A DNA stretch of 64,000 bases from Deltaproteobacteria bacterium (GTDB lineage: Bacteria; BMS3Abin14). Below the pieces are notes generated by a model that saw nothing but the letters and a program-made list of their open reading frames with translations, did not search any database and was not told the origin of the DNA. Both the position numbers and the translations under genes were made by a program. The stretch is from assembly GCA_013151915.1 (NCBI GenBank), contig JAADHJ010000006.1:65404-129403 (forward strand), read 5' to 3'. Positions 1 to 64,000 of this stretch are shown one piece after another. How positions within the stretch are numbered: the stretch's first letter is position 1; each line of letters starts with the position of its first letter.

Positions 1-272
1 CTGCCATGGAGGTCATCAACGGCCGCGCGGACGCCTTCGTGTATGATCTGCCATACTGCGCGGTGTTCTTCGCCCAGAAGGGCCAGGGAAAGCTGGTATT
101 CCTTGACAAACCTTTCACCTTCGAACCCCTTGGATGGGCGGTCAAGAAGGGCGATCCGGATTTTCTCAACTGGCTGAACAATTTCCTGCGCCAGGTCAAG
201 GGAGACGGCCGCTACGACAAGATCTACAAGAAGTGGATCACCGGCACGACCTGGTTGAAGACCGTTCAATAG
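1..272 (+). CDS. polar amino-acid ABC transporter substrate-binding protein (C-terminal fragment; gene starts before window)
   Basis: ORF 6..272 in frame from the window edge. The C-terminal motifs (FVYDLPY..., KKGDPDF, GRYDKIYKKW) are typical of ArtJ/GlnH-type periplasmic binding proteins. It is followed by a cognate permease and ATPase. Confidence 0.7.
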   Translation, partial: AMEVINGRADAFVYDLPYCAVFFAQKGQGKLVFLDKPFTFEPLGWAVKKGDPDFLNWLNNFLRQVKGDGRYDKIYKKWITGTTWLKTVQ

Positions 273-444
273 GACAGTGCGCGCGAAAACGCGGGTTATA
301 TCATTATTCAGGCTTCACCTGCCGTTTTCGCTTTTTCCATGCATATGGATATATTTGCTGATTGATGATTTTCCGGTTTTCGGGGGGGCAATGCCCCCCT
401 GAAACCATTTTCAACCTTAATATAGCCAGAGAGGAAAGCCCCTG

Positions 445-1428
445 TTGAACACCCTTAAGCGCCTGTCCCGTGATATAAGGGTTCGCCATAGCCTCTCCTG
501 GAGTCTTCTCGTCCTCATCCTCCTCGGTATTATCCTCGTAATCGGAAGAGCCACAAAGAAGATCGATTACATCTGGCAATGGCAGCGAATGCCACGATAC
601 ATCCTTTTCAAGGAACAGATAGATATTACGGCGGAGGATCCGGGCACGATTTCCTCCATCAGGAATGATGGAAAGGACAAAGTGGTCATCCTGCGCACTT
701 TCGACGGAAAGGACGAAACATACCGAATCCCCGCCGGGATAGTACAGGTTTACGAGGGCGATGATCTGGATTCAGGGGATATCATCGGGTCATACAAAAA
801 ATGGGCGGTCGGGATTCTTCTCATCGGCCTATGGCTCACCCTTAAGATGTCCTTCATTTCGGTTATTCTGGCGGTGTTCATCGGGCTCATCACAGGTCTT
901 GCACGGATATCCTCCAGCCCCGCGCCCAAGTGGCTGGCCATAGGATACATCGAGTTGATCCGTGGAACCCCTCTTCTGGTCCAGCTTTACATCTTTTACT
1001 TCTTTATCGGGCAGCTATTCTCACTGTCCAACGAGGTCGCCGGGATCCTGGCCCTCTCCTTCTTCGCCGGTGCATATGTGGCGGAAATCGTGCGTGCCGG
1101 GATCCAGTCGATTCACAGGGGACAGATGGAGGCCGCCCGATCCCTCGGTATGACCTACCCACAGGCCATGCAGTTTATAATTCTTCCCCAGGCTTTCAAG
1201 CGCATAATGCCGCCCCTCGCCGGCCAGTTCATATCGCTTATCAAGGACTCGTCCCTGGTATCAATCATCGCCATTACGGATCTCACCAAGGCGGGCCGCG
1301 AGATCGCAACCTCAACGTTCAGCCCCTTCGAGGCATTCTTTACCGTCGCGGCCCTTTATCTTGTCCTTACCTTCTCCCTTTCCATGTTCGTCCAGTACCT
1401 CGAGAGGAGGTATGCAACTCATGATTGA
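445..1428 (+). CDS. amino-acid ABC transporter permease (His/Gln/Arg/opine family) with N-terminal extension
   Basis: Multi-TM protein with the conserved EAA loop ([22 protein letters not shown]). It sits between a binding-protein gene and an ATPase gene. Confidence 0.85.
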
Positions 1429-2152
1429 AGTACGAAACGTCTCCAAGACCTTCTACACCACACACCAGGTCAACGCCCTTACCGATGTCTCCATGCAGGT
1501 CGACAGAGGCGAGGTAGTGGTCATCATGGGTCCCTCCGGCTCGGGAAAGAGTACGCTCCTGCGCTGCCTTAACCATCTGGAGACCATTGACGAAGGGGAG
1601 ATTATAATCGACGGAATCACCCTCACCGATTTCATGACCGACATAAACAAGGTCCGTGCGGAAGTGGGCATGGTTTTCCAGAGCTTCAACCTTTTTCCCC
1701 ACATGACGGTAATGAACAACATAACCATCGCCCAGGTAAAGGTCCGGGGCCGATCAACCAGGGAGGCTGAGGAGACCGCCATGAAGCTGCTGGACAAAGT
1801 GGGGATCCCCGAGAAAGCCCCTGTTTACCCCGGCCAACTTTCGGGCGGACAGCAGCAGCGGGTGGCCATCGCGCGGGCGCTTGCCATGCAGCCGAAGATC
1901 ATGCTCTTCGATGAGCCCACCTCGGCCCTGGATCCTGAGATGATAGGTGAGGTTCTGGACGTCATGAAAACTCTGGCACGCGAGGGGAGGACCATGATTT
2001 GCGTTACCCACGAAATGGGTTTCGCGAAGGAGGTGGCCGACAGGACCATCTTCATGGACGAGGGAAAAATCGTGGAGGTGGGAACTCCTCAGGACATATT
2101 CAACAATCCGCAGAACGAACGTACGAAGCTGTTCCTTTCCCAGATACTGTAA
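1412..2152 (+). CDS. amino-acid ABC transporter ATP-binding protein
   Basis: Walker [13 protein letters not shown] signature [15 protein letters not shown] and Walker [12 protein letters not shown]. An ATG at 1412 is preceded by GAGGAGG and overlaps the permease stop (the ORF track started at 1361). Confidence 0.9.
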
Positions 2153-2157
2153 GGAAA

Positions 2158-2189
2158 CCAGTCCAGAGTCCAGTGTCCAGAGTCCAGAG
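2158..2189. repeat. heptamer tandem array GTCCAGN x4
   Basis: Direct reading gives cc AGTCCAG AGTCCAG TGTCCAG AGTCCAG agg, immediately after the ABC ATPase stop. Confidence 0.8.
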
Positions 2190-2252
2190 GGGAAAGATAG
2201 ACACGGGGACATAAACGCTATGATTTCACGCTCCTCAACGCTAATATAACCG

Positions 2253-2324
2253 TGTGACATTGGGTGGTCTCCTTAGTTTGGTTTCCGCTAAAACTCAAAC
2301 TATCAAGACTTAACCCAATGTCAC
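2253..2324. other. 12-bp perfect inverted repeat (GTGACATTGGGT ... ACCCAATGTCAC) forming a potential long hairpin
   Basis: Both arms read directly from the sequence. The ~48-nt intervening segment contains AAGGAGACC on the minus strand. Confidence 0.7.
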
Positions 2325-2353
2325 CTCTTTTTATGCGTTTCGCTTGAATCCGC

Positions 2354-2420
2354 GACTCTGGACTCCAGCACTCTGGACTCTGCACTCTGGACTATTTTGA
2401 AGACTCTGGACTATTTTGAA
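2354..2420. repeat. inverted-orientation CTGGAC(T) array, including two 19-bp units AGACTCTGGACTATTTTGA
   Basis: This is the reverse complement of the GTCCAGAG array at 2158-2189. It sits just upstream of the flavin reductase start. Confidence 0.8.
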
Positions 2421-2431
2421 ATGAGGCAAAG

Positions 2432-2998
2432 ATGAAAAAACGAACCGTCAAACCTTCAACATTCCTGTGTCCCGTACCCGTTGTCCTGGTGACCTGTCAG
2501 GACAAAGGGGGACGACCGAACATCATCACCATCGCCTGGACGGGCATCATCTGTTCCGACCCGCCCATGGTCAGCATCAGCATCAGGCCAAGCCGGTACT
2601 CCCACGGTATCATCAAGGAGACGGGCCAATTTGTGGTCAATATCCCCCCTGTGGACATTATCAGGAAAGTCGACCTTTGCGGCATCATCTCCGGAAAGGA
2701 CGCGGACAAATTTAAAGAAGCCGGCCTGACCGCGGTCCCGGCCGACAAAGTGTCCCCTCCCCTCATCGAGGAGTGTTCCATCTCCCTGGAGTGCAGCCTC
2801 ACCGAAATAGTCCCACTGGGAATTCACGACATGTTTCTGGGCGAGATCATGGCCACCCACGTAGCCGAGGATGCTTTCGATGACGGTGGAAATATCCGTA
2901 TGGGAAGAATCAATCCCCTGGCCTTTTCACCGCTGGACCATTCCTACAGGGCGCTGGGCGACGCGTTGGGGAGCTACGGGTACAGCCGGAAGGATTGA
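2432..2998 (+). CDS. flavin reductase-like (FMN-binding split-barrel) domain protein
   Basis: The N-terminal CPVPVVLVT...GRPN...IAWTG...PPMVSISIRP pattern is typical of the flavin reductase-like domain. Length is 188 aa. Confidence 0.75.
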   Translation: MKKRTVKPSTFLCPVPVVLVTCQDKGGRPNIITIAWTGIICSDPPMVSISIRPSRYSHGIIKETGQFVVNIPPVDIIRKVDLCGIISGKDADKFKEAGLTAVPADKVSPPLIEECSISLECSLTEIVPLGIHDMFLGEIMATHVAEDAFDDGGNIRMGRINPLAFSPLDHSYRALGDALGSYGYSRKD

Positions 2999-3035
2999 TG
3001 ACTTCGCGTACCTTATTGTGTTAGCATCAATTCGT

Positions 3036-3080
3036 CTCACGCCCGTTCGTCACGCCGCCGGCGTGACGAGCGGGCGTGAG
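3036..3080. terminator. perfect 22+22 bp palindrome (CTCACGCCCGTTCGTCACGCCG/CGGCGTGACGAACGGGCGTGAG) between convergent genes
   Basis: Read directly. It lies between the flavin reductase (+) and MscS (-) 3' ends. No clear U-tract on either strand. A related CCCGTTCGTCACGCC string occurs near 62375. Confidence 0.5.
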
Positions 3081-3122
3081 AAAACAGGTTTCAACGCCAG
3101 GTACTCGTTTTTACGATGATCC

Positions 3123-4217
3123 TCATGACTTTTCTACGAAGAGCGTCTGCGTCGGGTAGGCGAAATCCACACCCTCTTCCTTGAACTTCCGGAAGATAGC
3201 CAGATTGATGGCCTGCTGGATCTCCATATAAATAGTGTAGTCCCTGTCAAGGACGTAGTAAACTATTTCATAGTTCAGGGAAAAATCTCCGTAATTCTTG
3301 AAGTGCGTCCTGTCAAAACGTACATTCTCCTGTGATTGGATGATATCCCTGATCCAGCCGGGGATAGCCTCGAGCTTCCCGGCGGTGGTCTGATAGGTCA
3401 CCCCCAGGGAAAAGACCACCCGTCTTTCGTTCATCCGGCGATAGTTCTGTATCCTGCTGCTCAGAAGATCATTATTGGAAAAGATGAGCTGCTCTCCGGA
3501 TAGGCTCCTGAGCCTGGTGGTCTTGAGACCCACGTGTTCAACCGTCCCCCGCAGCTCACCCACCACAATGAAATCACCGATAACGAAAGGCCTGTCGAAG
3601 ACTATTGAAAGGGAGGCGAAAAGGTCGCTCAGGATGCTCTGGACCGCGAGGGCTACCGCGATGCCGCTAACCCCCAGGCCGGCCACAAGGGCTGTAACCT
3701 TCACCCCGAGATGCTGGAGGGCAAGAAGAAGGATAGCCGCCCACAGGACGGTCCTGACGATGATGGTAATGACCGAGTAGGCTTCCAGGTTCAGCTGTTC
3801 ATCCGCATCGCGCGAAGCGCGACGGGAGATGAAGTAGGAGATGACCCCGTTGCCCCACAGGCCCACCTGAAACGCAAGGGAGACAATTGCCGCGTTGGTG
3901 ATTATCAGTGCCAGCCGACCCGGAAGGATGAGGAAGAGGGATCCGGCGTACAGGGCAAAGACAAAGAAAAAAAGGCGCTTCGTCCTCACCTTCAGGAGGT
4001 CAACGAAAAAATCGTCCAACGTCGTCTCGGTCTTTTCCGCAAGTTTTCCGAGGTACCGGACGACCGCCTTAATGCAAATTCCCAAACCGGCGTAGGCAAT
4101 CAGCAGGACAAAAGCGGCGGTTATCCATCTCCAGACGCTGTTTCCAAGGACGATGGTTTCTAAAAAACTCAGGTAATTCGGCATATTAGTTATCGACCTC
4201 CACAGATTTGAGACCAT
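3123..4217 (-). CDS. mechanosensitive ion channel family protein (MscS-like)
   Basis: N-terminal TM helices plus a C-terminal MscS beta-domain (GTVEHVGLKTTRLRSLSGEQLIFSNNDL). The start may be the downstream Met (MPNYLSF, ~4184) to avoid overlap with otsB. Confidence 0.85.
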   Translation of the reverse strand: MVSNLWRSITNMPNYLSFLETIVLGNSVWRWITAAFVLLIAYAGLGICIKAVVRYLGKLAEKTETTLDDFFVDLLKVRTKRLFFFVFALYAGSLFLILPGRLALIITNAAIVSLAFQVGLWGNGVISYFISRRASRDADEQLNLEAYSVITIIVRTVLWAAILLLALQHLGVKVTALVAGLGVSGIAVALAVQSILSDLFASLSIVFDRPFVIGDFIVVGELRGTVEHVGLKTTRLRSLSGEQLIFSNNDLLSSRIQNYRRMNERRVVFSLGVTYQTTAGKLEAIPGWIRDIIQSQENVRFDRTHFKNYGDFSLNYEIVYYVLDRDYTIYMEIQQAINLAIFRKFKEEGVDFAYPTQTLFVEKS

Positions 4218-4981
4218 TTTTTGAGGAATTCAAGGAGCTGGACCGGGGGTCTGACCCAAGCCTGCGCGTCAGTGGGCCTCCACTCTGCCCTGGCCAGCAC
4301 GCCCAACCCCCGGCCTTTAATCGCCTGAAATGCGTCCTCGTCGGAGAGACCATCCCCAAGGTAGGCCGATACGGCGTCAGCCCCGGCCTCGTCAAGCACC
4401 GTTCTGACGGCATTTCCCTTGTCGTGGCCCGGGGGCCTCAGTTCGATCCCACCGTAGAAATCGTTAAGGACCAGGCCCCTTCGCCGGGCAATACGAAACC
4501 ACGCCTTTCTGGCATTTGCACTCATTTCATCGGATATGCCGACGGCCCCGGCAAAGTGGAGGGCCACACAGCCGGGTTTCCGTTCGCTTATCTCCCCTAT
4601 CCCGGCATCTCTGGCCCACTCATCGGCCTCGATGAACCCCCTCATTTCCTCCTCCAGGATATCGCCGGTGGTCAGGTGCCCATTCGAAAGAAGCCGTTCC
4701 ATACCATGACAGCCCCATATTTCAGGGAAGGGGTCAAGACCCAGAAGCCGGACCAGATCCATAATCCCGCGCCCGCTTATAATAACAAGGCGACAACGCC
4801 CACTGTCAATGATGGCGCCCAATTCCTCTCTGACGCCTTCATAGGGAAATGCCTTTCTTCTGTCGACGTCCAGGGGTGCCAGGGTCCCGTCATAATCCAG
4901 CATCAGGACCCGCTTGTCATGCTCTGCCGCCTCCAGGGCCTCCCATAGACTGTCTATTTGCTCGTGCCCCTCCCTGTTCAA
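4190..4981 (-). CDS. otsB: trehalose-6-phosphate phosphatase (HAD-IIB)
   Basis: HAD motif I LMLDYDGTL, plus GHDKG...DGLSDEDAF, matches T6PP family motifs. Confidence 0.75.
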   Translation of the reverse strand: MNREGHEQIDSLWEALEAAEHDKRVLMLDYDGTLAPLDVDRRKAFPYEGVREELGAIIDSGRCRLVIISGRGIMDLVRLLGLDPFPEIWGCHGMERLLSNGHLTTGDILEEEMRGFIEADEWARDAGIGEISERKPGCVALHFAGAVGISDEMSANARKAWFRIARRRGLVLNDFYGGIELRPPGHDKGNAVRTVLDEAGADAVSAYLGDGLSDEDAFQAIKGRGLGVLARAEWRPTDAQAWVRPPVQLLEFLKKWSQICGGR

Positions 4982-5019
4982 ACGGCTTCCTCCGGAAAAT
5001 TACCACCCACCTCATTTTT

Positions 5020-5448
5020 TGGTTCATCCTGGAAATGAGTACCTGAAGGATGACCAGATTTTGTGAAAAGCTAACTTAACACAGGGTGCACAGAGTTTCA
5101 CAGGGTAACACAGGGTTTATTCAAAACAAGTTAACGAGGTTTCGCGAAGTTTAAAACCAGGACCTTGTGGTTTTCAGACCTCCTCTGCCTGCCAAGCCGA
5201 CTTGTCAGCCATAGCTTTAGCGACGGCTGAAGCTTTACGCAAAGGCTGGTTAAACCCTCCTTTAAAACCCTGCCTGTCCTGAGCTTGCCGAAGGGCGGTA
5301 CAGCCTGCAAATCACGCCATCGGCGTGACCGTGGTAAATCAGCTCTTGACCTTTTCAGCTCCGCCCGGGATTGCCGCGCCTACGGTTTCACTCGGGCTCG
5401 CAATGACAGCAAAATAATAATAAAGGTACGCATTAACCGGATGAACCC
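5020..5448. mobile_element. MITE-like non-autonomous element, family A, copy 1 (~429 bp)
   Basis: Terminal inverted repeats GGTTCATCCTGGAAATGAGTACC (5021-5043) and GGTACGCATTAACCGGATGAACC (5425-5447). There is no ORF inside. Flanking CATTTTTT / CATGTTTT is a possible 8-bp target duplication. Homologous copies lie at 42759, 60680 and 62472. Confidence 0.7.
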
Positions 5449-5660
5449 ATGTTTTAAACATACCATCCAATTTACTTTTGGGTGATTCTGGAAGTATTGG
5501 TCATTATTCAATAGCCGTCAAGATGTACCTGTGTACCTTTTTCGGCCCTTGCCCAAAAAAGGATGATTATGTATCTTTTCTCCGTACCATCACGATAACG
5601 CATATCAGCGATCAGCATTACTCATGGCGCTGTTTGCGAAAGGACAAATTGGAGGAAATG

Positions 5661-7676
5661 ATGGCTAAGATAAAAACCAGGCAAGGTTTCGAAGATGAAA
5701 TGCGGCACCGGATGGGAAACCAGATCATCACCAACGCCCTTAAGGGGGGCCTTATCGGCATCTGTGCTCCTGTAGGATGGCTGGCCATTGACATCCTCTT
5801 TTTCAGACCCCACGGATCCCCCCTGTCGGTGTATCTGGCGGATCAGATCGTGGGAGACATTCGCACCCTTTCCACCCTCCTTTACATGCTCCTCGGCACA
5901 TCCCTGGCAATGGGGATATTCGGCGCCCTCATCGGGAAGAAAAATATGAAGCTGCTGAATGAAGAGAGAAAAATGTCCGACACCAACAAACTTTTCATCC
6001 AGAAGGAGGAACAGTTCGAGCAGCGGCTTTTCAACCTCCAGAACAGAATGCGGGGCATTACCAAGGTCAGCGCCTCTATCCAGCGCTCTGCGGATCTCAA
6101 AGCGGTTTTCCGCCTGTGTGCCGATGGAATTCACGATGTGCTGAACTTTGACAGGGTTAACATCTTCCTTGTGAACAAGAAGACCGGCATGCTCGAATGT
6201 CAGGAGACAAGGGGCAACCTGAACGAAGCTATCGCGGACATTCAGGTCCCCTTGAACGAGGCGGGTGGTATCCTTAATCTCACAATCAAGAATGACCGTC
6301 CATATGTCGTGAGGGGGTCGGAGGAGATGAAGCCCGAGTACATCCTTCAACACCCCTACGACCTCATAAAGGCGATCAGATCCGTATCTTTCATGCTCAT
6401 TCCTTTTCACGACGGCGACGAACCGGTAGGTCTGTTCGCCGTTGACAACAAGTTCAAAAAAACGGCCATCCACGACGAGGAGGTTGACATCATCAGGGTT
6501 CTGGCGGATCAGACCTCGGTAGCCATCTCCAACATCAGGCTTATTCAGGGGATCAGACGTATGGATTACCTTATGAGCCAAGCGTTTAAAACCATAAAGG
6601 ACAGGAGGGAGCGATACGCGCAGGAGACCCAGAAATTAGCCCTCGCCACCACCAGTTTCAGGAAATCCGCCGACACCATGACCATGGATGCGGAGGAGAT
6701 GCTGACGGCCTCGGACCAGGAGATGAAAGTGGCCGAGGATTTCGACCGGGCTGGAGTTGAAGTGGCCGACCAGATGGATGACCTGACATCCTCCATGGAG
6801 GAAATAACGCAGGTGGTCCGGAACATGGGGGAAACCCTGCAGGACATCCGGACGAGGGCCGAAGAATCGGCCCTTGCGGACGAACGGGTAAAAGAAGAGG
6901 TGTCGTCCGGAGAGAAGGTCTTCAAGGAAGCCAGTAAGGAGATCGAGAACCTTGACCGATCGACGGACGTTTTCTTCAAGACCATGGAGGATTTGGCGGC
7001 CGGATCAGTGGACGTCAGGGATATGGTCAAGGTCATAGACGACGTGATGGATCAGACCAAGCTCCTGGCCCTGAATGCCTCCATTATCGCAGCCCAGGCG
7101 GGAACCCATGGAAGAAGCTTCGCCGTCGTAGCCGAGGAGATCGGGAAACTTTCCAGGGATGTCGAGGGCTTCACCGGAAAAATCAAAACCGCCATGGACG
7201 GATTTGAAAATGACCTTCAGGAGCTCATCAGGGGTACGGGAAAGATAAAGACTGAGGTAGGTACCGCCGTTGATAATTCCAGAAAGATGGAGGGCATTTT
7301 TAACAGGATAAGCCAGAGCTTCGAAAAATCCCACGATATCAGTCTTTCCATAAGAGACGAGACCCAGCGTCAGGCGGAATTCACGGTGAGTGTGGTCGAG
7401 ACCTCAGGACAGGTCCAGGCCCTGGCTGCAAACCTCAGGGAAGGGGCCGATCAGTACAGGGCCAAAGCGGATATCATTACCAGGTCGGCCAATAGTATGC
7501 GGGAGATATCAAACAGATTGACCCGCACGGCCAAAAGCAACCAGTCCGAGAGTAAAACTCTGCTTCAGACGGTCAACGACTCCGAGCAGATCTTCGAGAC
7601 ACTCTTCGTAAGTCTCCAGGAGTGGAGGGAGTTGGGAAAGGACCTGCTTAAGGAGCTGGAGACTTTCGGGGTTTAG
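5661..7676 (+). CDS. methyl-accepting chemotaxis protein with cytoplasmic GAF domain
   Basis: Two N-terminal TM helices and a GAF-like region (RVNIFLVNKKTGMLECQE...). The MCP signalling domain has the highly conserved LLALNASIIAAQAGTHGRSFAVVAEEIGKLS. An ATG at 5661 follows GGAGGA; the ORF track extends in frame upstream to 5478. Confidence 0.8.
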   Translation: MAKIKTRQGFEDEMRHRMGNQIITNALKGGLIGICAPVGWLAIDILFFRPHGSPLSVYLADQIVGDIRTLSTLLYMLLGTSLAMGIFGALIGKKNMKLLNEERKMSDTNKLFIQKEEQFEQRLFNLQNRMRGITKVSASIQRSADLKAVFRLCADGIHDVLNFDRVNIFLVNKKTGMLECQETRGNLNEAIADIQVPLNEAGGILNLTIKNDRPYVVRGSEEMKPEYILQHPYDLIKAIRSVSFMLIPFHDGDEPVGLFAVDNKFKKTAIHDEEVDIIRVLADQTSVAISNIRLIQGIRRMDYLMSQAFKTIKDRRERYAQETQKLALATTSFRKSADTMTMDAEEMLTASDQEMKVAEDFDRAGVEVADQMDDLTSSMEEITQVVRNMGETLQDIRTRAEESALADERVKEEVSSGEKVFKEASKEIENLDRSTDVFFKTMEDLAAGSVDVRDMVKVIDDVMDQTKLLALNASIIAAQAGTHGRSFAVVAEEIGKLSRDVEGFTGKIKTAMDGFENDLQELIRGTGKIKTEVGTAVDNSRKMEGIFNRISQSFEKSHDISLSIRDETQRQAEFTVSVVETSGQVQALAANLREGADQYRAKADIITRSANSMREISNRLTRTAKSNQSESKTLLQTVNDSEQIFETLFVSLQEWRELGKDLLKELETFGV

Positions 7677-7678
7677 CC

Positions 7679-9004
7679 CTACCCTCTACCTCCCTCCCCC
7701 CGTCCACGCCGGAACCTCAATCGTATGGGGTTTCCGGCGAAGCCGGCCTCTTCCCTGATCCGCCCCTCAAGGTATTTCACATAGTTCTCCCTGATCTCGC
7801 CGGGACGATTTGTGAAGATAAGGAAGGTAGGTGGATGGGTCAAAGTCTGGGTAGCGTAGTAAAAGCGGACCCGCCTGCCCCTTACCAGAGGGGGCTGGTG
7901 ACGCTCAACAGCCCTTACCAAAAGGTCGTTCAGCTCCCTTGTGGGGATCTTTTTCCCGGCTTCCCCGTAGACGGTTTCCACCGCATCAAAGATCCTCCCG
8001 ACCCGCATCCCGGTGAGGCTCGACAGGGACACTATGGGTGCATGGTTGAAGAAGAAGAGCTGCTCCCGAATATCCTTGCACATACGGTCGAACGTCATAT
8101 GGTCCTTTTCCATCAGGTCCCATTTGTTTAGAACAACAACCAGCCCTCTGCCGCGATCCTCGGCCAGCCCGGCCAGGCGGATGTCCTGTTCCACCAGGCC
8201 CTCAACGCTGTCAAGGAGAAGGAGGCATACATCACACCTTTCCAGTGCGGATATTGCTCTCATGACCGAATGGCGTTCCATGTCCATCCTGATCCTGCTT
8301 CGCCTGCGCACTCCAGCCGTATCGACAAACAGATAATGTCTTTCCCCATGCTTCAACAGCGTATCGATACTGTCCATGGTTGTGCCGGGGATCTCGGAAA
8401 CAAGCAGCCTCTCCTCTCCCAGGATACGGTTGATCAGGGTGGATTTCCCCGTATTTGGACGTCCGATCACGGCAACCCGTATATCCCATTGCTCCCGGGT
8501 GGTCTCTCCCGCATCCGGCAGGTCCAAAACAACCTTCTCCAACAGTTCAGCCACCCCGGCCCCGTGAAGCGCTGAAACGGGCATCACACTGCCTAACCCC
8601 AGTTCAAAAAACTCCGCGGCTTCCATCTCACGCTTGTCCCCCTCGGACTTGTTGGCGACAACGATGACCGGTTTTTCGGTCCTCCTGAGAACGTCGGCAA
8701 CCTCCATGTCGGCGGGTGTAAGGCCGTCGCGGGTATCCAGAACAAAAAGAATGACGTCCGCTTCTCCTATTGCCAGCATGGCCTGATCCCGGATAAGGGG
8801 AAAAAATCCCTCCTCAACGGTGGGGTCCAGTCCCCCCGTATCCACCAGGGTAAATTCCCTTCCCGTCCACGAGGCGACACCGTAGTTTCTGTCCCTGGTA
8901 ACCCCGGAGGTGTCATCCACGATGGCCTTTCTCCTGCCCAGAATCCGGTTGAACAGGGTTGATTTGCCTACATTGGGACGTCCCACGATGGCTACGACCG
9001 GCAT
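7679..9004 (-). CDS. der: ribosome-biogenesis GTPase Der (EngA), tandem GTPase domains
   Basis: Two G1 motifs (GRPNVGKST and GRPNTGKST) and a C-terminal KH-like domain. Length is 441 aa. Confidence 0.95.
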   Translation of the reverse strand: MPVVAIVGRPNVGKSTLFNRILGRRKAIVDDTSGVTRDRNYGVASWTGREFTLVDTGGLDPTVEEGFFPLIRDQAMLAIGEADVILFVLDTRDGLTPADMEVADVLRRTEKPVIVVANKSEGDKREMEAAEFFELGLGSVMPVSALHGAGVAELLEKVVLDLPDAGETTREQWDIRVAVIGRPNTGKSTLINRILGEERLLVSEIPGTTMDSIDTLLKHGERHYLFVDTAGVRRRSRIRMDMERHSVMRAISALERCDVCLLLLDSVEGLVEQDIRLAGLAEDRGRGLVVVLNKWDLMEKDHMTFDRMCKDIREQLFFFNHAPIVSLSSLTGMRVGRIFDAVETVYGEAGKKIPTRELNDLLVRAVERHQPPLVRGRRVRFYYATQTLTHPPTFLIFTNRPGEIRENYVKYLEGRIREEAGFAGNPIRLRFRRGRGEGGRG

Positions 9005-9008
9005 CTTC

Positions 9009-10205
9009 TCAACCCCCCTTTTTCAGGTCCTTGATGAAGTCCGCCTGCAGGTCATGGATCCCCTTTCCGGTATAGGACATCATGGCTTCCTCGAGGGAGA
9101 GCCCCCGCTGCAGATCCGATACGATAACCGGGATCATATTTTCCCCGTATTTTCCTTCCAGGTATTCAATAAATAGATAACTGGCCGCATAGGCCATGTT
9201 CCTCTTATCGGCGGGAAGGCTGACGTAACTGTCACCGAAAGAAAGCAGATCGAGAGAAAAGGCACCCTTCATGGCGTCCCGCAAAACCCTCTTCATCTCC
9301 ACCGTTTTCCTTGCGGACGGCCTCTCCCCCAACTTCTGAGCCACTCCCTCCTGGAACCAGGCGGGAAGAACGCCGCCTGCCTGACGAAGGAGGGCGTGAA
9401 CCATCTCATGACGAACAGTTCGGGTCAACACATCCCTGTCGTTTAATGAATCTCCCAGGTAGAGACGTATCCTCCCATCGTAGATACCTTTGAAAGCCGG
9501 GTCCACCGGTTTGGCTTTTTCACCCAGGTCCTCGGTCATGAGCAGAACATCGATGGGATGGGAGGGGAAAATCCCAAGGGCCGCGGTCAGGGAATCCATC
9601 TCCTCCTGTAGAATGGCCAGCAGTTCCCCCTCGAACTCAAGCTGTCTGGCCCCGCTGTAAAGCAGCCGGAAATACTGCCCCTTCTCGGCCACCATACCTT
9701 TATCCTCCTCCATGAGGCTCTCCAGGCGGGCGATATACTCACGGAGATTGGGAAGATCGGGATGGAACGCGGCCAATCTCACGGCGAGATTCCACGCGTC
9801 CTTGTATCTGCCATCTTCATAGTAACGGCGGGAGAGGCTGTTTAAAGCTTCCGGATTTTCCGGCCATACGCTCAGGGCTTCCTTTAACAGGGCTTCATTT
9901 TCCTCGATCCCTCGACCATTTTCCGCCGTCCGGGATAACCGGGCCAACCCCAGGGAGAGATTTTGGGCGATAACCGAATCTCCAGGTTTTGCGGCCCTCG
10001 CAGCACGGAGAATTTTCACGGCTCTCTCAAATTTCCCCTCCTTCATAAAGGTGATCCCCTGTTGGTTCAGGGCATGCGAGTCCGTCACTTTTCTATTTTC
10101 CAAAACGGGTTTTGGTCCCGTGAACGATGGCAGCCCTCTGTTGATGGCCAGAATCACGATGATGCACCCCACCCCTGCGATCAGCACTGCAACGGCCTTA
10201 TTCAT
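9009..10205 (-). CDS. TPR-repeat protein with C-terminal HExxH (peptidase MA-like) domain, signal peptide
   Basis: A signal/TM segment at the MNKAVAVLIAG start, TPR-like helices, and VRHEMVHALL with a downstream E (zinc-metalloprotease-like). The start was moved to the Met at 10205 to remove overlap with the next gene. Confidence 0.6.
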   Translation of the reverse strand: MNKAVAVLIAGVGCIIVILAINRGLPSFTGPKPVLENRKVTDSHALNQQGITFMKEGKFERAVKILRAARAAKPGDSVIAQNLSLGLARLSRTAENGRGIEENEALLKEALSVWPENPEALNSLSRRYYEDGRYKDAWNLAVRLAAFHPDLPNLREYIARLESLMEEDKGMVAEKGQYFRLLYSGARQLEFEGELLAILQEEMDSLTAALGIFPSHPIDVLLMTEDLGEKAKPVDPAFKGIYDGRIRLYLGDSLNDRDVLTRTVRHEMVHALLRQAGGVLPAWFQEGVAQKLGERPSARKTVEMKRVLRDAMKGAFSLDLLSFGDSYVSLPADKRNMAYAASYLFIEYLEGKYGENMIPVIVSDLQRGLSLEEAMMSYTGKGIHDLQADFIKDLKKGG

Positions 10206-11040
10206 GGGGCATATCCATCCTTTTGCCGGCCCCAGGGTGTTCCAACGATTCGGCGGGACCGTCATATACCGGCAGGATCTGCTCCGGGCGGTTTACGATA
10301 ATCTCCGGACCATTGTACTCCTGGACCTTCCCCAGAACGTACACTGTACGTCCCAGGAGATCCTCAGGGTTAAGCCCCATGGATGCAAACCGGGCCCGCC
10401 CCCTGGAAAAGAGAACTATTGTAAAGTCCGTCCTCCAGTTATCCCCGAAGTTGAGGTGAATAACCTTGCGTCCGCGATGGACGTTTCGAATCGTCCCGAA
10501 GACAACGCTCTGTCTCCCCACGACCGCGCCGGCATCTTGATCCTTCACCACCTGGAAAGCGCTGGAGCTGTAAATCCCCTTCCGCCCCTTAATGGCGCTT
10601 CCGGCCGCCCTGATTGAATGATCAGCGACTAAAGCGCCGCAGGGCGGTATCAACAGCGGAACCGCCAATCCCTCCCTTAAAAGACTGGTATTGATATTCA
10701 CTCCACCCTGTTGTAAAACAGCCAGGGTTCGTCCGTACGGGTCTTTTTCGTTACACTCCTTCAGGGTGACCATCTTCCCCAGAGCCATTTTCCGTAAAGA
10801 TCGCGTCGCCTTTGCGGCCCAGGGCTCACCTACTTCCGGAGCGTCTATTCCAAGAAGCCTGACCCTCGTCCCGCCCGCAAGCACCAGGGTATCACCGTCT
10901 ATGATCCTCCCAACGAGGAACGTGCCGTCGGCGCCGGATGGTATCGGGACAGCGATCAGGCCCCACGCGGCCAATATTAACGCGGCAAGCTTGAATCGGA
11001 GATTCTTTGCGGGTATCATCATAAGCCTGATTGATACCAC
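10198..11040 (-). CDS. thermonuclease (SNase/micrococcal nuclease-like) family protein with extra C-terminal domain
   Basis: The SNase core is GRIIDGDTLVLAGGTRVRLLGIDAPE...NEKDPYGRTLA. It has a signal-like N-terminus and a ~120-aa C-terminal region of unknown function. Confidence 0.7.
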   Translation of the reverse strand: MVSIRLMMIPAKNLRFKLAALILAAWGLIAVPIPSGADGTFLVGRIIDGDTLVLAGGTRVRLLGIDAPEVGEPWAAKATRSLRKMALGKMVTLKECNEKDPYGRTLAVLQQGGVNINTSLLREGLAVPLLIPPCGALVADHSIRAAGSAIKGRKGIYSSSAFQVVKDQDAGAVVGRQSVVFGTIRNVHRGRKVIHLNFGDNWRTDFTIVLFSRGRARFASMGLNPEDLLGRTVYVLGKVQEYNGPEIIVNRPEQILPVYDGPAESLEHPGAGKRMDMPHE

Positions 11041-11084
11041 AAGAACATTGGATCTGACCAGAAAACAGAGAAGGAAATGACGCC

Positions 11085-12380
11085 ATGTGGAAAATGCTGT
11101 TAACCATCCTCGCGGTTAACGTTCTGGCCACGGCCCCCATTAATGTTTACGCCCTGGAACAGGCGGCCCCCGTCGGAACCGTCGATTTCCTTCCCGAGGG
11201 GTCGGCGGCGCCGCTTTTTAAAGCAACCGACCATTCAGGCCGGACGATCGACCTTGCAGATTTTCTCGGCAGGGTGCCGGTTGTCCTCAACTTCTGGTCC
11301 ATTTACTGTGACTCCTGTGTGGAAGAGATGCTCTCTCTGCAGAAACTCGAGGACAAATACGGCGGAAAGAACCTTGCAATCCTGGCAATAAACGAGGATA
11401 TCAATATATCCCAGGATAGAATCCGAAGATTTCTTGAACGCCTGGAACGCTTCCAAGGCAAGGTAACCTACCCCATCCTTTTCGACCAGGATTCAGCCAT
11501 CTTCAACTCATACCGGGGTAATCTTCTCCCCACGCTTGTCCTAATAAACCGTGATGGAAAGATCGTCTCGACATTCAGGGGATACACCGCGGAAAGCGAG
11601 CCCGACACCCTGGCAACGATCGAAGGCCTCGTTTCCCCTGAAATCCGGGCCACACCGGAAAAACCACCCGCCGGGACGGCAAAGGTTCAGTTTTCATCCG
11701 TTGCCGGTATGGCATCCCTTTGCGGTTTTTATGATGGGGGAAAATGGAAGAAGAGCTTTACGGGAAATGACAGTTTCGGCCAGGAACTGGAACTGACAAG
11801 AGAACTGGCCAGGCGGGACGCTACAAGACAGACCATCCTTTATGCTCTTAACGCCCAGGGGATCAAGCTTTTCTCCAACAGGCCTTTGCGCGGCTGCATC
11901 GATGAGGCAGGGATCCATCTTAACCGCGACCCATTCGACACCGGAGATCCTGCATCCAACATCCTGAATCTCCTGAATTACTCGGATTTCTTCACCACCA
12001 CCAGTGAGCAGGAGAAGCTTGTAGGCAACACGTATTACGTCGCGAGGACCGTCAGAATAGACGTCGAGGCCCTGTCTAAGGAACTGGCCTCATCAGGATA
12101 CCTTTTCAGCCCCACGAGAATCGAGTTCACATATGTCAACATGACCCCATTGGACCGGAAAGAGTTTCTCCAGTCCCTCCTCAGTCAATCCAGGTTTATC
12201 GGCAACTTTGAAAACCCGGTAATCACACCCCATTCCACCTCGCAGGTGTTCGAGGTCTACACCTCATCACAGGAATTCGCCGATGAGATCCTGAGTATGG
12301 ATTTTTCGGACCTGCAGGTGTTCGTGGAACAGGTGACTCCATCGTCCCTGGAACTGGAGATCTGGAAAAAGGCGGAATAA
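11085..12380 (+). CDS. secreted TlpA/redoxin-like thiol-disulfide oxidoreductase fused to ~240-aa uncharacterised C-terminal domain
   Basis: Signal peptide; thioredoxin fold with WSIYCDSC (CxxC) and ALIN...; the C-terminal half has no recognisable motif. Confidence 0.65.
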   Translation: MWKMLLTILAVNVLATAPINVYALEQAAPVGTVDFLPEGSAAPLFKATDHSGRTIDLADFLGRVPVVLNFWSIYCDSCVEEMLSLQKLEDKYGGKNLAILAINEDINISQDRIRRFLERLERFQGKVTYPILFDQDSAIFNSYRGNLLPTLVLINRDGKIVSTFRGYTAESEPDTLATIEGLVSPEIRATPEKPPAGTAKVQFSSVAGMASLCGFYDGGKWKKSFTGNDSFGQELELTRELARRDATRQTILYALNAQGIKLFSNRPLRGCIDEAGIHLNRDPFDTGDPASNILNLLNYSDFFTTTSEQEKLVGNTYYVARTVRIDVEALSKELASSGYLFSPTRIEFTYVNMTPLDRKEFLQSLLSQSRFIGNFENPVITPHSTSQVFEVYTSSQEFADEILSMDFSDLQVFVEQVTPSSLELEIWKKAE

Positions 12381-12400
12381 AATACCGGTTGGTGAAATAA

Positions 12401-13468
12401 TCAGGTTCCAGGTTTCGGCTCTTTTATCCCATTGGACTCGGGAAAAAGGTCCTCCTGTTCCCCGGCTTTGGGGGTCGGTCTTCGTCCCAAATGCCGGTAG
12501 GCCGTCTCAGTGGCCAGCCGCCCCCGTGGCGTACGCTGGAGAAATCCCCCCTGAAGCAGGAAGGGTTCGCAAATATCCTCGATCGTATCCCTCTCCTCAC
12601 CCACGGCGGCGGCAATCGTATCGATCCCCACCGGGCCGCCTCCGAACTTGTCAATAATCGCTATCAGAACCTGGCGATCGAGTTTATCGAACCCTTGTTC
12701 GTCTATCTCAAGCCGTTTCAGGGTCAGACAGGCCACATCCCGGGTAATAACGCCGTTTCCCTGGACCTGGGCGAAGTCGCGTGCTCTTCTGAGCAGCCGG
12801 TTTGCTATCCTGGGAGTAGCCCTTGAACGTCGAGCTATCTCATCGGCCGCCTCAGGAGCAAGTTCGATCCTCATGATCGTCGCGGACCTGAGGACGATTT
12901 CCGTCAACTCCGCCACTGAATAGAACTCCAGACGGAAAACAACACCAAACCGATCTCTGAAAGGCGAGGAAAGCAGGCCCATGCGGGTTGTGGCCCCAAT
13001 CAGGGTAAACCTGGGGAGATCCAGCTTTACGGTCCTTGCTCCCGGCCCCTTTCCGATAATCAGGTCGAGGGAAAAATCCTCCATGGCTGGATATAGCACC
13101 TCCTCAACCGTTCTGTTCATCCTGTGGATCTCGTCCACAAAGAAGACGCCCCTGTCTTCCAGGTTTGTCAGGATTGCCGCAAGGTCACCGGAACGCTCCA
13201 TCGCGGGTCCGGAAGTCGCCCGGATCTCCACACCAAGCTCGTTGGCCAGAATGTGTGCAAGGGTTGTCTTTCCAAGACCCGGCGGACCATAAAGAAGAAC
13301 GTGATCAAGGGCCTCTTGCCTCTCCCTCGCGGCCTCGATAAAAACACGGACGTTTTCCTTGACCGCAGATTGGCCGATATATTCCGCAAGGGTCCTGGGA
13401 CGGATATCGGCCTCGAACACCTTGTCGTCGCCGGACTGTTCCGGATCTATGAACCTTTCGTCATCCAC
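12401..13468 (-). CDS. ruvB: Holliday junction branch migration helicase RuvB
   Basis: Walker [12 protein letters not shown], RuvB-N/AAA and a winged-helix C-terminus. It lies in a ruvCAB operon. Confidence 0.95.
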
Positions 13469-13478
13469 TGTACCTCTG

Positions 13479-13595
13479 GTAGGGTCGTAAAAAGTCCATA
13501 CGTGGCTTTTTACTCAACGGGAAGCGAAAAGTGTCATTTTCTCTTCCCTCACAAATCTTCGATTTGGGCCCCCCTAAAGGGGGCGCCTTGATTCA
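13479..13595. repeat. REP/MITE-like palindromic element, family B, copy 1, filling the ruvA-ruvB spacer
   Basis: Sequence GGTCGTAAAAAGTCCATACGTGGCTTTTTACTCAACGG...CACAAATCTTCGATTTGGGCCCCCCTAAAGGGGGCGCC. It is homologous to 20064-20240, 39188-39233 and 59981-60060. Confidence 0.75.
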
Positions 13596-13600
13596 CAGTC

Positions 13601-14215
13601 TCAGGCCGAGGGTTTTCTTCCGGAAAGAACACTGAGACACTCACGTATCAGGTCGTTGAAGGAAGGCATTTCCCCCTGGTCTTTCAGAACGGACTTAAGC
13701 GCCGCTCTACCATCCTTGGCTTTGTACCCAAGGTTTGCGAGGGCGGATATAACGTCCGAGGTGATTGCATCATCGCGGCCCGGAACAGCCGCCCCCGGTG
13801 TTACCTCCACCGACTGCACCTTGTCCTTAAGTTCCAGGATAATCCTCTCGGCGGTTTTGCGGCCAACCCCCGGAACAGTGCATATCCAGCCGGCGTCCTC
13901 GCTGGATATGGCTTTGGCAAGCTCAGGCGCTTTCAGGCCTCCAAGGATGGCTAACGCGAGCCTGGGGCCAACCCCCTTGGCCTGAACCAGGAGTTTAAAC
14001 AGCTCCATTTCATCCATTTCGGCGAACCCGTACAGATGTATTGCGTCATCCCGGACCACGGTGATCGTATTGAGAGAGACATCATCCCCCTGGGGGGGGA
14101 GGGTCATCAGCGTATTGAGCGATACGAAAAGCCGATAACCCACCGTGCCGGAATCGATAACGATAGTCCCGGAAGGGTCTTTCCGCGCCAGTCGGCCTTT
14201 TACGAGAGCGATCAT
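13601..14215 (-). CDS. ruvA: Holliday junction DNA helicase RuvA
   Basis: MIALVKGRL...GYRLFVS N-terminal OB domain, HhH motifs and a C-terminal RuvB-binding domain. Confidence 0.95.
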   Translation of the reverse strand: MIALVKGRLARKDPSGTIVIDSGTVGYRLFVSLNTLMTLPPQGDDVSLNTITVVRDDAIHLYGFAEMDEMELFKLLVQAKGVGPRLALAILGGLKAPELAKAISSEDAGWICTVPGVGRKTAERIILELKDKVQSVEVTPGAAVPGRDDAITSDVISALANLGYKAKDGRAALKSVLKDQGEMPSFNDLIRECLSVLSGRKPSA

Positions 14216-14697
14216 CAGGCGTTGGCCGCCGCATCCTGCCGAAAAAGGTGTGTCAGGGCGGCAGCGAGGGCGTCCGCGGCATCCGGTGGAGGTACTTTGG
14301 AAAGGGTCAGTGTCCTGGTCACCATATACTGGACCTGCTGTTTGTCCGCCCGGCCATATCCGGCCACGGTCTCCTTGATCTGGGTTGCTGAATACTGGGC
14401 AGCCGGAAGACCGGACATCCGGCAGACCAGGATCACTGCTCCTCTCACATGACCCAATTGAAGCGCCACGCGCATGTTCCTGGCGGTGAATATATCCTCT
14501 ATGGACAGGCAGTCCGGGCTGTGTCGGGAGAGGATGGCTTCAAGAGATTCAGCGATATGAAAAAGGGAGGCTTCCAGGGGTTCGCCGACCTTGGTCCTGA
14601 TAAGGCCGTATTCAACAACCTTTTGACGGGTTCGATCTCCTTCAACAACCGCGTATCCTGTGGACCTCAGACTGGGATCAACCCCAAGCACACGCAT
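14215..14697 (-). CDS. ruvC: crossover junction endodeoxyribonuclease RuvC
   Basis: MRVLGVDPSLRSTGYAVVE catalytic N-terminus. Length is 160 aa. Confidence 0.95.
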   Translation of the reverse strand: MRVLGVDPSLRSTGYAVVEGDRTRQKVVEYGLIRTKVGEPLEASLFHIAESLEAILSRHSPDCLSIEDIFTARNMRVALQLGHVRGAVILVCRMSGLPAAQYSATQIKETVAGYGRADKQQVQYMVTRTLTLSKVPPPDAADALAAALTHLFRQDAAANA

Positions 14698-14704
14698 CTC
14701 TCAG

Positions 14705-15448
14705 CTAGAGAGTTTCCATGACATCATCAGGGATGTCAAAGTTTGCATAGACTTTCTGGACGTCGTCGTTTTCCTCGAGAGCCTCTACCAGCCTCAATGC
14801 CTGCTCCGCCTGTTTGCCTTCCAGGGGTATGGTGTTCTGGGGAAGCATGGTTACCTCTCCAACCTGATAGACAATTCCCGCGGCATCGAATGCATCCTTG
14901 ATCTCCTGGAACTTTTCAGGGGGGGCCGTCACCTCGATATCACCATCATTCTCACCGATGTCCTCAGCCCCGGCCTCGAGAGCAACCTCAACGAGAGAGT
15001 CGCCATCCACCTCTTTGCCGTCGAAAACGAAATAGCACGCCATCTGAAAAATCCATGACACACAGCCTGTTTCACCGAGATTCCCATTGTGTTTGGAGAA
15101 AAGATGCCTCACGTCCGAGACGGTCCTTTTACGGTTGTCGGTGAGGGTTTCAACGAGTATGGCAACACCGGCAGGACCGTAACCTTCGTAGGTGACCTCC
15201 TCGTAATTGACCCCATCCAGGTCACCGGTGCCCTTCTTGACGGCTCTTTCGATAGTGTCCATGGGCATGTTGCTGGACCTGGCTTTGGCGATGGCCTGCC
15301 TCAAGCGGGGATTGGCCTCAGGGTCGCCTCCTCCCATTTTGGCGGCAACGGTAATCTCGCGGTTGATCTTGGTGAAAATCTTACCCCTCTGGGCGTCCTG
15401 AGCACCCTTTCGCCTCTTGATATTCGCCCATTTTGAGTGACCTGACAT
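14705..15448 (-). CDS. yebC: YebC/PmpR family DNA-binding transcriptional regulator
   Basis: [27 protein letters not shown] matches the family N-terminus. It is upstream of ruvC, as in many bacteria. Confidence 0.95.
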
Positions 15449-15673
15449 CTTTCCTCCCTCTGAAAATGAACTCGGCCCATTTTACACGGGGAGCCATAAA
15501 TGTAAATACGGGGTTGGGACGCCTTGCCCTGCCTCGGAGGTACGAAAGCGCCCAATTCCGAGGCAGCGAGTGTGGAGTAATGAAGGACAGAAAAACGGGC
15601 AGGTTCCGCATGTCGTCTCACAGGGCCTGCCCGATGGTGATGATCAGGTGATTGAAGGCTCCCCGGTTTATCC

Positions 15674-15952
15674 TCAGGAATTAACCCTGTCCCTAAGTTC
15701 CTTGCCCGCCTTGAAATAGGGGACGCGTTTGGAATCCACGTAGACCTTTTCCCCGGTCTTGGGATTGCGCCCCTCCCGGGAACGCCGCTCCTTTACCTTG
15801 AAACTGCCGAAACCCCGCAATTCAACTTTGTCACCCCGGGCCAGCGAGTCGGAAATGCTTTTCAGAAAGATATTCACAATCAATTCGGCTTCCCTTTTGG
15901 TCAGAACGTCAATATGCTCCACAAGAGCCTCAACAAGCCCAGCTTTGGTCAT
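15674..15952 (-). CDS. ihfB: integration host factor subunit beta / HU-family DNA-binding protein
   Basis: LRGFGSF...GRNPKTGE beta-arm motif. Its position downstream of rpsA mirrors the E. coli rpsA-ihfB arrangement. Confidence 0.8.
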   Translation of the reverse strand: MTKAGLVEALVEHIDVLTKREAELIVNIFLKSISDSLARGDKVELRGFGSFKVKERRSREGRNPKTGEKVYVDSKRVPYFKAGKELRDRVNS

Positions 15953-16090
15953 ACTCCCTCCTTAAACAAATAGGCAGCCCGATCCAGGGGGATGTGGACA
16001 ACCCCGAAAAAGGCTCCCGACCCTTCCTGCAAGTCCATCGATACCAAAAAACTAAACAAATTTGCGTTAGAAGTCAAGAGCTTAGGAAAA

Positions 16091-17029
16091 TTAAAACGCC
16101 CTCCAAAGCTGAAGAAACCGACTGTTTTTCCCAAAAACACCACCTCTTTGGGCCCAGGCCAACGTCACGGTCTCCAACTGGTCCGTAAACGAACGTCCAA
16201 AAAGGAGGGCAATAAGACCCCTTCCCCGCTTTTTCGGTTCCAGAATTTTAGATGGCACCCCAGGCAGCCCCGCGAGTTCGGCGGCTTTTTCCAAGGCCAC
16301 ATTTATGTTTCCCAGTTCGTCAACAAGCCCGAGGTTCAGGGCCTGGCGTCCGGTGAAAATACGGCCGTCGAGGTAGGGGTTTATTTTTTCGAACTCAACC
16401 GGACGTCCAGCCACCACTGCCTCCACAAACTGTTCGCGGACATCCTTAACCATTTCGGTCAGGAGGGTTCTTTCCTCTTTCGTCAGCTCCCTGAAAGGGG
16501 ACCCCATGTCCTTGTGAGCCCCGCTTTTTATAGTCTCGTTCCTGATCCCGAGCTTTCCAAAAAGCTCCTCCATGTTGGTAAACTCCATAATAACACCGAT
16601 GCTTCCGGTAATGGTCCCGGGGTTCGCCACAATCCAGTCGGAAGCACAACTCAGATAATAACCTCCCGATGCCGCTACTGTTCCCATTGACACAACCAGG
16701 GGTTTTTTACTTTTGAGTTTGAGAAGCTCATCGTAGAGTTCCTGGGTTGGAGCGACGGCTCCACCCGGGCTGTCAATCCTCAACACGACCCCTTTGACCC
16801 GGTCATTGGTGCGAAACGAATTTACCTGCTCCATGTACCAGTCCACATCCGTGATAACCCCCTCGACCCTAAGCAGGCCGAGGGTGTTTCCAGCGAAGAC
16901 GTCCGGTAAATCGCGGTGGAAAATCCCCAGGACGAAGGCCATAACAATGACGGCGATAGTCACAAGGATAATTATCTTCAATCCTCTGCTCATATCCTTT
17001 CCCCCTGAACCTTCTGCAGGTTTAACCAA
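16091..17029 (-). CDS. sppA: signal peptide peptidase SppA (36K type)
   Basis: An N-terminal TM segment, then VVSMGTVAASGGYYLSCASDWIVANPGTITGSIGV, the S49 peptidase Ser/Lys region. Confidence 0.9.
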   Translation of the reverse strand: MVKPAEGSGGKDMSRGLKIIILVTIAVIVMAFVLGIFHRDLPDVFAGNTLGLLRVEGVITDVDWYMEQVNSFRTNDRVKGVVLRIDSPGGAVAPTQELYDELLKLKSKKPLVVSMGTVAASGGYYLSCASDWIVANPGTITGSIGVIMEFTNMEELFGKLGIRNETIKSGAHKDMGSPFRELTKEERTLLTEMVKDVREQFVEAVVAGRPVEFEKINPYLDGRIFTGRQALNLGLVDELGNINVALEKAAELAGLPGVPSKILEPKKRGRGLIALLFGRSFTDQLETVTLAWAQRGGVFGKNSRFLQLWRAF

Positions 17030-17127
17030 GCCTGGTCCGCATCATCGTGGCGAAAAACGAAAAAAGCCGTGAAACCCTTCCCACTGCTATGGAGTCCACG
17101 GCCTTAATAGGGCTGATTATGGGGAAG

Positions 17128-19038
17128 TCAGGACTTCTCGGTCTCCCCTTTCTCGGCCTCCCCTTCCTCGGTCTTTCCTTCTTCAGCCTCCCCCTCTTCA
17201 CTTTCGTCGTCCTCCCCACCACCTTCCACATCTTTTCCAACCTCCTGGTGAGGAGAGGGATCAGTCTGGTCCATCTGAGCCGCCAGAGAGGCTCCCAGGA
17301 TGTCTCCAAGGGTGCCGCCGCCTTCACTGTTGTTGTTCAGGTAAGAGGAGTACTTCCCGGCGGAAGATCCTTCCTGTGCCGCCGTAATGCTCAGGCTGAC
17401 CTTCCGCTCATCGGGGTCCAAACCCAGGATCTTGACCTTGACCTCGGACCCCGGAGGATATACCTCCTCGGCGCCCTGGCCATTTTCAAGACCCATCTCG
17501 GAAATATGGATCAAACCCTCAATGCCTTCCATTATCTGTACGAACGTTCCGAAATCAGCGTGGCTCACAACTTTGCCGGTGAGAATGGACCCGACAGGGT
17601 GCTTCGAACCGATCTCCTCCCAGGGATTTGTGGTAAGCTGTTTAAGCCCCAGGGAGAGCCTCTCCCTGGTTTTGTCAACACTAAGCACCACGACCGTTAC
17701 GGGATCACCTTTCTTAACAACCTCGGAAGGGTGGTTGATCTTCCTTGTCCAGGACATGTCACTGACGTGGATGAGTCCGTCAATTCCTTCTTCCAGCCCC
17801 ACAAAAGCCCCGAAATCGGTGAGCGTCCTCACTTTGCCGTCAATCATGCTTCCTGGAGGATATTTTTCGGCGACGACATCCCACGGGTTGGGTTCCACCT
17901 GTTTCATCCCAAGGGAAATCCTGCGGTTTTCCTTATCGAAATTCAGGACCTCGGTCTCGACCTGATCACCGACATCCACCAGCTTCGAAGGGTGCTTTAT
18001 CTTACGGTTCCATGTCATCTCCGAGATGTGGACCAGACCTTCGACCCCATCCTCAAGCTTAACGAAGGCACCGTAATCGGTGATGCTTACAACCTTGCCG
18101 GCGACCCTGGAGCCCACTGGATACCGGCCGGCGACCAATTCCCACGGATCCTCGGTCAACTGCTTCATTCCGAGGGAAACCCTTTCCTTTTCGCGGTCGA
18201 ACTTCAGAACTTTGACGTTGACGGTATCCCCCACGGTTAGAACCTCGGAGGGATGCTGGAGACGGCCCCAGGACAGGTCGGTAATATGGAGGAGGCCGTC
18301 AATACCGCCAAGGTCTATGAAAGCACCATAATCGGTGATGTTTTTTACGATCCCTTCCATTACACTGCCTTCCTCGAGGACCTTCAGGGTTTCCTCTTTC
18401 TTGCTTTCCCTTTCCTCCTCCAGAAGGACTCTTCGCGAGAGAACGACGTTGCCCCGCCGCGGGTTGAATTTAATAATCTTAAAGAAGAATTCTTCGCCAA
18501 CCAGGCGATCCAGATTCCTGATGGGGCGAATGTCCACCTGGGACCCCGGTAGAAAGGCTTTAACGCCGATATCCACGGTCAGGCCGCCCTTGATCCTCGA
18601 TATTATCTTGCCGCTGACAGGTTTGTTGTCGTCATAGGCCTTTCCAATATCGTTCCAGACCTTCATTTTGTCGGCCTTCTCTTTGGAAAGGTAGATCAGC
18701 CCCTCAGCATCCTCTTTCTTCTCGAGAAACACCTCCACCGAATCGCCGACTTCAACAGTTATCTCACCGTTTTCATCCTCAAACTGTTTCTTTGGGATTA
18801 TTCCCTCGGATTTATACCCGACATCCACGAGAACACCATCATCCGTGATCCCGATAACGGAACCGGTTACGACCTCCCGTTCCTTGAGGTCCTTTATGCT
18901 CTCCTCGTAGAGCTTTGCAAAATCTTCCTCTTCTTCGTAATCATCGTCCTCAATATCTGCGCTTACATTGACAGGCTCCCTCGACGCATCATCGTCGTAT
19001 TCCGCACCTGTGAGGGAATTTTTCTCTTCGATTATCAT
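17128..19038 (-). CDS. rpsA: 30S ribosomal protein S1 with long acidic/Gly-rich C-terminal tail
   Basis: Six S1 repeats. An ATG at 19038 (MIIEEKN) follows AAGGAGG; the ORF track began 27 codons upstream. The C-terminal ~80 aa are Glu/Gly/Lys rich. Confidence 0.9.
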   Translation of the reverse strand: MIIEEKNSLTGAEYDDDASREPVNVSADIEDDDYEEEEDFAKLYEESIKDLKEREVVTGSVIGITDDGVLVDVGYKSEGIIPKKQFEDENGEITVEVGDSVEVFLEKKEDAEGLIYLSKEKADKMKVWNDIGKAYDDNKPVSGKIISRIKGGLTVDIGVKAFLPGSQVDIRPIRNLDRLVGEEFFFKIIKFNPRRGNVVLSRRVLLEEERESKKEETLKVLEEGSVMEGIVKNITDYGAFIDLGGIDGLLHITDLSWGRLQHPSEVLTVGDTVNVKVLKFDREKERVSLGMKQLTEDPWELVAGRYPVGSRVAGKVVSITDYGAFVKLEDGVEGLVHISEMTWNRKIKHPSKLVDVGDQVETEVLNFDKENRRISLGMKQVEPNPWDVVAEKYPPGSMIDGKVRTLTDFGAFVGLEEGIDGLIHVSDMSWTRKINHPSEVVKKGDPVTVVVLSVDKTRERLSLGLKQLTTNPWEEIGSKHPVGSILTGKVVSHADFGTFVQIMEGIEGLIHISEMGLENGQGAEEVYPPGSEVKVKILGLDPDERKVSLSITAAQEGSSAGKYSSYLNNNSEGGGTLGDILGASLAAQMDQTDPSPHQEVGKDVEGGGEDDESEEGEAEEGKTEEGEAEKGETEKS

Positions 19039-19197
19039 ACCTTGGTAATCCTCCTTTAGTATTTTCTTTTTCGAACGGTTGCGGATTATCCTATATTTGA
19101 TATACCATGTCAATCGCAATAAACGCCGGGAATACAGCTTTTACGGGGCTTTCCGGCAACATCGGGGCACCCATGATGGTGATGATTTCCGGCGGTC

Positions 19198-20040
19198 CTA
19201 TCCCAAAGCCTTCTCCAGAATACCGACGACTTCATCAATAACCCAGCCGGGGGTTGAGGCGCCTGCCGTCACTCCAACCGTCGCTCCGGGGGGGATATGC
19301 AGACCCTCCAGCTCTTCGGCGCTTTCGATCTGGCAGGTCCTGGCGCATTCTTCCAGCGCCGCTTCGGTCAGCCTTGCCGTGTTGGCACTGTTTCTACCGC
19401 CCACAACGATCATGACATCCACTTTCTTTGCCATATTCCGCGCCTGTTTCCTTCTCGCGTCGGTCGCCTGACAGGTGGTTCTGAAGACCTTGATCTCCTT
19501 GCAGACCCCCACGCAGTAGGAGGCGACACGCTGCAGATTCTCCAGGGCATGTGTCGTTTGAGCGACGATGCCGACCCTGGCCTTTATGCCCGGACTTTCT
19601 TTCAGTTCCTGGACGCTTTTGGCCACCAGACTGTCAGCGGGGGCAAAACTCAGGATGGCTTTTACCTCCGGATGGTCGACCTGTCCTACGATGATGACCT
19701 GGTAATTTTCGTCGGCAAGGGTTTCCACCCGTTCCTTGAGCCTGTTGACGAAAGGACATGTGGCATCAACCACATTGAGGCCTTTCGCCCCCGCCATATC
19801 GATGACACCCTTCTGCGCACCGTGGGATCGTATAATAACGGTACCTGTCTCGATATCGTCCAGACTTACCGCCATCCGCAGCCCCATGGTCTCGAGACGC
19901 CGCACCTCCTGGGGGTTATGAATGATGGGCCCCAGGGTATAAACCGGTCCGGGACCTTTCCGGAGCGCCGAAACAGCCATTTCCACAGCCCTCTCCACCC
20001 CAAAGCAGAACCCGGCTGTTTTTGCCAGCAGAACCTTAGC
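19198..20040 (-). CDS. ispH: 4-hydroxy-3-methylbut-2-enyl diphosphate reductase
   Basis: KVLLAKTAGFCFGVERAV and NVVDATCPFV cysteine ligands. The proposed GTG start at 20040 was chosen because the upstream 16 codons of the ORF are encoded by repeat element B2. Confidence 0.8.
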   Translation of the reverse strand, partial: AKVLLAKTAGFCFGVERAVEMAVSALRKGPGPVYTLGPIIHNPQEVRRLETMGLRMAVSLDDIETGTVIIRSHGAQKGVIDMAGAKGLNVVDATCPFVNRLKERVETLADENYQVIIVGQVDHPEVKAILSFAPADSLVAKSVQELKESPGIKARVGIVAQTTHALENLQRVASYCVGVCKEIKVFRTTCQATDARRKQARNMAKKVDVMIVVGGRNSANTARLTEAALEECARTCQIESAEELEGLHIPPGATVGVTAGASTPGWVIDEVVGILEKALG

Positions 20041-20063
20041 CACCTTGATTCTTCCGTCCTTTA

Positions 20064-20240
20064 GATAGGTCGCAAAAAGTCCATCCATGGCTTTTTACTC
20101 AACGGAAAGCGAAAAATGTCATTTTCACTTTCCTCACAAATCTTCGATTTGAGCGCCCCAAAAGGGGCGCGTTGATGACTTCTTACGAAATCATCATCCT
20201 TGATAGGTCGTAAAAAGCCATGGATGGACTTTTTACGAAG
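20064..20240. repeat. REP/MITE-like palindromic element, family B, copy 2 (full length, both palindromic ends)
   Basis: Begins GATAGGTCGCAAAAAGTCCATCCATGGCTTTTTAC and ends GATAGGTCGTAAAAAGCCATGGATGGACTTTTTACGAAG. It has an internal GCGCCCCAAAAGGGGCGC hairpin. It overlaps the annotated ispH 5' end and the cmk stop. Confidence 0.75.
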
Positions 20241-20904
20241 TCTCCAATTCTTTAACCCTTCTGAAAATCAGATCAACGACATCCTCCGGGGACATGTCGG
20301 TCGTGTCTACAATGATGGCATCATCCGCACGCCGAAGGGGGGAATCGGAGCGGGTGGAATCGTTGTGGTCGCGCTCCTGCATATCATCTTCCACCTTATC
20401 CAACGGATCCTTTTCCCCCTGTCCACTGAGTTCAAGCCAACGTCTTTTCGCCCTCTCTCCGACGGCTGCGTCGAGGTAAAATTTGGCCCGGGTTTCAGGG
20501 AAGACGACCGTGCCCATATCCCTTCCCTCAGCCACCAGGCCGCCCCGGCTCCCTATTTCACGCTGCAGGCGCACCATGTGGCGCCTGACGGAACTGACCC
20601 CGGACACGGCGGAGGACGCGCGGCTCATCTCGGGGGTTCGAATAAGATCCGAAACATCCTCCCCGTCCAGGGTCACCCTCATTCCGCATTCGGTGTTGAC
20701 GAAATTGATGTGAATTCTGCCGCAGAGAGCGTCGAGAGCAATCTCATCTTCCAGATCCAGGCCGTCCCTGACCGCGGCCAGCGCCACCGCCCGGTACATC
20801 GCCCCCGTATCAAGGTGGACATACCCCAAGCGCTTCGCCAATTCCCCGGCCACGGTGCTCTTGCCCGCCCCGGATGGTCCGTCAATGGCGACAACCTGCT
20901 TCAT
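20233..20904 (-). CDS. cmk: cytidylate kinase
   Basis: MKQVVAIDGPSGAGKSTVAGELAKRLGYVHLDTGAMYR. Confidence 0.95.
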   Translation of the reverse strand: MKQVVAIDGPSGAGKSTVAGELAKRLGYVHLDTGAMYRAVALAAVRDGLDLEDEIALDALCGRIHINFVNTECGMRVTLDGEDVSDLIRTPEMSRASSAVSGVSSVRRHMVRLQREIGSRGGLVAEGRDMGTVVFPETRAKFYLDAAVGERAKRRWLELSGQGEKDPLDKVEDDMQERDHNDSTRSDSPLRRADDAIIVDTTDMSPEDVVDLIFRRVKELETS

Positions 20905-20907
20905 CGT

Positions 20908-22254
20908 TCAGTCCACTCTGCTCAGCGCCGATAAGCTGTCAGATTCTGCTGAAGGCTCCGGGGCAAGCGCCCCGGGAGAAAGGGTATTGAGCACATCAGG
21001 AAAGGTGCCAAAGGAGGTAGCGACGCATTTGATATCGGAAACCCTGCTCGTTGAACCCGCGAGAAGGGAAAGGATTGCAGAGGCCATGGCGATGCGATGA
21101 TCACCACCGCTCTTAAAATCAGCGCCCTTGATGCTTCCCCCTCCCTCAACGATAAAACCGTCATCAAGTTCACGGACCTGGACCCCGGCCCGCTGAAGCA
21201 TCCTCACCGTACCGGTGATTCTGTCCGATTCCTTGACCCTCAATTCCCTGGCGCCCCGGATCTCGGTAATCCCATCAGCGGCGGCGGCCGCTACCGCGGC
21301 TAAGGGGAGTTCGTCAATAATACTCGGAACCCACTCCAGCGGGACCTTGAATCCCCTCAGCCGCCCTGTCCCGCGAACCCTTATATCCGCAACCGGTTCG
21401 ACGTCCCAGGGACGATCATCAATCTCTATGTCGGCTCCCATGGCGCTTAACAGGCGGAGAATCCCCGTCCGGGTCGGGTTGACTCCGACGTTCCTGATCA
21501 CGATGTCCGAACCATTCAGTACGGCGCCGGCGACGAGAAAAAATGCAGCAGACGAAATGTCCCCAGGCACAGCTATTTCGCATGCCGAGAGGCTCTGCCC
21601 CCCCATCATAATGGTGGAGCCTCCCCTGGTTGCGAGATGCACCCCCATACTCTTGAGCATTCTCCCGGTATGATCCCGGCTTAAGACAGGTTCCCGGAAG
21701 GTTGTGGTGCCCCTGGCCTGAAGACCCGCAAGAAGGACGCATGACTTTACCTGGGCACTCGAAACCGGCGATACAAAATCCACCGCTTTCAGACCTCCGC
21801 CGCGAATCACCAGGGGCAGGAGCCGGCCCCCGTCCCTACCGTCAATGGCGGCCCCCATCCTCTTTAATGGGTCTGTGACCCGCCCCATGGGGCGCCCCCG
21901 GAGGGAGGAATCGCCGGTCAATATGGACAGAAACGAACATCCGGCCAGGAGACCGGCCAGGAGTCGAACACCGGTGCCGGAATTTCCCAGGTCAAGCACG
22001 TCGCCCGGCTCTGAAAGGCCGTCCGGTCCGCGACCGCGGATGAGCACCACATCCCCTTTGGACTCGATATCCACTCCCAGGGATCGAATCGCTTCAAGGG
22101 TATTGTCTGTATCCTCAGCCCTCAAGGGCCTTGAAACAACGGTTTCGCCGACCGAAACAGCACCCAGAATATAGGCCCTGTGGGTGATGGATTTATCCCC
22201 TGGAACCTGGACCTCACCCAATAGAGGCCCCGACGGAGAGATGATCCACGTCAC
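20908..22254 (-). CDS. aroA: 3-phosphoshikimate 1-carboxyvinyltransferase (EPSP synthase)
   Basis: PGDKSITHRAYILGA... and GNSGTGVRLLAGLLA. A GTG start at 22254 follows GGAGGGAG and overlaps the tyrA stop; the ORF track extension is probably spurious. Confidence 0.9.
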   Translation of the reverse strand: MTWIISPSGPLLGEVQVPGDKSITHRAYILGAVSVGETVVSRPLRAEDTDNTLEAIRSLGVDIESKGDVVLIRGRGPDGLSEPGDVLDLGNSGTGVRLLAGLLAGCSFLSILTGDSSLRGRPMGRVTDPLKRMGAAIDGRDGGRLLPLVIRGGGLKAVDFVSPVSSAQVKSCVLLAGLQARGTTTFREPVLSRDHTGRMLKSMGVHLATRGGSTIMMGGQSLSACEIAVPGDISSAAFFLVAGAVLNGSDIVIRNVGVNPTRTGILRLLSAMGADIEIDDRPWDVEPVADIRVRGTGRLRGFKVPLEWVPSIIDELPLAAVAAAAADGITEIRGARELRVKESDRITGTVRMLQRAGVQVRELDDGFIVEGGGSIKGADFKSGGDHRIAMASAILSLLAGSTSRVSDIKCVATSFGTFPDVLNTLSPGALAPEPSAESDSLSALSRVD

Positions 22255-23111
22255 TTCATCTCCCTCCTGACAGAGGCGATCCGCCGAAAAGTTTCCTCCA
22301 GCCTGTCGTGATCGCCGGACTCGACAGCTGTGTAGATTTTGTCGATGCTCGCCCGAAACCCACCCAATGCCTCCAGCAGCAGGCTTTTGTTTGCTACCGC
22401 GATATCCGCCCACATCCTGGGACTGCTGGCGGCCACCCGCGTGTAGTCTCTCAAACCGCCGCCGGACAGGGAAACCCAGGAGCGGTCCTTCTCCAGAACT
22501 GCATCAACGATGCCGTAGGCCACCATATGGGGAAGGTGACTGACCCAGGCAAAAACAGAATCGTGATATTCCGGATCCATGATTTCCACTCTGGCTCCCA
22601 CTCCCCTCCACATTGCCGCCACAGGGGCAATATTGGGATCGTTTTCCGCTACGGGTGTAATTATCGCGCGCGCCCCGCGAAACAGACCCCGCCGGGCGGA
22701 ATCAGGTCCCGATCTCTCATCCCCCGCTATGGGGTGCCCCGGCACGAAGTCATAGTCCGCACCGTGTTTTATCGACTCCAGATAGGCCTCCACCAGGGGG
22801 TACTTCACACTCCCCACGTCGGTCACCAGCGTACCGGCGTCAAAGCCGTCCGCCAGTATCTCAACAAGGTTCAGGACCGGGATGGCCAGGATAACCAGAT
22901 CGCATGTCCGAAAGTTTTCCCGGGTCGGCGGAAGATGCCCGTCCAGAATCCCCATATCGAGGGCCATTTGGAGCGATTCCGGGTCATCATCGCTGCCGAC
23001 TATTGTCCCCGCCAGGCCGTTGGCATGCAGATCGAGCGCCAGCGACCCTCCGATGAGGCCGGTTCCCAGCAGGTAAACCCGGTCGAACCGGATATCATCG
23101 GAACAGTCCAT
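22251..23111 (-). CDS. tyrA: prephenate dehydrogenase
   Basis: Rossmann motif LLGTGLIGGSLALDL and PDH family motifs. It is located in the aromatic amino-acid operon. Confidence 0.85.
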   Translation of the reverse strand: MDCSDDIRFDRVYLLGTGLIGGSLALDLHANGLAGTIVGSDDDPESLQMALDMGILDGHLPPTRENFRTCDLVILAIPVLNLVEILADGFDAGTLVTDVGSVKYPLVEAYLESIKHGADYDFVPGHPIAGDERSGPDSARRGLFRGARAIITPVAENDPNIAPVAAMWRGVGARVEIMDPEYHDSVFAWVSHLPHMVAYGIVDAVLEKDRSWVSLSGGGLRDYTRVAASSPRMWADIAVANKSLLLEALGGFRASIDKIYTAVESGDHDRLEETFRRIASVRREMK

Positions 23112-24124
23112 TAAATTTGTCTACCCACTACCTTCGCGATTTCCCCTATCCTCACCATGAGATCAGCAAAATCCGACAGCCTGAGGGATTGAGTACCATC
23201 GCAGAGTGCCTCTTCCGGCTTCTGGTGGATCTCGATAATAAGCCCATCCGCACCGGCAGCCACCGCGGCCAATGACATCGGGGGCACAAGATCCGCCCGG
23301 CCCACAGCATGGCTGGGATCCACGATAATGGGCAGATGGCTCATGGATTTGATGAGGGGCACGGCGGAAAGATCAAGGGTGTTTCTGGTTTCGGTCTCGA
23401 AGGTCCGCACCCCTCTCTCGCAGAGGATAACGTCCATGTTTCCCTGGTCGAGAATATATTCGGCCGACATGAGAAATTCCTTGACGGTGGCCGAGAGCCC
23501 CCTTTTCAGAAGTACAGGTTTGTCAAACCTGCCTACCTCCTTTAGAAGAGAGAAGTTGGACATGTTTCTGGCCCCGATCTGGATAAGATCGGCGTAGCGG
23601 TAAACCAGGTCGGCGTCCCGGGGGTCCATGAGCTCTGTGACGACAAGCAGCCCGGTCTCCCTGCTCGCCTCGGCGAGATACTTGAGCCCTTCCTCCCCCA
23701 GACCCTGAAATGAATAGGGTGACGATCGGGGTTTGAAAGCGCCGCCCCGGAGGAAGGTGCCGCCGGCCTCCTTGACGGCCCTGGCCACTGTCAACAGGCC
23801 GTCATGGTCCTCGACACTGCATGGCCCCGCCATGATCTGAATCTTCTCACCTCCGACCGCGGTCCCACGGACCCGGATGATGGAATTTTCATTCTGAAAA
23901 TCACGGCTGGCCAGCTTGAACGGTTTGAGAATCGGGAGGATCTTCTCAACGGCCGGATAGGCGGCCAGGGACGCCTCCCTGAGAATCCTTTCATCGCCGA
24001 TGGCGCCGATAATGGTCCTCTCCTCACCCCTGGAGAGATGGACCTTCAGCCCTTTCTCCTTCAGCTTCCGCTCGACATAATCTATGTCGGCCTGAGTTGA
24101 TCCGGGTTTAAGTACGATAATCAT
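23111..24124 (-). CDS. aroF: 3-deoxy-7-phosphoheptulonate synthase (class I-beta, with N-terminal regulatory domain)
   Basis: Ferredoxin-like N-terminal domain (MIIVLKPGSTQADIDYV) plus a KDSA/DAHPS TIM-barrel region. Confidence 0.85.
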   Translation of the reverse strand: MIIVLKPGSTQADIDYVERKLKEKGLKVHLSRGEERTIIGAIGDERILREASLAAYPAVEKILPILKPFKLASRDFQNENSIIRVRGTAVGGEKIQIMAGPCSVEDHDGLLTVARAVKEAGGTFLRGGAFKPRSSPYSFQGLGEEGLKYLAEASRETGLLVVTELMDPRDADLVYRYADLIQIGARNMSNFSLLKEVGRFDKPVLLKRGLSATVKEFLMSAEYILDQGNMDVILCERGVRTFETETRNTLDLSAVPLIKSMSHLPIIVDPSHAVGRADLVPPMSLAAVAAGADGLIIEIHQKPEEALCDGTQSLRLSDFADLMVRIGEIAKVVGRQI

Positions 24125-24127
24125 TTT

Positions 24128-25291
24128 CTAACCCTCATTTCTTTCCATAATTTCCGTTAATTTTTCCAGAAAATATTTGTTTTCATCGGGGTTGCCGATG
24201 GTCACTCGAAGGTGGCCGGGAAGACCGTATCCCGCCATGGGACGGACGATAACGCCATTTTTCAGCAGTGCCTGATAGACTGTCTCCCCCTTTGGGTCCA
24301 TAAGATCGACAAGCAGAAAGTTACCGGCCGAAGGCGCCGCCGAAAGTCCAAGGGAACGGACACCGTCCGAAACCCGCTCCATCTCAATCCTGTTCAACCT
24401 GACGGCCTCCCTGATAAATTCCTGGTCCCCAAGGGCAGCCGCAGCTGCCGCCTGTCCCAAGCTGTTGACATTGAAGGGTTGGCGAACCCTGTTAAGAAGG
24501 TCTGCAAGCTCCTCGGGCATCACCGCATATCCAACCCTGAGCCCGGCCAGACCATAGGCCTTGGAGAAGGTCCTCGTCACAACCAATGACCGGCCCTGTT
24601 TGACAAGTTCGATCCCGTCGGGATAGTCCGGCCGATCCATGGCATATTCGAAATAGGCCTCGTCAAGGACCGGCACCACATCCTCCGGCAATGCGTCGAG
24701 AAACCTCTCCACATCGGGTCGGGCTACATAGGAACCGGTGGGGTTGTTGGGGTTGGCGACAAAGACAATTCGGGTATCCGGGGTAACCGCCTCGGCCATG
24801 GCCCCAAGATCGTGCGCCATGGCGGTGTCAAGAGGCACCTCAACACCCCTGCCCCCGTGGGCAAGGGTACAAAGTCGGTAGACGATAAACGCAGGCCAGG
24901 CGTACACCGTTTCAGCACCTTCACAAAGGAGGAGCTGGGCAAGCAGTTCGAGAATTTCGTTGGACCCGTTTCCCAGAACAATCATCTCACCGGGCACACC
25001 ATGTTTTTCAGCCAACAGCCCCTTCAGATGGTAGGCGCTTCCGTCTGGATAACGATTGATGCCGTTCAATGCCTCCTGAACCGCCTTTCTCGCCAAGGGA
25101 GACATCCCCATGGGGTTCTCGTTGGAGGCCAGCTTGATTATCCTCTCCAGGCCCATCTCCCTTAAAAGCTCTTCAATGGGTTTTCCCGTTTGGTAGGGAA
25201 CCAGATTTTCCACCGATCCGTATGCCGTGCGGTATTTGAGCTGTTTCATATTTTTAAGTCCCATGTTTAAATAACAAGGTTCAACGTTCAA
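24128..25291 (-). CDS. hisC: histidinol-phosphate/aromatic aminotransferase (class II PLP)
   Basis: HisC-family signature FSKAYGLAGLRVGYAV. The first ~9 codons of the ORF are encoded by the GTTCAAN tandem array, so the true start may be a downstream Met (~25249). Confidence 0.85.
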   Translation of the reverse strand: MNVEPCYLNMGLKNMKQLKYRTAYGSVENLVPYQTGKPIEELLREMGLERIIKLASNENPMGMSPLARKAVQEALNGINRYPDGSAYHLKGLLAEKHGVPGEMIVLGNGSNEILELLAQLLLCEGAETVYAWPAFIVYRLCTLAHGGRGVEVPLDTAMAHDLGAMAEAVTPDTRIVFVANPNNPTGSYVARPDVERFLDALPEDVVPVLDEAYFEYAMDRPDYPDGIELVKQGRSLVVTRTFSKAYGLAGLRVGYAVMPEELADLLNRVRQPFNVNSLGQAAAAAALGDQEFIREAVRLNRIEMERVSDGVRSLGLSAAPSAGNFLLVDLMDPKGETVYQALLKNGVIVRPMAGYGLPGHLRVTIGNPDENKYFLEKLTEIMERNEG

Positions 25292-25335
25292 TGTTCAAGG
25301 TTCAACGTTCAATGTTCAACGTTCAAGGTTGAACG
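25278..25335. repeat. heptamer tandem array GTTCAAN x8
   Basis: Reads gGTTCAAC GTTCAAT GTTCAAG GTTCAAC GTTCAAT GTTCAAC GTTCAAG GTTGAAC, in the pheA-hisC junction. Confidence 0.85.
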
Positions 25336-25337
25336 GG

Positions 25338-26171
25338 TCATTTACCTTCAACTGTTCCTTTAGGATAAGACCCCAACACCTTCATAAACATGCACATTTT
25401 CTCCAATTTACGGAGGGCATCCCGCACCGCCGAATCATCCTTGTGTCCCTCAAGATCGATGAAGAAGACATAGTCCCACGCCTTCTTTTTTGAGGGTCTC
25501 GACTCGATTTTCGTCAGGTTGATCCCCGCTTCGCCGAACGGTCTGAGGATCTCATAGAGGGCCCCGACCTTGTCCTTGATGGAGAAAACCAGTGAGGTTT
25601 TATCATTCCCTGATGATGCCGTGGGATGGGTTGAAAACACCAGGAACCGTGTGAGGTTCTCCTCCCAGTCGCCGATATTCTCCACAAGCGTGGGGATTCC
25701 ATAGAATTGCGAGGCCATCGCACCGGCCACAGCCGCGGTTCCCTCCTGAGAAAGGCAGAAAGCCGCCGCCTCAGCTGTGCTCCTGGCGTCTACAAACGCT
25801 GCGCCCCTGAGGTTTTTCCGCAGCCAGTGCCTGCATTGGGCAAATGGCTGCGGATGGGAGTAGACCTTTACAATCCCCCGGATATCTTTTTCCCGCGACA
25901 GAAGCATCAGCCGAATGGGTAATATGACCTCGCCTGTGATGACGAGGGTGGAGTCCACAAGGAGATCCATGGTGGATGTAACCACACCCTCATTGGAGTT
26001 CTCAACAGGCACCACTCCCCGATGGGCTTCGCCCTCCTGGACCGCGGTGAAAACATCGTCAATAGTCTCTGCCGGGATATATTCCACACCCTCCCCGAAC
26101 GCACGCCACGCCGCCTGATGTGTAAACGTGGCCTGGGGACCCAGGTAGGAAATATCCATACGCGATGCCAC
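25338..26171 (-). CDS. pheA: prephenate dehydratase with C-terminal ACT domain
   Basis: MDISYLGPQATFTHQAAWRAFG N-terminus and the PDT/ACT architecture. Length is 277 aa. Confidence 0.85.
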   Translation of the reverse strand: MASRMDISYLGPQATFTHQAAWRAFGEGVEYIPAETIDDVFTAVQEGEAHRGVVPVENSNEGVVTSTMDLLVDSTLVITGEVILPIRLMLLSREKDIRGIVKVYSHPQPFAQCRHWLRKNLRGAAFVDARSTAEAAAFCLSQEGTAAVAGAMASQFYGIPTLVENIGDWEENLTRFLVFSTHPTASSGNDKTSLVFSIKDKVGALYEILRPFGEAGINLTKIESRPSKKKAWDYVFFIDLEGHKDDSAVRDALRKLEKMCMFMKVLGSYPKGTVEGK

Positions 26172-26174
26172 CTG

Positions 26175-27152
26175 TTATGACTCCTTGTAAACCCCGATTT
26201 TACGGAATCTCGCCCAACGGTTCTCAACCAGCTCGGCGGGTCCCAATTCCGAAAGTTCATCAAGATGTCTTTTAATGAATCCCCCAAGTATCTCGGCCGC
26301 CGCGGCGTAATCCCTATGGGCGCCACCCACCGGTTCAGACACAATTTCATCAATTATCCCGTTGGAGAGACTGTCCTGGGCGGTGAGTTTCATGGCCTCG
26401 GCGGCATCCTTGGCAAAAGCCTGGTTCTTCCAGAGAATGGCGGCGCACCCCTCCGGTGATATAACCGAATAGGTGCTGTTCTCCATCATGAGAACCCTGT
26501 TGGCCACAGCCAACGCAAGCGCGCCTCCACTGCCCCCTTCACCCGTTACCACGGTTACAATCGGGACGGTAAGGTCGGACATCTCAATGAGGTTCCGGGC
26601 TATAGCCTCAGCCTGGCCTCTTTCTTCCGCCTGAATGCCCGGGAAGGCTCCCGGGGTGTCCACAAGGGTCAGGACGGGAACCTGAAAACGTTCGGCCAGC
26701 TTCATCAGGCGCAGGGCCTTCCTGTAACCCTCGGGGTGGGGCATGCCGAAGTTTCTCATAACCTTCTGTTTGGTGTTCCTACCCTTCTGATGTCCGATCA
26801 CCATCAGGGACTTACCAAAAAAACGACCGATTCCACCCACGATGGATGAATCGTCGCCAAAGACACGGTCTCCATGCAGTTCGATAAAGTCTTCAACTAA
26901 AAGCTCAATGAAATCAAGGGTATACGGCCTCATGGGATGCCTGGCGAGGAGGGTTCGCTGCCACCTGTTCAGTTTTTTATAAAGCTCGTCCCTCAGCTTG
27001 TCCAGTTTCTTTTCAAGCCTTTCGACATCGTCGGTCAGGTCAAGCCCGGACTCCCCCGTTTCCATACGGCGAAGTTCCTCGATGCGTCTTTCCATTTCCA
27101 CGATCGGTTTTTCAAAATCCAGATAGAATTCAACCATGGTTTTTCCTTTCAA
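26175..27152 (-). CDS. accA: acetyl-CoA carboxylase carboxyltransferase subunit alpha
   Basis: MPHPEGYRKALRLMKLAERFQVPVLTLVDTPGAFPG. Confidence 0.95.
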   Translation of the reverse strand: MKGKTMVEFYLDFEKPIVEMERRIEELRRMETGESGLDLTDDVERLEKKLDKLRDELYKKLNRWQRTLLARHPMRPYTLDFIELLVEDFIELHGDRVFGDDSSIVGGIGRFFGKSLMVIGHQKGRNTKQKVMRNFGMPHPEGYRKALRLMKLAERFQVPVLTLVDTPGAFPGIQAEERGQAEAIARNLIEMSDLTVPIVTVVTGEGGSGGALALAVANRVLMMENSTYSVISPEGCAAILWKNQAFAKDAAEAMKLTAQDSLSNGIIDEIVSEPVGGAHRDYAAAAEILGGFIKRHLDELSELGPAELVENRWARFRKIGVYKES

Positions 27153-27159
27153 TACCGTC

Positions 27160-30100
27160 TTACTCGAACGTCACCGTTCCGCTTCCGAGAAGATCCTCCA
27201 CCTCTCGAACCATCCGGTCCGAGGACCCTACACGGAGGGAATCATCGGCACATATAACCGCCTCGGCCTTGGTTGGGATGGCCAGTTTCAGTTTGACTTT
27301 ACATTGCCCGGAATGCCTTGCAAGAACAGCCTTGAGTGAGGATAAATCCTCCCTGGTCAGCCCTAAAGTCGTCAGGTTGATCTGCACGACGTTCGTCACT
27401 TTTTCCCTGTAGTCCTCAAGAAAACTCATCTTCTGAACCCTTATCTTGGGTTTCTCGCCGTCAGAGTCGGTGACCCCTTCAACCAGAATCGGTTTGTCGG
27501 ATGCTATGATAGAGGAGTACTCCTTGAAAACATCCGAAAATATCACCAGCTCGGCGCTGCCGTGAAGATCCTCCAGGGTCAGGAACGCCATTCTGTCACC
27601 CTTTTTGGTATTAATCTCCTTGATGCTCTGTTTAACCCCCGCGACCCTGACCTCCTGGCCGTCGCCCATTTCACCGAGCTTGCCAAGATCAAACGTAACA
27701 TACCGTTCAAGCTCCCGCATATATTTTTCCAGTGGATGACCGGAGATGTAGAACCCCAGGCTCTCCTTCTCGAAGGTGAGCCTCAGATGTTCGGTCCACG
27801 GTTCTACATCCGGCAGGGACAGTCCATCGTCGATTCCCATCGCCCCACCGAACATATTGATCTGCCCGTTGATCCTGTCCCGCTGCTCCTTCTGGCCCCT
27901 CTCAATGGCCTGATCGAGCCCCGCGATGTTACGGGCCCGATGGCCTGAAAACCCATCGAAAGCACCGGACTTGATCAGGCTTTCAATCACTCTCCTGTTA
28001 ACCTTGTGAAGATCGACCCTGCCGCAGAAATCTTCAAGGGAAAAAAACTCTCCAGCCCGGTCCCTCTGCCCCAGGATTTCCTCCAAGGCCGCCACCCCCA
28101 CGTTTTTGACTGCTCCCAGCCCGAATCGAATCCCGCCGTCGACGACGGTGAAGGGGATCTCGGATTCATTGATATCAGGGGGAAGAAGGCTGATCCCCAT
28201 CTCCTTGCAGACACCGATATGCTGCGTTACCTTGTCCGTGTTGTCCATCTCGCTTGTGAGAAGGGCGGCCATAAACTCCATTGGATAATGGGCCTTGAGA
28301 TGAGCCGTACGGAAGGAGATGAGGGCATAGGCCGCACTGTGCGATTTGTTGAAGCCATATCCGGCAAAATATTCCATGGTGTCGAAAATCCTGTTTGCTT
28401 TGGCGGACGAAATATCCCTCTTTTTGCACCCTTCCTGGAAACGGGTCCTCTGCTTCTCCATCTCCTCGTGTTTTTTCTTGCCCATGGCGCGTCTCAGGAT
28501 ATCGGCTTCGCCAAGGGAATATCCCGCCAGGGTGCTGGCGATCTGCATCACCTGCTCCTGGTAAACGAGAACACCGTAGGTCTCCTCAAGGATCTCCTTC
28601 AGTTCGGGCACTTCATAGGTTATTGACTGCCGCCCTCTTTTTCGGTTGATGAAGTCGGTGACCATCCCGCTTCCAAGAGGCCCGGGCCTGTACAGAGCAA
28701 CCAGGGCCACAAGATCTTCGAAGGTCCCCGGTTTCATCTTGTTGAGGAGATCCCTCATGCCTGAGCTCTCAAGCTGAAAAACCCCATCCGTGTTGGCCGA
28801 AGATAGAAGCTCGTAGGTCTTGGGGTCCTCCAGGCTCAGGTCTTCGAAGGCGAGAGAAGGCCTGCCCTCGCGTTCAAGCCTGCGGTTAACCAGCTTCAAC
28901 GCGTGGTCAAGGAGAGTAAGGGTCCGGAGGCCGAGGAAATCGAACTTGACCAATCCAATCTCCTCGAGGTTCTTCATGGTAAACTGGGTAATCGCCTCGC
29001 CCTTTGTTCCCCTGTAAAGAGGAACGTGCTCATCCAACCTGTCCTGGCTGATGACAACGCCTGCCGCGTGGGTGGAGGCATGGCGATGAAGACCCTCTAT
29101 TTTCTGCGCCAGATCAAGCAGATCGGCGATTTTCTTTTCCTTCTTCATGATTTCACGGAGCTGGGGTTCCTGTTCGATTGCCTGGCTGATCGTAATCTTG
29201 AGGATATCCGGGATCATTTTGGCAATCCGGTCGACCTCGGCGTAGCTGATGTCCAGCGCCCTCCCGACGTCCCGGATGGCCCCCCTCGCCGCCATGGTGC
29301 CAAAGGTGATGATCTGTGCTACCTTGTCTTCCCCATATTTTTCGGTAACGTAACGTATGACCTCGTCCCGCCGGTCCATACAGAAATCGACGTCGATATC
29401 CGGCATGCTGACCCGCTCAGGGTTGAGAAACCTCTCGAAGAGAAGACCATAACGCAGCGGGTCAATGTCGGTGATACCAAGGGAATATGCAACCAGGGAC
29501 CCGGCTGCCGACCCGCGGCCGGGTCCCACAGGCACATCCTTCTCCTTTGCGAACCTGATGAAATCCCAGACAATAAGGAAATACCCGGAAAAACCCATGG
29601 CGGTAATTGTTTCGATTTCCTTGCCCAGCCTCGTCTGGTAGCGCTCGAGAATCGACTCCCTTTTCTCAGACGGCGCCGCGGCGAGAATGCCCTCCATGCG
29701 CCGCTCGAAACCCGACCTGACCGTGTCGGCGAGAAAGGATTGCGGGGTTCGGTCCTCGGGCACCGGGAACCGGGGCATCTGGGTCCTGTGGAGAGGAATC
29801 TCGAGGTTGCACCGTTCCGCCACCTCAAGGGTATTGGCAAGGGCCTCGGGAAGGTCCCGAAAAAGAACACCCATCTCATCAGCGGATTTCAGGTACAGTT
29901 CGTGGGCGTCCATGCGCATTCTGTCCTCGGCGTTGACGGTCTTCGCCGTCTGGATGCACAGGAGGACGTCGTGCATGCGCCGGTCCTCTTTCTGGAGATA
30001 ATGAATATCGTTGGTGGCGACCATGGGTATTCCAAGATCCGCTGAAATCCTTGCCAGCCCCTCATTGGCGCGGGCCTGCTCCTCGAGCCCGTTCCGCATT

Positions 30101-30630
30101 ATCTCCAGATAATAGGCGTCACCGAATACGTCCCGGTACCACGCGGCGGTTTCCACCGCTTCCCTCTCCTTACCCTGGACGATGCGCCTGGCAACCTCCC
30201 CCTTAAGGCACGCCGAAAGCGCGATAAGGCCTTCGCTGTGTTCGCTTAGTATCTCCCTGTCTATGCGGGGCTTATAGTAAAACCCCTCCCTGAAACCTGA
30301 GGAGGACAGTTTAAGGAGGTTGTGGTATCCAGTCAGGTTCCGGGCCAGGAGGACGATGTGATAGTAGTTGTCACCATCGGCAGCCGGTTTCTTGTCCATT
30401 CTGCTTCCCGGCGCCACATAGAATTCACTACCGATAATGGGCTTTATTCCGGCGGATAATGCGCTCTGGTAAAAATCGATAACGCCGAACATGCCCCCGT
30501 GGTCCGTAATAGCCAGCGCAGGGAAGCGCATCCGGGCCGCAAGCTTCGTAAGATCAGAAATGCGGCAGGCACCGTCTAAGAGACTGAAGGAGGTGTGAAC
30601 GTGGAGGTGTACGAATTCAACCCGTTTCAT
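27160..30630 (-). CDS. dnaE: DNA polymerase III subunit alpha
   Basis: N-terminal PHP domain HLHVHTSFSLLDGA, 1156 aa. The ATG at 30630 is preferred over the TTG at 30657. Confidence 0.95.
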   Translation of the reverse strand: MKRVEFVHLHVHTSFSLLDGACRISDLTKLAARMRFPALAITDHGGMFGVIDFYQSALSAGIKPIIGSEFYVAPGSRMDKKPAADGDNYYHIVLLARNLTGYHNLLKLSSSGFREGFYYKPRIDREILSEHSEGLIALSACLKGEVARRIVQGKEREAVETAAWYRDVFGDAYYLEIMRNGLEEQARANEGLARISADLGIPMVATNDIHYLQKEDRRMHDVLLCIQTAKTVNAEDRMRMDAHELYLKSADEMGVLFRDLPEALANTLEVAERCNLEIPLHRTQMPRFPVPEDRTPQSFLADTVRSGFERRMEGILAAAPSEKRESILERYQTRLGKEIETITAMGFSGYFLIVWDFIRFAKEKDVPVGPGRGSAAGSLVAYSLGITDIDPLRYGLLFERFLNPERVSMPDIDVDFCMDRRDEVIRYVTEKYGEDKVAQIITFGTMAARGAIRDVGRALDISYAEVDRIAKMIPDILKITISQAIEQEPQLREIMKKEKKIADLLDLAQKIEGLHRHASTHAAGVVISQDRLDEHVPLYRGTKGEAITQFTMKNLEEIGLVKFDFLGLRTLTLLDHALKLVNRRLEREGRPSLAFEDLSLEDPKTYELLSSANTDGVFQLESSGMRDLLNKMKPGTFEDLVALVALYRPGPLGSGMVTDFINRKRGRQSITYEVPELKEILEETYGVLVYQEQVMQIASTLAGYSLGEADILRRAMGKKKHEEMEKQRTRFQEGCKKRDISSAKANRIFDTMEYFAGYGFNKSHSAAYALISFRTAHLKAHYPMEFMAALLTSEMDNTDKVTQHIGVCKEMGISLLPPDINESEIPFTVVDGGIRFGLGAVKNVGVAALEEILGQRDRAGEFFSLEDFCGRVDLHKVNRRVIESLIKSGAFDGFSGHRARNIAGLDQAIERGQKEQRDRINGQINMFGGAMGIDDGLSLPDVEPWTEHLRLTFEKESLGFYISGHPLEKYMRELERYVTFDLGKLGEMGDGQEVRVAGVKQSIKEINTKKGDRMAFLTLEDLHGSAELVIFSDVFKEYSSIIASDKPILVEGVTDSDGEKPKIRVQKMSFLEDYREKVTNVVQINLTTLGLTREDLSSLKAVLARHSGQCKVKLKLAIPTKAEAVICADDSLRVGSSDRMVREVEDLLGSGTVTFE

Positions 30631-30643
30631 GATTGCCCGCCGG

Positions 30644-32203
30644 TTATTCCCACTCAATGGTGGCCGGAGGTTTGGAACTTATGTCGTAGACAACCCGATT
30701 TACTCCACGGACCTCGTTAATGATTCTGTTGGAGATTCGGCCCATGAGGTCATAGGGAAGGTGTACCCAGTCCGCTGTCATGCCGTCAAGGCTGGAAACG
30801 GCCCTTACCGCAAGGACATTCTCGTATGTTCTCTCATCACCCATGACGCCCACTGTCTTGACTGGAAGGAGGACGGCGAATGCCTGCCAGATGGAATCGT
30901 GCAGACCCGAAGCGAGGATTTCCTCCCTGACTACAGCGTCAGCCTCCCCGAGGATGAACAGCCGCTCTCCGGTTACCTCACCGACAATCCTGATCGCCAG
31001 GCCGGGACCGGGAAACGGGTGCCTTTTGAGAATCGCATCAGGAACCCCAAGTTCCCTGCCGACCTCCCGAACCTCATCCTTGAAAAGTTCCCGGAGGGGT
31101 TCGATCAACGTAAGATTCATTACCTCCGGGAGCCCTCCGACGTTGTGATGGCTTTTAATGGTGGCCGAAGGCCCCTTGAATGAAACGCTCTCGATGACGT
31201 CAGGATAGAGGGTCCCCTGGGCCAGGTACTTCACGTTTCCGATCTTCGCAGCTTCTACCTCAAAAAGTCGGATAAACTCGTTCCCGATGATTTTTCTCTT
31301 TTTCTCGGGTTCATGGACACCCGAAAGTTTCTTCAAAAAATGTTTTCCGGCATCGAGAACAACAAGGGGGATGTGAAGGTGATCGGAGAAAACGGAACGG
31401 ACCCCCTCGACCTCACCCTTTCGCAGAAGACCGTTATCCACAAAAACGCAGGTCAGCCGGTTGCCGATGGCCCTGTGAACCAGCACGGCCACAACGGAGG
31501 AATCTACCCCGCCGGAAAGAGCGCAGAGAACCCTTCCGTGGTCTCCCACCTCCCTTTTTATCTGGTCGACGGTGTTTTCAATGTAGGAGTGAGCGGTCCA
31601 CAGGGGCCGCAGACCGCAGATCCGGAACAGAAAGTTCTCAAGTATATCTTTCCCCCTGGGGGTGTGCACAACTTCGGGGTGAAACTGGACCGAAAAAATC
31701 CTGGAAGCGCGGTCCTTCATGGCAGCCACGGGTGAATTTGTTGTGTGCGCGATGGGGACAAAACCGGGTGGCGCCGACTCGATACGGTCACCGTGACTCA
31801 TCCAGACCTTTATGCGGTCCTCGGCGCCCGTCTCAAAACCCGCAAACAGATCCTCGCTGTCATCGATCTGGAGAAGAGCGGGGCCATATTCACGGTGATG
31901 GGCTTTCCCGACCTTTCCCCCGAGAAGGTGTGTAATGAGCTGCATACCGTAGCAGACACCCAGGAACGGAACATTCAGATCGAACAGCTCCACGGGAACA
32001 AGGGGGGCACCCTCGTCCAGGATACTGGAAGGTCCCCCGGACAGAATAATGCCCCCGGGCTCGAAGTCCCGGATCTTCTCCATGCCTGCAGTACAGGGCA
32101 GGATCTCACAGTACACCTTCAGTTCCCGGACCCTGCGCGCGATAAGCTGGGTGTACTGGCTTCCGAAATCGAGGATCAGTATCTTTTCTTCATGCAGATC
32201 CAT
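30644..32203 (-). CDS. guaA: GMP synthase (glutamine-hydrolysing)
   Basis: N-terminal GATase ([20 protein letters not shown]) and [10 protein letters not shown]-loop. Confidence 0.95.
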
Positions 32204-32210
32204 TTAATCC

Positions 32211-32306
32211 ATCCAGTGGAGTCCAGGGTCCAGAGTTCAGTGTCCAGAGTCCAGTGTCCAGGGTCCAGTGTCCAGGGTCCAGAGTTCAGAGTCCAGAGTT
32301 CAGAGG
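32211..32306. repeat. heptamer tandem array GTCCAGN/GTTCAGN x~13
   Basis: Thirteen consecutive 7-bp units. The array starts 8 nt upstream of the guaA start codon and therefore lies in the guaB-guaA spacer / guaA leader. Confidence 0.85.
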
Positions 32307-32361
32307 GCGCGGTCAGGACATGGGCAAAGGATGCCCCCGTCTCGATCTTCCCCTTGACGTC

Positions 32362-33852
<1,491 letters not shown>

Positions 33853-33926
33853 TCATGATCATTGCCGAAATCGGTATTATTGGGAGCTTTCGCTCCTCGG
33901 GTCCCGTGTTCCGGCCGTTTTATCAC

Positions 33927-34012
33927 GTTGGACGTTGGACCTTGGACCTGTTTACTCTACAGCCTATAGCCTATAGCCGATCGCCTGCCTTTACCTGCAG
34001 CCTACAGCCTGC
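33927..34012. repeat. short tandem arrays: GTTGGAC x3 (rc GTCCAAC) followed by CTAYAGCC units
   Basis: Reads ACGTTGGACGTTGGACCTTGGACC, then CTACAGCCTATAGCCTATAGCC ... CTGCAGCCTACAGCC, about 100 bp upstream of guaB. Confidence 0.75.
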
Positions 34013-34160
34013 TTTGCCATGCAGTTACGAAAACACCGCCCAGGCGGTGTGATGAAAATGAGATACCTATTGAAGGAGTTACCCGATGAATTAGGCGAGA
34101 TTAGAGGCAATGGGCAGATGTGTCAACATGTGATTTCCCGAATGTTTCCCGAAAGGAAAA

Positions 34161-34892
34161 TCATAACCCCAGATAGGCCTCCCGAACCTCATCCGATTCT
34201 TTTATCTCTTCGGGAGATCCCTCGGCCTTTATGATGCCCTCGTGCATGATGTATACGTAGTCCGCCGCGTCAAGAGAAGCTGCGGCGTTCTGCTCCACCA
34301 GGAGAATAGTCAGGCCCACTTCATCCTTGAGCTTTCCGATGGCGTCAAACATTTCCTGTACCAGTTTCGGAGCCAGACCCTGGCTTGGCTCGTCGAGCAT
34401 TATCATCCTGGGATGGGTCATGAGGGCGCGCCCAACGGTAACCATCTGCTGCTGCCCACCGGAAAGGGATCCTGCTTCCTGTTCCCTCCTCTCCTCGAGG
34501 ATGGGAAAGATGGAGTACACGAGATCCAGGCTTTCATTCCTGAGGTCCTGTGCCTCTTTGCGGTAGGCGCCCATAATCAGGTTTTCGTAAACGGTCATCT
34601 CGGTGAACAGGTGCTTGCCCTCAGGGACAAGCGTCAGCCCGAGATCGACCTTCCTGTGGGGAGGGAGGCCTGTAACGTCACGCCCATCGAACATGACTTT
34701 TCCACCCTTGATTTTCACATCCCCTAAAATGCTCCAGAGAAGGGTGGATTTTCCAGCCCCGTTGGGACCGAGCAGGGATGTAATAGTCCCTTTTTTTACC
34801 TCAATATCCGGCCCCCACAGGACCTGCATGGATCCGTATCCGGATTGCAGGTTTTCGACTTTAAGCATCAGTACCCTCCGGTGGGTGGCCAA
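34161..34892 (-). CDS. livF: branched-chain amino-acid ABC transporter ATP-binding protein
   Basis: GPNGAGKSTLL, with LSGGQQQM signature. Confidence 0.9.
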   Translation of the reverse strand: MATHRRVLMLKVENLQSGYGSMQVLWGPDIEVKKGTITSLLGPNGAGKSTLLWSILGDVKIKGGKVMFDGRDVTGLPPHRKVDLGLTLVPEGKHLFTEMTVYENLIMGAYRKEAQDLRNESLDLVYSIFPILEERREQEAGSLSGGQQQMVTVGRALMTHPRMIMLDEPSQGLAPKLVQEMFDAIGKLKDEVGLTILLVEQNAAASLDAADYVYIMHEGIIKAEGSPEEIKESDEVREAYLGL

Positions 34893-35610
34893 GATAGACT
34901 TCTATAACCCTGGGATCGCTAAGGGCCGCCTTGGTCGGTTCGTCCACGAGCTTTGCGCCCTGATGCATGACCAGGACCCTTTCGGCCAGACCCGCCACCG
35001 CACGCATGATATGCTCCACCATGGCGATGACGGCGATGTCCTCCGTTTCCCTGATCATCTTGATAAAGGAGACCATCTCATCAATATCCTTTGGGTTCAT
35101 CCCCGCCATAGCCTCATCCATGAGCAGAAGGCTCGGCTTCATGGCGAGGGCCCGGGCGATCTCCACCAGCTTCTTCTCAGTGGGGGTGAGGCCTCCGGCC
35201 GGCTTGTCGCGGTAGGCCTTTAGACCGATGAGTTCGACGTAGCGATCAGCCATCATCATAGCTTCATCAACGCTGGTTTTACTGCCTTCCGCCCCGAACA
35301 TGGCCCCGATGGCGATATTTTCCTGCACCGTGGCAGAGGAAAAAGGTCTCGGAATCTGGAACGTCCTGCCGATTCCCAGGTGGGCCCTCTTGAATGCGGG
35401 GAATCTGGTGATATCCAGACCCTCAAAGATGATCTGCCCTGCATCGGCTAAAAACATGCCGTTGATGAGGTTGAACAGTGTGGTCTTCCCCGCACCGTTC
35501 GGGCCCACGATGGCCATCATCTCACCCCGCCCGATCTCCAGGCTGACATCGTCCACAGCGACGAGACCGCCGAAGCGTTTGGTGACGTTTTTTAGTTCAA
35601 GCAGCGGCAT
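34861..35610 (-). CDS. livG: branched-chain amino-acid ABC transporter ATP-binding protein
   Basis: GPNGAGKTTLFN Walker A, with the LivG-type C-terminus. Confidence 0.9.
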   Translation of the reverse strand: MPLLELKNVTKRFGGLVAVDDVSLEIGRGEMMAIVGPNGAGKTTLFNLINGMFLADAGQIIFEGLDITRFPAFKRAHLGIGRTFQIPRPFSSATVQENIAIGAMFGAEGSKTSVDEAMMMADRYVELIGLKAYRDKPAGGLTPTEKKLVEIARALAMKPSLLLMDEAMAGMNPKDIDEMVSFIKMIRETEDIAVIAMVEHIMRAVAGLAERVLVMHQGAKLVDEPTKAALSDPRVIEVYLGHPPEGTDA

Positions 35611-35618
35611 TATTCACC

Positions 35619-36626
35619 TCAGATGATAAATTTTTCCAAGGGCGTTCCCACAAGCTTCCGCTTGATAACCCCTACGGTTCCCTCCGGGAAGAGAACAATT
35701 ATGATAATGATGGCCGGCGCGAAAATGAGGAGCTGGAAACCGGGAAGCGTAATGGCCAGGTAGTATTTGGACAGCCCGTAAATCAGGCCTCCTACCATGG
35801 GGCCCAGGAGGGTGCCTGCCCCTCCGAGCATTACGATTATGATGGCCTCGACCGTGTAGTGGATCTCGAAAACATCCTCGGGATAAACATAGCTCAGCTT
35901 CAGGGCCCACGCGGTGGCGCCGAGCAATCCCGCGAGAACAGCGCTGGTCATGAACGCGAGGATCTTGTACTTGGTTACGTGGACACCCATCGCCTTGGCG
36001 GCGTCCTCATCCTCCCTGAGCGCGGTGAGCGCGTATCCTACTTTATTCCTGAGATAGATTATGGTCATGACCGCCGCCAGAACCGCCACGCCGAATACCA
36101 TAATATCAACCCAGAAGGTTGATATGGCGCTTGCGGTCTGTCTGCCGAATGCTACCTTCATATTTCTGGTGAAGATAATGCCGTCCGCCCCATTCCAGAT
36201 CCGGGCTCCCTCGATAAGGTATCGAAACCCCTCGTTCACACCTATGGTGGCAATGGCGAAGTATGCGCCCCTGAGCCGGAGAGCAACGGCGCCGACCGCG
36301 AGGGATAGAATAGTGGAAAAGAGAATCGCCATCAACAATCCAAGGATGATCAGGCCAAAACCGAGCCCCTTGTCGTAAAAGTTTTCAATGGTCACCGCCA
36401 TTCCATAGGTTCCTACCCCAAGAAAAGCGACATAGCCGAAGTCTACATACCCGGTCATCCCCATGAAAAGGTTGAAAGCCTGCCCCAGGGCGCAGTAGAA
36501 GGCAAGCTGGGAGATCAACTGCCAATGCCCGGGCGAGAGCAGACCGACAAGCAGGAGAATGGCATAGCCCAGAAGAACGGGGAGAATGGGAAAATATTTC
36601 CGGAATTTAGACATTTTTCCGCCCAA
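35619..36626 (-). CDS. livM: branched-chain amino-acid ABC transporter permease
   Basis: 335-aa polytopic permease of LivM type. Confidence 0.85.
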   Translation of the reverse strand: MGGKMSKFRKYFPILPVLLGYAILLLVGLLSPGHWQLISQLAFYCALGQAFNLFMGMTGYVDFGYVAFLGVGTYGMAVTIENFYDKGLGFGLIILGLLMAILFSTILSLAVGAVALRLRGAYFAIATIGVNEGFRYLIEGARIWNGADGIIFTRNMKVAFGRQTASAISTFWVDIMVFGVAVLAAVMTIIYLRNKVGYALTALREDEDAAKAMGVHVTKYKILAFMTSAVLAGLLGATAWALKLSYVYPEDVFEIHYTVEAIIIVMLGGAGTLLGPMVGGLIYGLSKYYLAITLPGFQLLIFAPAIIIIIVLFPEGTVGVIKRKLVGTPLEKFII

Positions 36627-37500
36627 ACAGGCCTGTGGGCTTGATCAGAAGAATGACCAGGAGAATCACGAATGAGAAAAACCGTGTCATGGCGAACGGC
36701 TCTAACCCGGGAATATTCGCAAAGAGCGTATAGGAGCCGTTTTCCACTAAACCGAAGATGAGCCCGGCGAAAAAAGCCCCGTACGGGGAAGACAGACCGC
36801 CGAGAACCGCGATGACAAAGGCCTTCAGGGTATACCCGCCCCCCATGTACGGGTTAATGCCCACGGGGATGAACATGGTCAGGAGCACACCGCTCATAAC
36901 GGTGATACCGATGCCGAGGGAAAAGCTCAGGGCATACTGCCAGGCCACATTGACCCCGCATACCATCGCCCCGCGATCATCCTCCACCACGCTTCTCATG
37001 GCGGTTCCCGCACGGGTCCTGTTGAACCAGAGATAAAGAACAATGGCCACGATAATACTACCGAAAAAAGCGATGATCTTGGAATATGGCAAAACCGTAA
37101 CGCCGAGATCAAGCTTTCCCAGGTTCCAATAAAAGCCCCTGGCCTCGGAAGTAAAGAGCTGCTTGGCAACCTCCTCCAGGAGTACCCCGAAGGAAAAAGT
37201 CACCAGCAGCGTGGACAGTTCAGGGGCCTTCAGAAGCCTGCTGATTGTCGTGTAGTAGATGAAAAACCCGAGAAGCATACCCAGGAGAAGGGCTACGAAA
37301 ACAGCGAAGATGGGGGATACGCCCAACGAGTTGAAAAGAATCAGCGCGGTATAGGCACCGACCATGATAAAGGCGCCATGTCCGACATTGACCACCTTTA
37401 GAACCCCGAAGATAAGGCTCAACCCCATGGTGGCCACTCCATATACGGCGCCCAGAACCACTCCCTGTATGAGGTTGCCCGCAAGCTGTTCAAAAATCAC
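36607..37500 (-). CDS. livH: branched-chain amino-acid ABC transporter permease
   Basis: 297-aa LivH-type permease. Confidence 0.85.
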   Translation of the reverse strand: MIFEQLAGNLIQGVVLGAVYGVATMGLSLIFGVLKVVNVGHGAFIMVGAYTALILFNSLGVSPIFAVFVALLLGMLLGFFIYYTTISRLLKAPELSTLLVTFSFGVLLEEVAKQLFTSEARGFYWNLGKLDLGVTVLPYSKIIAFFGSIIVAIVLYLWFNRTRAGTAMRSVVEDDRGAMVCGVNVAWQYALSFSLGIGITVMSGVLLTMFIPVGINPYMGGGYTLKAFVIAVLGGLSSPYGAFFAGLIFGLVENGSYTLFANIPGLEPFAMTRFFSFVILLVILLIKPTGLFGRKNV

Positions 37501-37552
37501 TCGAATATCCCCTTTTTTCTACCCACTAAATGGATATCGGGCGGTTTATGCG

Positions 37553-37597
37553 CAGAAAAAAGGCTTCTCTCTGGAAGCATGTTCCAGAGAGAAGCCG
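37553..37597 (-). terminator. intrinsic terminator/attenuator between the binding-protein gene and livH
   Basis: A 15-bp perfect stem GGCTTCTCTCTGGAA(gcatg)TTCCAGAGAGAAGCC is followed on the minus strand by TTTTTTTCT. Confidence 0.7.
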
Positions 37598-37685
37598 CAT
37601 CTTACTTTATTCAAAGGGCGTATGCCACCATTAGATATCACCTGATACCGGCCCACCCGAGGTCGGATCGGCGGGGCAAAATTCG

Positions 37686-38936
37686 CTACTTGAAGTCGGG
37701 CTTCGGGTAAATGACGTTTCCTGTTTTTGCGGCCTCGGGCCAGACAATAACCCTCTTCGCGTTCTGCCACTGGACATCCACCATGGAATGGCCGACCTGC
37801 TTGCCGGTATCATCTATTTTCCAGGTACCGTAGAAGGACATGAACTCCAGGTTTCCGAGGGCCGCGCGAACCGCGTTGGAATCAACGGAGCCGGCATTCT
37901 CAACACCCAGAACCAGGGCCAGGACAGCCGCGCCGGCCTCAGCTCCGTGGTAGTCCGGGATAATATCCTTGCCTACCGCCTTCTTGAACAGGCTGACGAA
38001 TTCATCCTGGCTGGGGCCGATCCACCTGTAGCCTTCCTTCTTGGCGTCCTCCTTTGAGAAGGTCACTCCATACTCCCAGTGCGAGGGACCCATAACGCCT
38101 TCAGCATTTTCCTTTAAGGCATCGTAAAACGCGGGGAGGGTCGCTGCGGCAATGAGGGAAAGGGCTTTAACGTTGATATCGAGATCGGCCATCTGCCTGT
38201 TGAACAGCTGGCCATCCTGGAAATGTCCGCCGCCGAGAACGATCTCAGGCTTGGCAGCCTTAAGGTCCGACAGAAGCGGCGTCAGGTCGGTAACACCCTT
38301 TGGATAGGTACGCTTGAAGACGATATCGAAACCGAGCTTCCTGGCATGGGCCTCGGTACCTTTCATGACCGATCTGGCGAACTCCGAATCCTCATATGCG
38401 AGGGCAATCCGCCTGGGGCCGGGATCGATCTTCCTGATCATGTCCAGGGTGCCTGCATGATACTTTGAGGCGGGGCCGATGGTCTGAACGATGTATTCGA
38501 ATCCCTGCCGGAAGATCTTGTCGCTGGCGCCTCCATGGTCCATATAGACAATTCCGTACTTCTCCGCGATGGGAGCCCCCGCCAATGTCAGGCCGGAGGT
38601 GTAGGGAGCGAACAGGAAGTTTACCTTGTCGGTGGTAATCAACCTTTCCAGAAGGCTGGTAACCGATTCTTTTTTCGACTCACAATCGTATTTGCGGTAC
38701 TCCAGGGGCACCCTTTTACCGTTTACGGTGACTCCCCCGTACACAGTGTTGACCCAGTCGACGATGGCCTGGATGCCGCCCGTCGCCTGCTCACCGGCCT
38801 TGGCGTACTTTCCGGAAAGGGTCGCGGCATGCCCTATGACGATTTTGTCAATCGCTTTGGCATGTGCAACCGGAGCGAACGCAAGTCCGAAGGTTACAAT
38901 CAACGCCACTAATGCTAACAAGGTCCCTCTCTTCAT
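37686..38936 (-). CDS. branched-chain amino-acid ABC transporter substrate-binding protein
   Basis: Signal peptide followed by a LivK/LivJ-type periplasmic binding fold. Length is 416 aa. Confidence 0.85.
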   Translation of the reverse strand: MKRGTLLALVALIVTFGLAFAPVAHAKAIDKIVIGHAATLSGKYAKAGEQATGGIQAIVDWVNTVYGGVTVNGKRVPLEYRKYDCESKKESVTSLLERLITTDKVNFLFAPYTSGLTLAGAPIAEKYGIVYMDHGGASDKIFRQGFEYIVQTIGPASKYHAGTLDMIRKIDPGPRRIALAYEDSEFARSVMKGTEAHARKLGFDIVFKRTYPKGVTDLTPLLSDLKAAKPEIVLGGGHFQDGQLFNRQMADLDINVKALSLIAAATLPAFYDALKENAEGVMGPSHWEYGVTFSKEDAKKEGYRWIGPSQDEFVSLFKKAVGKDIIPDYHGAEAGAAVLALVLGVENAGSVDSNAVRAALGNLEFMSFYGTWKIDDTGKQVGHSMVDVQWQNAKRVIVWPEAAKTGNVIYPKPDFK

Positions 38937-39187
38937 AATCGTCTCCTCCTGTTATGGTTGCGGAAAATGTAACCTTTTCCAACACTTGGAATCAGGTTTA
39001 ATTTTAGCACAGAAACTGAGGATCAAGGGCGGATTTTCCAACTCCGGGAAAAGAATAACAGCTCAGGAATATCAGATATACACTTAACGGTCAATTCAAA
39101 AACCCGTTCTATTTTCATCGGTCGCAGATCATGTATCCGATGCAACAGGGGTCTTTCGTGGGAAACACGATTTCGCACCATCAAACA

Positions 39188-39233
39188 TGATAGGGTCGCA
39201 AAAAGTCCATTGATGACTTTTTGCGAAGTCATC
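39188..39233. repeat. REP-like element family B, minimal copy (palindrome only)
   Basis: GATAGGGTCGCAAAAAGTCCATTGATGACTTTTTGCGAAGTCATC, flanked by direct CATCAAACATG repeats. Confidence 0.6.
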
Positions 39234-39246
39234 AAACATGCTGGGT

Positions 39247-40359
39247 TTAGAAACGGCACACCGGTTGTGATGTGCCGTATTTGGTCATGACGATCTGCCA
39301 CACCTGCATGCTGCGGGCCCGGAAGGCCCCGGCGAAAGAAAGAAGGAAATACTCCCACATCCGCTTGAACTTTTCATCGTACTTGTCTTCAAACTTCGGC
39401 CATGCGCTCTGGAGGTCGGCGTTCCATATCATGAGGGTCCTGTCGTAATGGGGGCCCAGGTTGTGCATGTCCTCGATGACGAACAACCCTTCAACCGAAC
39501 GGCCGATCTGGGCCAGGCTCGGCACCATTCCGTTCGGGAAGATGTACTTGTCGGTCCAGGGGTCGCAGTCCACGTCGGATTCGTTGCCCCCGATGGTATG
39601 CAGAAGGAAGATGCCTCCGTCCTTCAGGTTGTGATGGACCGTTTTCATGAAGGTACGGTAGTTCTTGAAGCCGACGTGCTCGAACATGCCCACGGAGACT
39701 ATCTTGTCGAATGTACCCCGAATATCGCGATAATCACATTCCAGGAACTGCACCGGAAGGTTCCTGCAGAACTCGCGGGCATAGTTCAATTGCTCCCGGG
39801 AGATGTTCACCGCGGTTACGCTGCAGCCGAAGCGCTCGGCGATGTACTTGGCAAACCCGCCCCAACCACAGCCGATATCAAGAACGCGGTCCTCAGGACC
39901 GAGGTCCATCTTGCAGCTGATGAGGTCCATCTTCGCCAGTTGGGCCTGATGAAGGTCCTCCGTACCGCTGAAAAAGGCACAGCTGTACTGGTTGTAGGGA
40001 TCAAGAAAAGACAGGAACAGGTCGTTACCGGTGTTGTAGTGCCGGTCCGCGATGATCCCGGCGCGCCCCCTGCTCTGGAGGTTAAGCAACCGGGCCGTGA
40101 CGGCGGGCCAGAGTATCCTGAGGTTTCCTCTGACCCTGGTGTTGAGCCGGGCTCTCAGTATCCGGAAAAAAAACTCATCCAATCGTGCGCAATTCCACCA
40201 ACCCTCCATGTAGGCCTCCCCGAGGCCAAGGTTTTTCTCACGGAGCATCCGCGCGTACAGCCTGTCGTCCCTGACCTGGATATCCCACGGGTTCGGGCCG
40301 TCAATGGCCACACCCGCCATGGCGAGCAGTTCCTCTACGATCTGACGTTGTTTCGACAT
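39247..40359 (-). CDS. cfa: cyclopropane-fatty-acyl-phospholipid synthase
   Basis: SAM-binding LDIGCGWGG and CFA family motifs. Length is 370 aa. Confidence 0.9.
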   Translation of the reverse strand: MSKQRQIVEELLAMAGVAIDGPNPWDIQVRDDRLYARMLREKNLGLGEAYMEGWWNCARLDEFFFRILRARLNTRVRGNLRILWPAVTARLLNLQSRGRAGIIADRHYNTGNDLFLSFLDPYNQYSCAFFSGTEDLHQAQLAKMDLISCKMDLGPEDRVLDIGCGWGGFAKYIAERFGCSVTAVNISREQLNYAREFCRNLPVQFLECDYRDIRGTFDKIVSVGMFEHVGFKNYRTFMKTVHHNLKDGGIFLLHTIGGNESDVDCDPWTDKYIFPNGMVPSLAQIGRSVEGLFVIEDMHNLGPHYDRTLMIWNADLQSAWPKFEDKYDEKFKRMWEYFLLSFAGAFRARSMQVWQIVMTKYGTSQPVCRF

Positions 40360-40653
40360 GATCGATTTTCAACCTTCACTGCAGACAAACAGGCCGTCAC
40401 CTCTTGATAACGATAACCGGCCTAAGAAAACGGCGGATGACGTTCCCCGACACCGAGCCGAGAAACCCCTGAAGAAGCGTCCCGGGACTGATCCTCTTCA
40501 GCCATTGCACTACCTAATTGATATTATAACTCGGACGATAGGATATAAAAAGGTGAACATGGTCGCTACCAACTTCTACCCGATAGGATCTCTCTCTATG
40601 GACCTTCAAATCAAACTTCGTGCGCGCCTAGTAGGCGGTGTTTGTACAATCCA

Positions 40654-41406
40654 TCACCGATTGTCCGCAGCCAGCAGCGCCGCACCCAGAGCGCCAATCA
40701 TTTGCGGATCATCGGGTATGTGGATTTCACGACCCAATTTTTCTGAAAGGAGTTTACGTATACACTGATTTTTGGCCACACCGCCGGTAAAAACAATATC
40801 CCCTTCCGATGACACACGATTGATCATGCTGGCGGCCCGGCGGATGACGCTGGTGTGCAAACCCCGGGCGATTTCCCTGCGGCTTAGCCCTTTTGCGATC
40901 AGGGAAGTGACCTCGGATTCGGCAAATACCGTACACATGCTGGAAATATTGAGATCTTTCTTCGCCATAAGTGCTTCCCGGCCAAAGGCCTCGATTTCAA
41001 AACCCAGCGTCTTGGCCATAATCTCCAAAAATTTTCCGGTGCCGGCTGCGCAGCGGTCGTTCATTTCGAATTTTTTCACTTTACCGTTTTCGTACAGCAC
41101 AATGGCCTTGCTGTCCTGTCCACCGATATCCAGCACGGTCCGCGCACCGGGGAAAATGGCCAGTACACCCCTGACATGGGCTTTGATTTCCGTGACCGTC
41201 GGCGCATCGAAGGAGATCTCAAACAGGTTTCGGCCGTAGCCGGTGGCCATGATACGATCAAAGCTCACCCCATTTACCAGATTATCGGCCTCGCTTTTGG
41301 GATCAAAGCCGGTGTCTGTCTGAAGGCTGAGGACGATTTCACCCGCATCATCCACAACCACCAGTTCAATGGTGCGCGAGCCGATGTCGATTCCCGCAAA
41401 ACACAT
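40654..41406 (-). CDS. acyl-CoA dehydratase activase (BadF/BadG/BcrA/BcrD / HgdC-type ATPase)
   Basis: MCFAGIDIGSRTIELVVV ASKHA-fold N-terminus. The ~250-aa size is typical of archerases. Confidence 0.8.
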   Translation of the reverse strand: MCFAGIDIGSRTIELVVVDDAGEIVLSLQTDTGFDPKSEADNLVNGVSFDRIMATGYGRNLFEISFDAPTVTEIKAHVRGVLAIFPGARTVLDIGGQDSKAIVLYENGKVKKFEMNDRCAAGTGKFLEIMAKTLGFEIEAFGREALMAKKDLNISSMCTVFAESEVTSLIAKGLSRREIARGLHTSVIRRAASMINRVSSEGDIVFTGGVAKNQCIRKLLSEKLGREIHIPDDPQMIGALGAALLAADNR

Positions 41407-41428
41407 ATTTACCTATAACTCCCGAAAG

Positions 41429-42730
41429 CTACTGAATTTGCTCGATAAAGGCTTCAATCCGGGTTTTTAACTGGCCGACATCCTCCATGCTGTAATCGGT
41501 CTCGATGCGCAGGGTGGGAATATTCTTTTCCTCAAGGGCTTTTTCAACCGAAATGGATTCCATGAGATAGGGTTGGCAGAACTGCAAACTATAGTGGATC
41601 ACCCCGTTAGCCTTGTAGGTAGCGACCATTTCCTGGATATGTTTCAGGCGTTCCGGATTGGGCGTGAAAATGGCGCAATCCACCTGGTAATAACGATCCA
41701 CAATGGCTTCCATCATCTCCTCGACTGTTCGGCAGGATTCGTCCGTGAGATTACGGGTGCCCCGTTCACCCACACAGGATTCCTCGCCAACGATAACCGC
41801 GCCGGAAGTTTCCACGATAAAGGGCAGCTTCCAATTGGGCACCGCCTGGGGGCAGCCGGATACGAGGATACGGGGAGTCTTTTCCGGGAAAACTCCCTTT
41901 TTCTCCGCAATACGATTCTCCAACGCATCACAGATCTTATTCACGGATTCCGTAAAGCGGGCCGGGTTGTCATAAAAAAAGACCTGGTTGGCCAACAGGG
42001 CGTCCAAACCGGATATGGGTGCCGGGTCAGCTTTGCGCAGGGATGAGAGACGATGAATGGCGGATCGTTTGGCATTCACCATCTGAATCGCCTGCTTCAA
42101 CGATTCGGCGGTAATGGAGACGCCGGTGAGTTCCTCGACCGCGGTTTTGAAACGATCGTATTCAGATTTCAGGAGTGTTCGACCCTGTTCGGACTTAACC
42201 TGTGGCAGATCCATAATATAGAGATTTTTCACCAGATGGTTTAAAGATTCATAAGCTTTTTTCTTGCCGTCACAGGTGTTCTCGCCGACAATCATGTCTG
42301 TGCTTTCCAGATAAGGGCAGACCTTGCCGAGTTTAAACCCAAACAATGACTTGATCAGGGCACAGGTATTGCGCGGCAAGAGCTTTTCCACTTCATCCAT
42401 AGCGAAATCAGCTCCTGAGCACAGTCCCACCAGTGTGGCGTTGGCAGCCAGAACGATTTCTTCCGGTACAAAAACACAGTATGAACCAATGATTTTCCGG
42501 CCTGCTTCTTTTTCATCCAGAAGCTCCCTGATCCGCAGGCCATGGACCTCACTCATCACAAAGTCGAAATAACCCATTCCATCAGGGCGATCTTTCTGTG
42601 ACAAATAAATGTCTTGATAGGCTTTCCCCAAAACGCCCAGCAAGGCGTCATGGGCCTCAAGATCAAGTCCCAAATCCGCCCACATAGAACGATAGTCTTC
42701 ACTCATTATTTTCCCCCTTAATGCAAACAC
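41429..42730 (-). CDS. 2-hydroxyacyl-CoA dehydratase family protein (HgdB/D-like single subunit; possible double-cubane cluster protein)
   Basis: Conserved Cys residues (CxxDxKK, CVGERG). Only one dehydratase-like subunit lies next to the activase. Confidence 0.7.
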   Translation of the reverse strand: MFALRGKIMSEDYRSMWADLGLDLEAHDALLGVLGKAYQDIYLSQKDRPDGMGYFDFVMSEVHGLRIRELLDEKEAGRKIIGSYCVFVPEEIVLAANATLVGLCSGADFAMDEVEKLLPRNTCALIKSLFGFKLGKVCPYLESTDMIVGENTCDGKKKAYESLNHLVKNLYIMDLPQVKSEQGRTLLKSEYDRFKTAVEELTGVSITAESLKQAIQMVNAKRSAIHRLSSLRKADPAPISGLDALLANQVFFYDNPARFTESVNKICDALENRIAEKKGVFPEKTPRILVSGCPQAVPNWKLPFIVETSGAVIVGEESCVGERGTRNLTDESCRTVEEMMEAIVDRYYQVDCAIFTPNPERLKHIQEMVATYKANGVIHYSLQFCQPYLMESISVEKALEEKNIPTLRIETDYSMEDVGQLKTRIEAFIEQIQ

Positions 42731-42758
42731 GGCCGGCTAATTTATGGCCCTCAAATTT

Positions 42759-42924
42759 GGGTTCATCCTGGAAATGAGTACCTGGATGTGGACCGGATTG
42801 TGGAAAGAGCCAACTGACCGCAAAGTTAACGAATCCGCCCGGGATTGCCGCGTCGCTCTCGTCTCCCTCGATGCCCCTCGCAATGACAGCAAAATAATAA
42901 AGGTACGCATTAGCCGGACGAACC
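42759..42924. mobile_element. MITE-like element family A, copy 2 (internally deleted, 166 bp)
   Basis: Ends GGGTTCATCCTGGAAATGAGTACC ... GGTACGCATTAGCCGGACGAACC. It shares the internal CGCCCGGGATTGCCGCG and CTCGCAATGACAGCAAAATAATAAAGG with copy 1. Confidence 0.7.
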
Positions 42925-43071
42925 GATTTCACCAATATCCTATATCATGGGAAAAATCAATACATCGAATAGAAAAATACGATACATGTGGTGATTTCGC
43001 TGCACCAAAATGGGATCAGGACGTATCGGGGTTTTACCTGGAAATTGAGGAAAGAAAATCCGGATCGACTA

Positions 43072-44247
43072 TTATCTGCTGCAACCGTCTGAACAACAGT
43101 TGTCGGTCCCCGTCGGCGCTTTCCTGATGACACCCAGCCTATGAATCCATCTTTTTACCATCGTCGTCAGGGGGCGGATTGACAGTATCAGGAGGACAAC
43201 AGCTCCAGCAAATTGCAACCACCCTGGAATCACCTCCCCTGCCTGTCCTATCACCGCCTGCGGAGATATTCCTGCCAGACCGTAGATCTGATCCAGGAGC
43301 AGGCCCGCCAGAACGCTTACGGAAGCGATGACCGCCAGGTAGAGGACCGTAGCTCTTTTCCCGAGGAACCCGACAAGGACGGAAAGAGAGGCCAGGTTTG
43401 TTGCCGGACCGACCAGGAGAAAAACCAGTGCCGCGCCCGGGCTTACCCCCTTAAGCACCAGCGCCGCAGCGATGGGCGTCGAAGCGGTGGCGCAGATGTA
43501 AAGGGGGATACCTATCACGAGCATGATCAGCATGGACGACAGACCGCCGCCCAGATGTGATGAAAAAAGGTCCTCCGGAACAGCTGCGGTAATGATGCCT
43601 GCCAGCAGAAGTCCGATGAAGAACCAACCGGCAAGGTCACCCCAGAGTTCACTAAAGGAATAACGCATTCCTGTCCGAACCTTTTCGAAAAAAGAATGAT
43701 GATGACGGTGCTGCTCGGGGGGGCAGTTTTCGCCGTCGCAGCAGCCGTCCACCGGACATGCGGCATTGGCCTTTTCATCGGCAAGGGGATCTGGAGAGGC
43801 CATGAAGTTTTCGCTGATCCCCGCGATGAAAGCCGTAACGAATGCCACCAGGGGTCTGGCCACAGTCATGATGGGGTCAAGCAGAGCATAGCTGATGGCT
43901 ATGGAATCCACACCCGACTCAGGCGTTGAGATAAGAAAGGCCACCGTGGCGCCCCTGTTGGCTCCCTGTTTTCTCAGGGACGCCGCGGCCGGCAAAACAC
44001 CGCAGGAGCAAAGAGGGATGGGGATGCCGAAAAACGCAGCCTTGATAACGGGAAGAAACCGTCCCTTGCCCAGTTGTTTTGCCACGGTCTCGGGCGATAG
44101 AAACATCTTCAGCAATCCCGCGATGAGGATGCCGAACAGGACGTAAATGGCCGACGCCAGGAGGATATCCCAAGTCTCCGTGAGGACTGTCAAAAAACCG
44201 TGCAGTATGGCGAACATGAGATATCGTCTCCTTATCGAATACGGCAA
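43072..44247 (-). CDS. arsP: ArsP-family permease (DUF318) with Cys/His-rich cytoplasmic segments
   Basis: The conserved motif IPLCSCGVLP matches the ArsP TPFcSCS motif. There are 8+ TM segments, and a tail/loop with CPVDGCCDGENCPPEQHRHHH and GTDNCCSDGCSR. Confidence 0.7.
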   Translation of the reverse strand: MPYSIRRRYLMFAILHGFLTVLTETWDILLASAIYVLFGILIAGLLKMFLSPETVAKQLGKGRFLPVIKAAFFGIPIPLCSCGVLPAAASLRKQGANRGATVAFLISTPESGVDSIAISYALLDPIMTVARPLVAFVTAFIAGISENFMASPDPLADEKANAACPVDGCCDGENCPPEQHRHHHSFFEKVRTGMRYSFSELWGDLAGWFFIGLLLAGIITAAVPEDLFSSHLGGGLSSMLIMLVIGIPLYICATASTPIAAALVLKGVSPGAALVFLLVGPATNLASLSVLVGFLGKRATVLYLAVIASVSVLAGLLLDQIYGLAGISPQAVIGQAGEVIPGWLQFAGAVVLLILSIRPLTTMVKRWIHRLGVIRKAPTGTDNCCSDGCSR

Positions 44248-44256
44248 GCCCGGTGT

Positions 44257-44628
44257 TTATTCGCGAACGTGCTCCAGCGCCAGTTGGAGCATGTCCTCTA
44301 TATGTTCATCATTGAGACGGTAATATAGAATTGTGCCTTCTCTGCGGTTGGCCACCAGATTCAGTTGCCGCAAGAGCCGCAACTGGTGGCTGATGGCTGA
44401 TTCCGTGATCCCGAGGGTAGCCGCAATGTCGCACACACATATTTCTCCGGATTTGAGTGCACGCAGAATGTTAAGCCGTGTTGGATCCCCGAATGCTTTG
44501 AAGAATCGCGACAAATGCTCTACCTCGGCTGGATCCAGAGCTGACTTCCTCGCCCTCTCGATCCGGTCCTCATGGATAATCCGGCTGTCACAGCGATCTT
44601 CCCGATTGTTTATCATGGCGATCCTCAC
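44257..44628 (-). CDS. arsR: ArsR/SmtB family metalloregulator (CVC-type)
   Basis: HTH LSRFFKAFGDPTRLNILRAL and metal-binding ELCVCD-like GEICVCDIA. Confidence 0.85.
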   Translation of the reverse strand: MRIAMINNREDRCDSRIIHEDRIERARKSALDPAEVEHLSRFFKAFGDPTRLNILRALKSGEICVCDIAATLGITESAISHQLRLLRQLNLVANRREGTILYYRLNDEHIEDMLQLALEHVRE

Positions 44629-44817
44629 GGCATTTTGATATCTGTTTATATAATCATATAGTCAATAATAGGGGTTTGTCAATGCCCGCGAGGTCAACCT
44701 TTTCGCTATCTACAATTTCTATCTCTAATATTGATTCTGTCTATTTTCCATGCTATCTTCCATCCCAAGATTCTATCCGCCGATATTCCTGGTCGTCTAT
44801 TTGTAAGGAGGAACCCA

Positions 44818-45831
44818 ATGGGAAGGCTTTTTCCGCTTATCCTGGCCTTTTTCCTGGGCCTTATCCCGTCTGCCGCCCTGGCCGGGCCACAGTCCGGCAC
44901 CATCACCATGGAGTTTGACCTCACCTCCCACCAACCCGGGAAGGATGCCCAGCTCTGGATCCCCTATCCCGTGTCTGACGGGAACCAGCTGATTAAGAAA
45001 ATCAGGATAACGGGCGACTTCGCCGAATCGGCCGTATACACCGACCGTGAATACGGAACGCCCATGCTGTACGCTCGTTGGGACGGGAACGCGAAAAGCC
45101 GGAAGCTGACATTCTCCTTCACGGTGGAGCGCGAGGAAAGGCTTACAAGGGATCTGCCGGCCGGCGAGGCGCCGTGGGACCCGGCCAACTTCGCCCTGTA
45201 CCTAAAACCTACCCGGCTCGGCCCCACCGACGGCGAGATCAGGAAACTGGCTGACAGCATAACAGCGGGAAGGATGGGTGTGAGGGATCAGGCCAGGGCA
45301 ATATACGACTGGGTCAGCGAGAATATGTTCCGTGACCCGAATACCCGCGGGTGCGGGTCGGGCGACGTCGACTCCCTTCTGAACTCCCTGGGGGGCAAGT
45401 GCGCCGACATCTCTTCCGTATTCGTTGCCCTGACACGCGCGGCCGGGGTTCCCTCCCGCGAGGTGTTCGGAATACGCCTTGGAAAGGGCGGCACAACAGA
45501 CATCACCAAATGGCAGCACTGCTGGGCGGAGTACTACCTGCCGGGATACGGGTGGGTCGTCGTGGACCCTGCCGACGTCCTGAAGATGGTACTGAAGGAG
45601 AAGCTGGATGCCGGGGACGCGAAGACTGCCGAGTACCGGGAATACTTCTGGGGCGGGGTCGACCCTTACAGGGTGAAGCTCGGGGAGGGCCGGGACCTGA
45701 CACTCAACCCGCCGCAGAGCGGCGGGCCGGTGAATTATCTCATGTATCCCTACGCACAGATAGGGGGAAAAACCCTGGACTGGCTTGACCCGGATTCATT
45801 CAGATACAGGATTTCCTATACCGCCGGATAA
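44818..45831 (+). CDS. transglutaminase-like domain protein, secreted
   Basis: Signal peptide MGRLFPLILAFFLGLIPSAALA after AAGGAGGA. Transglutaminase core GKCADISSVFVALTRAAGVPSR with downstream H/D. Confidence 0.7.
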   Translation: MGRLFPLILAFFLGLIPSAALAGPQSGTITMEFDLTSHQPGKDAQLWIPYPVSDGNQLIKKIRITGDFAESAVYTDREYGTPMLYARWDGNAKSRKLTFSFTVEREERLTRDLPAGEAPWDPANFALYLKPTRLGPTDGEIRKLADSITAGRMGVRDQARAIYDWVSENMFRDPNTRGCGSGDVDSLLNSLGGKCADISSVFVALTRAAGVPSREVFGIRLGKGGTTDITKWQHCWAEYYLPGYGWVVVDPADVLKMVLKEKLDAGDAKTAEYREYFWGGVDPYRVKLGEGRDLTLNPPQSGGPVNYLMYPYAQIGGKTLDWLDPDSFRYRISYTAG

Positions 45832-45861
45832 AATATCGCGGGCTTCACATTCAGCATTTTG

Positions 45862-46395
45862 TCAACCCAGTACTTTAAGATACTCCAGCAGATCGTTCAT
45901 GTCTTCATCCGATATGTTCCACCTGGGCATGGTCCGGTCCATGGACTCTCCCGAGGGCTCGATGCCATCGCGAATAGCCTTTTTGATCCCCTCATCGGTG
46001 TATGCGGCCTCTTCTCCGTCGTCTGCCTCACCGTGATGCTTGCCTGAAATAAGCGAGGAATACCGGATGTCGCCCGGGATGTGCGTCCCCATCATCACCG
46101 GCAGGCCGCCCTTGCCGTCCGGACCATGGCAGTTGACGCAGGACCCCCCCATCATGCGGAGCCAGTGGGGCCCTCCCCGGAACCGGATTCTCTGTCCCTC
46201 GCCGTCGATTCCGAGATAGTAGATGCGCTCCCCGGCAGACGAGTATGACCCCTTGTCATAGACCCCCCCGGCCCCCCATCCTGAGAAGGAAGCCATATGC
46301 CTGCTCCCGGCGCCGTACAGACAGACCCCGGCGATTCCCAGGATCATCAGGCCGAGGCCCCACCACAGGGTCCGGCGGGATCTTTTATCGCTCAT
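45862..46395 (-). CDS. membrane-anchored mono-heme c-type cytochrome
   Basis: An N-terminal TM helix with a single CVNCH haem-binding motif. The start overlaps the SHOCT gene stop by 4 nt (ATGA). Confidence 0.65.
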   Translation of the reverse strand: MSDKRSRRTLWWGLGLMILGIAGVCLYGAGSRHMASFSGWGAGGVYDKGSYSSAGERIYYLGIDGEGQRIRFRGGPHWLRMMGGSCVNCHGPDGKGGLPVMMGTHIPGDIRYSSLISGKHHGEADDGEEAAYTDEGIKKAIRDGIEPSGESMDRTMPRWNISDEDMNDLLEYLKVLG

Positions 46396-46664
46396 CCTTC
46401 CCCCTCCAGGGTGCGCTTCCTCTGCTCGAACTCCTCGGTGTCGATCTCGCCCTTCGCGTACCGCTCCCTGAGGATCTCCATGGGATTCCGATCACGGGCC
46501 ATGGATCCGCCACCCTGCCCGGCGGCGATGCCTCCGCGTCCCGCGGTGAAATAACGGAAGATAAGTACGGCCCCCACGATAATGACGGCCCAGAAAAAGA
46601 TCATCATGATCATACCTCCCGCCCCCCACATTCCGTAGCCATGATTGCCCCATCCTCCCATCAT
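46392..46664 (-). CDS. SHOCT-domain small membrane protein
   Basis: A TM helix, then ILRERYAKGEIDTEEFEQRKRTL (SHOCT motif). An ATG at 46664 follows AAGGGAGGA. Confidence 0.7.
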   Translation of the reverse strand: MMGGWGNHGYGMWGAGGMIMMIFFWAVIIVGAVLIFRYFTAGRGGIAAGQGGGSMARDRNPMEILRERYAKGEIDTEEFEQRKRTLEGEG

Positions 46665-46863
46665 AACCCTGTCCTCCCTTGGTGCCTGTCGGGTGAACCC
46701 GATATGCAATCAAATATCCGGCGAAAAACGGATTCACATTATTGAACGCATTTCGCCCGTTTCGCAGTCCGTACAAGTATAACCGCGATTTTCCAAAATA
46801 CCATTCGAAGCCGGCTTTTCCACAAGCAAAAAAGATGGTAGGTACTGCGTGGTACGGATGGGT

Positions 46864-48873
46864 TTACCGCATCTTGAGCGTCCGCGCATTGATCGCCACG
46901 ACAACAGTGCTCAGCGACATGAGAAGGGCCCCCATGGCCGGGCTGAGGACAATGCCCTTGCCGGCAAGCACTCCTGCCGCCAGCGGGATGGCGAAGATGT
47001 TGTAGCCCGTCGCCCAGGCCAGGTTCTGGACCATCTTGCGGTATGTGGCCCTCGCCAATTCGAAGATAGCCGCCACGTCGCGGGGATCACTGCGGACCAG
47101 GACGACGTCGGCCGTCTCCACAGCAACGTCGGTGCCCGCACCGATGGCAATTCCCAGATCGGCCGTTGCCAGGGCCGGCGCGTCGTTGACGCCGTCCCCG
47201 ATCATGGCGACTTTCTGTCCATCTTCCATGAGCTTCCTGATCGTGGCCGCCTTCTGGTCGGGAAGGACTTCCGCAAAATACTCATCAAGACCCAAGGTCT
47301 TGGAAACGGCGGCAGCCACCTTACTGTGGTCTCCCGTGAGCATCACGCACTTGATCCCCATGGCGTGAAGTCGCTCCACAGCTTCCACGGACGCGGGTCT
47401 TATAACGTCGCCCAGGGCAATGGCGCCCAGGATGGTGTCCCCCTCCAGCACGAAGACCACCGTCCGGCCTTCTGAATAGTGCTCAGCGAGGGGTTCTTCG
47501 TCAAAATGAAGGCCCCTTTCCCGCAGGTAGCCCGGGCTTGCCACCATGATCTTCCGCCCTTCCACCGTGGCCGTTGCTCCCTTCCCCTTGACTGCGTAAA
47601 AATCAACGGCCGGGGGGACTATGATCTCACGGGTGGAGGCCTCGGCGACAACTCCCTGAGCAATGGGGTGCTCTGACAGGCTTTCCACCGATGCCGCGAG
47701 ACGCAGGATCTCTTCCCCGGTTATGTTCTCGGATGGAATGATCCCCCGGACCCCGAAAAGACCTTCGGTGAGAGTCCCGGTTTTATCGAAAACAACGGCG
47801 TCGATGAGCCGGGACCTCTCGAAGGCGGCCCGGTCGCGCAGCAGCAGACCGCTGGACGCCGCGAGGGAAGTGGACACGGCCACAACAAGAGGGACGGCGA
47901 GACCGAGAGCGTGAGGACACGTTATGACCATGACGGTAACCATGCGCTCCATCGCGTATGCGAAGTCCTGGCCCAGGAGCAGCCACACGATCAGGGTCAG
48001 CGATCCAACACTCAGGGCAATGACGGTGAGCCAGAAGGCGGCACGGTTGGCCAGATCCTGGCTGCGCGACCTCGTCTCCTGGGCATTCCGGACCATCGTC
48101 ACCACCTGGGCGAGAAAGGTTTCCTCGCCCACTTTTTCCACAGCCACGGTGATGGAACCCTCGTTGTTGATGGCACCGCCCACCACTCCGTCGCCCGCCT
48201 TCTTTCCTACCGGCACCGATTCACCGGTAAGCATGGATTCGTTCACCGTGGTACTTCCCTCCACCACAGTGCCATCCGTGGGGACTTTCTCACCAGGCTT
48301 GACCACGAATCGGTCCCCCTTGACCAGGGTGTCGACCGGGACGTCACTGACGGATCCGTCATCCGCGACGAGGTGGGCTTCGGAGGGCAGGAGCCGCACC
48401 AGCTCCTCCAGGGCGCGGGACGCGCCCATGACGGACCGCATCTCGATCCAGTGACCGAGCAGCATGATGTCGATTAGGGTAACCAGTTCCCAGAAAAACA
48501 CCTTTCCGGGAAGGCCGAAAACCACCGCGGCGCTGTAGCCGTACGCCGCCGATATGGCCACGGCGATAAGGGTCATCATTCCCGGCCGGCGGGCGGCGAC
48601 TTCAGTGAACAGACCCTTAAGGAACGGCCACCCGCCGAAAAAATAAACCACTGAGGCAAGCACGAACAGGACCAGGGAATCGCCGGGGAAAACGATCCGT
48701 CCCTCGATCCCGAGGAACGACTGGACCATGGGAGACAGGGCGAGGACAGGGACCGTCAGGGCGAGGCAGATCTTGAAGCGCCCCTTGAAATCGGCCACCA
48801 TGTGCTCGTGGTGCGAACTGTGCCCCTTGTGTTCGCCCTGCGCTGAATGTGCCTGCATGTTATGTTTCTCCAT
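46864..48873 (-). CDS. copB: P1B-3-type heavy-metal ATPase (CopB-like), His-rich N-terminus
   Basis: His-rich N-terminus MEKHNMQAHSAQGEHKGHSSHHEH, TM6 CPH motif (ITCPHALGLA), DKTGTLT and GDGVNDAP. Confidence 0.85.
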   Translation of the reverse strand: MEKHNMQAHSAQGEHKGHSSHHEHMVADFKGRFKICLALTVPVLALSPMVQSFLGIEGRIVFPGDSLVLFVLASVVYFFGGWPFLKGLFTEVAARRPGMMTLIAVAISAAYGYSAAVVFGLPGKVFFWELVTLIDIMLLGHWIEMRSVMGASRALEELVRLLPSEAHLVADDGSVSDVPVDTLVKGDRFVVKPGEKVPTDGTVVEGSTTVNESMLTGESVPVGKKAGDGVVGGAINNEGSITVAVEKVGEETFLAQVVTMVRNAQETRSRSQDLANRAAFWLTVIALSVGSLTLIVWLLLGQDFAYAMERMVTVMVITCPHALGLAVPLVVAVSTSLAASSGLLLRDRAAFERSRLIDAVVFDKTGTLTEGLFGVRGIIPSENITGEEILRLAASVESLSEHPIAQGVVAEASTREIIVPPAVDFYAVKGKGATATVEGRKIMVASPGYLRERGLHFDEEPLAEHYSEGRTVVFVLEGDTILGAIALGDVIRPASVEAVERLHAMGIKCVMLTGDHSKVAAAVSKTLGLDEYFAEVLPDQKAATIRKLMEDGQKVAMIGDGVNDAPALATADLGIAIGAGTDVAVETADVVLVRSDPRDVAAIFELARATYRKMVQNLAWATGYNIFAIPLAAGVLAGKGIVLSPAMGALLMSLSTVVVAINARTLKMR

Positions 48874-48888
48874 ATCCTGATATCCCCC

Positions 48889-49956
48889 TCAATCCGCTGT
48901 CTTCCTGAGATTCAGAAGGTGCCGCCTTGCAGCCAAAGCTGCCTTCGCACCTTCTCCCGAAGCTATGATAATCCTCTTTCCGAAAGCGTCGGTAACGTCC
49001 CCGGCCGCAAAGAGCCCGGGACAGGACGTTGAGCAATCGGGGCCGATGGTGATCTCCCCGTTTTCGTTGAGTTCGACAATATCCGAAACCAGATGGGAGT
49101 TAGGCTGCAAGCCGATGGCAATGAATACGCCCCCGGCCGGCAGGTATAACGTCTCCTCCCCGGCTATCTTTCTGATCGTCAAACCGGACAATGCACTCTC
49201 GCCCTTAAAATCAACTACTTTGTATCCTTCGTACATGTTGAGGTTCTCGAATCTGCATATACGAGCCACAAGCGACGGATCAGCACTTAGTTTGCAGTCG
49301 GAGATGAGATTTATATTTTTGACGACGGTTCGCACTTTCTCAACGATCTGCACGGCCGAATTACCCCCCCCGATGATAGCGACATCTTCCCCTGTCACAA
49401 AGGAAAAATCCTGGATATTGCCGTAAAAGAGTCCTTTTCTCTGGAACTCCTCCTCACCGGGAACATCCAGTTTTCTCCTCGTCATACCGGTTGAAATGAT
49501 CAGGGTTTTTGCAAAATAGATCTTAAGCTCCGATGTAGTAACGTTGAAACCACCCTGGACGGTTTCGATCTTATCCGCTTCAGCGATCAGGTGGTCTATA
49601 TAGTGTGAGTGGAGCAACTGGCGCTGAAACTTTTCAGTCAGTTCAGGTCCCGTGATGAAGTCGAAACCCATGTAGTTCTCTACTTTCGTGCTGTCTATGG
49701 CCTGACCGCCGAGATCTTTAGCCAGCAGGAAGGCATCAATTTTAAGCGTGTCCGCATAGACAGCCGCCGTGAGCCCGGCGGGTCCGCCGCCGATAATAAT
49801 GAGATCGTAGGAAGTGCGGGGGAGTTCACATACCCTCTCCGCCAGGAATTTGTCCCTGCAGCCTTCGGAGCAGAAATAAAAGATCTTGTTGTCACATTCT
49901 GTTGTAAGAGCAGTTCTTTCGTCGATATCCATCTTGCATATGGGATCTTTTTTCAC
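48889..49956 (-). CDS. YHS/TRASH-domain fused to thioredoxin-reductase-like NAD(P)/FAD oxidoreductase
   Basis: The N-terminus has ICKMDIDERTALTTECDNKIFYFCSEGCRDKF, the same module as at the CopA N-terminus. This is followed by LIIIGGGPAGLTAAVY and the TrxR-like C-terminal GD motif FAAGDV. No CxxC redox pair is present. Starts at GTG. Confidence 0.65.
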   Translation of the reverse strand: MKKDPICKMDIDERTALTTECDNKIFYFCSEGCRDKFLAERVCELPRTSYDLIIIGGGPAGLTAAVYADTLKIDAFLLAKDLGGQAIDSTKVENYMGFDFITGPELTEKFQRQLLHSHYIDHLIAEADKIETVQGGFNVTTSELKIYFAKTLIISTGMTRRKLDVPGEEEFQRKGLFYGNIQDFSFVTGEDVAIIGGGNSAVQIVEKVRTVVKNINLISDCKLSADPSLVARICRFENLNMYEGYKVVDFKGESALSGLTIRKIAGEETLYLPAGGVFIAIGLQPNSHLVSDIVELNENGEITIGPDCSTSCPGLFAAGDVTDAFGKRIIIASGEGAKAALAARRHLLNLRKTAD

Positions 49957-49996
49957 TTACTCCCCTTTCGATTTGCGCGCCCCTCCGTGGGCGCGT

Positions 49997-51118
49997 TCAT
50001 AATGTTTTGGTGGGACGTTCGCATCTGCACCAGATGCACGTGCAGTTCAGGTGGTTGCAGCTCTCGTCCTTGACCCTGTTGACATAGTTTTTCCTGGCTT
50101 TGGGAAGAAGCAGGTGCTTTATACGGGAGCGGTTGTAATGGTGCATCAGGAATGTGTTGGAATCACCTTTGGCGAGCTTCCTCGTCAGGTACCTGTAACC
50201 CGCATGGCCGAGCTTCTCATACAGGAACCTGTTTATGAGAGAGGTCTCGAGCATGGGTGCCAGTTCATTTTTCCACAGGGCGTCGTAGCTGGTTTTCTCT
50301 ATGAGGCTCCTGGCGGCAAGACAGCCTGATGCGATCGAATACCTCATCCCGAACCCCCACAGACAATCCTGAAACCCAGCTGTCTCACCGATATAAAGCT
50401 TGCCGTTGCGAACCTGCGTGTCCCGCAGGAAAAAGTTACCGAAGCCCCCGAACTTCCTCTCGTTTCTGACGTCGGCATCCATTTTCGTGTTAAAAAAACG
50501 CATCATGTTATCAAAGTACTCCTCGCTCCTTCGATAATTTCGGTAAAGGACAGTGGCCATGGTCCCATAGCCCCCGTTTACAAGAAGGTAAGCGTAACCT
50601 TTGGGAGCGATATCATCATCAAGGACCACGACCGCCGTGTCTTCCATGGATGTGTCAAAGGTGATGCCCATGGCGATCACATCGGCCCCCTTCGGGCCGA
50701 TTCCCACTATGGCCGGCCCCGAAAGGTGATCCATGCCGTGTTCGAACAGAATCTCTGTGCCCAGCGCCTGGGCCTGTTCCTTCAGGCCCGTGTCGAGGGT
50801 GCCGGACATGGGTCCCCTTTTAACGAGGTAGAAACTGGGTTTTTCCGACTTTATGACAACAGGCTCCATCCCACGGGAATGGATGACTCCTCCAAAATAG
50901 GGTTCGCAGAGAAAGTTTATTTCGACACCCATATTTTTCAGCGTTTCGGTGACGTCGACATTCGAGCTCCAGTTTTCGAGCCCCTGAAAATCACCGCTCA
51001 ACCTGTGGCCGACATCCGGGGACTTCTCAAAAATCGTCACCGGGATACCGTGACGGCGCAGGACGATGGCGGCGACGAGTCCCGCTGGACCAGCGCCGAT
51101 TATTTTCACCGTGTTCAT
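49997..51118 (-). CDS. FAD-dependent oxidoreductase (geranylgeranyl-reductase-like fold) with Cys-rich C-terminal tail
   Basis: IIGAGPAGLVAAIVL dinucleotide motif. C-terminus CNHLNCTCIWCRCERP. Good RBS GGGAGGA. Confidence 0.6.
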   Translation of the reverse strand: MNTVKIIGAGPAGLVAAIVLRRHGIPVTIFEKSPDVGHRLSGDFQGLENWSSNVDVTETLKNMGVEINFLCEPYFGGVIHSRGMEPVVIKSEKPSFYLVKRGPMSGTLDTGLKEQAQALGTEILFEHGMDHLSGPAIVGIGPKGADVIAMGITFDTSMEDTAVVVLDDDIAPKGYAYLLVNGGYGTMATVLYRNYRRSEEYFDNMMRFFNTKMDADVRNERKFGGFGNFFLRDTQVRNGKLYIGETAGFQDCLWGFGMRYSIASGCLAARSLIEKTSYDALWKNELAPMLETSLINRFLYEKLGHAGYRYLTRKLAKGDSNTFLMHHYNRSRIKHLLLPKARKNYVNRVKDESCNHLNCTCIWCRCERPTKTL

Positions 51119-51204
51119 GGTCGCTGTCCTCCCCGCGCTTCACAAGTTTTTCGCCCCCCTGCATAATATCCGTACGTCTGTCCCCATTTCAAGTGCAAAC
51201 AACT

Positions 51205-51280
51205 AACGACCAGGGGGTCTTGCATTTATCCGGCGCCGTTTCCCTCGCCCGGCAATATCCGGCAACGGCCCCTGGTCGTT
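51205..51280 (-). other. long-stem hairpin (12-bp arms AACGACCAGGGG/CCCCTGGTCGTT, ~50-nt loop) between small membrane gene and flavoprotein genes
   Basis: Read directly. The inner loop contains the repeated CCGGC / ATCCGGC strings. Confidence 0.5.
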
Positions 51281-51307
51281 GAAAGCTGGTGTATGGAAAC
51301 TGAAATC

Positions 51308-51553
51308 TCACACGATCCTGTTGTAAACAACCCCGAATGAGTAGAGCAGAACAAAGCTTATGACAGCCGCCTCCACCATCCCCCCGATGATCCCGAGAGG
51401 GCTGAGGGAAAAGATCATGTGCCACTTCATCATCATCTCCACGGCTCCTCCGTATAGCCCGAGGTTGCCCAGAATTCCGAGGAGCAGCATCACGGCCGCT
51501 GAGACGACAGCGCTCGACACGCCAAGCGCCCGGGGATCCAGTTTTGCTCTCAT
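51308..51553 (-). CDS. small two-TM membrane protein (81 aa)
   Basis: Two hydrophobic helices. Strong RBS GAGGAGG upstream; 36 nt downstream of the copA stop. Confidence 0.55.
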   Translation of the reverse strand: MRAKLDPRALGVSSAVVSAAVMLLLGILGNLGLYGGAVEMMMKWHMIFSLSPLGIIGGMVEAAVISFVLLYSFGVVYNRIV

Positions 51554-51589
51554 GTTTTTTCCTCCTCACTCTTTTTTACCTGATCCATT

Positions 51590-54319
51590 TCATATCCTGC
51601 GCCTGTACCTGCGCATCAGTAGTGAGTTTGTAACGACGGACACGGAGCTGAAGGCCATAGCCGCTCCGGCGATGATCGGACTGAGCAGAAACCCTGTGAA
51701 CGGATACAGGATGCCGGCGGCAATGGGGAGACCGAGGGCGTTGTATATAAAGGCCCAGAAAAGGTTCTGTTTGATCTTGCGCATGGCGAAGCTGGACAGA
51801 TCCATGGCCATGACCACATCCCGGATGTCGTCCTTGATAAGCACGATGTCGCCTGATTCTATAGCCACATCCGTGCCGCTGCCGATGGCGATCCCGATGT
51901 CCGCCTGGATCAGCGCGGGGGCGTCGTTGATGCCGTCCCCAACCATGGCGACCTTGAGACCATCGTCCTGGAGTTTTTTCACCTCGGCTGATTTGTCCTG
52001 GGGAAGCACCTCGCTAAGCACCCTGTTTATCCCCACCTGGGCGGCGATGGCCTTAGCGGTCCTTCTATTGTCGCCGGTGATCATTACCACCTCCTTACCC
52101 ATCTTTTGCAGAGCCCCGACAGCCGCCGCAGAGTGTTCCTTAAGGGTGTCGGCCACCGCCAGGATTCCGGCAACATCGTTGTCAACACCGACGATCATCG
52201 ACGTTTTGCCCTGCTCCTCAAGCCCGGTCATCGCCTCGTCTGCGTCCTTCAGGTCCAGACCCGCCTCGGTAAAGTAGGCCCGGTTTCCGATGACAACTTT
52301 CCGGCTGTTCACAGTGCCCTCGACACCTTTCCCGGTAATGGAGATAAAGTCCTCAGGCGGCGTCAACTCCAGACCCTTGGCAAGAGCGCCGTTCACGATC
52401 GCCTCTCCCAGAGGGTGTTCCGAGTTCTTCTCGACGGAAGCGGCAAGTTGAAGCAAAAGGTCGGAGTCCCAGTCCCCGAAGGTCCCCACATCGGTTAACT
52501 CGGGTTCCCCTTTGGTCAATGTGCCTGTCTTGTCGAACACCACCGTGTCTATTTTATGTGCTATCTGAAGCGCCTCCGCGCTCTTGATGAGGACCCCGTT
52601 CTTGGCACCCAACCCGGTGCCCACCATGACGGCGGTGGGGGTTGCCAGCCCCAGGGCGCAGGGACAGGCAATGATGAGCACAGCGATGAACACGGTCAGG
52701 GCGAAGATGAAGCTCTGGCCGGCCAGCATCCAGATGCCGAAAGCGACCAGGGCGATTACTACCACACCCGGAACGAAATAAGCCGAAATGAGATCCGCCA
52801 ACGCCTGGATAGGGGCCTTGGAGCCCTGGGCCTCTTCCACCAGGTTGATGATCTGAGCCAGGGCCGTGTCCTTGCCGACCTTGGTGGCCCTGAATCTGAA
52901 GGAGCCGGTCCTGTTCATGGTGGCCCCGACGACCTCGTCGCCCACGGTTTTTTCCACCGGGATACTCTCACCCGTGAGCATCGACTCGTCCACGGCCGAA
53001 TACCCGTCAATGATGATTCCGTCCACGGGGATCTTCTGTCCCGGTTTGACCAACACTTCATCGCCCGTGTGCACCTCCTCAACCGGGATCTCCATCTCCC
53101 GGCCGTCTCGCACGACGAGGGCGGTTTTGGCCTGGAGCCCCATCAGCGACCTGATCGCTTCGGAGGTCTTTCCCTTGGCTATGGCCTCAAGCCACTTACC
53201 CATCAGTATGAAGACAATAAGAAGCCCGGCGACCTCAAAATAAAGATTCTCTGCCGAGTAGCCGGGCTTCCCGGACCAGATGGCGACCAGTACCGCCGTA
53301 CTGTAGATCCAGGCGGCGCCGGTACCAAGGGCCACCAGTGTGTCCATGGTTGCCATCCGGGTCTTGATAACCGAGAGAATACCCCTCGTGTAGAACTGGT
53401 AGTTGACGAACAGTATGGGAGTGGCCAGGAGGAACTGCAGGATGGACTCCCACCTGGCCGGCATGTGGGGCACCGGTATGCCCACCAGGGGCCCCATGGT
53501 GAGGGTGACGAGAGGCAGGCCCAGGACAGCCGAGAAGATGAACTTGAGCTTGAGGATCTTGATCTCCCGGTCCCTCGCCTCCTTCTCCCGGTCCAGGGTC
53601 TCTTCCGTCTCCTCCAGGGGTGTGTATCCCGCGTCCCGTATCGTCTGGAAGATCTCTTCCCTGCTGATAACGGCAGGATCGAAGTCGATCTTGGCCCTCT
53701 CGTTGATGAAAAGTTCCTTGGATAGGATCCCCCGCAAGCTGTTCAGGACGCCCTGAACCGTTCCAAGGCAGTGGGGGTTGTCCATTCCTACGACCTTCAG
53801 GTCAAGGTGCCCGGCGCGCGCCTCTCTTATATGGGGTGTATAGCCTGCGTCCACGATGGCCTTTTCAAGGTCCTGGTAAGAGACGGCGGCGGGGTCGAAT
53901 CGGACCATCGCCGATTCGGCCGCGAAGTTGACGTTTGCTTCCGACATGCCGTCAAGCTTCGACAGAGCCTTTTCGATGGTCGACGCGCACGATGCGCAGT
54001 GCATGCCGGTTATTCCCATGGTGACCGTCTTTTCGGCGGGTGCCTCCGCATCACTTTTCTCCGGCAAAGGTATTTCACGGGCTTCAACTGAGACCCCCGC
54101 CTCGAGTTCCGGAGCACCATTCTCTTCCTCTGGACCCTGGACTCCCGACTCCGGACTTCCGGCTCCGGAATCCGGAGTCAGGAATTTGTCCCTGCACCCG
54201 GGGCTGCAGAAGTACCAGGTCTTACCGTCCTTCTCCCCGGAAAGGGCTGTGCTCTCATCCACCTCCATGCCGCATATCGGATCAACCACCATCTCTGAAC
54301 CCTTCTTTTCCGGTTTCAT
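51590..54319 (-). CDS. copA: Cu(I)-translocating P1B-1 ATPase with N-terminal YHS/TRASH plus HMA domains
   Basis: N-terminal [35 protein letters not shown] motif GMHCASCAS, plus a second degenerate HMA. CPC motif ([12 protein letters not shown]), [15 protein letters not shown]. Confidence 0.9.
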
Positions 54320-54434
54320 AAGCCTCTCTCCATTTCGTTTTTACCCAGCCCCCATACTCGATCATCGCACGCGGAGGGTTTCCATAACTCAGTGAAATAA
54401 TTCCGCATCATGACGTGTTCGGCAATGCGGCCCG

Positions 54435-54608
54435 TCAACCACAGCAGCCCCCGCCTTTTTTTGTGTGCTTAGCGGTGCTGTTATCGTCCCGGGCACTTGA
54501 TTCCGGATCATCTTCATGATGTGCGTGGCCGACGTTTCCGTGCCTGGGTCGGAATATCATGAATCCCAGAGCTAAAATTACCGCCAATCCTATCAGTTTC
54601 GAAACCAT
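54435..54608 (-). CDS. small membrane protein with His-rich region and C-terminal GGGCCG (57 aa)
   Basis: An ATG at 54608 follows GGAGGT. It has one TM helix, then HGNVGHAHHEDD and the terminal KKGGGCCG. It lies directly upstream of copA. Confidence 0.5.
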   Translation of the reverse strand: MVSKLIGLAVILALGFMIFRPRHGNVGHAHHEDDPESSARDDNSTAKHTKKGGGCCG

Positions 54609-54903
54609 CCTTAACCTCCATTTCTGTATCGGGTGCAAAAGAGACCCGATATCCATTTGATGCCCCTGACTTGCCCCTTGATCCGATTAAAGCGAACGAT
54701 CTGTCTGTGCCCATGCATGTCAATCTCCCTCTTGATATTATATCAGCTCTGCTCTCATGGTTAAAATATACCCTACCCCCCTAGGGTATGTAAAGGAGTT
54801 TTTTCATCCCCTTGTGCTGAAAGACTATTCCTGGACACATATCGGAACGGTTGATATCCTTGTATCCGGCATAGGCACCGGCGGCATCGAGACGGAGAAG
54901 CTG

Positions 54904-55749
54904 ATGGGAAAAACTTTGAAAACTGCAGCAGTACCCGGTGCAAAACTGGCTCATCTGCGGGAGATCCTCAGGAAGCTGGGATCAGTCGTCGTCGCCTATT
55001 CCGGAGGGGTCGACAGCACCTTTCTTATGTGGGTCGCCGCCGATGAGCTGGGGAACAGGGCCTTGGCGGTCACAGCCCGCTCGGAGACCTATCCGAAGCG
55101 TGAAGGCGAAGAAGCGGTGTCCATGGCCGAGGGGTTCGGGTTTCGCCACCGCGTCATGGAAACCTCAGAACTGGCGATCCCCAACTTCCGCCACAATCCT
55201 CCGGAGCGATGCTATTATTGCAAATCGGAGCTGTTTGCCACCATGCGCATGATCGCCGACGAGGAGGGCCTCAGACACGTGGCGGACGGGTCTACAGTAA
55301 GCGACATTGCCGACTACCGACCCGGCCGGAAGGCCGCAGAAGAGCAGAACGTGGTTTCACCCCTCATCCAGGCGAGACTGAACAAAGAAGAGGTTCGAAC
55401 CCTGTCGAAGGAACTCGGGATTCCCACCTGGAACAAACCCGCCTTCGCCTGCCTCGCCAGCCGCTTCCCCTACCATGAGGAGATAACAGAGGAGAAGCTG
55501 TCCCGGGTGGCCCTTGCGGAGGAGTACCTTCGATCTCTCGGTATCCGACAATACCGTGTCCGTCACCACGGAAACCTTGCACGCATCGAGGTCGAACCGG
55601 GGGACATCGAGGTCCTTCTGAAACAGGAGGACCTCGTTGGGCGCTTTCGTGAGCTCGGGTTTACTTACGTAACGGTAGACCTTGAGGGCTATCGACAGGG
55701 GAGCATGAACGACACGTTGACTGTTCAGTCAATGAACGAGAAGAGATGA
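54904..55749 (+). CDS. LarE-like PP-loop ATP pyrophosphatase (TIGR00268 family)
   Basis: VVAYSGGVDSTFL PP-loop and conserved C-terminal Cys (AFACLASRFPYHEE). The Met at 54904 is preferred; the ORF track begins 49 codons upstream. Confidence 0.7.
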   Translation: MGKTLKTAAVPGAKLAHLREILRKLGSVVVAYSGGVDSTFLMWVAADELGNRALAVTARSETYPKREGEEAVSMAEGFGFRHRVMETSELAIPNFRHNPPERCYYCKSELFATMRMIADEEGLRHVADGSTVSDIADYRPGRKAAEEQNVVSPLIQARLNKEEVRTLSKELGIPTWNKPAFACLASRFPYHEEITEEKLSRVALAEEYLRSLGIRQYRVRHHGNLARIEVEPGDIEVLLKQEDLVGRFRELGFTYVTVDLEGYRQGSMNDTLTVQSMNEKR

Positions 55750-55761
55750 ACTTCCGCTTAA

Positions 55762-57165
55762 TCACACTATCAGCCGATCCCACGTCCCATACTTTTCCTT
55801 AATGGTACCGCGAGGAATGCACAGCAAGATCAGCAGAACGCCGACGATTGTATTGTTCAATATTGTGCTGGTGCCGGCCCCTGCAAGCAGCCAGGGTGAA
55901 GCGATGACCCACGCACTGAATAAAACATTGATAAAACGGCCGGCCCTGATAATTTCAGCCATGGCTATCACTGCGACAGTTACAATGAGCGCGCCAAAAA
56001 TATTGTTGCTGACCGCTGCTCTACCCATCGTGCCAAGCACCACAGGCGAAAGCATGAGCCATAGGCCGAAGGCCGCGCTGAGAAGCAGCGTCCATGGCAT
56101 CGTGACTCCCCAGGACATTGCGGGAAAGTGCTCTTTAACGGGGGTCCCGTACAATGGCGTTCTTTCGTCCGTGTTCTCCAGGTTCAGCGTCCCCCCGATC
56201 CAGAATGTCCGCCACAGAGAATTTCCTTCACGCACGCTCTGCTTGAGAAACTGCCCCATCGCGACCAGCTCATCCACGGTGAACGGGATCATCAGGAGCA
56301 TGAGCAATGCGGTTATCAGACATAACGTGCACCAGTAACCCACAACAACCGGCTGCAGGATCACCAGCACGATGCTCGTGACGCCGAGCGGCACGACGAG
56401 GATGAAAAAGCCTGTCACCATCCACGGCATGGAACGCCAGCGCGTCTTGCCGCCCATCCAGGCCATGAGCATCTCCAGGGTATAGGCCACCGCGCCAAGT
56501 CCGGCATCGGAGATAGGAAATTTCCGCGACACGTCTGAAGTCAACACGTTCACAGTGCCCTGTCCAAAAAGCGGTTCCCAGATCGTGGGGATAAAACCCA
56601 ACTGGAATGCCGCGAGATAACGGGAAATCAACCAGCCGGCAAACGCGATGACGATCATCGGCGCACGCTGATGCCAGGTTGATGGATTGTAGCTCCAGCC
56701 TGGTGGAATTTCCGGGCCTGATTTGGCCATCTCCATATGATGCGCCATGCCGGGCATCGAGGGCACGAGGACTGAAAACGCAATGGCTAACGTGCCGATC
56801 AAGGTGTCGTTCGCAAACGCAGCCGGGCTTTTGGTCCAGAATACAAGGGGTGCGAACTGAAGCCATATCCCCACCAGGGCAACACTCCAGCGCCCCCAGG
56901 AATCAAATTGCGGGAACATCGCCAACAGGGCAAACAAGGCAAGCAACAGGCCACTGACCACATCGCTCCAGATCATTGCCGGTTTCACATAGCCGAAGGT
57001 AAACGGGCTGGTGATCAGCCAGAAACCAAGTCCCACGATAGTAAAGTTGGTCCATAACCACCGGCGGCGCATGTTCAGCGTCATATCCGTCATGTTTCCG
57101 TGGCTGTCCATGGAATCCATATTATGTTCACCGTGCTTCAAGGTGTGTTCGTGTTCCGATCTCAT
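55762..57165 (-). CDS. polytopic membrane protein (SPW-repeat-like / possible VKOR-like, CxxC in membrane)
   Basis: At least 10 predicted TM helices, repeated (S/T)SP(W/F) segments, and a membrane-embedded CTLC. Confidence 0.4.
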   Translation of the reverse strand: MRSEHEHTLKHGEHNMDSMDSHGNMTDMTLNMRRRWLWTNFTIVGLGFWLITSPFTFGYVKPAMIWSDVVSGLLLALFALLAMFPQFDSWGRWSVALVGIWLQFAPLVFWTKSPAAFANDTLIGTLAIAFSVLVPSMPGMAHHMEMAKSGPEIPPGWSYNPSTWHQRAPMIVIAFAGWLISRYLAAFQLGFIPTIWEPLFGQGTVNVLTSDVSRKFPISDAGLGAVAYTLEMLMAWMGGKTRWRSMPWMVTGFFILVVPLGVTSIVLVILQPVVVGYWCTLCLITALLMLLMIPFTVDELVAMGQFLKQSVREGNSLWRTFWIGGTLNLENTDERTPLYGTPVKEHFPAMSWGVTMPWTLLLSAAFGLWLMLSPVVLGTMGRAAVSNNIFGALIVTVAVIAMAEIIRAGRFINVLFSAWVIASPWLLAGAGTSTILNNTIVGVLLILLCIPRGTIKEKYGTWDRLIV

Positions 57166-58250
57166 AAACCATCGTTCCGTTCTTTGAGGCCCTCTGGAGG
57201 GTCGAGGTTGTTCTGCCGATACCAGCCTAACGGGTCCTGCTTCAATGCCGCCAGCATTTTCGGCAGGACCGCACGAAGCGAATGTTTCGGTTCCCAGTCA
57301 AGGAGGGTGCGCGCACGAGTGATGTCGAGGGCATAATGGTCGTTGGCCCGGTCGATCATCCACGGCTTGATGAACGGCTTCCGGCCGGGGATCTGGTTCT
57401 CCAGCCAGGCGCCTGCCTTCGCCAGCGGCGCCGGGACCTCGTGGGTCTCCCACGACCGGCCGTGAAGAATCCTGGCAATGGTATGCTGCAGCTCGTCGTA
57501 ACTTAGAGTTTCCGGCTCTCCGAGCAGCAGCGGTATTTCCGGCGGCAGTTGGGCGCGACGCTCCACGACGCGTTCAATGGCGTCCACCAGATCATCCTTG
57601 TGCATAAAGGCCTGACCATGCGCGATCTCGCCCGAGTACAGATGGCCGGAGAGCTGCTGCTCGTGGATACGCTGGATCTGGTGCGCCAATGGTATCGAGT
57701 TACAGAAATCATCGTAGACACCCGAGATACGAAGCAAAACGACAGGAATGTCGCCATGCTCCGCCAGGAGGAGTTGCTCAGTGCGAACCTTTGACTCCGG
57801 GTACGCCCAGGTCGGTTCAATCGGCCAGTCTTCTGTTATGAACAAACCCGGCTCCGCGGGTTTGTGTACCAGCATGGTGCTGGAAAAAACGAACTGCTCG
57901 ACCTTGAGGCCCACCTCCTTGAGCCCGCGCAGAAGGCGGCCGGTACCGCGAACGGTGATCTCATCATACAGGGGGCTCGGCTTACCCATGAAATCGTAGT
58001 ACGCCGCGAGATGAATCACTGATGCGACATGCTCCCCGTGGTGTTCACGGATGATGCGAAGACCTTCCAGCACATTGTCGTCTGATGTGATCTCGACCGG
58101 AACGTACACGCAATCGGGTGGCGGCGGAGCGAGAGCCTTGCGGTCGAAACCGATGACATGTTCGAATTTACCGGTAAACCGACGCATCACGGCATCGCCG
58201 ATTGATCCGTTGGAACCCGTGACAAGGATGATACCGCTGCCTGGCTTCAT
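57162..58250 (-). CDS. NAD-dependent epimerase/dehydratase family protein
   Basis: ILVTGSNGSIGDAV Rossmann motif and YxxxK-type SDR features. It overlaps the downstream membrane gene by 4 nt. Confidence 0.75.
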   Translation of the reverse strand: MKPGSGIILVTGSNGSIGDAVMRRFTGKFEHVIGFDRKALAPPPPDCVYVPVEITSDDNVLEGLRIIREHHGEHVASVIHLAAYYDFMGKPSPLYDEITVRGTGRLLRGLKEVGLKVEQFVFSSTMLVHKPAEPGLFITEDWPIEPTWAYPESKVRTEQLLLAEHGDIPVVLLRISGVYDDFCNSIPLAHQIQRIHEQQLSGHLYSGEIAHGQAFMHKDDLVDAIERVVERRAQLPPEIPLLLGEPETLSYDELQHTIARILHGRSWETHEVPAPLAKAGAWLENQIPGRKPFIKPWMIDRANDHYALDITRARTLLDWEPKHSLRAVLPKMLAALKQDPLGWYRQNNLDPPEGLKERNDGL

Positions 58251-58520
58251 TACAGTCCCTCCAAATCAGGCTTAACGTTTTGTCATGCCGACATGTTCAC
58301 CGGAATCCCGACGTATGCCTTGCCCCCACCATCAACGCGCAACGCGCCGGCGGATTGTGAGACGGACGACTCTTCGTTGGCACGAATTCCCTAATGTTGA
58401 TATCATACCATAGTTTATTATACCTTGGAGCATATACGCGGGGATCTGTAGTTTCTAAGGGGTCTTACGACAATATCAGTTTGGTACATTCAGGTTTTTC
58501 CGCCTTGATGGAGTCAGACA

Positions 58521-59252
58521 ATGGAAAAGTTCGCATGGCTTATCTGGTCGCTGAGTTTCCTTTCCTTTTGGGGCGTTGTATATTTTACGAGGCCTTCAAC
58601 GAGGAAGCAGATGCTGCGAATGAGTCTGTTCACAGCCCCCCTGGGGCTCACCGAGCCGCTGTTCGTGCCGGCATACTGGAACCCCCCGACCCTGTTCGGC
58701 CTGGCCCAGAGAACCGGGTTCGATATCGAGAGCCTTATTTTCTGCTTTTCGATAGGAGGTATCGCGACGGTCCTTTATGAGATGGTGGTGCCGACGCGGC
58801 ATGTCCCGATGCACAAGGACGAAAGACACAACCCTCACCACCGGTTCCATCTGCTCGCACTGATAAGCCCGGTCATCGTCTTCATTCTGCTAGCGCTGAC
58901 CACTTCCTGGAACGCCATCTACCCCGGCATCCTGGCCATGATCGTAGGAGCGATGGCGTCTCTGTGGTGCCGGCCGGACCTCAAGGGCAAGATCTGGGTG
59001 GGCGGAGGAATCTTCCTGGTTCTCTATTTTCTGTTTTTCCAGCTTCTGGATCTGGCGTTTCCGACCTACGTTGAAAGATACTGGACACTTGATGCCCTTT
59101 CGGGGATTATAGTGTTGGGAATCCCGATAGAAGAATACCTTTTTGCTTTCACCTTCGGCCTGATGTGGTCCAGTTTGTATGAACACCTCTCGTGGCAGAA
59201 AATAATACCCGCTCACCGGGGGACACATTCACCAAACAACAAAGACTCATGA
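58521..59252 (+). CDS. lycopene-cyclase-domain-like integral membrane protein
   Basis: 7 hydrophobic helices and two P-x-EE-like segments (GLTEPLF, GIPIEEYLFAF), reminiscent of CrtYcd-domain proteins. Confidence 0.4.
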   Translation: MEKFAWLIWSLSFLSFWGVVYFTRPSTRKQMLRMSLFTAPLGLTEPLFVPAYWNPPTLFGLAQRTGFDIESLIFCFSIGGIATVLYEMVVPTRHVPMHKDERHNPHHRFHLLALISPVIVFILLALTTSWNAIYPGILAMIVGAMASLWCRPDLKGKIWVGGGIFLVLYFLFFQLLDLAFPTYVERYWTLDALSGIIVLGIPIEEYLFAFTFGLMWSSLYEHLSWQKIIPAHRGTHSPNNKDS

Positions 59253-59280
59253 TTCATAAGCTCGAACGTATACCAAATAG

Positions 59281-59937
59281 ATGGGGGAACAGGATATGAG
59301 CCAGAACTACGCATATGGGAAATGGCCCCTGGTTGTGGGAATGATCATTGTAGCCCTTTTCTTTATAACCAGGTACATCCCTATAAAAACTAAATTCGAA
59401 AAACGCAGCGGCGGTGTGTTGTACACCTTTATCATCGCTCTTTTTGCCGAAATGTATGGTTTCCCGCTTACTATCTATATATTATCAACACAGTTCGGAC
59501 TCAAGATCCCTTTGACACACTCATATGGTCACCTGTCCGCTTATCTCCTCACCTTTTTGGGAATCAAGATAGCTTACGGCTGGGCATTAGTGATGATCGT
59601 GAGTAACGTTGTCATTGTTTTTGGCGTGATATGGATCACCAAAGGGTGGAGCCAGGTTTATCATTCGGATGGCAAACTCGTAACAACGGGAATCTATTCC
59701 AGAATGCGTCATCCCCAATACAGCGGGATCATCCTGGTTGCCATAGGTTTTTTAATCCAATGGCCGACACTAATTACCCTGTTCCTGTTCCCCTTTCTTA
59801 TAGTGATGTATTACAGGCTCGCCATGAGGGAAGAACACGATGTCGAGGAAGTATACGGACCGGAATATATCGACTATAAGAAAAATGTACCGGCCTTTAT
59901 TCCTCGTCTTAAGCTTGGTCTCTTGACAGCAAAATAA
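59281..59937 (+). CDS. isoprenylcysteine carboxyl methyltransferase (ICMT/PEMT) family membrane methyltransferase
   Basis: The C-terminal GIYSRMRHPQYSGIIL...EE...L matches the ICMT SAM-binding signature. Confidence 0.75.
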   Translation: MGEQDMSQNYAYGKWPLVVGMIIVALFFITRYIPIKTKFEKRSGGVLYTFIIALFAEMYGFPLTIYILSTQFGLKIPLTHSYGHLSAYLLTFLGIKIAYGWALVMIVSNVVIVFGVIWITKGWSQVYHSDGKLVTTGIYSRMRHPQYSGIILVAIGFLIQWPTLITLFLFPFLIVMYYRLAMREEHDVEEVYGPEYIDYKKNVPAFIPRLKLGLLTAK

Positions 59938-59980
59938 TCAGTAAAAACAAATTATTATGGCCTTAAACCTAATGTTTAAC

Positions 59981-60060
59981 ATTCAGCGTTGATGACTTCG
60001 CAAAAAGTCCATCCATGGCTTTTTACTCCACGGAATAACGAAAAATGTCATTTTCACTTA
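59981..60060. repeat. REP/MITE-like element family B, copy 4 (truncated)
   Basis: GATGACTTCGCAAAAAGTCCATCCATGGCTTTTTACTCCACGGAATAACGAAAAATGTCATTTTCAC. It provides the last codons and the stop of the gene at 60054-60452. Confidence 0.7.
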
Positions 60061-60452
60061 CCGGACTCAGGGGAACTTTCCGCGTGCCACTGAGCCGCCG
60101 TGAATTTCCTGAGATCTTCAAAGTACCGTGAATTGGGATCAGCGCCCGCAGTGTGCCCTTTCATGACATCGAACCCGTGCCGGGAGAGCACCCAACCAAC
60201 CGCATGGATGGCCTCGTGGCGGGAAAGGCCGTCAGCCACCAGGCGCCGGAGCGTCCCAGCCACGGGAATCTCGTCGCCCATTGCCGTCTGGGTTTCCACC
60301 ATCGCATGGATCTGGGCATGAAGAAGAACATTCGGCAGGTTCGCCTCGCCGGCCTCGCAGTACTGAAGCACCGCGTTCACCCGCTCGGGCTCATCAGCTT
60401 TAAGCCACATCTCTGATTCAGGTTCGATCTCAGGATCGTAGTCGTGGATCAT
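60054..60452 (-). CDS. hypothetical protein (132 aa)
   Basis: An ATG at 60452 follows GGAGGAAAGGGGAG. No recognisable motif. Confidence 0.45.
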   Translation of the reverse strand: MIHDYDPEIEPESEMWLKADEPERVNAVLQYCEAGEANLPNVLLHAQIHAMVETQTAMGDEIPVAGTLRRLVADGLSRHEAIHAVGWVLSRHGFDVMKGHTAGADPNSRYFEDLRKFTAAQWHAESSPESGK

Positions 60453-60679
60453 TTCCACTCCCCTTTCCTCCTTGGTTCCTATTCGAATCGCCCCGGCAAA
60501 CTCAGCCCCCCCGGCTCTGCCGTGGGACCCAAGGAGTTTGACCATACCGGGCGTAGATGAAAGCCTCCCGTTTGTGAACCGCTCAAAGCTTTCAGGAGAG
60601 GAGACTTTCGTTTAACGATGTAAGAAGTTTAAGCCATACGGTATGGGACTGCAAGTATCATAATTGTTTGGGTTCATCC

Positions 60680-60881
60680 GGTTAATGCGTACCTTTATTA
60701 TTTTGCTGTCATTGCGAGGAGCATCGAGTAAGACGAGAGTGACGCGGCAATCTCATGCGGAGCTGAAAAGATCGTCACGGTGCCCTTCGGTCGCCCACGG
60801 GATCGCTTCGCATAGTTTCAGCTCGCGATGACGAATGGTGGGATATGGTCTTCATCCGGGTACGCATTTCCAGGATGACCC
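60680..60881. mobile_element. MITE-like element family A, copy 3 (inverted orientation, 202 bp)
   Basis: Ends GGGTTCATCCGGTTAATGCGTACC ... GGTACGCATTTCCAGGATGACCC. Flanks ATTGTTT / TATTCTTT. Confidence 0.7.
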
Positions 60882-61019
60882 TATTCTTTCACCACCTTTT
60901 GAACTTGACCTTCCCGACCCGGTTCCCCTAAAATACCCTTAGCTACTTATTGACGAAGGGAAACCGGCGGTTTATCTACACTCAGATTTGCCGAAAAACG
61001 ATAGTAAGGAGGTAGAGAA

Positions 61020-62321
61020 ATGGCAGGCAATAATGAAAAAGTCGTCGTTTCAACTTACACAAACGGCATTCTGGACCCCGACGAGCCGATGCTAGGTCCG
61101 GTAAAGGATGGTGGTACCATTGAGGCAAACACAATGCCTGGTTGTTGGGGGCCGATGATAACCCCTCACCTCAGGGGTGGTCATGAGGTAACTCGGCCGG
61201 TTTATGTGGAAAATGCAGAACCGGGGGATGCTCTCGCCATCAGAATCCGGGAGATAAAAGTCACATCCGCCGCCACAGCCTCCGGGCAGGATCGTATGGT
61301 TGATGGACATTTCCTTGGTGATCCATATGTGGCTAAGAAATGTCCCGGGTGCGATACCATGCATCCTGAGACAACGATAGAGGGAATCGGCCAAAATGCA
61401 GTACGCTGTTCCAATTGCGGCACCGTAATAACGGCCTTTCAGTTCGAGAATGGCTATACTGTCGTTTTCAACGAGGAGAGATCTCTCGGGGTGACCGTGG
61501 ATAAAGAAACAGCGGAGCGAATTGCCCGCAATGCCAGGAATTACGCCCAGCTTTCGGGAAATTGCACGCAGCACTCAGCCCTGCTCTTTGCTCCTCACGA
61601 CCTCAGCGGAGTCATATCCCGGATGAGACCCTTCATGGGTCAGCTCGGAACAACCCCTGCCGTGAAAATGCCGGATTCTCACAATGCCGGCGATTTCGGG
61701 GTGTTTCTTATTGGTGCGCCCCATGATTATGCAATTACCGATGAGCAACTCGAACTGCGCACCGACGGACACATGGATATCGACGCGGTCCGGCCCGGAG
61801 CGATACTGGTGGCTCCTGTGAAGGTGCCTGGCGCAGGCGTATATATGGGCGACATGCACGCGCTCCAGGGAGACGGAGAAATTGCCGGACACACTATGGA
61901 TGTGTCCGGGGTCGTGACGGTGCAGGTCGAGGTGGTGAAGGGACGGGAGCTTCGGGGACCGGTACTTTTTCCCCTTGTCGAAGATCTCCCTTACCTGGCT
62001 ATGCCTTTTAACTCCGAGGAAGGAGCAAAAGCCGAAATACTGGCAAAACAATGGGACCTTCCAAGACTGGAGAAATCCGCTCCTATCTCTGTCGTTGGAA
62101 CGGGAGCTGATTTAAATAAGGCTACGGAAAACGGGTTGCAGCGAGCTGCCGATATCTTAGGGATGAGCGTTCCGGAAGTGAAGAACCGCGCCACAATTAC
62201 CGGAGCTATTGAAATCGGCCGTCTACCGGGAGTTGTTCAGGTTACCTTCCTGGCGCCACTGGAGAATTTGAAAAGCGCCGGTCTCCTTCCCTTTGTAAGT
62301 GAGCAATATGGAATTGGTTAG
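61020..62321 (+). CDS. acetamidase/formamidase (FmdA_AmdA) family protein
   Basis: TRPVYVENAEPGDALAIRI and DGHMD..., 433 aa. RBS AAGGAGG. Confidence 0.7.
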   Translation: MAGNNEKVVVSTYTNGILDPDEPMLGPVKDGGTIEANTMPGCWGPMITPHLRGGHEVTRPVYVENAEPGDALAIRIREIKVTSAATASGQDRMVDGHFLGDPYVAKKCPGCDTMHPETTIEGIGQNAVRCSNCGTVITAFQFENGYTVVFNEERSLGVTVDKETAERIARNARNYAQLSGNCTQHSALLFAPHDLSGVISRMRPFMGQLGTTPAVKMPDSHNAGDFGVFLIGAPHDYAITDEQLELRTDGHMDIDAVRPGAILVAPVKVPGAGVYMGDMHALQGDGEIAGHTMDVSGVVTVQVEVVKGRELRGPVLFPLVEDLPYLAMPFNSEEGAKAEILAKQWDLPRLEKSAPISVVGTGADLNKATENGLQRAADILGMSVPEVKNRATITGAIEIGRLPGVVQVTFLAPLENLKSAGLLPFVSEQYGIG

Positions 62322-62359
62322 GGGAGAAGAGCCGGAGGGGCACTAAACTCCTTATCTCA

Positions 62360-62494
62360 CCACCCGTTCGTCACGCCTGCGGCAAGCTGTTCCTTAACCA
62401 AAGATTTCAGGTGTCCTCCGTATCCTTCCATAACGTGCCTTGTAGCGGTGAGCCGCTCCTTAACTCAATAAGGTACGCATTAACCGGAGGAACC
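62360..62494. mobile_element. MITE family A partial copy / solo terminal repeat
   Basis: GGTACGCATTAACCGGAGGAACC at 62472-62494 with upstream CCCGTTCGTCACGCCTGCGG. No matching left TIR. Confidence 0.5.
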
Positions 62495-62498
62495 AATT

Positions 62499-63902
62499 TT
62501 ATACGCAGCACGAGATACCCGAGATGTCCCGGGTGAACGAGACGGCTGCGAGTTTTATAGATTCGGCCATGCTCGGGAACACGGGCATGGACTCGATGAC
62601 GTCGTCGATGGTGTTTTTGTTCCTGATCAGCGTCATGGCCACGGAAGCCAACTCCGAAGACTGATTCGACAGGAAGTGTACGCCGCGGATTCGCCTCGTC
62701 TTCGGGTTTATCACCATCCTGATCAACCCCTCGGTGCGTCCCGTGATGATGGCCTTGGGGATTTTTTCGAAAGAAACGGTCCTGCAGGAGCAGATGCCTT
62801 CACGTTCCATCAGCTCTTCCTCCGTGAGGCCGACGCCTGAAAGCTGCGGGTCGGTGAATACCGTGTATGGGACAGTGTCATAGTCTATGCCGTGTTCCGT
62901 CCCGCTCAGGGCGTTTTGGGCGCCCAGCGTCCCCTCGCGGCCGGCGGTGGTCTCGAGGCGCCGCGGCAGATCCACGACGTCACCGGCGGCGAAGATATGG
63001 GGCTGCGAAGTCTGCATGAACCCGTTGACGGTAATAGCCCCCTTTCCATTGGTCTTTACACCGGCAATGTCGAGGGCAAGGCCGTTTGTGTTCGGATCCT
63101 TTCCAGCCGCCAGCAGGATCTCGTCACCGCTCACGACCACTTCCTTGCCGCCTGAAAGATAGGAAAGGTGTTTCCTGCCGTTTTTCACCCACGCCTTCCG
63201 GTATTCGACACCCAGGGTGATGGAGATCCCTTCGCCTTCGAGGAGTTCACGGAGCCTGACCGCCAGCTCCGGCTCCGTTCCCCTGTATATCGACCTTGAA
63301 CGCCTGAGCAGGGTCACCCGGGTTCCGAACCTGGAGTACATCTGGGAAAACTCCAGGCCCACCGCCCCGGCGCCGATCACGATCATGTCCTTTGGTAGGC
63401 GCCTTAACTTCAGGGCCTCGATATGGGTCAGGAAGCCTGTGTCTTCAATCCCCTCGATGTCAGGAACCCTGGCTGTGGACCCGGTGGCGACGAGGAACTT
63501 CTCCCCCTCGACAATATTTCCGTTGACCTCAACCTGATTGGGCGAGACGAATTTCCCCTTTCCATCAAGAAACGTGATGTTCTCAAGCCCTTTGAGTACA
63601 TGCTCGTACTTTTCACCGCGCATTTCTTCCACCATATCCAGTTCGGCCCGGACCACGGTGGGGAAATCGAACGTATCTCTGGACAGCCCTATCCCGGGGA
63701 CGCCATGATGATCCACTGCATGGAGGACCTCTCCGGCATACAGCAGCGCCTTGGAGGGGACGCAACCGACGTTCACACAGGTCCCTCCCAGGGGTAGTCC
63801 CGTGTTGATCATGGCCGTCCCGGCACCAAGATCATTGGCCTTTATGGCAGCCCCGAAGCCGCCGGCCCCGCCGCCGATAATGACCAGATCATACTTGTCC
63901 AT
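62499..63902 (-). CDS. merA: mercuric-reductase-like class I pyridine nucleotide-disulfide oxidoreductase (no N-terminal HMA domain)
   Basis: FAD motif VIIGGGAGG, redox-active GGTCVNVGCVPSK, and a C-terminal IKLAAVSFTRDISGISCCV carrying the MerA-type vicinal Cys pair. Confidence 0.6.
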   Translation of the reverse strand: MDKYDLVIIGGGAGGFGAAIKANDLGAGTAMINTGLPLGGTCVNVGCVPSKALLYAGEVLHAVDHHGVPGIGLSRDTFDFPTVVRAELDMVEEMRGEKYEHVLKGLENITFLDGKGKFVSPNQVEVNGNIVEGEKFLVATGSTARVPDIEGIEDTGFLTHIEALKLRRLPKDMIVIGAGAVGLEFSQMYSRFGTRVTLLRRSRSIYRGTEPELAVRLRELLEGEGISITLGVEYRKAWVKNGRKHLSYLSGGKEVVVSGDEILLAAGKDPNTNGLALDIAGVKTNGKGAITVNGFMQTSQPHIFAAGDVVDLPRRLETTAGREGTLGAQNALSGTEHGIDYDTVPYTVFTDPQLSGVGLTEEELMEREGICSCRTVSFEKIPKAIITGRTEGLIRMVINPKTRRIRGVHFLSNQSSELASVAMTLIRNKNTIDDVIESMPVFPSMAESIKLAAVSFTRDISGISCCV

Positions 63903-64000
63903 TTCAACCCTCTCTTTCCGACAATGAGGATATCGCGCTCGACCCGGACCCCCGGATTCTAACTTCCCGCGGCCGGCTCTCTCCGGATGACCTTTCCCTT

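Follow-up and report, generated by a model that had tools for sequence, protein, structure and literature searches.

A conserved flavoprotein with a YHS head and without the TrxR/AhpF redox disulfide: a candidate for copper reduction or hand-over in copper efflux gene clusters

The window, i.e., the whole stretch of 64,000 nucleotides analysed here, carries the gene of a 355-aa protein between those of two copper P-type ATPases. The protein is a cytoplasmic FAD protein of the TrxR/AhpF fold that kept the second dinucleotide (NAD(P)H) motif and lost the CxxC disulfide. Its sequence and gene context identify it as a putative but well-conserved accessory component of copper efflux gene clusters, and it is probably tied to silver efflux gene clusters as well. 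We propose that this NAD(P)H-driven flavoprotein may reduce copper at its YHS head, or hand it over from there, to the pumps, a reading to which we give a probability of roughly 0.35.

Organization of the Locus

The gene order on the minus strand is copA, a gene for an 81-aa protein with two transmembrane segments, the 373-aa FAD protein gene, the 355-aa YHS and TrxR-like flavoprotein gene, and copB (Table 1). The ATG of copB is found 15 nt past the stop codon of the 355-aa flavoprotein gene. This order and spacing had been proposed in an earlier sequence-only reading of the same DNA and are borne out by the ORF coordinates. The 189-nt gap upstream of the 373-aa gene contains a promoter-like match that is a possible internal start, as judged from its sequence, for a unit comprising the 373-aa gene, the YHS-flavoprotein gene and copB. 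No inverted-repeat operator was found in the three intergenic regions, and no homologues of CsoR, P-II, DUF302 or Met-rich proteins were identified within the window. The SHOCT-domain and c-type cytochrome genes downstream of copB overlap by 4 nt; both are recurrent in related neighbourhoods, and the pair is syntenic in locus L161.

Table 1. Features of the copper efflux locus (positions are those of the window).
Feature	Position	Strand	Basis
copA, P1B-1 Cu(I)/Ag(I) ATPase, 909 aa	51590-54319	minus	Pfam, NCBIfam, motifs in translation
Small membrane protein, 81 aa, two hydrophobic segments	51308-51553	minus	ORF; no Pfam match
Sigma-70-like promoter match	51163-51192	minus	10/12 consensus, consensus match only
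FAD-dependent oxidoreductase, 373 aa	49997-51118	minus	N-terminal FAD/NAD Rossmann matches
Cys-rich tail C-x4-C-x-C-x-W-C-x-C, residues 354-366 of the 373-aa flavoprotein	50021-50059	minus	Candidate metal-thiolate site
YHS and TrxR/AhpF-like flavoprotein, 355 aa, without redox disulfide	48889-49956	minus	Pfam YHS, Pyr_redox_2
YHS/TRASH head, residues 3-40 of the 355-aa flavoprotein	49837-49950	minus	Pfam YHS
F177-Y-G-N-I-Q-D183, site in place of the TrxR/AhpF CxxC	49408-49428	minus	Alignment to AhpF
copB, P1B-3-type ATPase, 669 aa	46864-48873	minus	E1-E2_ATPase, Hydrolase, ATPase-IB1_Cu, motifs
SHOCT-domain membrane protein	46392-46709	minus	Pfam SHOCT 1.4e-10
c-type cytochrome	45862-46395	minus	Pfam Cytochrom_C 2.8e-8

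The two pumps belong to different classes. CopA has Pfam matches to YHS (40.3 bits), HMA, E1-E2_ATPase and Hydrolase, and scores 637 bits with the NCBIfam model ATPase-IB1_Cu (cutoff 397). Its YHS head is N-terminal and is accompanied by one HMA according to Pfam, or by two stretches according to the NCBIfam CopZ-type models. The transmembrane motifs CPC in TM4, YN in TM5 and MxxSS in TM6 (MAFSSVS in the translation), together with the cytosolic YHS and HMA domains and the score, place CopA in the P1B-1 class; the motif assignments follow the Argüello classification. CopB matches E1-E2_ATPase and Hydrolase in Pfam and ATPase-IB1_Cu in NCBIfam (604 bits). It combines CPH in TM4 (VITCPHALG), YN, MSxST in TM6 (MSLSTVV) and a His-rich N-terminus (7 His in the first 45 residues) with the lack of any HMA or YHS domain in Pfam and of a Cys (CxxC) metal-binding domain, an arrangement that defines the P1B-3 class.

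The 81-aa gene starts 36 nt downstream of copA. Its product gave no Pfam match and only 27 bits with the NCBIfam model holin_4, below the cutoff of 70. A protein with 85% identity is encoded at the same position in loci L161-163, and conservation is partial in L083. Membership in a recurrent DUF5676-like cluster (“small90”) was rejected, the match of 0.9 bits being not significant.

Domains and Fold of the 355-aa Flavoprotein

Pfam recognizes YHS (PF04945) at residues 3-40 with 32.1 bits, above the gathering cutoff of 30.3 (E 1.2e-7), and Pyr_redox_2 (6.9e-30), so that the YHS/TRASH head and flavoprotein body called in the sequence-only reading are both found. The scores with more specific models all fall below their cutoffs: 221 bits for the TrxR model TRX_reduct (TIGR01292; cutoff 343.45), 222.9 bits for AhpF (TIGR03140; cutoff 502.9), where the match covers AhpF residues 210-513 only, and 51.2 bits for MerA (TIGR02053; cutoff 454.45). 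The fold and the FAD/NAD(P)H motifs IIGGGPAG, GGGNSA and FAAGD are nevertheless those of TrxR. An AF2 model built from a 101-sequence, two-clade alignment reached a pLDDT of 86 and a pTM of 0.80, and its top Foldseek matches, AhpF and TrxR, have a probability of 1.0, which confirms the flavoprotein fold by the structure prediction that had been suggested as a check; an earlier AF2 model from 17 near-identical sequences (pLDDT 60) was set aside.

The closest solved structure is the C-terminal module of AhpF (E 3.4e-48, 33% identity), whose CPHC (Y-C-P-H-C-D) aligns with G179-N-I-Q182 of the 355-aa protein. The absence of the CxxC, claimed at first for this one protein, extends to the family: not one of 101 members has a Cys at either position of the replacing site, where Y/H178, Q/H182 and D183 are conserved. 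Without a CxxC the protein cannot reduce thioredoxin by the canonical mechanism. The HRRxxxR motif that recognizes the 2′-phosphate of NADPH is also gone. It is replaced by L-I-S-D-C-K-L, and the replacement varies by clade (SD here versus S-K-G-K in the second clade). NADH specificity through D220 was rejected because this residue is not conserved family-wide. With HRRxxxR lost and its substitutes differing between clades, NADH and NADPH are both candidate electron donors.

The head has the motif D4-P5-x-C7-x-M9 ... F28-C29-S30-x-G32-C33 ... F37. Among the 101 aligned sequences of the two clades, C29, C33, M9, F28, S30, G32 and F37 are invariant, and C7 and D4 are present in all 97 that are not truncated. 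The putative ligand pattern C7-x21-C29-x3-C33 plus D4 fits the YHS signature C-x19-22-C-x3-C with a conserved Asp; one Asp and three Cys are likewise the ligands proposed for the YHS domain of a Mycobacterium phlei adenylyl cyclase (PMC4626032). The similarity to the N-terminus of CopA that had been noted by eye amounts to 66% identity over 38 aa (E 3e-12), and the 3-Cys(+Asp/Met) head is of the same type as that of the adjacent CopA. A 4-5-Cys carrier of Fe or of a rubredoxin-like Fe-S site involving C21 and C43 was rejected, since these two Cys are conserved in the Nitrospirota/Desulfobacterota clade only; the other clade has F/Y and E/K at these positions, and L004 has Y or lacks them.

Outside the head, C308 is the only family-wide conserved Cys, and AhpF has it too. 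This distribution could be read as that of a thiol-maintenance enzyme, in which C29-x3-C33, with C7, would form a redox pair reduced directly by the flavin and would keep the metal-site Cys of the protein itself or of the pumps reduced, in an AhpF-like relay minus one step. AhpF, the closest solved relative, does have a tethered N-terminal acceptor domain that contains Cys, and the conserved Cys other than C308 are all in the head. In TrxR and AhpF, however, the disulfide reduced by the flavin is built into the NAD domain, and we know of no treble-clef metal site that acts as a flavin-proximal disulfide. The invariant Met9 and Asp4 also suggest metal ligation rather than disulfide chemistry. 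We regard thiol maintenance as improbable.

Gene Neighbourhoods

The neighbourhood survey comprised 87 related loci and 6 long contigs, about 95 loci altogether. The YHS-flavoprotein genes surveyed sit in Cu/Ag-resistance neighbourhoods of several phyla, which upholds the earlier claim of a tie to copper export. Their recurrent neighbours are P1B ATPases, CsoR, Cus RND systems, P-II, SHOCT (a cluster found in 11 loci), DUF302, ICMT-like, Met-rich and small YHS-only proteins. The context is alike in Bacteroidota, Omnitrophota and other lineages, where Cus RND, HMBD/HMA proteins and an integrase are encoded close by. An 88%-identical relative displays full synteny, with CsoR upstream of copA. 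P1B ATPases were detected by tblastn on 33 of 88 loci; a strict motif count classed 25 of the 619 neighbour ORFs as such (4%), spread over 22 of 73 loci. About two thirds of the related loci have no ATPase on the DNA covered, many of them being short contigs, and the ATPase is absent despite 8 kb of flank in L086, L132, L137, L159 and L160.

The direct neighbours of the YHS-flavoprotein gene, often translationally coupled to it, are mostly CopB-type pumps without a Cys metal-binding domain. A His-rich CopB with CPH is directly adjacent in the window (15 nt) and in L113 (-4 nt), L098 (14 nt), L153 (15 nt) and L002 (144 nt); a CPC pump occupies this position in L005 only. The tight coupling is with His-rich CPH pumps and not with the YHS-bearing CopA, for which a metal hand-off had been suggested.

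The surveyed neighbourhoods contain further YHS fusions, whose partners are histidine kinases, a PtsP-like enzyme and a LOG-like protein. Other recurrent neighbours are ICMT/PEMT-like methyltransferases, a Lycopene_cyc-domain protein and ABC1/UbiB-like kinases.

The proximity of Cus/Sil-type RND systems and HMBD/HMA proteins, and the architectural parallel of a metal-binding head on a pyridine-nucleotide flavoprotein, could also fit a MerA-like detoxifier that would reduce a soft metal to the element, e.g., Ag(I) to Ag(0), Cu(I) to Cu(0) or Hg(II) to Hg(0). The low score with the MerA model (51 versus a cutoff of 454 bits), the conservation of neither the flavin-proximal nor the C-terminal Cys pair, and the lack of mer genes in the surveyed neighbourhoods make this extremely unlikely.

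The Second Flavoprotein

The 373-aa protein matches NAD_binding_8, FAD_binding_3 and DAO in its N-terminal Rossmann part only (Pfam), which agrees with the domain call made for it initially. Its score with GG-red-SF (TIGR02032) is 53.3 bits for a cutoff of 158.8, outside the range of this family; similarity to geranylgeranyl reductases and PHBH-fold enzymes appears distant at the sequence level. No solved relative was found beyond the Rossmann motif, the PDB sequence matches lying in the first ~50 residues. About 2,075 homologues were retrieved, and those that have a name are generic oxidoreductases. The Cys-rich tail described previously is present at the C-terminus (...SCNHLNCTCIWCRCERPTKTL). 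It is kept in the neighbourhood homologues and in 71 of the 120 closest database homologues, and is missing in more distant ones. The GG-reductase-like gene stands beside the YHS-flavoprotein gene in only 12 of 88 loci and is also found without it; the two flavoproteins do not form the obligate pair that had been imagined. We propose that the 373-aa protein may be a facultative second metal-tethered flavoenzyme of these islands.

The similarity to GG reductases, albeit weak, and the methyltransferase, Lycopene_cyc-domain and kinase neighbours mentioned above would be accounted for if both flavoproteins served lipid or isoprenoid-quinone metabolism (GG-reductase-type chemistry with a TrxR-like donor) and were hitch-hiking in metal islands. 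This is very improbable in view of the GG-red-SF score far under its cutoff, of the few loci where the two genes occur together and of the Cys-rich, metal-type appendages on both proteins. ICMT-like proteins are, in addition, known from czc-type metal clusters (CzcN).

Family Distribution and Coincidence of YHS Gain with CxxC Loss

Thousands of database sequences carry the YHS-TrxR-like fusion. They make up a compact clade of high conservation, with members from Nitrospirota, Desulfobacterota, Omnitrophota, Bacteroidota, Chlorobi and other phyla. Such recurrence shows that the architecture is not due to chance, and also that the flavoprotein, called unusual at first, is not a rarity. Where public sources give a name it is “FAD-dependent oxidoreductase”, “thioredoxin-disulfide reductase” or “AhpF”. 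The literature search found no publication on the fusion, in agreement with the earlier suggestion of a candidate undescribed module. Sequenced plasmids gave no family member; all their matches have less than 37% identity and correspond to the usual trxB or ahpF genes. An apparently split arrangement of TrxR and YHS in L009 was rejected, as it consists of a normal CATC TrxR beside a YHS-ArsP permease fusion.

Among the 50%-identity representatives, all complete matches that lack the CxxC carry YHS, and the only ones lacking both are N-terminally truncated fragments. The next-best complete matches (≤319 bits, site readable) have no YHS and keep CATC or CSTC, with one distant exception (P0500, 251 bits); the closest YHS-less database relatives are TrxR-like proteins with CATC or CSTC. 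The coincidence of YHS gain with CxxC loss speaks for a replacement of the disulfide by the head on the catalytic route.

This coincidence bears directly on the main rival to copper reduction or hand-over, namely a copper-switched flavoenzyme whose YHS head would be a regulatory copper sensor for an NAD(P)H-dependent flavin activity on a non-metal substrate, such as reduction of quinone, O2 or ferredoxin that limits copper damage or aids Fe-S repair. An experimental precedent is the M. phlei adenylyl cyclase, which is activated through its YHS domain in response to Cu (PMC4626032). The fusions of YHS to histidine kinases, PtsP-like and LOG-like proteins and the ArsP permease make its use as a general metal-input module clear, and TrxR-fold enzymes without CxxC do exist, e.g., the TrxR-type ferredoxin-NADP reductases, which are more distant relatives here. 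A regulatory add-on would however be expected on some CxxC-bearing enzymes as well, while YHS gain and CxxC loss coincide in all complete members examined. Moreover, the gene is already within copper-regulated clusters of the CsoR type, and its tight coupling to CopB pumps devoid of a Cys domain suits trafficking better. We consider a sensor role a serious possibility, though a somewhat unlikely one.

Proposed Function

In the copper reduction or hand-over that we favour, the flavin would be reduced by NAD(P)H, and the tethered YHS head would stand in for the lost disulfide as acceptor, like the N-terminal acceptor domain of AhpF or the NmerA of MerA; electron transfer from flavin to head is an assumption of the proposal. 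Head-bound copper would go from Cu(II) to Cu(I), or be kept in the reduced state, by one-electron steps, and Cu(I) would then pass to the pumps, with the His-rich CopB-type ATPase as the main recipient. This pump itself lacks a Cys metal-binding domain, and translational coupling links its gene to that of the flavoprotein. In a more specific version, rather doubtful in our opinion, the YHS-flavoprotein would be a “reductive metallochaperone”: a cytoplasmic cupric reductase dedicated to this task, driven by NAD(P)H and acting as donor of Cu(I). It would supply the soluble partner still missing for the His-rich CopB (P1B-3) pumps. This putative cupric reductase is proposed on the grounds of architecture and gene context. 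Several points count against copper reduction or hand-over in general. Cytoplasmic Cu(II) is readily reduced by thiols and quinols (PMC7558416), so that a dedicated reductase may be superfluous, above all in such anaerobes. The one enzyme-fused YHS domain with experimental data serves to sense copper and does not act as a substrate site (PMC4626032), and histidine kinases fused to YHS are encoded in these neighbourhoods too. Further points are the loci without an ATPase and the loss of HRRxxxR.

To our knowledge CopB-type pumps have no chaperone and no Cys metal-binding domain, and the valence of their substrate was long in dispute. P1B-3 pumps were formerly believed to export Cu(II) and in fact export Cu(I); how copper is reduced ahead of P1B export is little understood, and CcoG is the sole specific bacterial cupric reductase named in a review of the subject (PMC7558416). 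The family bears on both questions, reduction before P1B export and the substrate valence and chaperone of CopB. Large, highly conserved and unstudied, with its disulfide apparently swapped for a copper-binding head and with repeated coupling to CopB, it is a concrete and easily purified candidate. If the proposal is true, it explains how pumps once deemed to handle Cu(II) transport Cu(I), and it defines a reductase-coupled efflux module across many anaerobic phyla. It would also mend a widespread mis-annotation as thioredoxin-disulfide reductase or AhpF.

Comparison with Known Systems

The 355-aa protein has in common with AhpF an FAD/NAD fold of two Rossmann domains, the GGGNS motif and the Cys of a D/K-C-x-T-S motif. 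In its layout, too, an N-terminal domain tethered by a linker would serve as acceptor. It differs by GNIQ in place of CPHC and by a 40-residue YHS head in place of the double thioredoxin-fold N-terminal domain. The body has the fold and length of TrxB (TIGR01292) but neither CxxC nor HRRxxxR. With MerA carrying NmerA the likeness is one of working principle, a soft-metal-binding domain tethered to a pyridine-nucleotide flavoprotein in a metal-resistance cluster; MerA belongs to another branch of the superfamily, its head is HMA and not YHS, and the flavin-proximal and C-terminal Cys pairs that it requires are absent here.

NDH-2 is, like the body of the 355-aa protein, a Pyr_redox_2-type flavoprotein. 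The prokaryotic cupric reductases listed in the review are only CcoG, the unspecific NDH-2 and Archaeoglobus fulgidus CopZ-FeS (PMC7558416). Compared by description, these carry out the reaction proposed for the 355-aa protein, reduction of Cu(II) to Cu(I) on the cytoplasmic side to supply P1B ATPases, and A. fulgidus CopZ also fuses a redox module to a copper-chaperone module. CcoG and the CopZ N-terminal domain have Fe-S clusters and no known electron donor, and cupric reduction by NDH-2 is unspecific and quinol-mediated (PMC7558416); neither a YHS head nor the TrxR fold is, by description, present in any of them. The head itself is the domain found in the M. phlei adenylyl cyclase and in P1B ATPases, with proposed ligands that match D4, C7, C29 and C33. 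In the cyclase this enzyme-fused, copper-responsive domain is C-terminal and regulatory (PMC4626032), whereas in the 355-aa protein it is N-terminal and its gain coincides with loss of the catalytic disulfide.

Gene Organization of the Copper Locus

The gene order on the minus strand is copA, an 81-aa ORF, the gene of a 373-aa flavoprotein, the gene of the 355-aa YHS-flavoprotein, copB, a SHOCT-domain protein gene and a c-type cytochrome gene (see table). The gaps from copA through to the SHOCT gene are 36, 189, 40, 15 and 154 nt; the SHOCT and cytochrome genes overlap by 4 nt. The YHS domains of CopA and of the 355-aa protein share 66% identity across 38 residues (E 3e-12). A sequence-only reading of this DNA had proposed the order from copA to copB, a small protein with two transmembrane segments after copA, the 15-nt spacing, a YHS/TRASH head resembling that of CopA and a Cys-rich tail on the other FAD oxidoreductase. 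ORFs, domain calls and YHS resemblance are all as described, and that description was therefore accurate in every detail checked. Pfam identified neither an HMA nor a YHS domain in CopB, while the 81-aa protein had no significant family match in Pfam or NCBIfam.

Features of the window and of related loci collected for neighbourhood comparison (L-numbers)
Feature	Sequence	Position	Strand	Properties
ArsP_1-family permease	window	43072-44628	-	Cys/His-rich loop CPVDGCCDGENCPPEQHRHHH; Cys-rich C-terminus
c-type cytochrome	window	45862-46395	-	
SHOCT-domain membrane protein	window	46392-46709	-	
copB, 669 aa	window	46864-48873	-	His-rich N-terminus; CPH and MSxST motifs
355-aa ORF	window	48889-49956	-	Pfam YHS, residues 3-40, 32.1 bits (cutoff 30.3); Pyr_redox_2, 6.9e-30
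373-aa ORF	window	49997-51118	-	Pfam matches only to N-terminal FAD/NAD Rossmann; C-terminal end SCNHLNCTCIWCRCERPTKTL
81-aa ORF	window	51308-51553	-	two hydrophobic segments
copA, 909 aa	window	51590-54319	-	Pfam YHS, HMA, E1-E2_ATPase, Hydrolase; CPC, YN and MxxSS in translation
73-aa ORF	window	54435-54656	-	one TM segment; His-rich stretch HGNVGHAHHEDD; C-terminal GGGCCG; no Pfam match
467-aa membrane protein	window	55762-57165	-	SPW repeats; VKOR (vitamin K epoxide reductase) domain
Lycopene_cyc-domain membrane protein	window	58521-59252	+	
ICMT/PEMT-like methyltransferase	window	59281-59937	+	
copB pieces	L161	~11084-12224		two Hydrolase-domain pieces of ~196 aa
YHS fusion	L098	8541-9416		
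YHS fusion	L108	2368-3240		
YHS fusion	L116	2610-3279		
YHS fusion	L113	930-2843		
YHS fusion	L006	8527-9240		
YHS fusion	L009	3386-4552		

No terminator-like hairpin separates the 373-aa gene, 355-aa gene and copB, and the 189-nt gap preceding the first of them contains a match to the promoter consensus. As far as the sequence tells, these three genes are likely co-transcribed. The 73-aa ORF is found just upstream of copA; a 62-aa gene fills its position in the syntenic relative L161–L163. The SPW-VKOR protein, because it is syntenic in L161 too, may belong to the same metal/thiol-stress island as the cop genes. The ArsP_1 permease gene lies downstream of the cop genes, a few kb away, and adjoins an ArsR-family regulator.

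A Discrete Family with a YHS Head and no Redox Disulfide

The NCBIfam models nearest to the 355-aa protein are AhpF (223 bits; cutoff 503) and TrxB (221 bits; cutoff 343), scores by which it is related to both and belongs to neither. A PDB search put the TrxR-like C-terminal module of AhpF first (E 3.4e-48); the redox-active Y-C-P-H-C-D of AhpF aligns with Y178-G-N-I-Q-D183. AF2 gave a poor model from a shallow alignment; the model from a 101-sequence alignment (pLDDT 86, pTM 0.80) retrieved AhpF and TrxR structures in Foldseek with probability 1.0. The TrxR-like body and the missing CxxC had both been predicted and were borne out. The FAD motifs and the GGGNSA motif of the second dinucleotide site are kept, and the HRRxxxR NADPH motif is absent, being replaced by ISD in the window protein and by SKGK in a second clade. 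The electron donor is written here as NAD(P)H.

About 8,000 database proteins were retrieved with the window protein. The best 120 of them, all 68–99% identical to it, are mostly unnamed and come from Nitrospirota, Thermodesulfovibrionia and Deltaproteobacteria; the names given are “YHS domain-containing protein”, “FAD-dependent oxidoreductase”, “thioredoxin-disulfide reductase”, “alkyl hydroperoxide reductase subunit F” and “NADH dehydrogenase”. Precomputed annotation places YHS and Pyr_redox_2 in 111 of these 120. The other nine are 344-aa entries with no YHS called, and the three that were aligned all begin within the head. A second large clade of identical architecture, retrieved with an Omnitrophota member (47% identical to the window protein), spans Omnitrophota, Bacteroidales, Carboxylicivirga, Chlorobi, Caldiserica, Eisenbacteria and Sedimentisphaerales. 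The YHS-flavoproteins form a discrete, strongly conserved, multi-phylum family.

In the alignment of 101 sequences from both clades M9, F28, C29, S30, G32, C33 and F37 are invariant, and the 97 sequences without N-terminal truncation all have D4 and C7. Cysteine is found at neither CxxC position in any of the 101. Y/H178, Q/H182, D183, Q113, H118, H122, K327 and R328 are also conserved. The window protein has two further cysteines, C21 and C43, but these are clade-specific, which makes the head a standard three-Cys (plus Asp/Met) YHS of the CopA kind and not a four- to five-Cys iron site.

When 1.84 billion 50%-identity representatives were searched with a profile, the full-length family came back as five clusters (562–365 bits) plus fragments, all with YHS and without CxxC; every CxxC-less match that had no YHS was an N-terminal fragment. 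Matches at or below 319 bits start at profile position ~45–50 and are therefore headless. Those with a readable site keep CATC or CSTC, with one distant exception (P0500, 251 bits). In every complete member examined, therefore, acquiring the head goes together with losing the disulfide.

Gene Neighbourhoods and Adjoining Pumps

Seven genome and 80 metagenome loci were sampled, and neighbours were annotated by tblastn with the window proteins and by de novo clustering. The survey of YHS-flavoproteins for nearby P1B ATPases, suggested by the sequence-only reading, found them on 33 of 88 loci by tblastn. By a strict motif count they make up 25 of 619 neighbour ORFs (4%; 22 of 73 loci); for a random gene we estimate ~0.1%, assuming 2–4 such pumps per genome. 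The most frequent neighbour overall is an ICMT/PEMT-like methyltransferase (22 loci), followed by Met-rich secreted proteins (15), the 373-aa flavoprotein family (12), SHOCT proteins (11), a DUF5676-like small membrane protein (10), P-II (9), DUF302 (8) and CsoR (6). ABC1-type kinases, small YHS-only proteins, YHS-histidine kinases and a membrane histidine kinase also recur. A 6-Mb Carboxylicivirga contig carries CusA/CusB, P-II, AraC, SHOCT, the YHS-flavoprotein, DUF3347, a P1B ATPase and TRASH/HMBD/HMA proteins, with an integrase adjoining; precomputed Pfam annotation shows a similar mix on three more long contigs. The family resides in Cu/Ag-resistance neighbourhoods.

Sorting of the ATPases by motif showed which type adjoins the flavoprotein gene with no gene between. 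His-rich CPH pumps of the CopB type do so in the window (15 nt), in L113 (4-nt overlap), L098 (14 nt), L153 (15 nt) and L002 (144 nt), and in L100 one gene intervenes. A CPC pump is immediate only in L005; CPC pumps usually lie 0.6–5 kb away, mostly with YHS, HMA or HMBD heads of their own. Translational coupling of the YHS-flavoprotein to CopB-type pumps is frequent. The association with copper export is genuine and general, and this part of the earlier interpretation stands.

Full synteny was found in an 88%-identical relative, L161–L163 (CsoR, 62-aa gene, CopA, 81-aa gene, 373-aa flavoprotein, YHS-flavoprotein, copB fragments). The split copB of L161–L163, downstream of an intact flavoprotein gene, is apparently a decayed pump. 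The Lycopene_cyc/ICMT-like pair of the window recurs in L083, L092 and L095, where the YHS-flavoprotein lies on one side of it and CsoR-CopA on the other. A ~335-aa membrane histidine kinase (HisKA and HATPase, multi-TM N-terminus) lies directly downstream of the flavoprotein on the same strand in L003, L081, L094, L101 and L119. YHS is also fused in these neighbourhoods to histidine kinases, the C-terminus of a PtsP/enzyme-I-like protein, a LOG/Rossmann-type protein and an ArsP_1 permease, and in these lineages it seems to serve generally as a module for metal input.

The Second Flavoprotein

The two flavoproteins had been described as a pair, which proved not to be obligate: the 373-aa family is also found without the YHS-flavoprotein. 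It has ~2,075 database matches, mostly unnamed; the names given are “NAD(P)/FAD-dependent oxidoreductase” and “flavin-dependent dehydrogenase”. One entry, 100% identical to the 373-aa protein, is from a 150-kb contig and shares the Deltaproteobacteria (Desulfobacterota-type) MAG origin of the window. Homologues in the surveyed neighbourhoods retain the C-x4-C-x-C-x-W-C-x-C tail, as do 71 of the 120 closest database homologues; more distant ones lack it. One homologue, with no YHS-flavoprotein nearby, lies directly upstream of an HMBD-type P1B ATPase, another lies beside ArsP, ArsR and ACR3 genes, and a third is in an unrelated setting. From these settings and the tail, the 373-aa protein is another flavoprotein of metal islands that bears a Cys-rich appendage, and only a facultative partner of the YHS-flavoprotein. 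It has no solved relative in the PDB past the Rossmann motif and fails the geranylgeranyl-reductase model (53 bits versus 159); a lipid or isoprenoid role for the system is improbable. In L082, L085, L088 and L090 GalT/HIT-like and EgtD-like (histidine N-methyltransferase-type) genes, named from sequence only, flank a GG-red-like flavoprotein gene, the three lying between the YHS-flavoprotein and CopA. These flanks hint at a small-molecule (thiol-histidine?) pathway.

Proposed Function and Comparison with Known Systems

The YHS head may stand in for the lost disulfide as the site that accepts electrons from the flavin. Any copper on the head would be reduced, or maintained as Cu(I), before being passed on to the pumps. 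We give this reading a probability of about 0.35, because head gain is strictly coupled to disulfide loss, AhpF and MerA follow a similar tethered-domain logic, and the partner pumps have no cysteine domain. The proposed reductase chemistry is plausible. Its main rival, somewhat doubtful, is that the head senses copper and governs an unrelated flavin activity. This is the sole reading with experimental precedent: the YHS of the M. phlei adenylyl cyclase, the one enzyme-fused YHS studied experimentally, behaves as a copper sensor, with one Asp and three Cys as proposed ligands (PMC4626032). It also fits the nearby YHS-kinase fusions. A thiol-maintenance relay through the head's own cysteines is unlikely. 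The 355-aa protein merits experimental follow-up since it should express easily and the assays are simple.

Full-text literature searches found no description of a YHS-TrxR-like flavoprotein fusion. The bacterial Cu(II)-reducing activities reviewed are CcoG, unspecific NDH-2 and, in vitro, CupA, together with two uncharacterised cell-level activities in Lactococcus lactis and Pseudomonas sp.; the only archaeal one is the Fe-S-bearing CopZ of A. fulgidus, and specific cytoplasmic cupric reductases had been presumed absent (PMC7558416). P1B-3 pumps, first classed as Cu(II) exporters, in fact transport Cu(I) (PMC7558416). The 355-aa protein and MerA are both pyridine-nucleotide flavoproteins with a tethered metal-binding domain. 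A MerA-like reduction of metal to the element is very improbable. Unlike MerA, the 355-aa protein belongs to the TrxR/AhpF branch, carries a YHS head and has no redox cysteines, and its gene family is found in cop/cus rather than mer clusters.

What the first reader, a model, noticed from the sequence alone, without database searches (positions are those of the whole stretch)
54435..54608. 57-aa membrane peptide with His-rich stretch and C-terminal GGGCCG encoded immediately upstream of copA
The peptide has a good RBS, one TM helix, HGNVGHAHHEDD and a terminal Cys-Cys-Gly, and sits where copZ usually lies. It may be a novel membrane-tethered copper chaperone or sensor peptide, replacing CopZ. 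It is too short to be annotated by standard pipelines.
Basis: inference. Interest (0 to 1): 0.5.

Follow-up and report, generated by a model that had tools for sequence, protein, structure and literature searches.

The report
Conserved Cys-Cys membrane micro-protein beside copA
The 57-residue ORF is a real, conserved gene for a membrane-anchored peptide ending in GGGCCG, always encoded between the copper repressor gene csoR and the copper pump gene copA, so it is most likely an unnamed copper-handling helper of the pump, similar in layout to the mycobacterial PacL proteins.

Summary
It lies on the minus strand: ATG at 54608, stop at 54435, GGAGG 6 nt upstream, copA 115 nt downstream.

The gene is real. 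There are 22 homologue clusters of 57-77 aa. dN/dS is 0.10-0.41 across nine loci. Every locus examined has the order csoR - [peptide A] - this peptide ("B") - copA (YHS+HMA type), behind a conserved TAC-N9-GTA CsoR operator.

- **Conserved parts of B:** an N-terminal helix followed by FRPR, and a C-terminal K..GGGCCG. The middle is His-rich, variable and predicted disordered.
- **Topology:** flanking charges predict N-out/C-in, so the Cys-Cys pair would be cytoplasmic.
- **Peptide A:** its helix is followed directly by GGGCCGSHGGH. It belongs to a larger unannotated family of 104 clusters, with some YHS fusions and some hybrids carrying both CC motifs.
- **Known families:** no Pfam or NCBIfam model matches B.

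The best reading is a membrane-tethered Cu(I)-binding accessory of CopA. It resembles PacL (DUF1490) in layout but is not homologous to it. "Replacing CopZ" is untested. "Too short to annotate" is wrong, because JGI and NCBI both call it.

In this genome a ~450-nt deletion removed most of csoR and all of peptide A.

The parts
54435..54608 (-). Peptide B coding sequence (57 aa plus TGA): N-terminal transmembrane helix, FRPRH, His-rich disordered linker, C-terminal KKGGGCCG
   Evidence: sequence; 22 homologue clusters; invariant R20 P21 D34 K50 G53 G54 C55 C56 G57; purifying selection; helix 2-19, remainder below pLDDT 50
54615..54619 (-). Shine-Dalgarno GGAGG, 6 nt before the ATG at 54608
   Evidence: Every homologue has GGAGG or GGAGGT 6-8 nt upstream of its start
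54320..54434 (-). 115-nt spacer between peptide B and copA. The DNA is partly conserved with L081 and L083, but no significant RNA structure was found
   Evidence: alignment; MFE z-score +0.59; weak consensus. Spacer length in relatives ranges from an overlap (L088) to about 270 nt
51590..54319 (-). copA: P1B-1 Cu(I) ATPase with an N-terminal YHS domain, one CxxC HMA domain, one degenerate HMA domain, and the CPC / YN / MxxSS membrane motifs
   Evidence: The motifs were read directly from the translation. The second HMA lacks CxxC
54611..54718 (-). csoR stump (35 aa). The first 21 codons match CsoR; the rest is out-of-context sequence left by a ~450-nt deletion that also removed peptide A
   Evidence: PF02583, E 0.022; tblastn 70% identity over 20 aa; alignments with loci that have intact csoR-A-B
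54774..54788 (-). CsoR-type operator TACCCTAGGGGGGTA (TAC-N9-GTA with a G-tract), located between the -35 and -10 elements
   Evidence: It is conserved in L082, L083 and L100. The TAC-X9-GTA motif is defined in PMC3902906
54765..54794 (-). Promoter-like site: -35 TTTACA (54794-54789), 18-nt spacer, -10 TATATT (54770-54765)
   Evidence: 10 of 12 consensus matches; conserved in the alignments

Best explanation
Peptide B is a single-pass inner-membrane micro-protein. Its short N-terminus faces outward. Its roughly 38-residue disordered, His-rich tail, ending in the invariant GGGCCG, lies in the cytoplasm.

In relatives it is co-transcribed with copA from a CsoR-repressed promoter, so it is made when cytoplasmic Cu(I) rises. 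The proposed mechanism is as follows. The membrane anchor keeps the flexible tail in the plane where CopA takes up Cu(I). The vicinal Cys pair, helped by nearby His, captures Cu(I). It then passes the Cu(I) to CopA's cytoplasmic metal-binding heads (YHS, HMA) or to its membrane-face entry site, or it buffers Cu(I) locally.

It normally works alongside the paralogous peptide A, whose GGGCCG sits directly at the membrane face. It may also stabilise or cluster the pump, as PacL proteins do.

Shown here: the coding status, the conservation, the synteny, the helix-plus-disordered-tail layout and the operator. Inferred: topology, Cu(I) binding, hand-off to CopA, and any physical contact.
For: - **Real gene under purifying selection:** dN/dS 0.10-0.41 in 29 of 36 pairs from nine loci; the other seven had saturated dS. 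Fisher p 3e-5 to 8e-4 in three pairs. All 22 clusters are 57-77 aa with no frameshifts.
- **Strict synteny:** 10 distinct B proteins were seen in genomic context (window, L001, L081-L093, L100). All lie between csoR, or its stump, and a YHS+HMA copA. Eight of the ten have peptide A just upstream. In L088 the B stop overlaps the copA start.
- **Copper-responsive control:** a TAC-N9-GTA operator sits between -35 and -10 and is conserved, matching the published CsoR operator motif (PMC3902906).
- **Architecture:** AlphaFold2 gives a helix at residues 2-19 (pLDDT about 83), with the rest below 50.
- **Topology:** there are 2-4 Lys/Arg in the 10 residues after the helix, against at most one Lys (position 4) at the N-terminal end. 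Peptide A and the YHS fusions have acidic N-termini with no positive charge, so these are not Sec signal peptides.
- **Invariant ligands:** C55 and C56 are flanked by Gly.
- **Family links to metal handling:** the B and A profiles match at 96.5% probability over the helix and the following FR. Hybrids carry both CC motifs (P0082, P0083, P0128). About ten A-type members are fused to a YHS metal-binding domain. One hybrid follows a MerR-family regulator. An A-type peptide lies 57 nt after a P1B ATPase in Desulfotomaculum arcticum.
[quoted passage not shown] They are encoded upstream of P1B ATPases, including csoR-pacL3-ctpV. CopA is known to accept Cu(I) at a membrane-face platform (PMC7558416).
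Against: - There is no experimental or structural evidence for metal binding, topology or contact with CopA.
- Topology rests only on charge rules.
- Thiol-redox membrane genes lie nearby (an SPW+VKOR fusion in the window, DsbD_TM upstream of csoR in L084/85). These would fit a periplasmic Cys pair equally well.
- Two adjacent Cys are geometrically awkward for two-coordinate Cu(I) within one chain, so binding may need dimers or a partner.
- The His-rich stretch is poorly conserved; P0002 and P0004 have only 2 His.
- CopA already has its own CxxC HMA and YHS heads, so an extra chaperone is not obviously needed.
- More distant A-type relatives are not always next to a copA.
- The B family itself is narrow: 22 clusters, all from metagenomes or unclassified MAGs.
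Confidence: 0.6

Rival explanations
1. B is a PacL-like scaffold. Its main job is to stabilise, localise or cluster CopA in the membrane by protein-protein contact. Metal binding by the Cys-Cys tail would be secondary or needed only at high copper.
For: Same layout and operon position as PacL1-3. For PacL1 the metal-binding motif is dispensable at low metal levels, while the cytoplasmic region is needed for ATPase accumulation. The helix is the best-conserved part of B besides the C-terminus, and it contains a small-residue G-x-x-x-x-x-x-x-G pattern.
Against: B lacks the Glu/Ala repeats that mediate PacL-ATPase binding, and it has no DUF1490 or DUF6110 match. Apart from the helix, the only invariant residues are the FRPR box and the GGGCCG terminus, which points to the Cys pair as the functional centre. 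The tail between them is variable in both length and sequence.
Confidence: 0.17
2. B has the opposite topology, with the tail in the periplasm. It would accept or buffer Cu(I) on the exit side of CopA, or act in thiol-redox protection of the envelope, with its Cys pair kept reduced by DsbD/CcdA-type proteins.
For: A DsbD_TM gene lies directly upstream of csoR in L084/85. A VKOR-family fusion protein lies 1.1 kb from the operon in the window. His-rich and Cys-containing periplasmic copper-binding proteins are common (own knowledge).
Against: The cluster of 2-4 Arg/Lys immediately after the helix, against at most one Lys before it, predicts C-in. It would also hinder Sec export. The related A-type and YHS-fusion N-termini are acidic, which is the opposite of a signal peptide. 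In the CopA proteins of these loci the YHS domain is necessarily cytoplasmic. The redox genes are not consistently present in the other loci.
Confidence: 0.12
3. B is a cis-acting leader peptide. Its translation or membrane insertion would tune copA translation in response to copper, as CutF does for cutO.
For: It is a small ORF with metal-ligand residues directly upstream of a copper gene, and CutF-like proteins are widespread upstream of metal-homeostasis genes. The B stop overlaps the copA start in L088. A weak hairpin spans the B stop codon.
Against: There is no Pro-rich motif in the last 15 residues and no signal peptide, both of which define CutF-like proteins. The spacer fold is no better than shuffled sequence (z = +0.59). 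The B-copA distance varies from an overlap to about 270 nt. The copA gene has its own strong ribosome-binding site.
Confidence: 0.05
4. The conserved C-terminal GGGCCG is a processing or modification signal rather than a simple ligand. It could direct lipidation or carboxyl-methylation, or conversion of the peptide into a copper-binding natural product.
For: The terminus is completely invariant. A PEMT/ICMT-like membrane methyltransferase recurs near the operon: window 59281-59937, L091/92, and also near the YHS fusion in L094.
Against: No modifying enzyme lies inside the operon. The methyltransferase is absent from several loci and is separated from the operon by 4.5 kb in the window. In peptide A the same GGGCCG motif is internal, not terminal.
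Confidence: 0.04
5. It is not a gene, only a chance ORF in the copA leader region.
For: It is short, and many ORFs of this size occur by chance in this GC-rich window.
Against: Twenty-two homologue clusters, a preserved frame, dN/dS well below 1, a conserved ribosome-binding site and conserved termini.
Confidence: 0.02

Closest known systems
PacL proteins (PacL1/Rv3269, PacL2/Rv1993c, PacL3/Rv0968; Pfam DUF1490) and PacL-like DUF6110 proteins
   Same: [quoted passage not shown] It is encoded immediately upstream of a P1B-type ATPase in the same operon. The pacL3 case has the same csoR-small protein-Cu ATPase order (PMC9374683, PMC13460109).
   Different: There is no sequence relationship: no DUF1490 or DUF6110 hit for any of 21 members at E up to 10. 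B is about 57-77 aa, against about 90-100 aa for PacL. It has no Glu/Ala repeats. Its terminal motif is Gly-flanked Cys-Cys rather than Asp/His (DLHDHDH). It usually comes as a pair (A+B). It is not actinobacterial. Its partner is a canonical P1B-1 CopA with a YHS head, not a P1B-6-like pump.
CopZ / Atx1-type soluble copper chaperones (HMA fold)
   Same: Encoded next to copA under CsoR control, and presumed to bind cytoplasmic Cu(I) through Cys thiolates.
   Different: [quoted passage not shown] B is membrane-anchored and disordered, with adjacent Cys and no HMA match.
CupA of Streptococcus pneumoniae
   Same: A copper chaperone tethered to the membrane by an N-terminal helix and working with CopA (PMC7558416).
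   Different: CupA has a folded cupredoxin-like domain with two defined Cu sites. B has no folded domain.
CutF-like copper-sensing leader proteins
   Same: Small Cys/His-containing ORF directly upstream of a copper-homeostasis gene (PMC9973294).
   Different: CutF has a Sec signal peptide, a C-terminal Pro-rich stalling motif and a downstream stem-loop that masks the next ribosome-binding site. None of these is present here.
FeoB-associated Cys-rich membrane protein (Pfam PF12669)
   Same: A protein of about 50-60 aa with an N-terminal transmembrane helix and a Gly/Cys-rich C-terminus, encoded beside a metal transporter. It is the only Pfam family that gives any signal.
   Different: Only 4 of 21 members hit, with a best E of 0.047, below the Pfam threshold. 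The partner is an iron importer, not a copper exporter.
MerT / MerE / MerF mercury transport proteins
   Same: Small inner-membrane proteins that handle a thiophilic metal through Cys pairs, for example MerT Cys24-Cys25 (PMC5715351).
   Different: Mer proteins have 2-3 helices with the Cys pair inside the first helix, and they import Hg(II). There are no NCBIfam Mer hits. Here the regulator is CsoR and the pump is a Cu(I) exporter.

Membership tests
PacL / DUF1490 (and PacL-like DUF6110) | Match to the Pfam DUF1490 or DUF6110 model | tested here: not met
   No hit for the window peptide at E up to 1, and none for any of 21 family members at E up to 10
PacL / DUF1490 (and PacL-like DUF6110) | [quoted passage not shown] | tested here: met
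   AlphaFold2 helix at residues 2-19, remainder below pLDDT 50. The charge bias predicts C-in, but this is a prediction only
PacL / DUF1490 (and PacL-like DUF6110) | Glu/Ala repeats in the cytoplasmic region, which are needed to bind the ATPase | tested here: not met
   No EA repeats in any of the 21 sequences
PacL / DUF1490 (and PacL-like DUF6110) | C-terminal His-rich metal-binding motif (optional in the family) | tested here: inconclusive
   A C-terminal motif is present and invariant, but it is GGGCCG (Cys-based). The His residues lie in the middle of the tail
PacL / DUF1490 (and PacL-like DUF6110) | Encoded in an operon immediately upstream of a P1B-type ATPase | tested here: met
   All 10 distinct contexts examined
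PacL / DUF1490 (and PacL-like DUF6110) | Required for accumulation or clustering of the cognate ATPase; binds its metal-binding domain | not testable with these tools
   Needs genetics and biochemistry
CopZ / HMA copper chaperone | HMA (ferredoxin-like) fold with an MxCxxC motif | tested here: not met
   No PF00403 or NCBIfam CopZ hit. No CxxC in the sequence. The tail is disordered
CutF-like sensor leader proteins | N-terminal Sec signal peptide | tested here: not met
   The hydrophobic segment is followed at once by RPRH/RPRR with no polar cleavage region, and the charge bias predicts N-out. This is sequence-based only
CutF-like sensor leader proteins | Pro-rich (PP) motif within the last 15 residues | tested here: not met
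   The last 15 residues of all members lack PP. The criterion is taken from PMC9973294
CutF-like sensor leader proteins | [quoted passage not shown] | tested here: not met
   Spacer MFE z = +0.59. The copA ribosome-binding site is unpaired in both the MFE and the consensus fold
FeoB-associated Cys-rich membrane protein (PF12669) | Pfam model match above the gathering threshold | tested here: not met
   0 hits for the window peptide. 4 of 21 relatives hit at a best E of 0.047
MerT/MerE/MerF mercury transporters | NCBIfam/Pfam Mer model match; 2-3 transmembrane helices with a Cys pair inside helix 1 | tested here: not met
   No hits. B has one helix and its Cys pair is at the C-terminus
New 'TM-GGGCCG' peptide superfamily (peptides A and B; unnamed) | N-terminal helix ending in G[FY]M[MI]F[RK], plus a Gly-flanked vicinal Cys pair | tested here: met
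   B and A profiles match at 96.5% probability over the helix. GGGCCG is invariant in both. Hybrids carry both CC sites

The most novel reading that the evidence does not exclude
Peptides A and B define a previously unrecognised, cross-phylum superfamily of micro-proteins: a transmembrane helix plus a Gly-flanked vicinal Cys pair. They would be dedicated membrane-resident Cu(I) loaders for P1B-ATPases. B would catch Cu(I) on a flexible tether and pass it to A's membrane-face Cys pair, and from there to the CopA entry site. A soluble CopZ would then be unnecessary in these lineages. This would be an independent invention of the PacL principle using thiolate chemistry.
Probability: 0.25. Interest if true: 0.7.

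Novelty: new variant of a known kind. Interest (0 to 1): 0.55.

Why it matters
How Cu(I) reaches the membrane entry site of CopA-type pumps is still debated. Candidates are soluble CopZ, the pump's own metal-binding heads, and small thiols. PacL proteins recently showed that tiny membrane partners can be essential for P1B-ATPases in mycobacteria.

This family would extend that principle to canonical copper pumps in unrelated bacteria, using a different ligand chemistry: a Gly-flanked Cys-Cys. It also gives a name and a testable role to more than 120 clusters of "hypothetical" micro-proteins that no Pfam or NCBIfam model covers.

The peptides are small enough to synthesise, so Cu(I) affinity, stoichiometry and transfer to CopA domains can be tested directly.

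Tried and rejected
- **Family scans:** Pfam and NCBIfam scans of B, A and their relatives gave no family. The only signal was a sub-threshold FeoB_associated hit.
- **Single-sequence search:** the word-indexed homology search with B alone found only itself. The exhaustive HMMER search and then a profile search were needed.
- **False positive:** P0005 (361 aa, repetitive) is a low-complexity false positive and was dropped.
- **Self look-up:** looking up the window's own protein on encoding contigs returned nothing.
- **RNA checks:** the Rfam scan of the window gave no hits. The fold of the B-copA spacer was no better than shuffled sequence, so an RNA-element or attenuator reading was rejected.
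- **tRNA scan:** none found.
- **"Peptide C":** the gene calls between B and copA in L084/85/91-93 have no ribosome-binding site and an odd composition, and are treated as spurious.
- **Taxonomy:** this could not be established. The closest genomes are labelled only "MAG: bacterium", and the cluster look-up gave no organism names.
- **Structure-based search:** not attempted, because the model is one helix plus a disordered tail.

Full report
**1. The observation**

The ORF is on the minus strand. Its ATG is at 54608 and its stop codon ends at 54435. It encodes MVSKLIGLAVILALGFMIFRPRHGNVGHAHHEDDPESSARDDNSTAKHTKKGGGCCG. GGAGG sits 6 nt upstream, at 54619-54615.

The next gene, 115 nt downstream, is a 909-aa CopA (54319-51590). 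It has a YHS domain, one CxxC HMA domain, one degenerate HMA domain, and the E1-E2 and HAD domains. The CPC, YN and MxxSS membrane motifs of Cu(I) pumps can be read directly in its translation.

A 57-codon ORF is not remarkable by itself in this window: 79 ORFs of at least 30 aa lie in 6.5 kb. The case therefore rests on comparative evidence.

**2. It is a real, conserved gene**

The word-indexed search found only the identical JGI gene call. The exhaustive HMMER search found three homologues of 57-58 aa. A profile built from these found 22 clusters, all 57-77 aa, none with a name or a Pfam domain.

- **Invariant residues:** R20, P21, D34, K50 and the terminal G53-G54-C55-C56-G57. The N-terminal hydrophobic segment is nearly invariant.
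- **Selection:** across nine loci with DNA, dN/dS is 0.10-0.41 in the 29 of 36 pairs that gave a ratio, with dS from 0.4 upward; in the remaining seven pairs dS was saturated. In three pairs, synonymous changes exceed non-synonymous ones at Fisher p = 3e-5 to 8e-4.
- **Start site:** every homologue has GGAGG 6-8 nt before its ATG. This also fixes the start at 54608 rather than at the upstream ATG at 54656.

**3. Context**

Ten distinct family members were seen in their genomic context: the window, L001, L081-L093 and L100. All lie between csoR (PF02583) and a copA with YHS and HMA heads.

Eight of the ten have a second small gene, "peptide A" (55-68 aa), between csoR and B. Peptide A is a transmembrane helix followed directly by MMF[RK]GGGCCG[SP]HGGH and an acidic, His-rich tail. 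L082 has csoR-B-copA with no A. In L088 the B stop overlaps the copA start.

Upstream of csoR, all aligned loci share a promoter with TAC-N9-GTA between -35 and -10. In the window this is TACCCTAGGGGGGTA at 54788-54774. It is the published CsoR operator motif (PMC3902906). In relatives, B therefore belongs to a copper-derepressed csoR-A-B-copA transcription unit.

**4. What happened in this window**

Only the first 21 codons of csoR remain (54718-54611). Alignments were made with L081-L083 and with L100. L100 shares the window's divergent LarE-like neighbour gene and has an intact csoR-A-B. They show a single deletion of about 450 nt. The deletion lies between two short similar strings, AAAATGATC in csoR and GAAATGGATA in the A-B spacer. 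It removed csoR codons 22-86 and all of peptide A.

The promoter, the operator, B and copA are intact. No other csoR lies in the 64 kb. By inference, B-copA is constitutively expressed here unless a CsoR encoded elsewhere acts in trans. An assembly artefact cannot be excluded.

**5. Anatomy and topology**

AlphaFold2, run with the family alignment, gives one helix at residues 2-19 (pLDDT about 83). Everything after it is below 50, which means disordered.

The 10 residues after the helix carry 2-4 Lys/Arg (RPRH, RPRRK). The N-terminal end carries at most one Lys, at position 4. Peptide A and the YHS-fused relatives have acidic N-termini with no positive charge, so they cannot be Sec signal peptides. 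The positive-inside rule therefore predicts N-out/C-in, with the His-rich tail and the Cys pair in the reducing cytoplasm. That is the side from which CopA takes up Cu(I). This is a prediction, not a measurement.

**6. A wider family**

The B and A profiles match at 96.5% probability over the helix and the following FR. The A profile finds 104 clusters, including:
- proteins from Desulfotomaculum arcticum, Syntrophomonadaceae, Clostridiales MAGs and "bacterium BMS3Abin14";
- about ten fusions of helix-GGGCCG-His-rich linker to a YHS metal-binding domain (P0096, P0118 and others);
- hybrids with both a membrane-face GGGCCG and a C-terminal KKGGGCCG (P0082, P0083, P0128);
- many members ending in CCH or CH.

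One hybrid follows a MerR-family regulator. An A-type peptide lies 57 nt after a P1B ATPase in D. arcticum. Two more distant members are not next to a pump, although one of them is near Metal_resist and YHS genes. None of these has a Pfam or NCBIfam model for the helix-GGGCCG module.

**7. Mechanism**

The most likely reading is a membrane-tethered, cytoplasm-facing Cu(I)-binding accessory of CopA. The anchor confines a flexible tail to the membrane surface. The Gly-flanked Cys pair, together with His, captures Cu(I) and either passes it to CopA or buffers it locally. The acceptor on CopA could be the YHS or HMA heads, or the membrane-face entry platform described for CopA (PMC7558416). A and B probably act together, since fused versions exist.

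Shown here: coding status, conservation, synteny, operator, and the helix-plus-disorder layout. Inferred: topology, metal binding and hand-off.

Rivals:
- a PacL-type scaffold role, with metal binding secondary;
- a periplasmic orientation, suggested by the nearby VKOR and DsbD genes;
- a CutF-like leader peptide, disfavoured because there is no PP motif, no signal peptide, a spacer fold of z = +0.59 and a variable spacer;
- modification of the CCG terminus, hinted at only by a recurrent ICMT/PEMT-like gene nearby.

**8. Comparison with known systems**

The closest known system is PacL (DUF1490) of mycobacteria. [quoted passage not shown] They are encoded upstream of the P1B ATPases CtpC, CtpG and CtpV. 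PacL3 sits in the csoR-Rv0968-ctpV operon (PMC9374683, PMC13460109).

Peptide B works like a PacL on paper but is not a member. It has no DUF1490 or DUF6110 match, no Glu/Ala repeats and a Cys-Cys rather than an Asp/His motif. It is also shorter and is usually paired with A. It is likewise not a CopZ/HMA protein, a CupA, a CutF-like protein, an FeoB-associated protein (sub-threshold hits only) or a Mer transporter.

**9. Verdict**

In novelty terms it is a new variant of a known kind. It is an unannotated, non-homologous analogue of PacL for canonical copper pumps, within a broader unnamed helix-GGGCCG peptide family.

Noticed in passing
window 54611-54718 (-), with promoter and operator at 54765-54794: csoR is reduced to a 35-aa stump by a deletion of about 450 nt between short similar strings (AAAATGATC / GAAATGGATA). 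The deletion also removed peptide A. The CsoR operator and promoter are intact, so the B-copA unit is probably derepressed in this genome.
   Followed up: yes
L001 2335-2523; L081 356-532; L083 1960-2166; L084 1688-1855; L086 5753-5932; L088 685-870; L091 5763-5930; L100 2462-2638: Peptide A (55-68 aa) is a transmembrane helix followed directly by GGGCCGSHGGH. It belongs to a family of 104 unannotated clusters across several phyla. The family includes fusions to YHS domains and hybrids with a second C-terminal GGGCCG.
   Followed up: partly
window 48889-49956 (-); also L001 707-1774, L086 3855-4898, L091 2023-3066: A pyridine-nucleotide-disulfide oxidoreductase with an N-terminal YHS metal-binding domain recurs within a few kb of the csoR-A-B-copA operon. 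It could be a metal-linked reductase. Its function is unknown.
   Followed up: no
window 46864-48873 (-): A second P-type ATPase (669 aa) with no N-terminal HMA or YHS domain lies 2.7 kb downstream of copA, next to a cytochrome c gene (45862-46395).
   Followed up: no
window 58521-59252 (+) and 59281-59937 (+); L091/L092 3774-5199; L082 1601-2302: A Lycopene_cyc-domain membrane protein and a PEMT/ICMT-like methyltransferase recur immediately upstream of csoR in relatives. An ICMT/PEMT gene also lies near the YHS-fusion peptide in L094. Any link to the Cys-terminal peptides is speculative.
   Followed up: no
window 55762-57165 (-); L084 333-1055: An SPW-repeat + VKOR fusion protein lies in the window, and a DsbD_TM protein lies upstream of csoR in L084/85. 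Both are thiol-redox membrane proteins close to the operon, which bears on the unresolved topology question.
   Followed up: no
L084 2175-2411; L091 6211-6399; L093 841-1029: Pipeline gene calls of 62-78 aa between peptide B and copA have no ribosome-binding site and look like a translated repeat or spacer. They are probably not genes.
   Followed up: partly
window 54398-54445 (-): A weak hairpin spans the peptide B stop codon (CUGYGGUUGAC pairing with GUCRURAYGCGG) and is kept in four loci, mostly through one-sided changes. The spacer as a whole folds no better than shuffled sequence.
   Followed up: partly

Follow-up and report, generated by a model that had tools for sequence, protein, structure and literature searches.

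ISL3-derived miniature elements on either side of an acetamidase/formamidase-family gene next to merA

The locus described here comprises an acetamidase/formamidase-family gene (fmdA) with a MITE on each side, followed by merA. It forms part of a 64-kb stretch of DNA, referred to as the window, the rest of which consists of ordinary chromosome (der, ruvAB and yebC) and a metal-resistance region. The interval 60671–62494, which extends from the outer end of one MITE to the outer end of the other, is termed the block. The strand of a MITE is the direction that the transposase gene would take in autonomous relatives, and IRR is the end of the transposase-3' type, IRL being the other end. The features of the locus are as follows.

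60671–60881, minus strand: MITE copy 3, complete, 211 bp, with IRR at 60671–60693 and IRL at 60859–60881
60905–60934, plus strand: promoter-like candidate TTGACC-18-TAAAAT (10/12 match), downstream of the MITE and ahead of the conserved leader
60952–61019, plus strand: leader and ribosome-binding site, common to the orthologues and the furthest upstream reach of their homology
61020–62321, plus strand: acetamidase/formamidase-family gene, 433 amino acids (Pfam FmdA_AmdA, 175 bits)
62322–62342, no strand: 21-nt spacer separating the stop codon from the truncated MITE, containing GGCTCTTC on the minus strand
about 62343–62494, plus strand: truncated MITE of another subfamily ('copy 4'), with IRR at 62472–62494 (22/23) and no inner IRL
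62499–63902, minus strand: merA, mercury(II) reductase (TIGR02053, 494 bits against a cut-off of 454)

The gene has exactly the boundaries given in a first-pass annotation of this DNA, which named it formamidase. That name is unproven, because the match to the NCBIfam formamidase equivalog (NF045496) scores 40 bits against a cut-off of 500; it covers residues 249–308 only, and solved structures of the acetamidase/formamidase family match residues 247–349 only. From its sequence, the product is classified as an acetamidase/formamidase-family protein of unspecified substrate. Promoter-like sites of the kind found at 60905–60934 are no more numerous in the region than in shuffled sequences. The same is true of sites such as TTAACC-17-TATGAT at 60657–60685 (minus strand), which spans the junction between the end of copy 3 and its flank and faces a divergent gene of 132 amino acids. 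The spacer sequence GGCTCTTC (62326–62333, minus strand) was considered as a second ISL3-like end facing the gene and was rejected, as the match extends over 8–12 nt only and the frequency of the 8-mer is not above that of shuffles. Rfam gave no match at gathering scores in the whole window and one chance-level match at E ≤ 1 in 60400–62600, and a tRNA gene or integration site was rejected, as no tRNA genes were found. A structured RNA in copy 3 was also rejected, the fold being the pairing of its two ends only (z = −2.5).

Copies of the element were mapped by repeat finding, alignment and a Hamming scan. With up to three mismatches allowed, the 24-mer GGGTTCATCCGGTTAATGCGTACC occurs at four sites in the window and at none in 100 shuffles. 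It is exact at 60670–60693 (plus strand) and 5425–5448 (minus strand), and carries two mismatches at 62472–62495 and three at 42902–42925 (both minus strand). Three elements in the window, of 427, 165 and 211 bp, are complete with two inverted ends. In addition to copies 3 and 4, the following elements were located.

5021–5447, plus strand: MITE copy 1, complete, 427 bp, with two inverted ends
42760–42924, plus strand: MITE copy 2, complete, 165 bp, with two inverted ends
2990–3122, no strand: degenerate relative of the copy-4 subfamily, recognized by alignment

Copy 1 is flanked by CATTTTTT and CATGTTTT, an 8-bp target duplication with a 7/8 match. The octamers flanking copy 2 match at 2/8 positions, the duplication not being preserved, and those flanking copy 3 (ATTGTTTG and TATTCTTT) match at 3/8 positions, or at 6/8 with a 1-nt shift. 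That neither of these two full copies, out of three, has a clean duplication may be a sign of recombination between copies. The interiors of copies 2 and 3 are 90% identical across 91 nt. The first-pass annotation had placed copy 3 at 60680–60881; the end is correct, and the start lies too far in, the complete element beginning at 60671.

Copy 4 has only 25–29 bp (62470–62498) in common with copies 1–3. Two of its stretches, 62426–62495 and 62343–62383, align to a 385-bp MITE of the related metagenome contig L138 (2865–3250), where it separates merP from merA, and an inner terminal repeat of about 22 nt, for which the Hamming scan and alignment were used, is absent. Copy 4 thus represents a different subfamily in truncated form, and not, as had been proposed, a partial copy of the MITE represented by copies 1–3. 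Two MITEs do bracket the gene in inverted orientation with the same type of end facing outward, but they represent two subfamilies. In all, at least three subfamilies with unrelated interiors can be distinguished. The elements are short and non-coding, have inverted ends that match those of an insertion sequence and occur in several copies (three complete, one truncated and one degenerate); their description as MITE-like and non-autonomous is borne out, and no transposase, by ISL3 or other similarity, is encoded within the 64-kb window.

Other repeats are also present in the window. A second family with the hairpin core AAAAAGTCCATCCATGGCTTTTT occurs at 13483–13582, 20068–20167, 20210–20247, 39196–39233 and 59989–60035, as well as in metagenome loci L035, L067 and L074; one of its copies lies approximately 640 bp to the left of copy 3, two intergenic gaps away. 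Intergenic tandem arrays with a 7-nt period (GTCCAGR-like) are located at 2140–2198, 25279–25337, 32207–32314 and 54130–54186, and such arrays adjoin MITEs in the relatives L118, L138 and L001.

A degenerate version of the repeat matched at least 120 loci when metagenome contigs were scanned, with many of the matches at contig ends. Among the matches listed, inverted repeat pairs lie 1,301–1,336 bp apart in at least six loci. In the three loci examined (L039, L031 and L018), the repeats enclose one open reading frame of 401–422 amino acids that matches Pfam DDE_Tnp_ISL3 at 249–259 bits, together with the ISL3 helix-turn-helix and zinc-ribbon domains. The terminal repeat is thus the end of an ISL3-family insertion sequence, and the autonomous partner that had been suggested exists as a family, in the form of ~1.3-kb ISL3-family elements with the same ends in metagenomes. 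ISL3-family insertion sequences measure about 1.2–1.5 kb, with terminal inverted repeats of 15–39 bp (ISfinder); the autonomous relatives, with repeats of at least 23 bp, fit this size.

The repeat on the transposase-3' side, which is the end described earlier as the outer TIR, contains the last six codons of the transposase (...G-Y-S-L-T-G) and the stop codon. This overlap probably explains why the 23-mer is near-invariant in unrelated MAGs of distant bacteria. Solitary 23-mers in distant MAGs had suggested a conserved upstream regulatory motif, a candidate that was rejected once the 23-mer was recognized as the ISL3 end overlapping the transposase stop. In the collected loci, the flanking octamers match at 7/8 positions or better in 16 of 51 repeat pairs, compared with 1.7% in a null of randomly paired flanks, and match fully in L099, L085, L098 and others. 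These matches define the element termini as GGTTC...GAACC (GGTTCATCC...GGATGAACC) and show that an 8-bp target duplication, usually A/T-rich, is the rule for these ISL3-type elements. In locus L001, which belongs to a 'complete' MAG chromosome, positions 1707–1806 are a run of exactly 100 N that lies 23 nt inside the repeat; deliberate masking was rejected as its origin, since the exact length of 100 points to a scaffold gap at the repeat.

To the right of the block, the merA relatives L135, L137 and L138 show 88–90% nucleotide identity and keep the mer operon together with its downstream genes. Their alignment with the window ends at the merA stop codon (62500), 4 nt short of the outer end of copy 4, and resumes at an ABC-transporter block (window 35947–39016). 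The two points are 23.5 kb apart in the window, compared with approximately 4.9 kb in the relatives; the position of a transglutaminase-like gene has also changed. Nothing downstream of merA in the relatives corresponds to the left flank of the block, and the nearest homologue of the 132-amino-acid neighbour on the left is only 65% identical. Judged from the synteny break, the missing counterpart of the left flank and the lack of a close homologue of this neighbour, the locus lies in a region of rapid turnover.

The position of the break is what would be expected if MITEs marked rearrangement junctions, the gene segment having been joined to DNA downstream of merA through MITE/IS recombination or deletion. 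Such an event would have cost copy 4 its inner end and disrupted the target duplications, and it would accommodate the termination of merA homology so close to the repeat, the difference in length, the relocated gene, the missing inner repeat of copy 4 and the absence of clean duplications around copies 2 and 3. However, flank swapping by inversion between copies was considered and rejected, as the octamers match in no swapped combination. The ~25 bp that the copies have in common is too little for efficient homologous recombination, and the left side, with its poorly matched 132-amino-acid gene, offers no ancestral arrangement. We regard this origin as credible but unlikely.

The metal-resistance region (43072–57165 and 62499–63902) encodes ArsR, an ArsP-type permease, two heavy-metal P-type ATPases with YHS/HMA domains, a YHS-domain flavoprotein, a VKOR/SPW protein and merA. 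In the closest relatives, the surrounding stretch 39017–62499 is either unmatched or rearranged. Upstream of merA in the relatives, a merP-like gene (L138, 2513–2830; L135, 7029–7349) contains an in-frame TGA that replaces the expected first cysteine of the GMTCxxC metal-binding motif (GMT-TGA-GLC), and gene callers split the gene in two. The TGA may be a selenocysteine codon or the mark of a pseudogene. The matching gene lies just past the end of the window.

The amidase-family gene was found in about eight other contigs. Five of these (L127, L130, L132, L133 and L118) encode proteins with 90–93% amino-acid identity to the window gene, with dS values of 0.31–0.39 for the four that are full-length; identity is 85–87% for L143 and L144, and 84% for L139 and L142. 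The first seven orthologues occupy seven different neighbourhoods, and in every pair the nucleotide homology around the gene ends 13–68 nt before the start codon and 0–4 nt after the stop codon. These limits fall well inside the MITE boundaries and not at the repeat ends, and no ISL3 ends adjoining the gene were found in the orthologue contigs. A MITE of the copy-1 subfamily is present in L118, 900 bp upstream of the gene; given this distance, its opposite orientation and an intervening gene, it represents a separate insertion. An integron cassette was rejected as an explanation for these borders, as the homology stops 0–4 nt past the stop codon and there is no common 3' recombination site.

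The distant orthologues L139 and L142 (dS of about 1.2) keep common flanking genes. At dS values of 0.2–0.4, the gene neighbourhood differs in each relative, with homology cut at the borders of the gene. The merA relatives, at comparable dS, stay syntenic with each other; these are not necessarily the same organisms as those of the fmdA contigs. The shift of the gene between close relatives implies that some mobilising process acts on the gene or its surroundings. The gene could be a single-gene mobile unit in this clade, aided by flanking repeats such as the ISL3 MITE pair in the window and a direct repeat pair in L144, and 60671–62494 would then be a working ISL3 MITE composite; we consider this quite unlikely. 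The L144 repeat is 58 nt long with 79% identity between its two copies (4453–4510 and 6795–6852), which lie approximately 490 bp to each side of the gene, and it is absent from all other collected loci.

If the block were a genuine composite transposon of the non-autonomous kind, both outer ISL3 ends would have been used together by a transposase supplied in trans, and the 1.8 kb would have been inserted as a unit. The outer ends (60671–60693 and 62472–62494) are inverted and outward-facing, and match the repeat at 23/23 and 22/23 positions; as intact inverted repeats, they could in principle be acted on in this way. The gene is therefore bracketed as in a composite transposon, with the caveat that the bracketing elements come from different subfamilies and that one of them is truncated. 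The existence of autonomous ISL3 relatives and the positional instability of the gene also fit, as does the ability of MITE pairs in another family, the TIMEs, to mobilise intervening DNA (PMC4133298).

An 8-bp duplication at the outer edges of the block is, however, not present: the flanks ATTGTTTG and AATTTTAT match at 4/8 positions, for which the probability of a match at least as good is 0.39 under a null of random pairs. Exact-repeat scans gave no second copy of the block in plasmids, viral contigs or genomes nor, among the matches listed, in metagenomes, a weak negative. In the seven other contexts, homology with the orthologues ends well inside the block, at −13 to −68 and 0 to +4 relative to the gene, and the left flank lacks a counterpart downstream of merA in the relatives. 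Movement of the 60671–62494 block as a unit is not supported, and we judge a composite transposon to be very unlikely.

Such a cargo unit had been the proposal of the first-pass annotation, which looked to target-site duplications at the outer edges and to the presence or absence of the block in relatives as evidence; the duplications are missing, and homology with the relatives stops at the gene's own borders. A syntenic, MITE-free locus in the relatives, which had been named as contrary evidence, was not found either, as the gene is not syntenic. The associated suggestion that the gene is prone to excision finds little encouragement, because copies 3 and 4 are inverted and have only about 25 bp in common, so that deletion by recombination between them would be unlikely.

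The proximity of two elements can also be compared with chance. Simulations placed four to five elements randomly among approximately 27 intergenic gaps, as defined by a crude gene call. Two elements fell in neighbouring gaps in 30–52% of the simulations, and did so in inverted orientation in 17–30%. Two elements in neighbouring gaps are thus not unusual.

It is hardly credible that the contig was mis-joined at a repeat and that the fmdA–merA adjacency is unreal: the source is a MAG contig (150,597 bp), many metagenome contigs among the matches listed end at the repeat and a related MAG has a 100-N gap 23 nt inside it, but a join inside a common MITE would leave a complete MITE, whereas copy 4 is truncated with a unique interior, and the similar dS values versus relatives of fmdA (0.31–0.39) and merA (0.37–0.42) fit one genome.

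We therefore return to the arrangement itself, which probably arose by the separate insertion of ISL3-derived MITEs on either side of a chromosomal amidase-family gene, with later truncation of the downstream copy. In a MITE-rich genome and a fast-changing metal-resistance region, non-autonomous derivatives of an ISL3-family element would have inserted independently in both intergenic regions around the gene, and the downstream copy, a member of another subfamily, would afterwards have lost its inner end. Any present-day mobilisation would depend on an ISL3 transposase encoded at another site of the genome. If the insertions were separate, the composite-transposon look is a by-product of MITE density; as nothing shows that the MITEs and the gene moved together, the arrangement can be regarded as an ordinary feature of a repeat-rich genome. 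Several observations count against separate insertion. The synteny break 4 nt from a MITE end is explained equally well by element-associated rearrangement and by coincidence, the outer ends are near-perfect, the gene changes position between relatives and two of the three full copies are without a clean duplication.

The analysis ties a MITE family of an uncultured deltaproteobacterial MAG to its insertion-sequence family, ISL3, and carries the caution that two nearby repeats in a repeat-rich genome do not make a composite transposon. Its significance beyond annotation is small; what stands out is how unusually unstable the amidase-family gene is in its position.

The autonomous relatives resemble the ISL3-family insertion sequences named in the Pfam zinc-ribbon model (ISL3, IS1096, IS1165 and IS204) in having a single DDE_Tnp_ISL3 transposase with a helix-turn-helix and a zinc ribbon, a length of ~1.3 kb, repeats of at least 23 bp and 8-bp A/T-rich duplications, whereas the copies in the window are without a transposase. 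A terminal GGCTCTT is common in the ISL3 family; the repeats described here begin with GGTTCATCC, and GGCTCTT was seen only in the L118 MITE.

The arrangement of the locus, with two miniature elements bracketing a cargo and resembling a composite transposon driven by insertion sequences, is shared with mosaic non-autonomous transposons composed of two TIMEs, which are Tn3-derived miniature elements (Szuplewska et al. 2014, PMC4133298). The two-TIME structures were captured while transposing, with 5–6-bp duplications (PMC4133298), whereas the present elements belong to the ISL3 family, show no duplication around the block, include one truncated member and are known from sequence alone.

With bacterial MITEs in general, the copies in the window share a length of 165–427 bp, a non-coding and intergenic nature, ends that match an insertion sequence, the occurrence of several copies per 64 kb and, in one case, a target duplication. 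They differ in that their interiors belong to at least three unrelated subfamilies, with only the terminal repeats in common.
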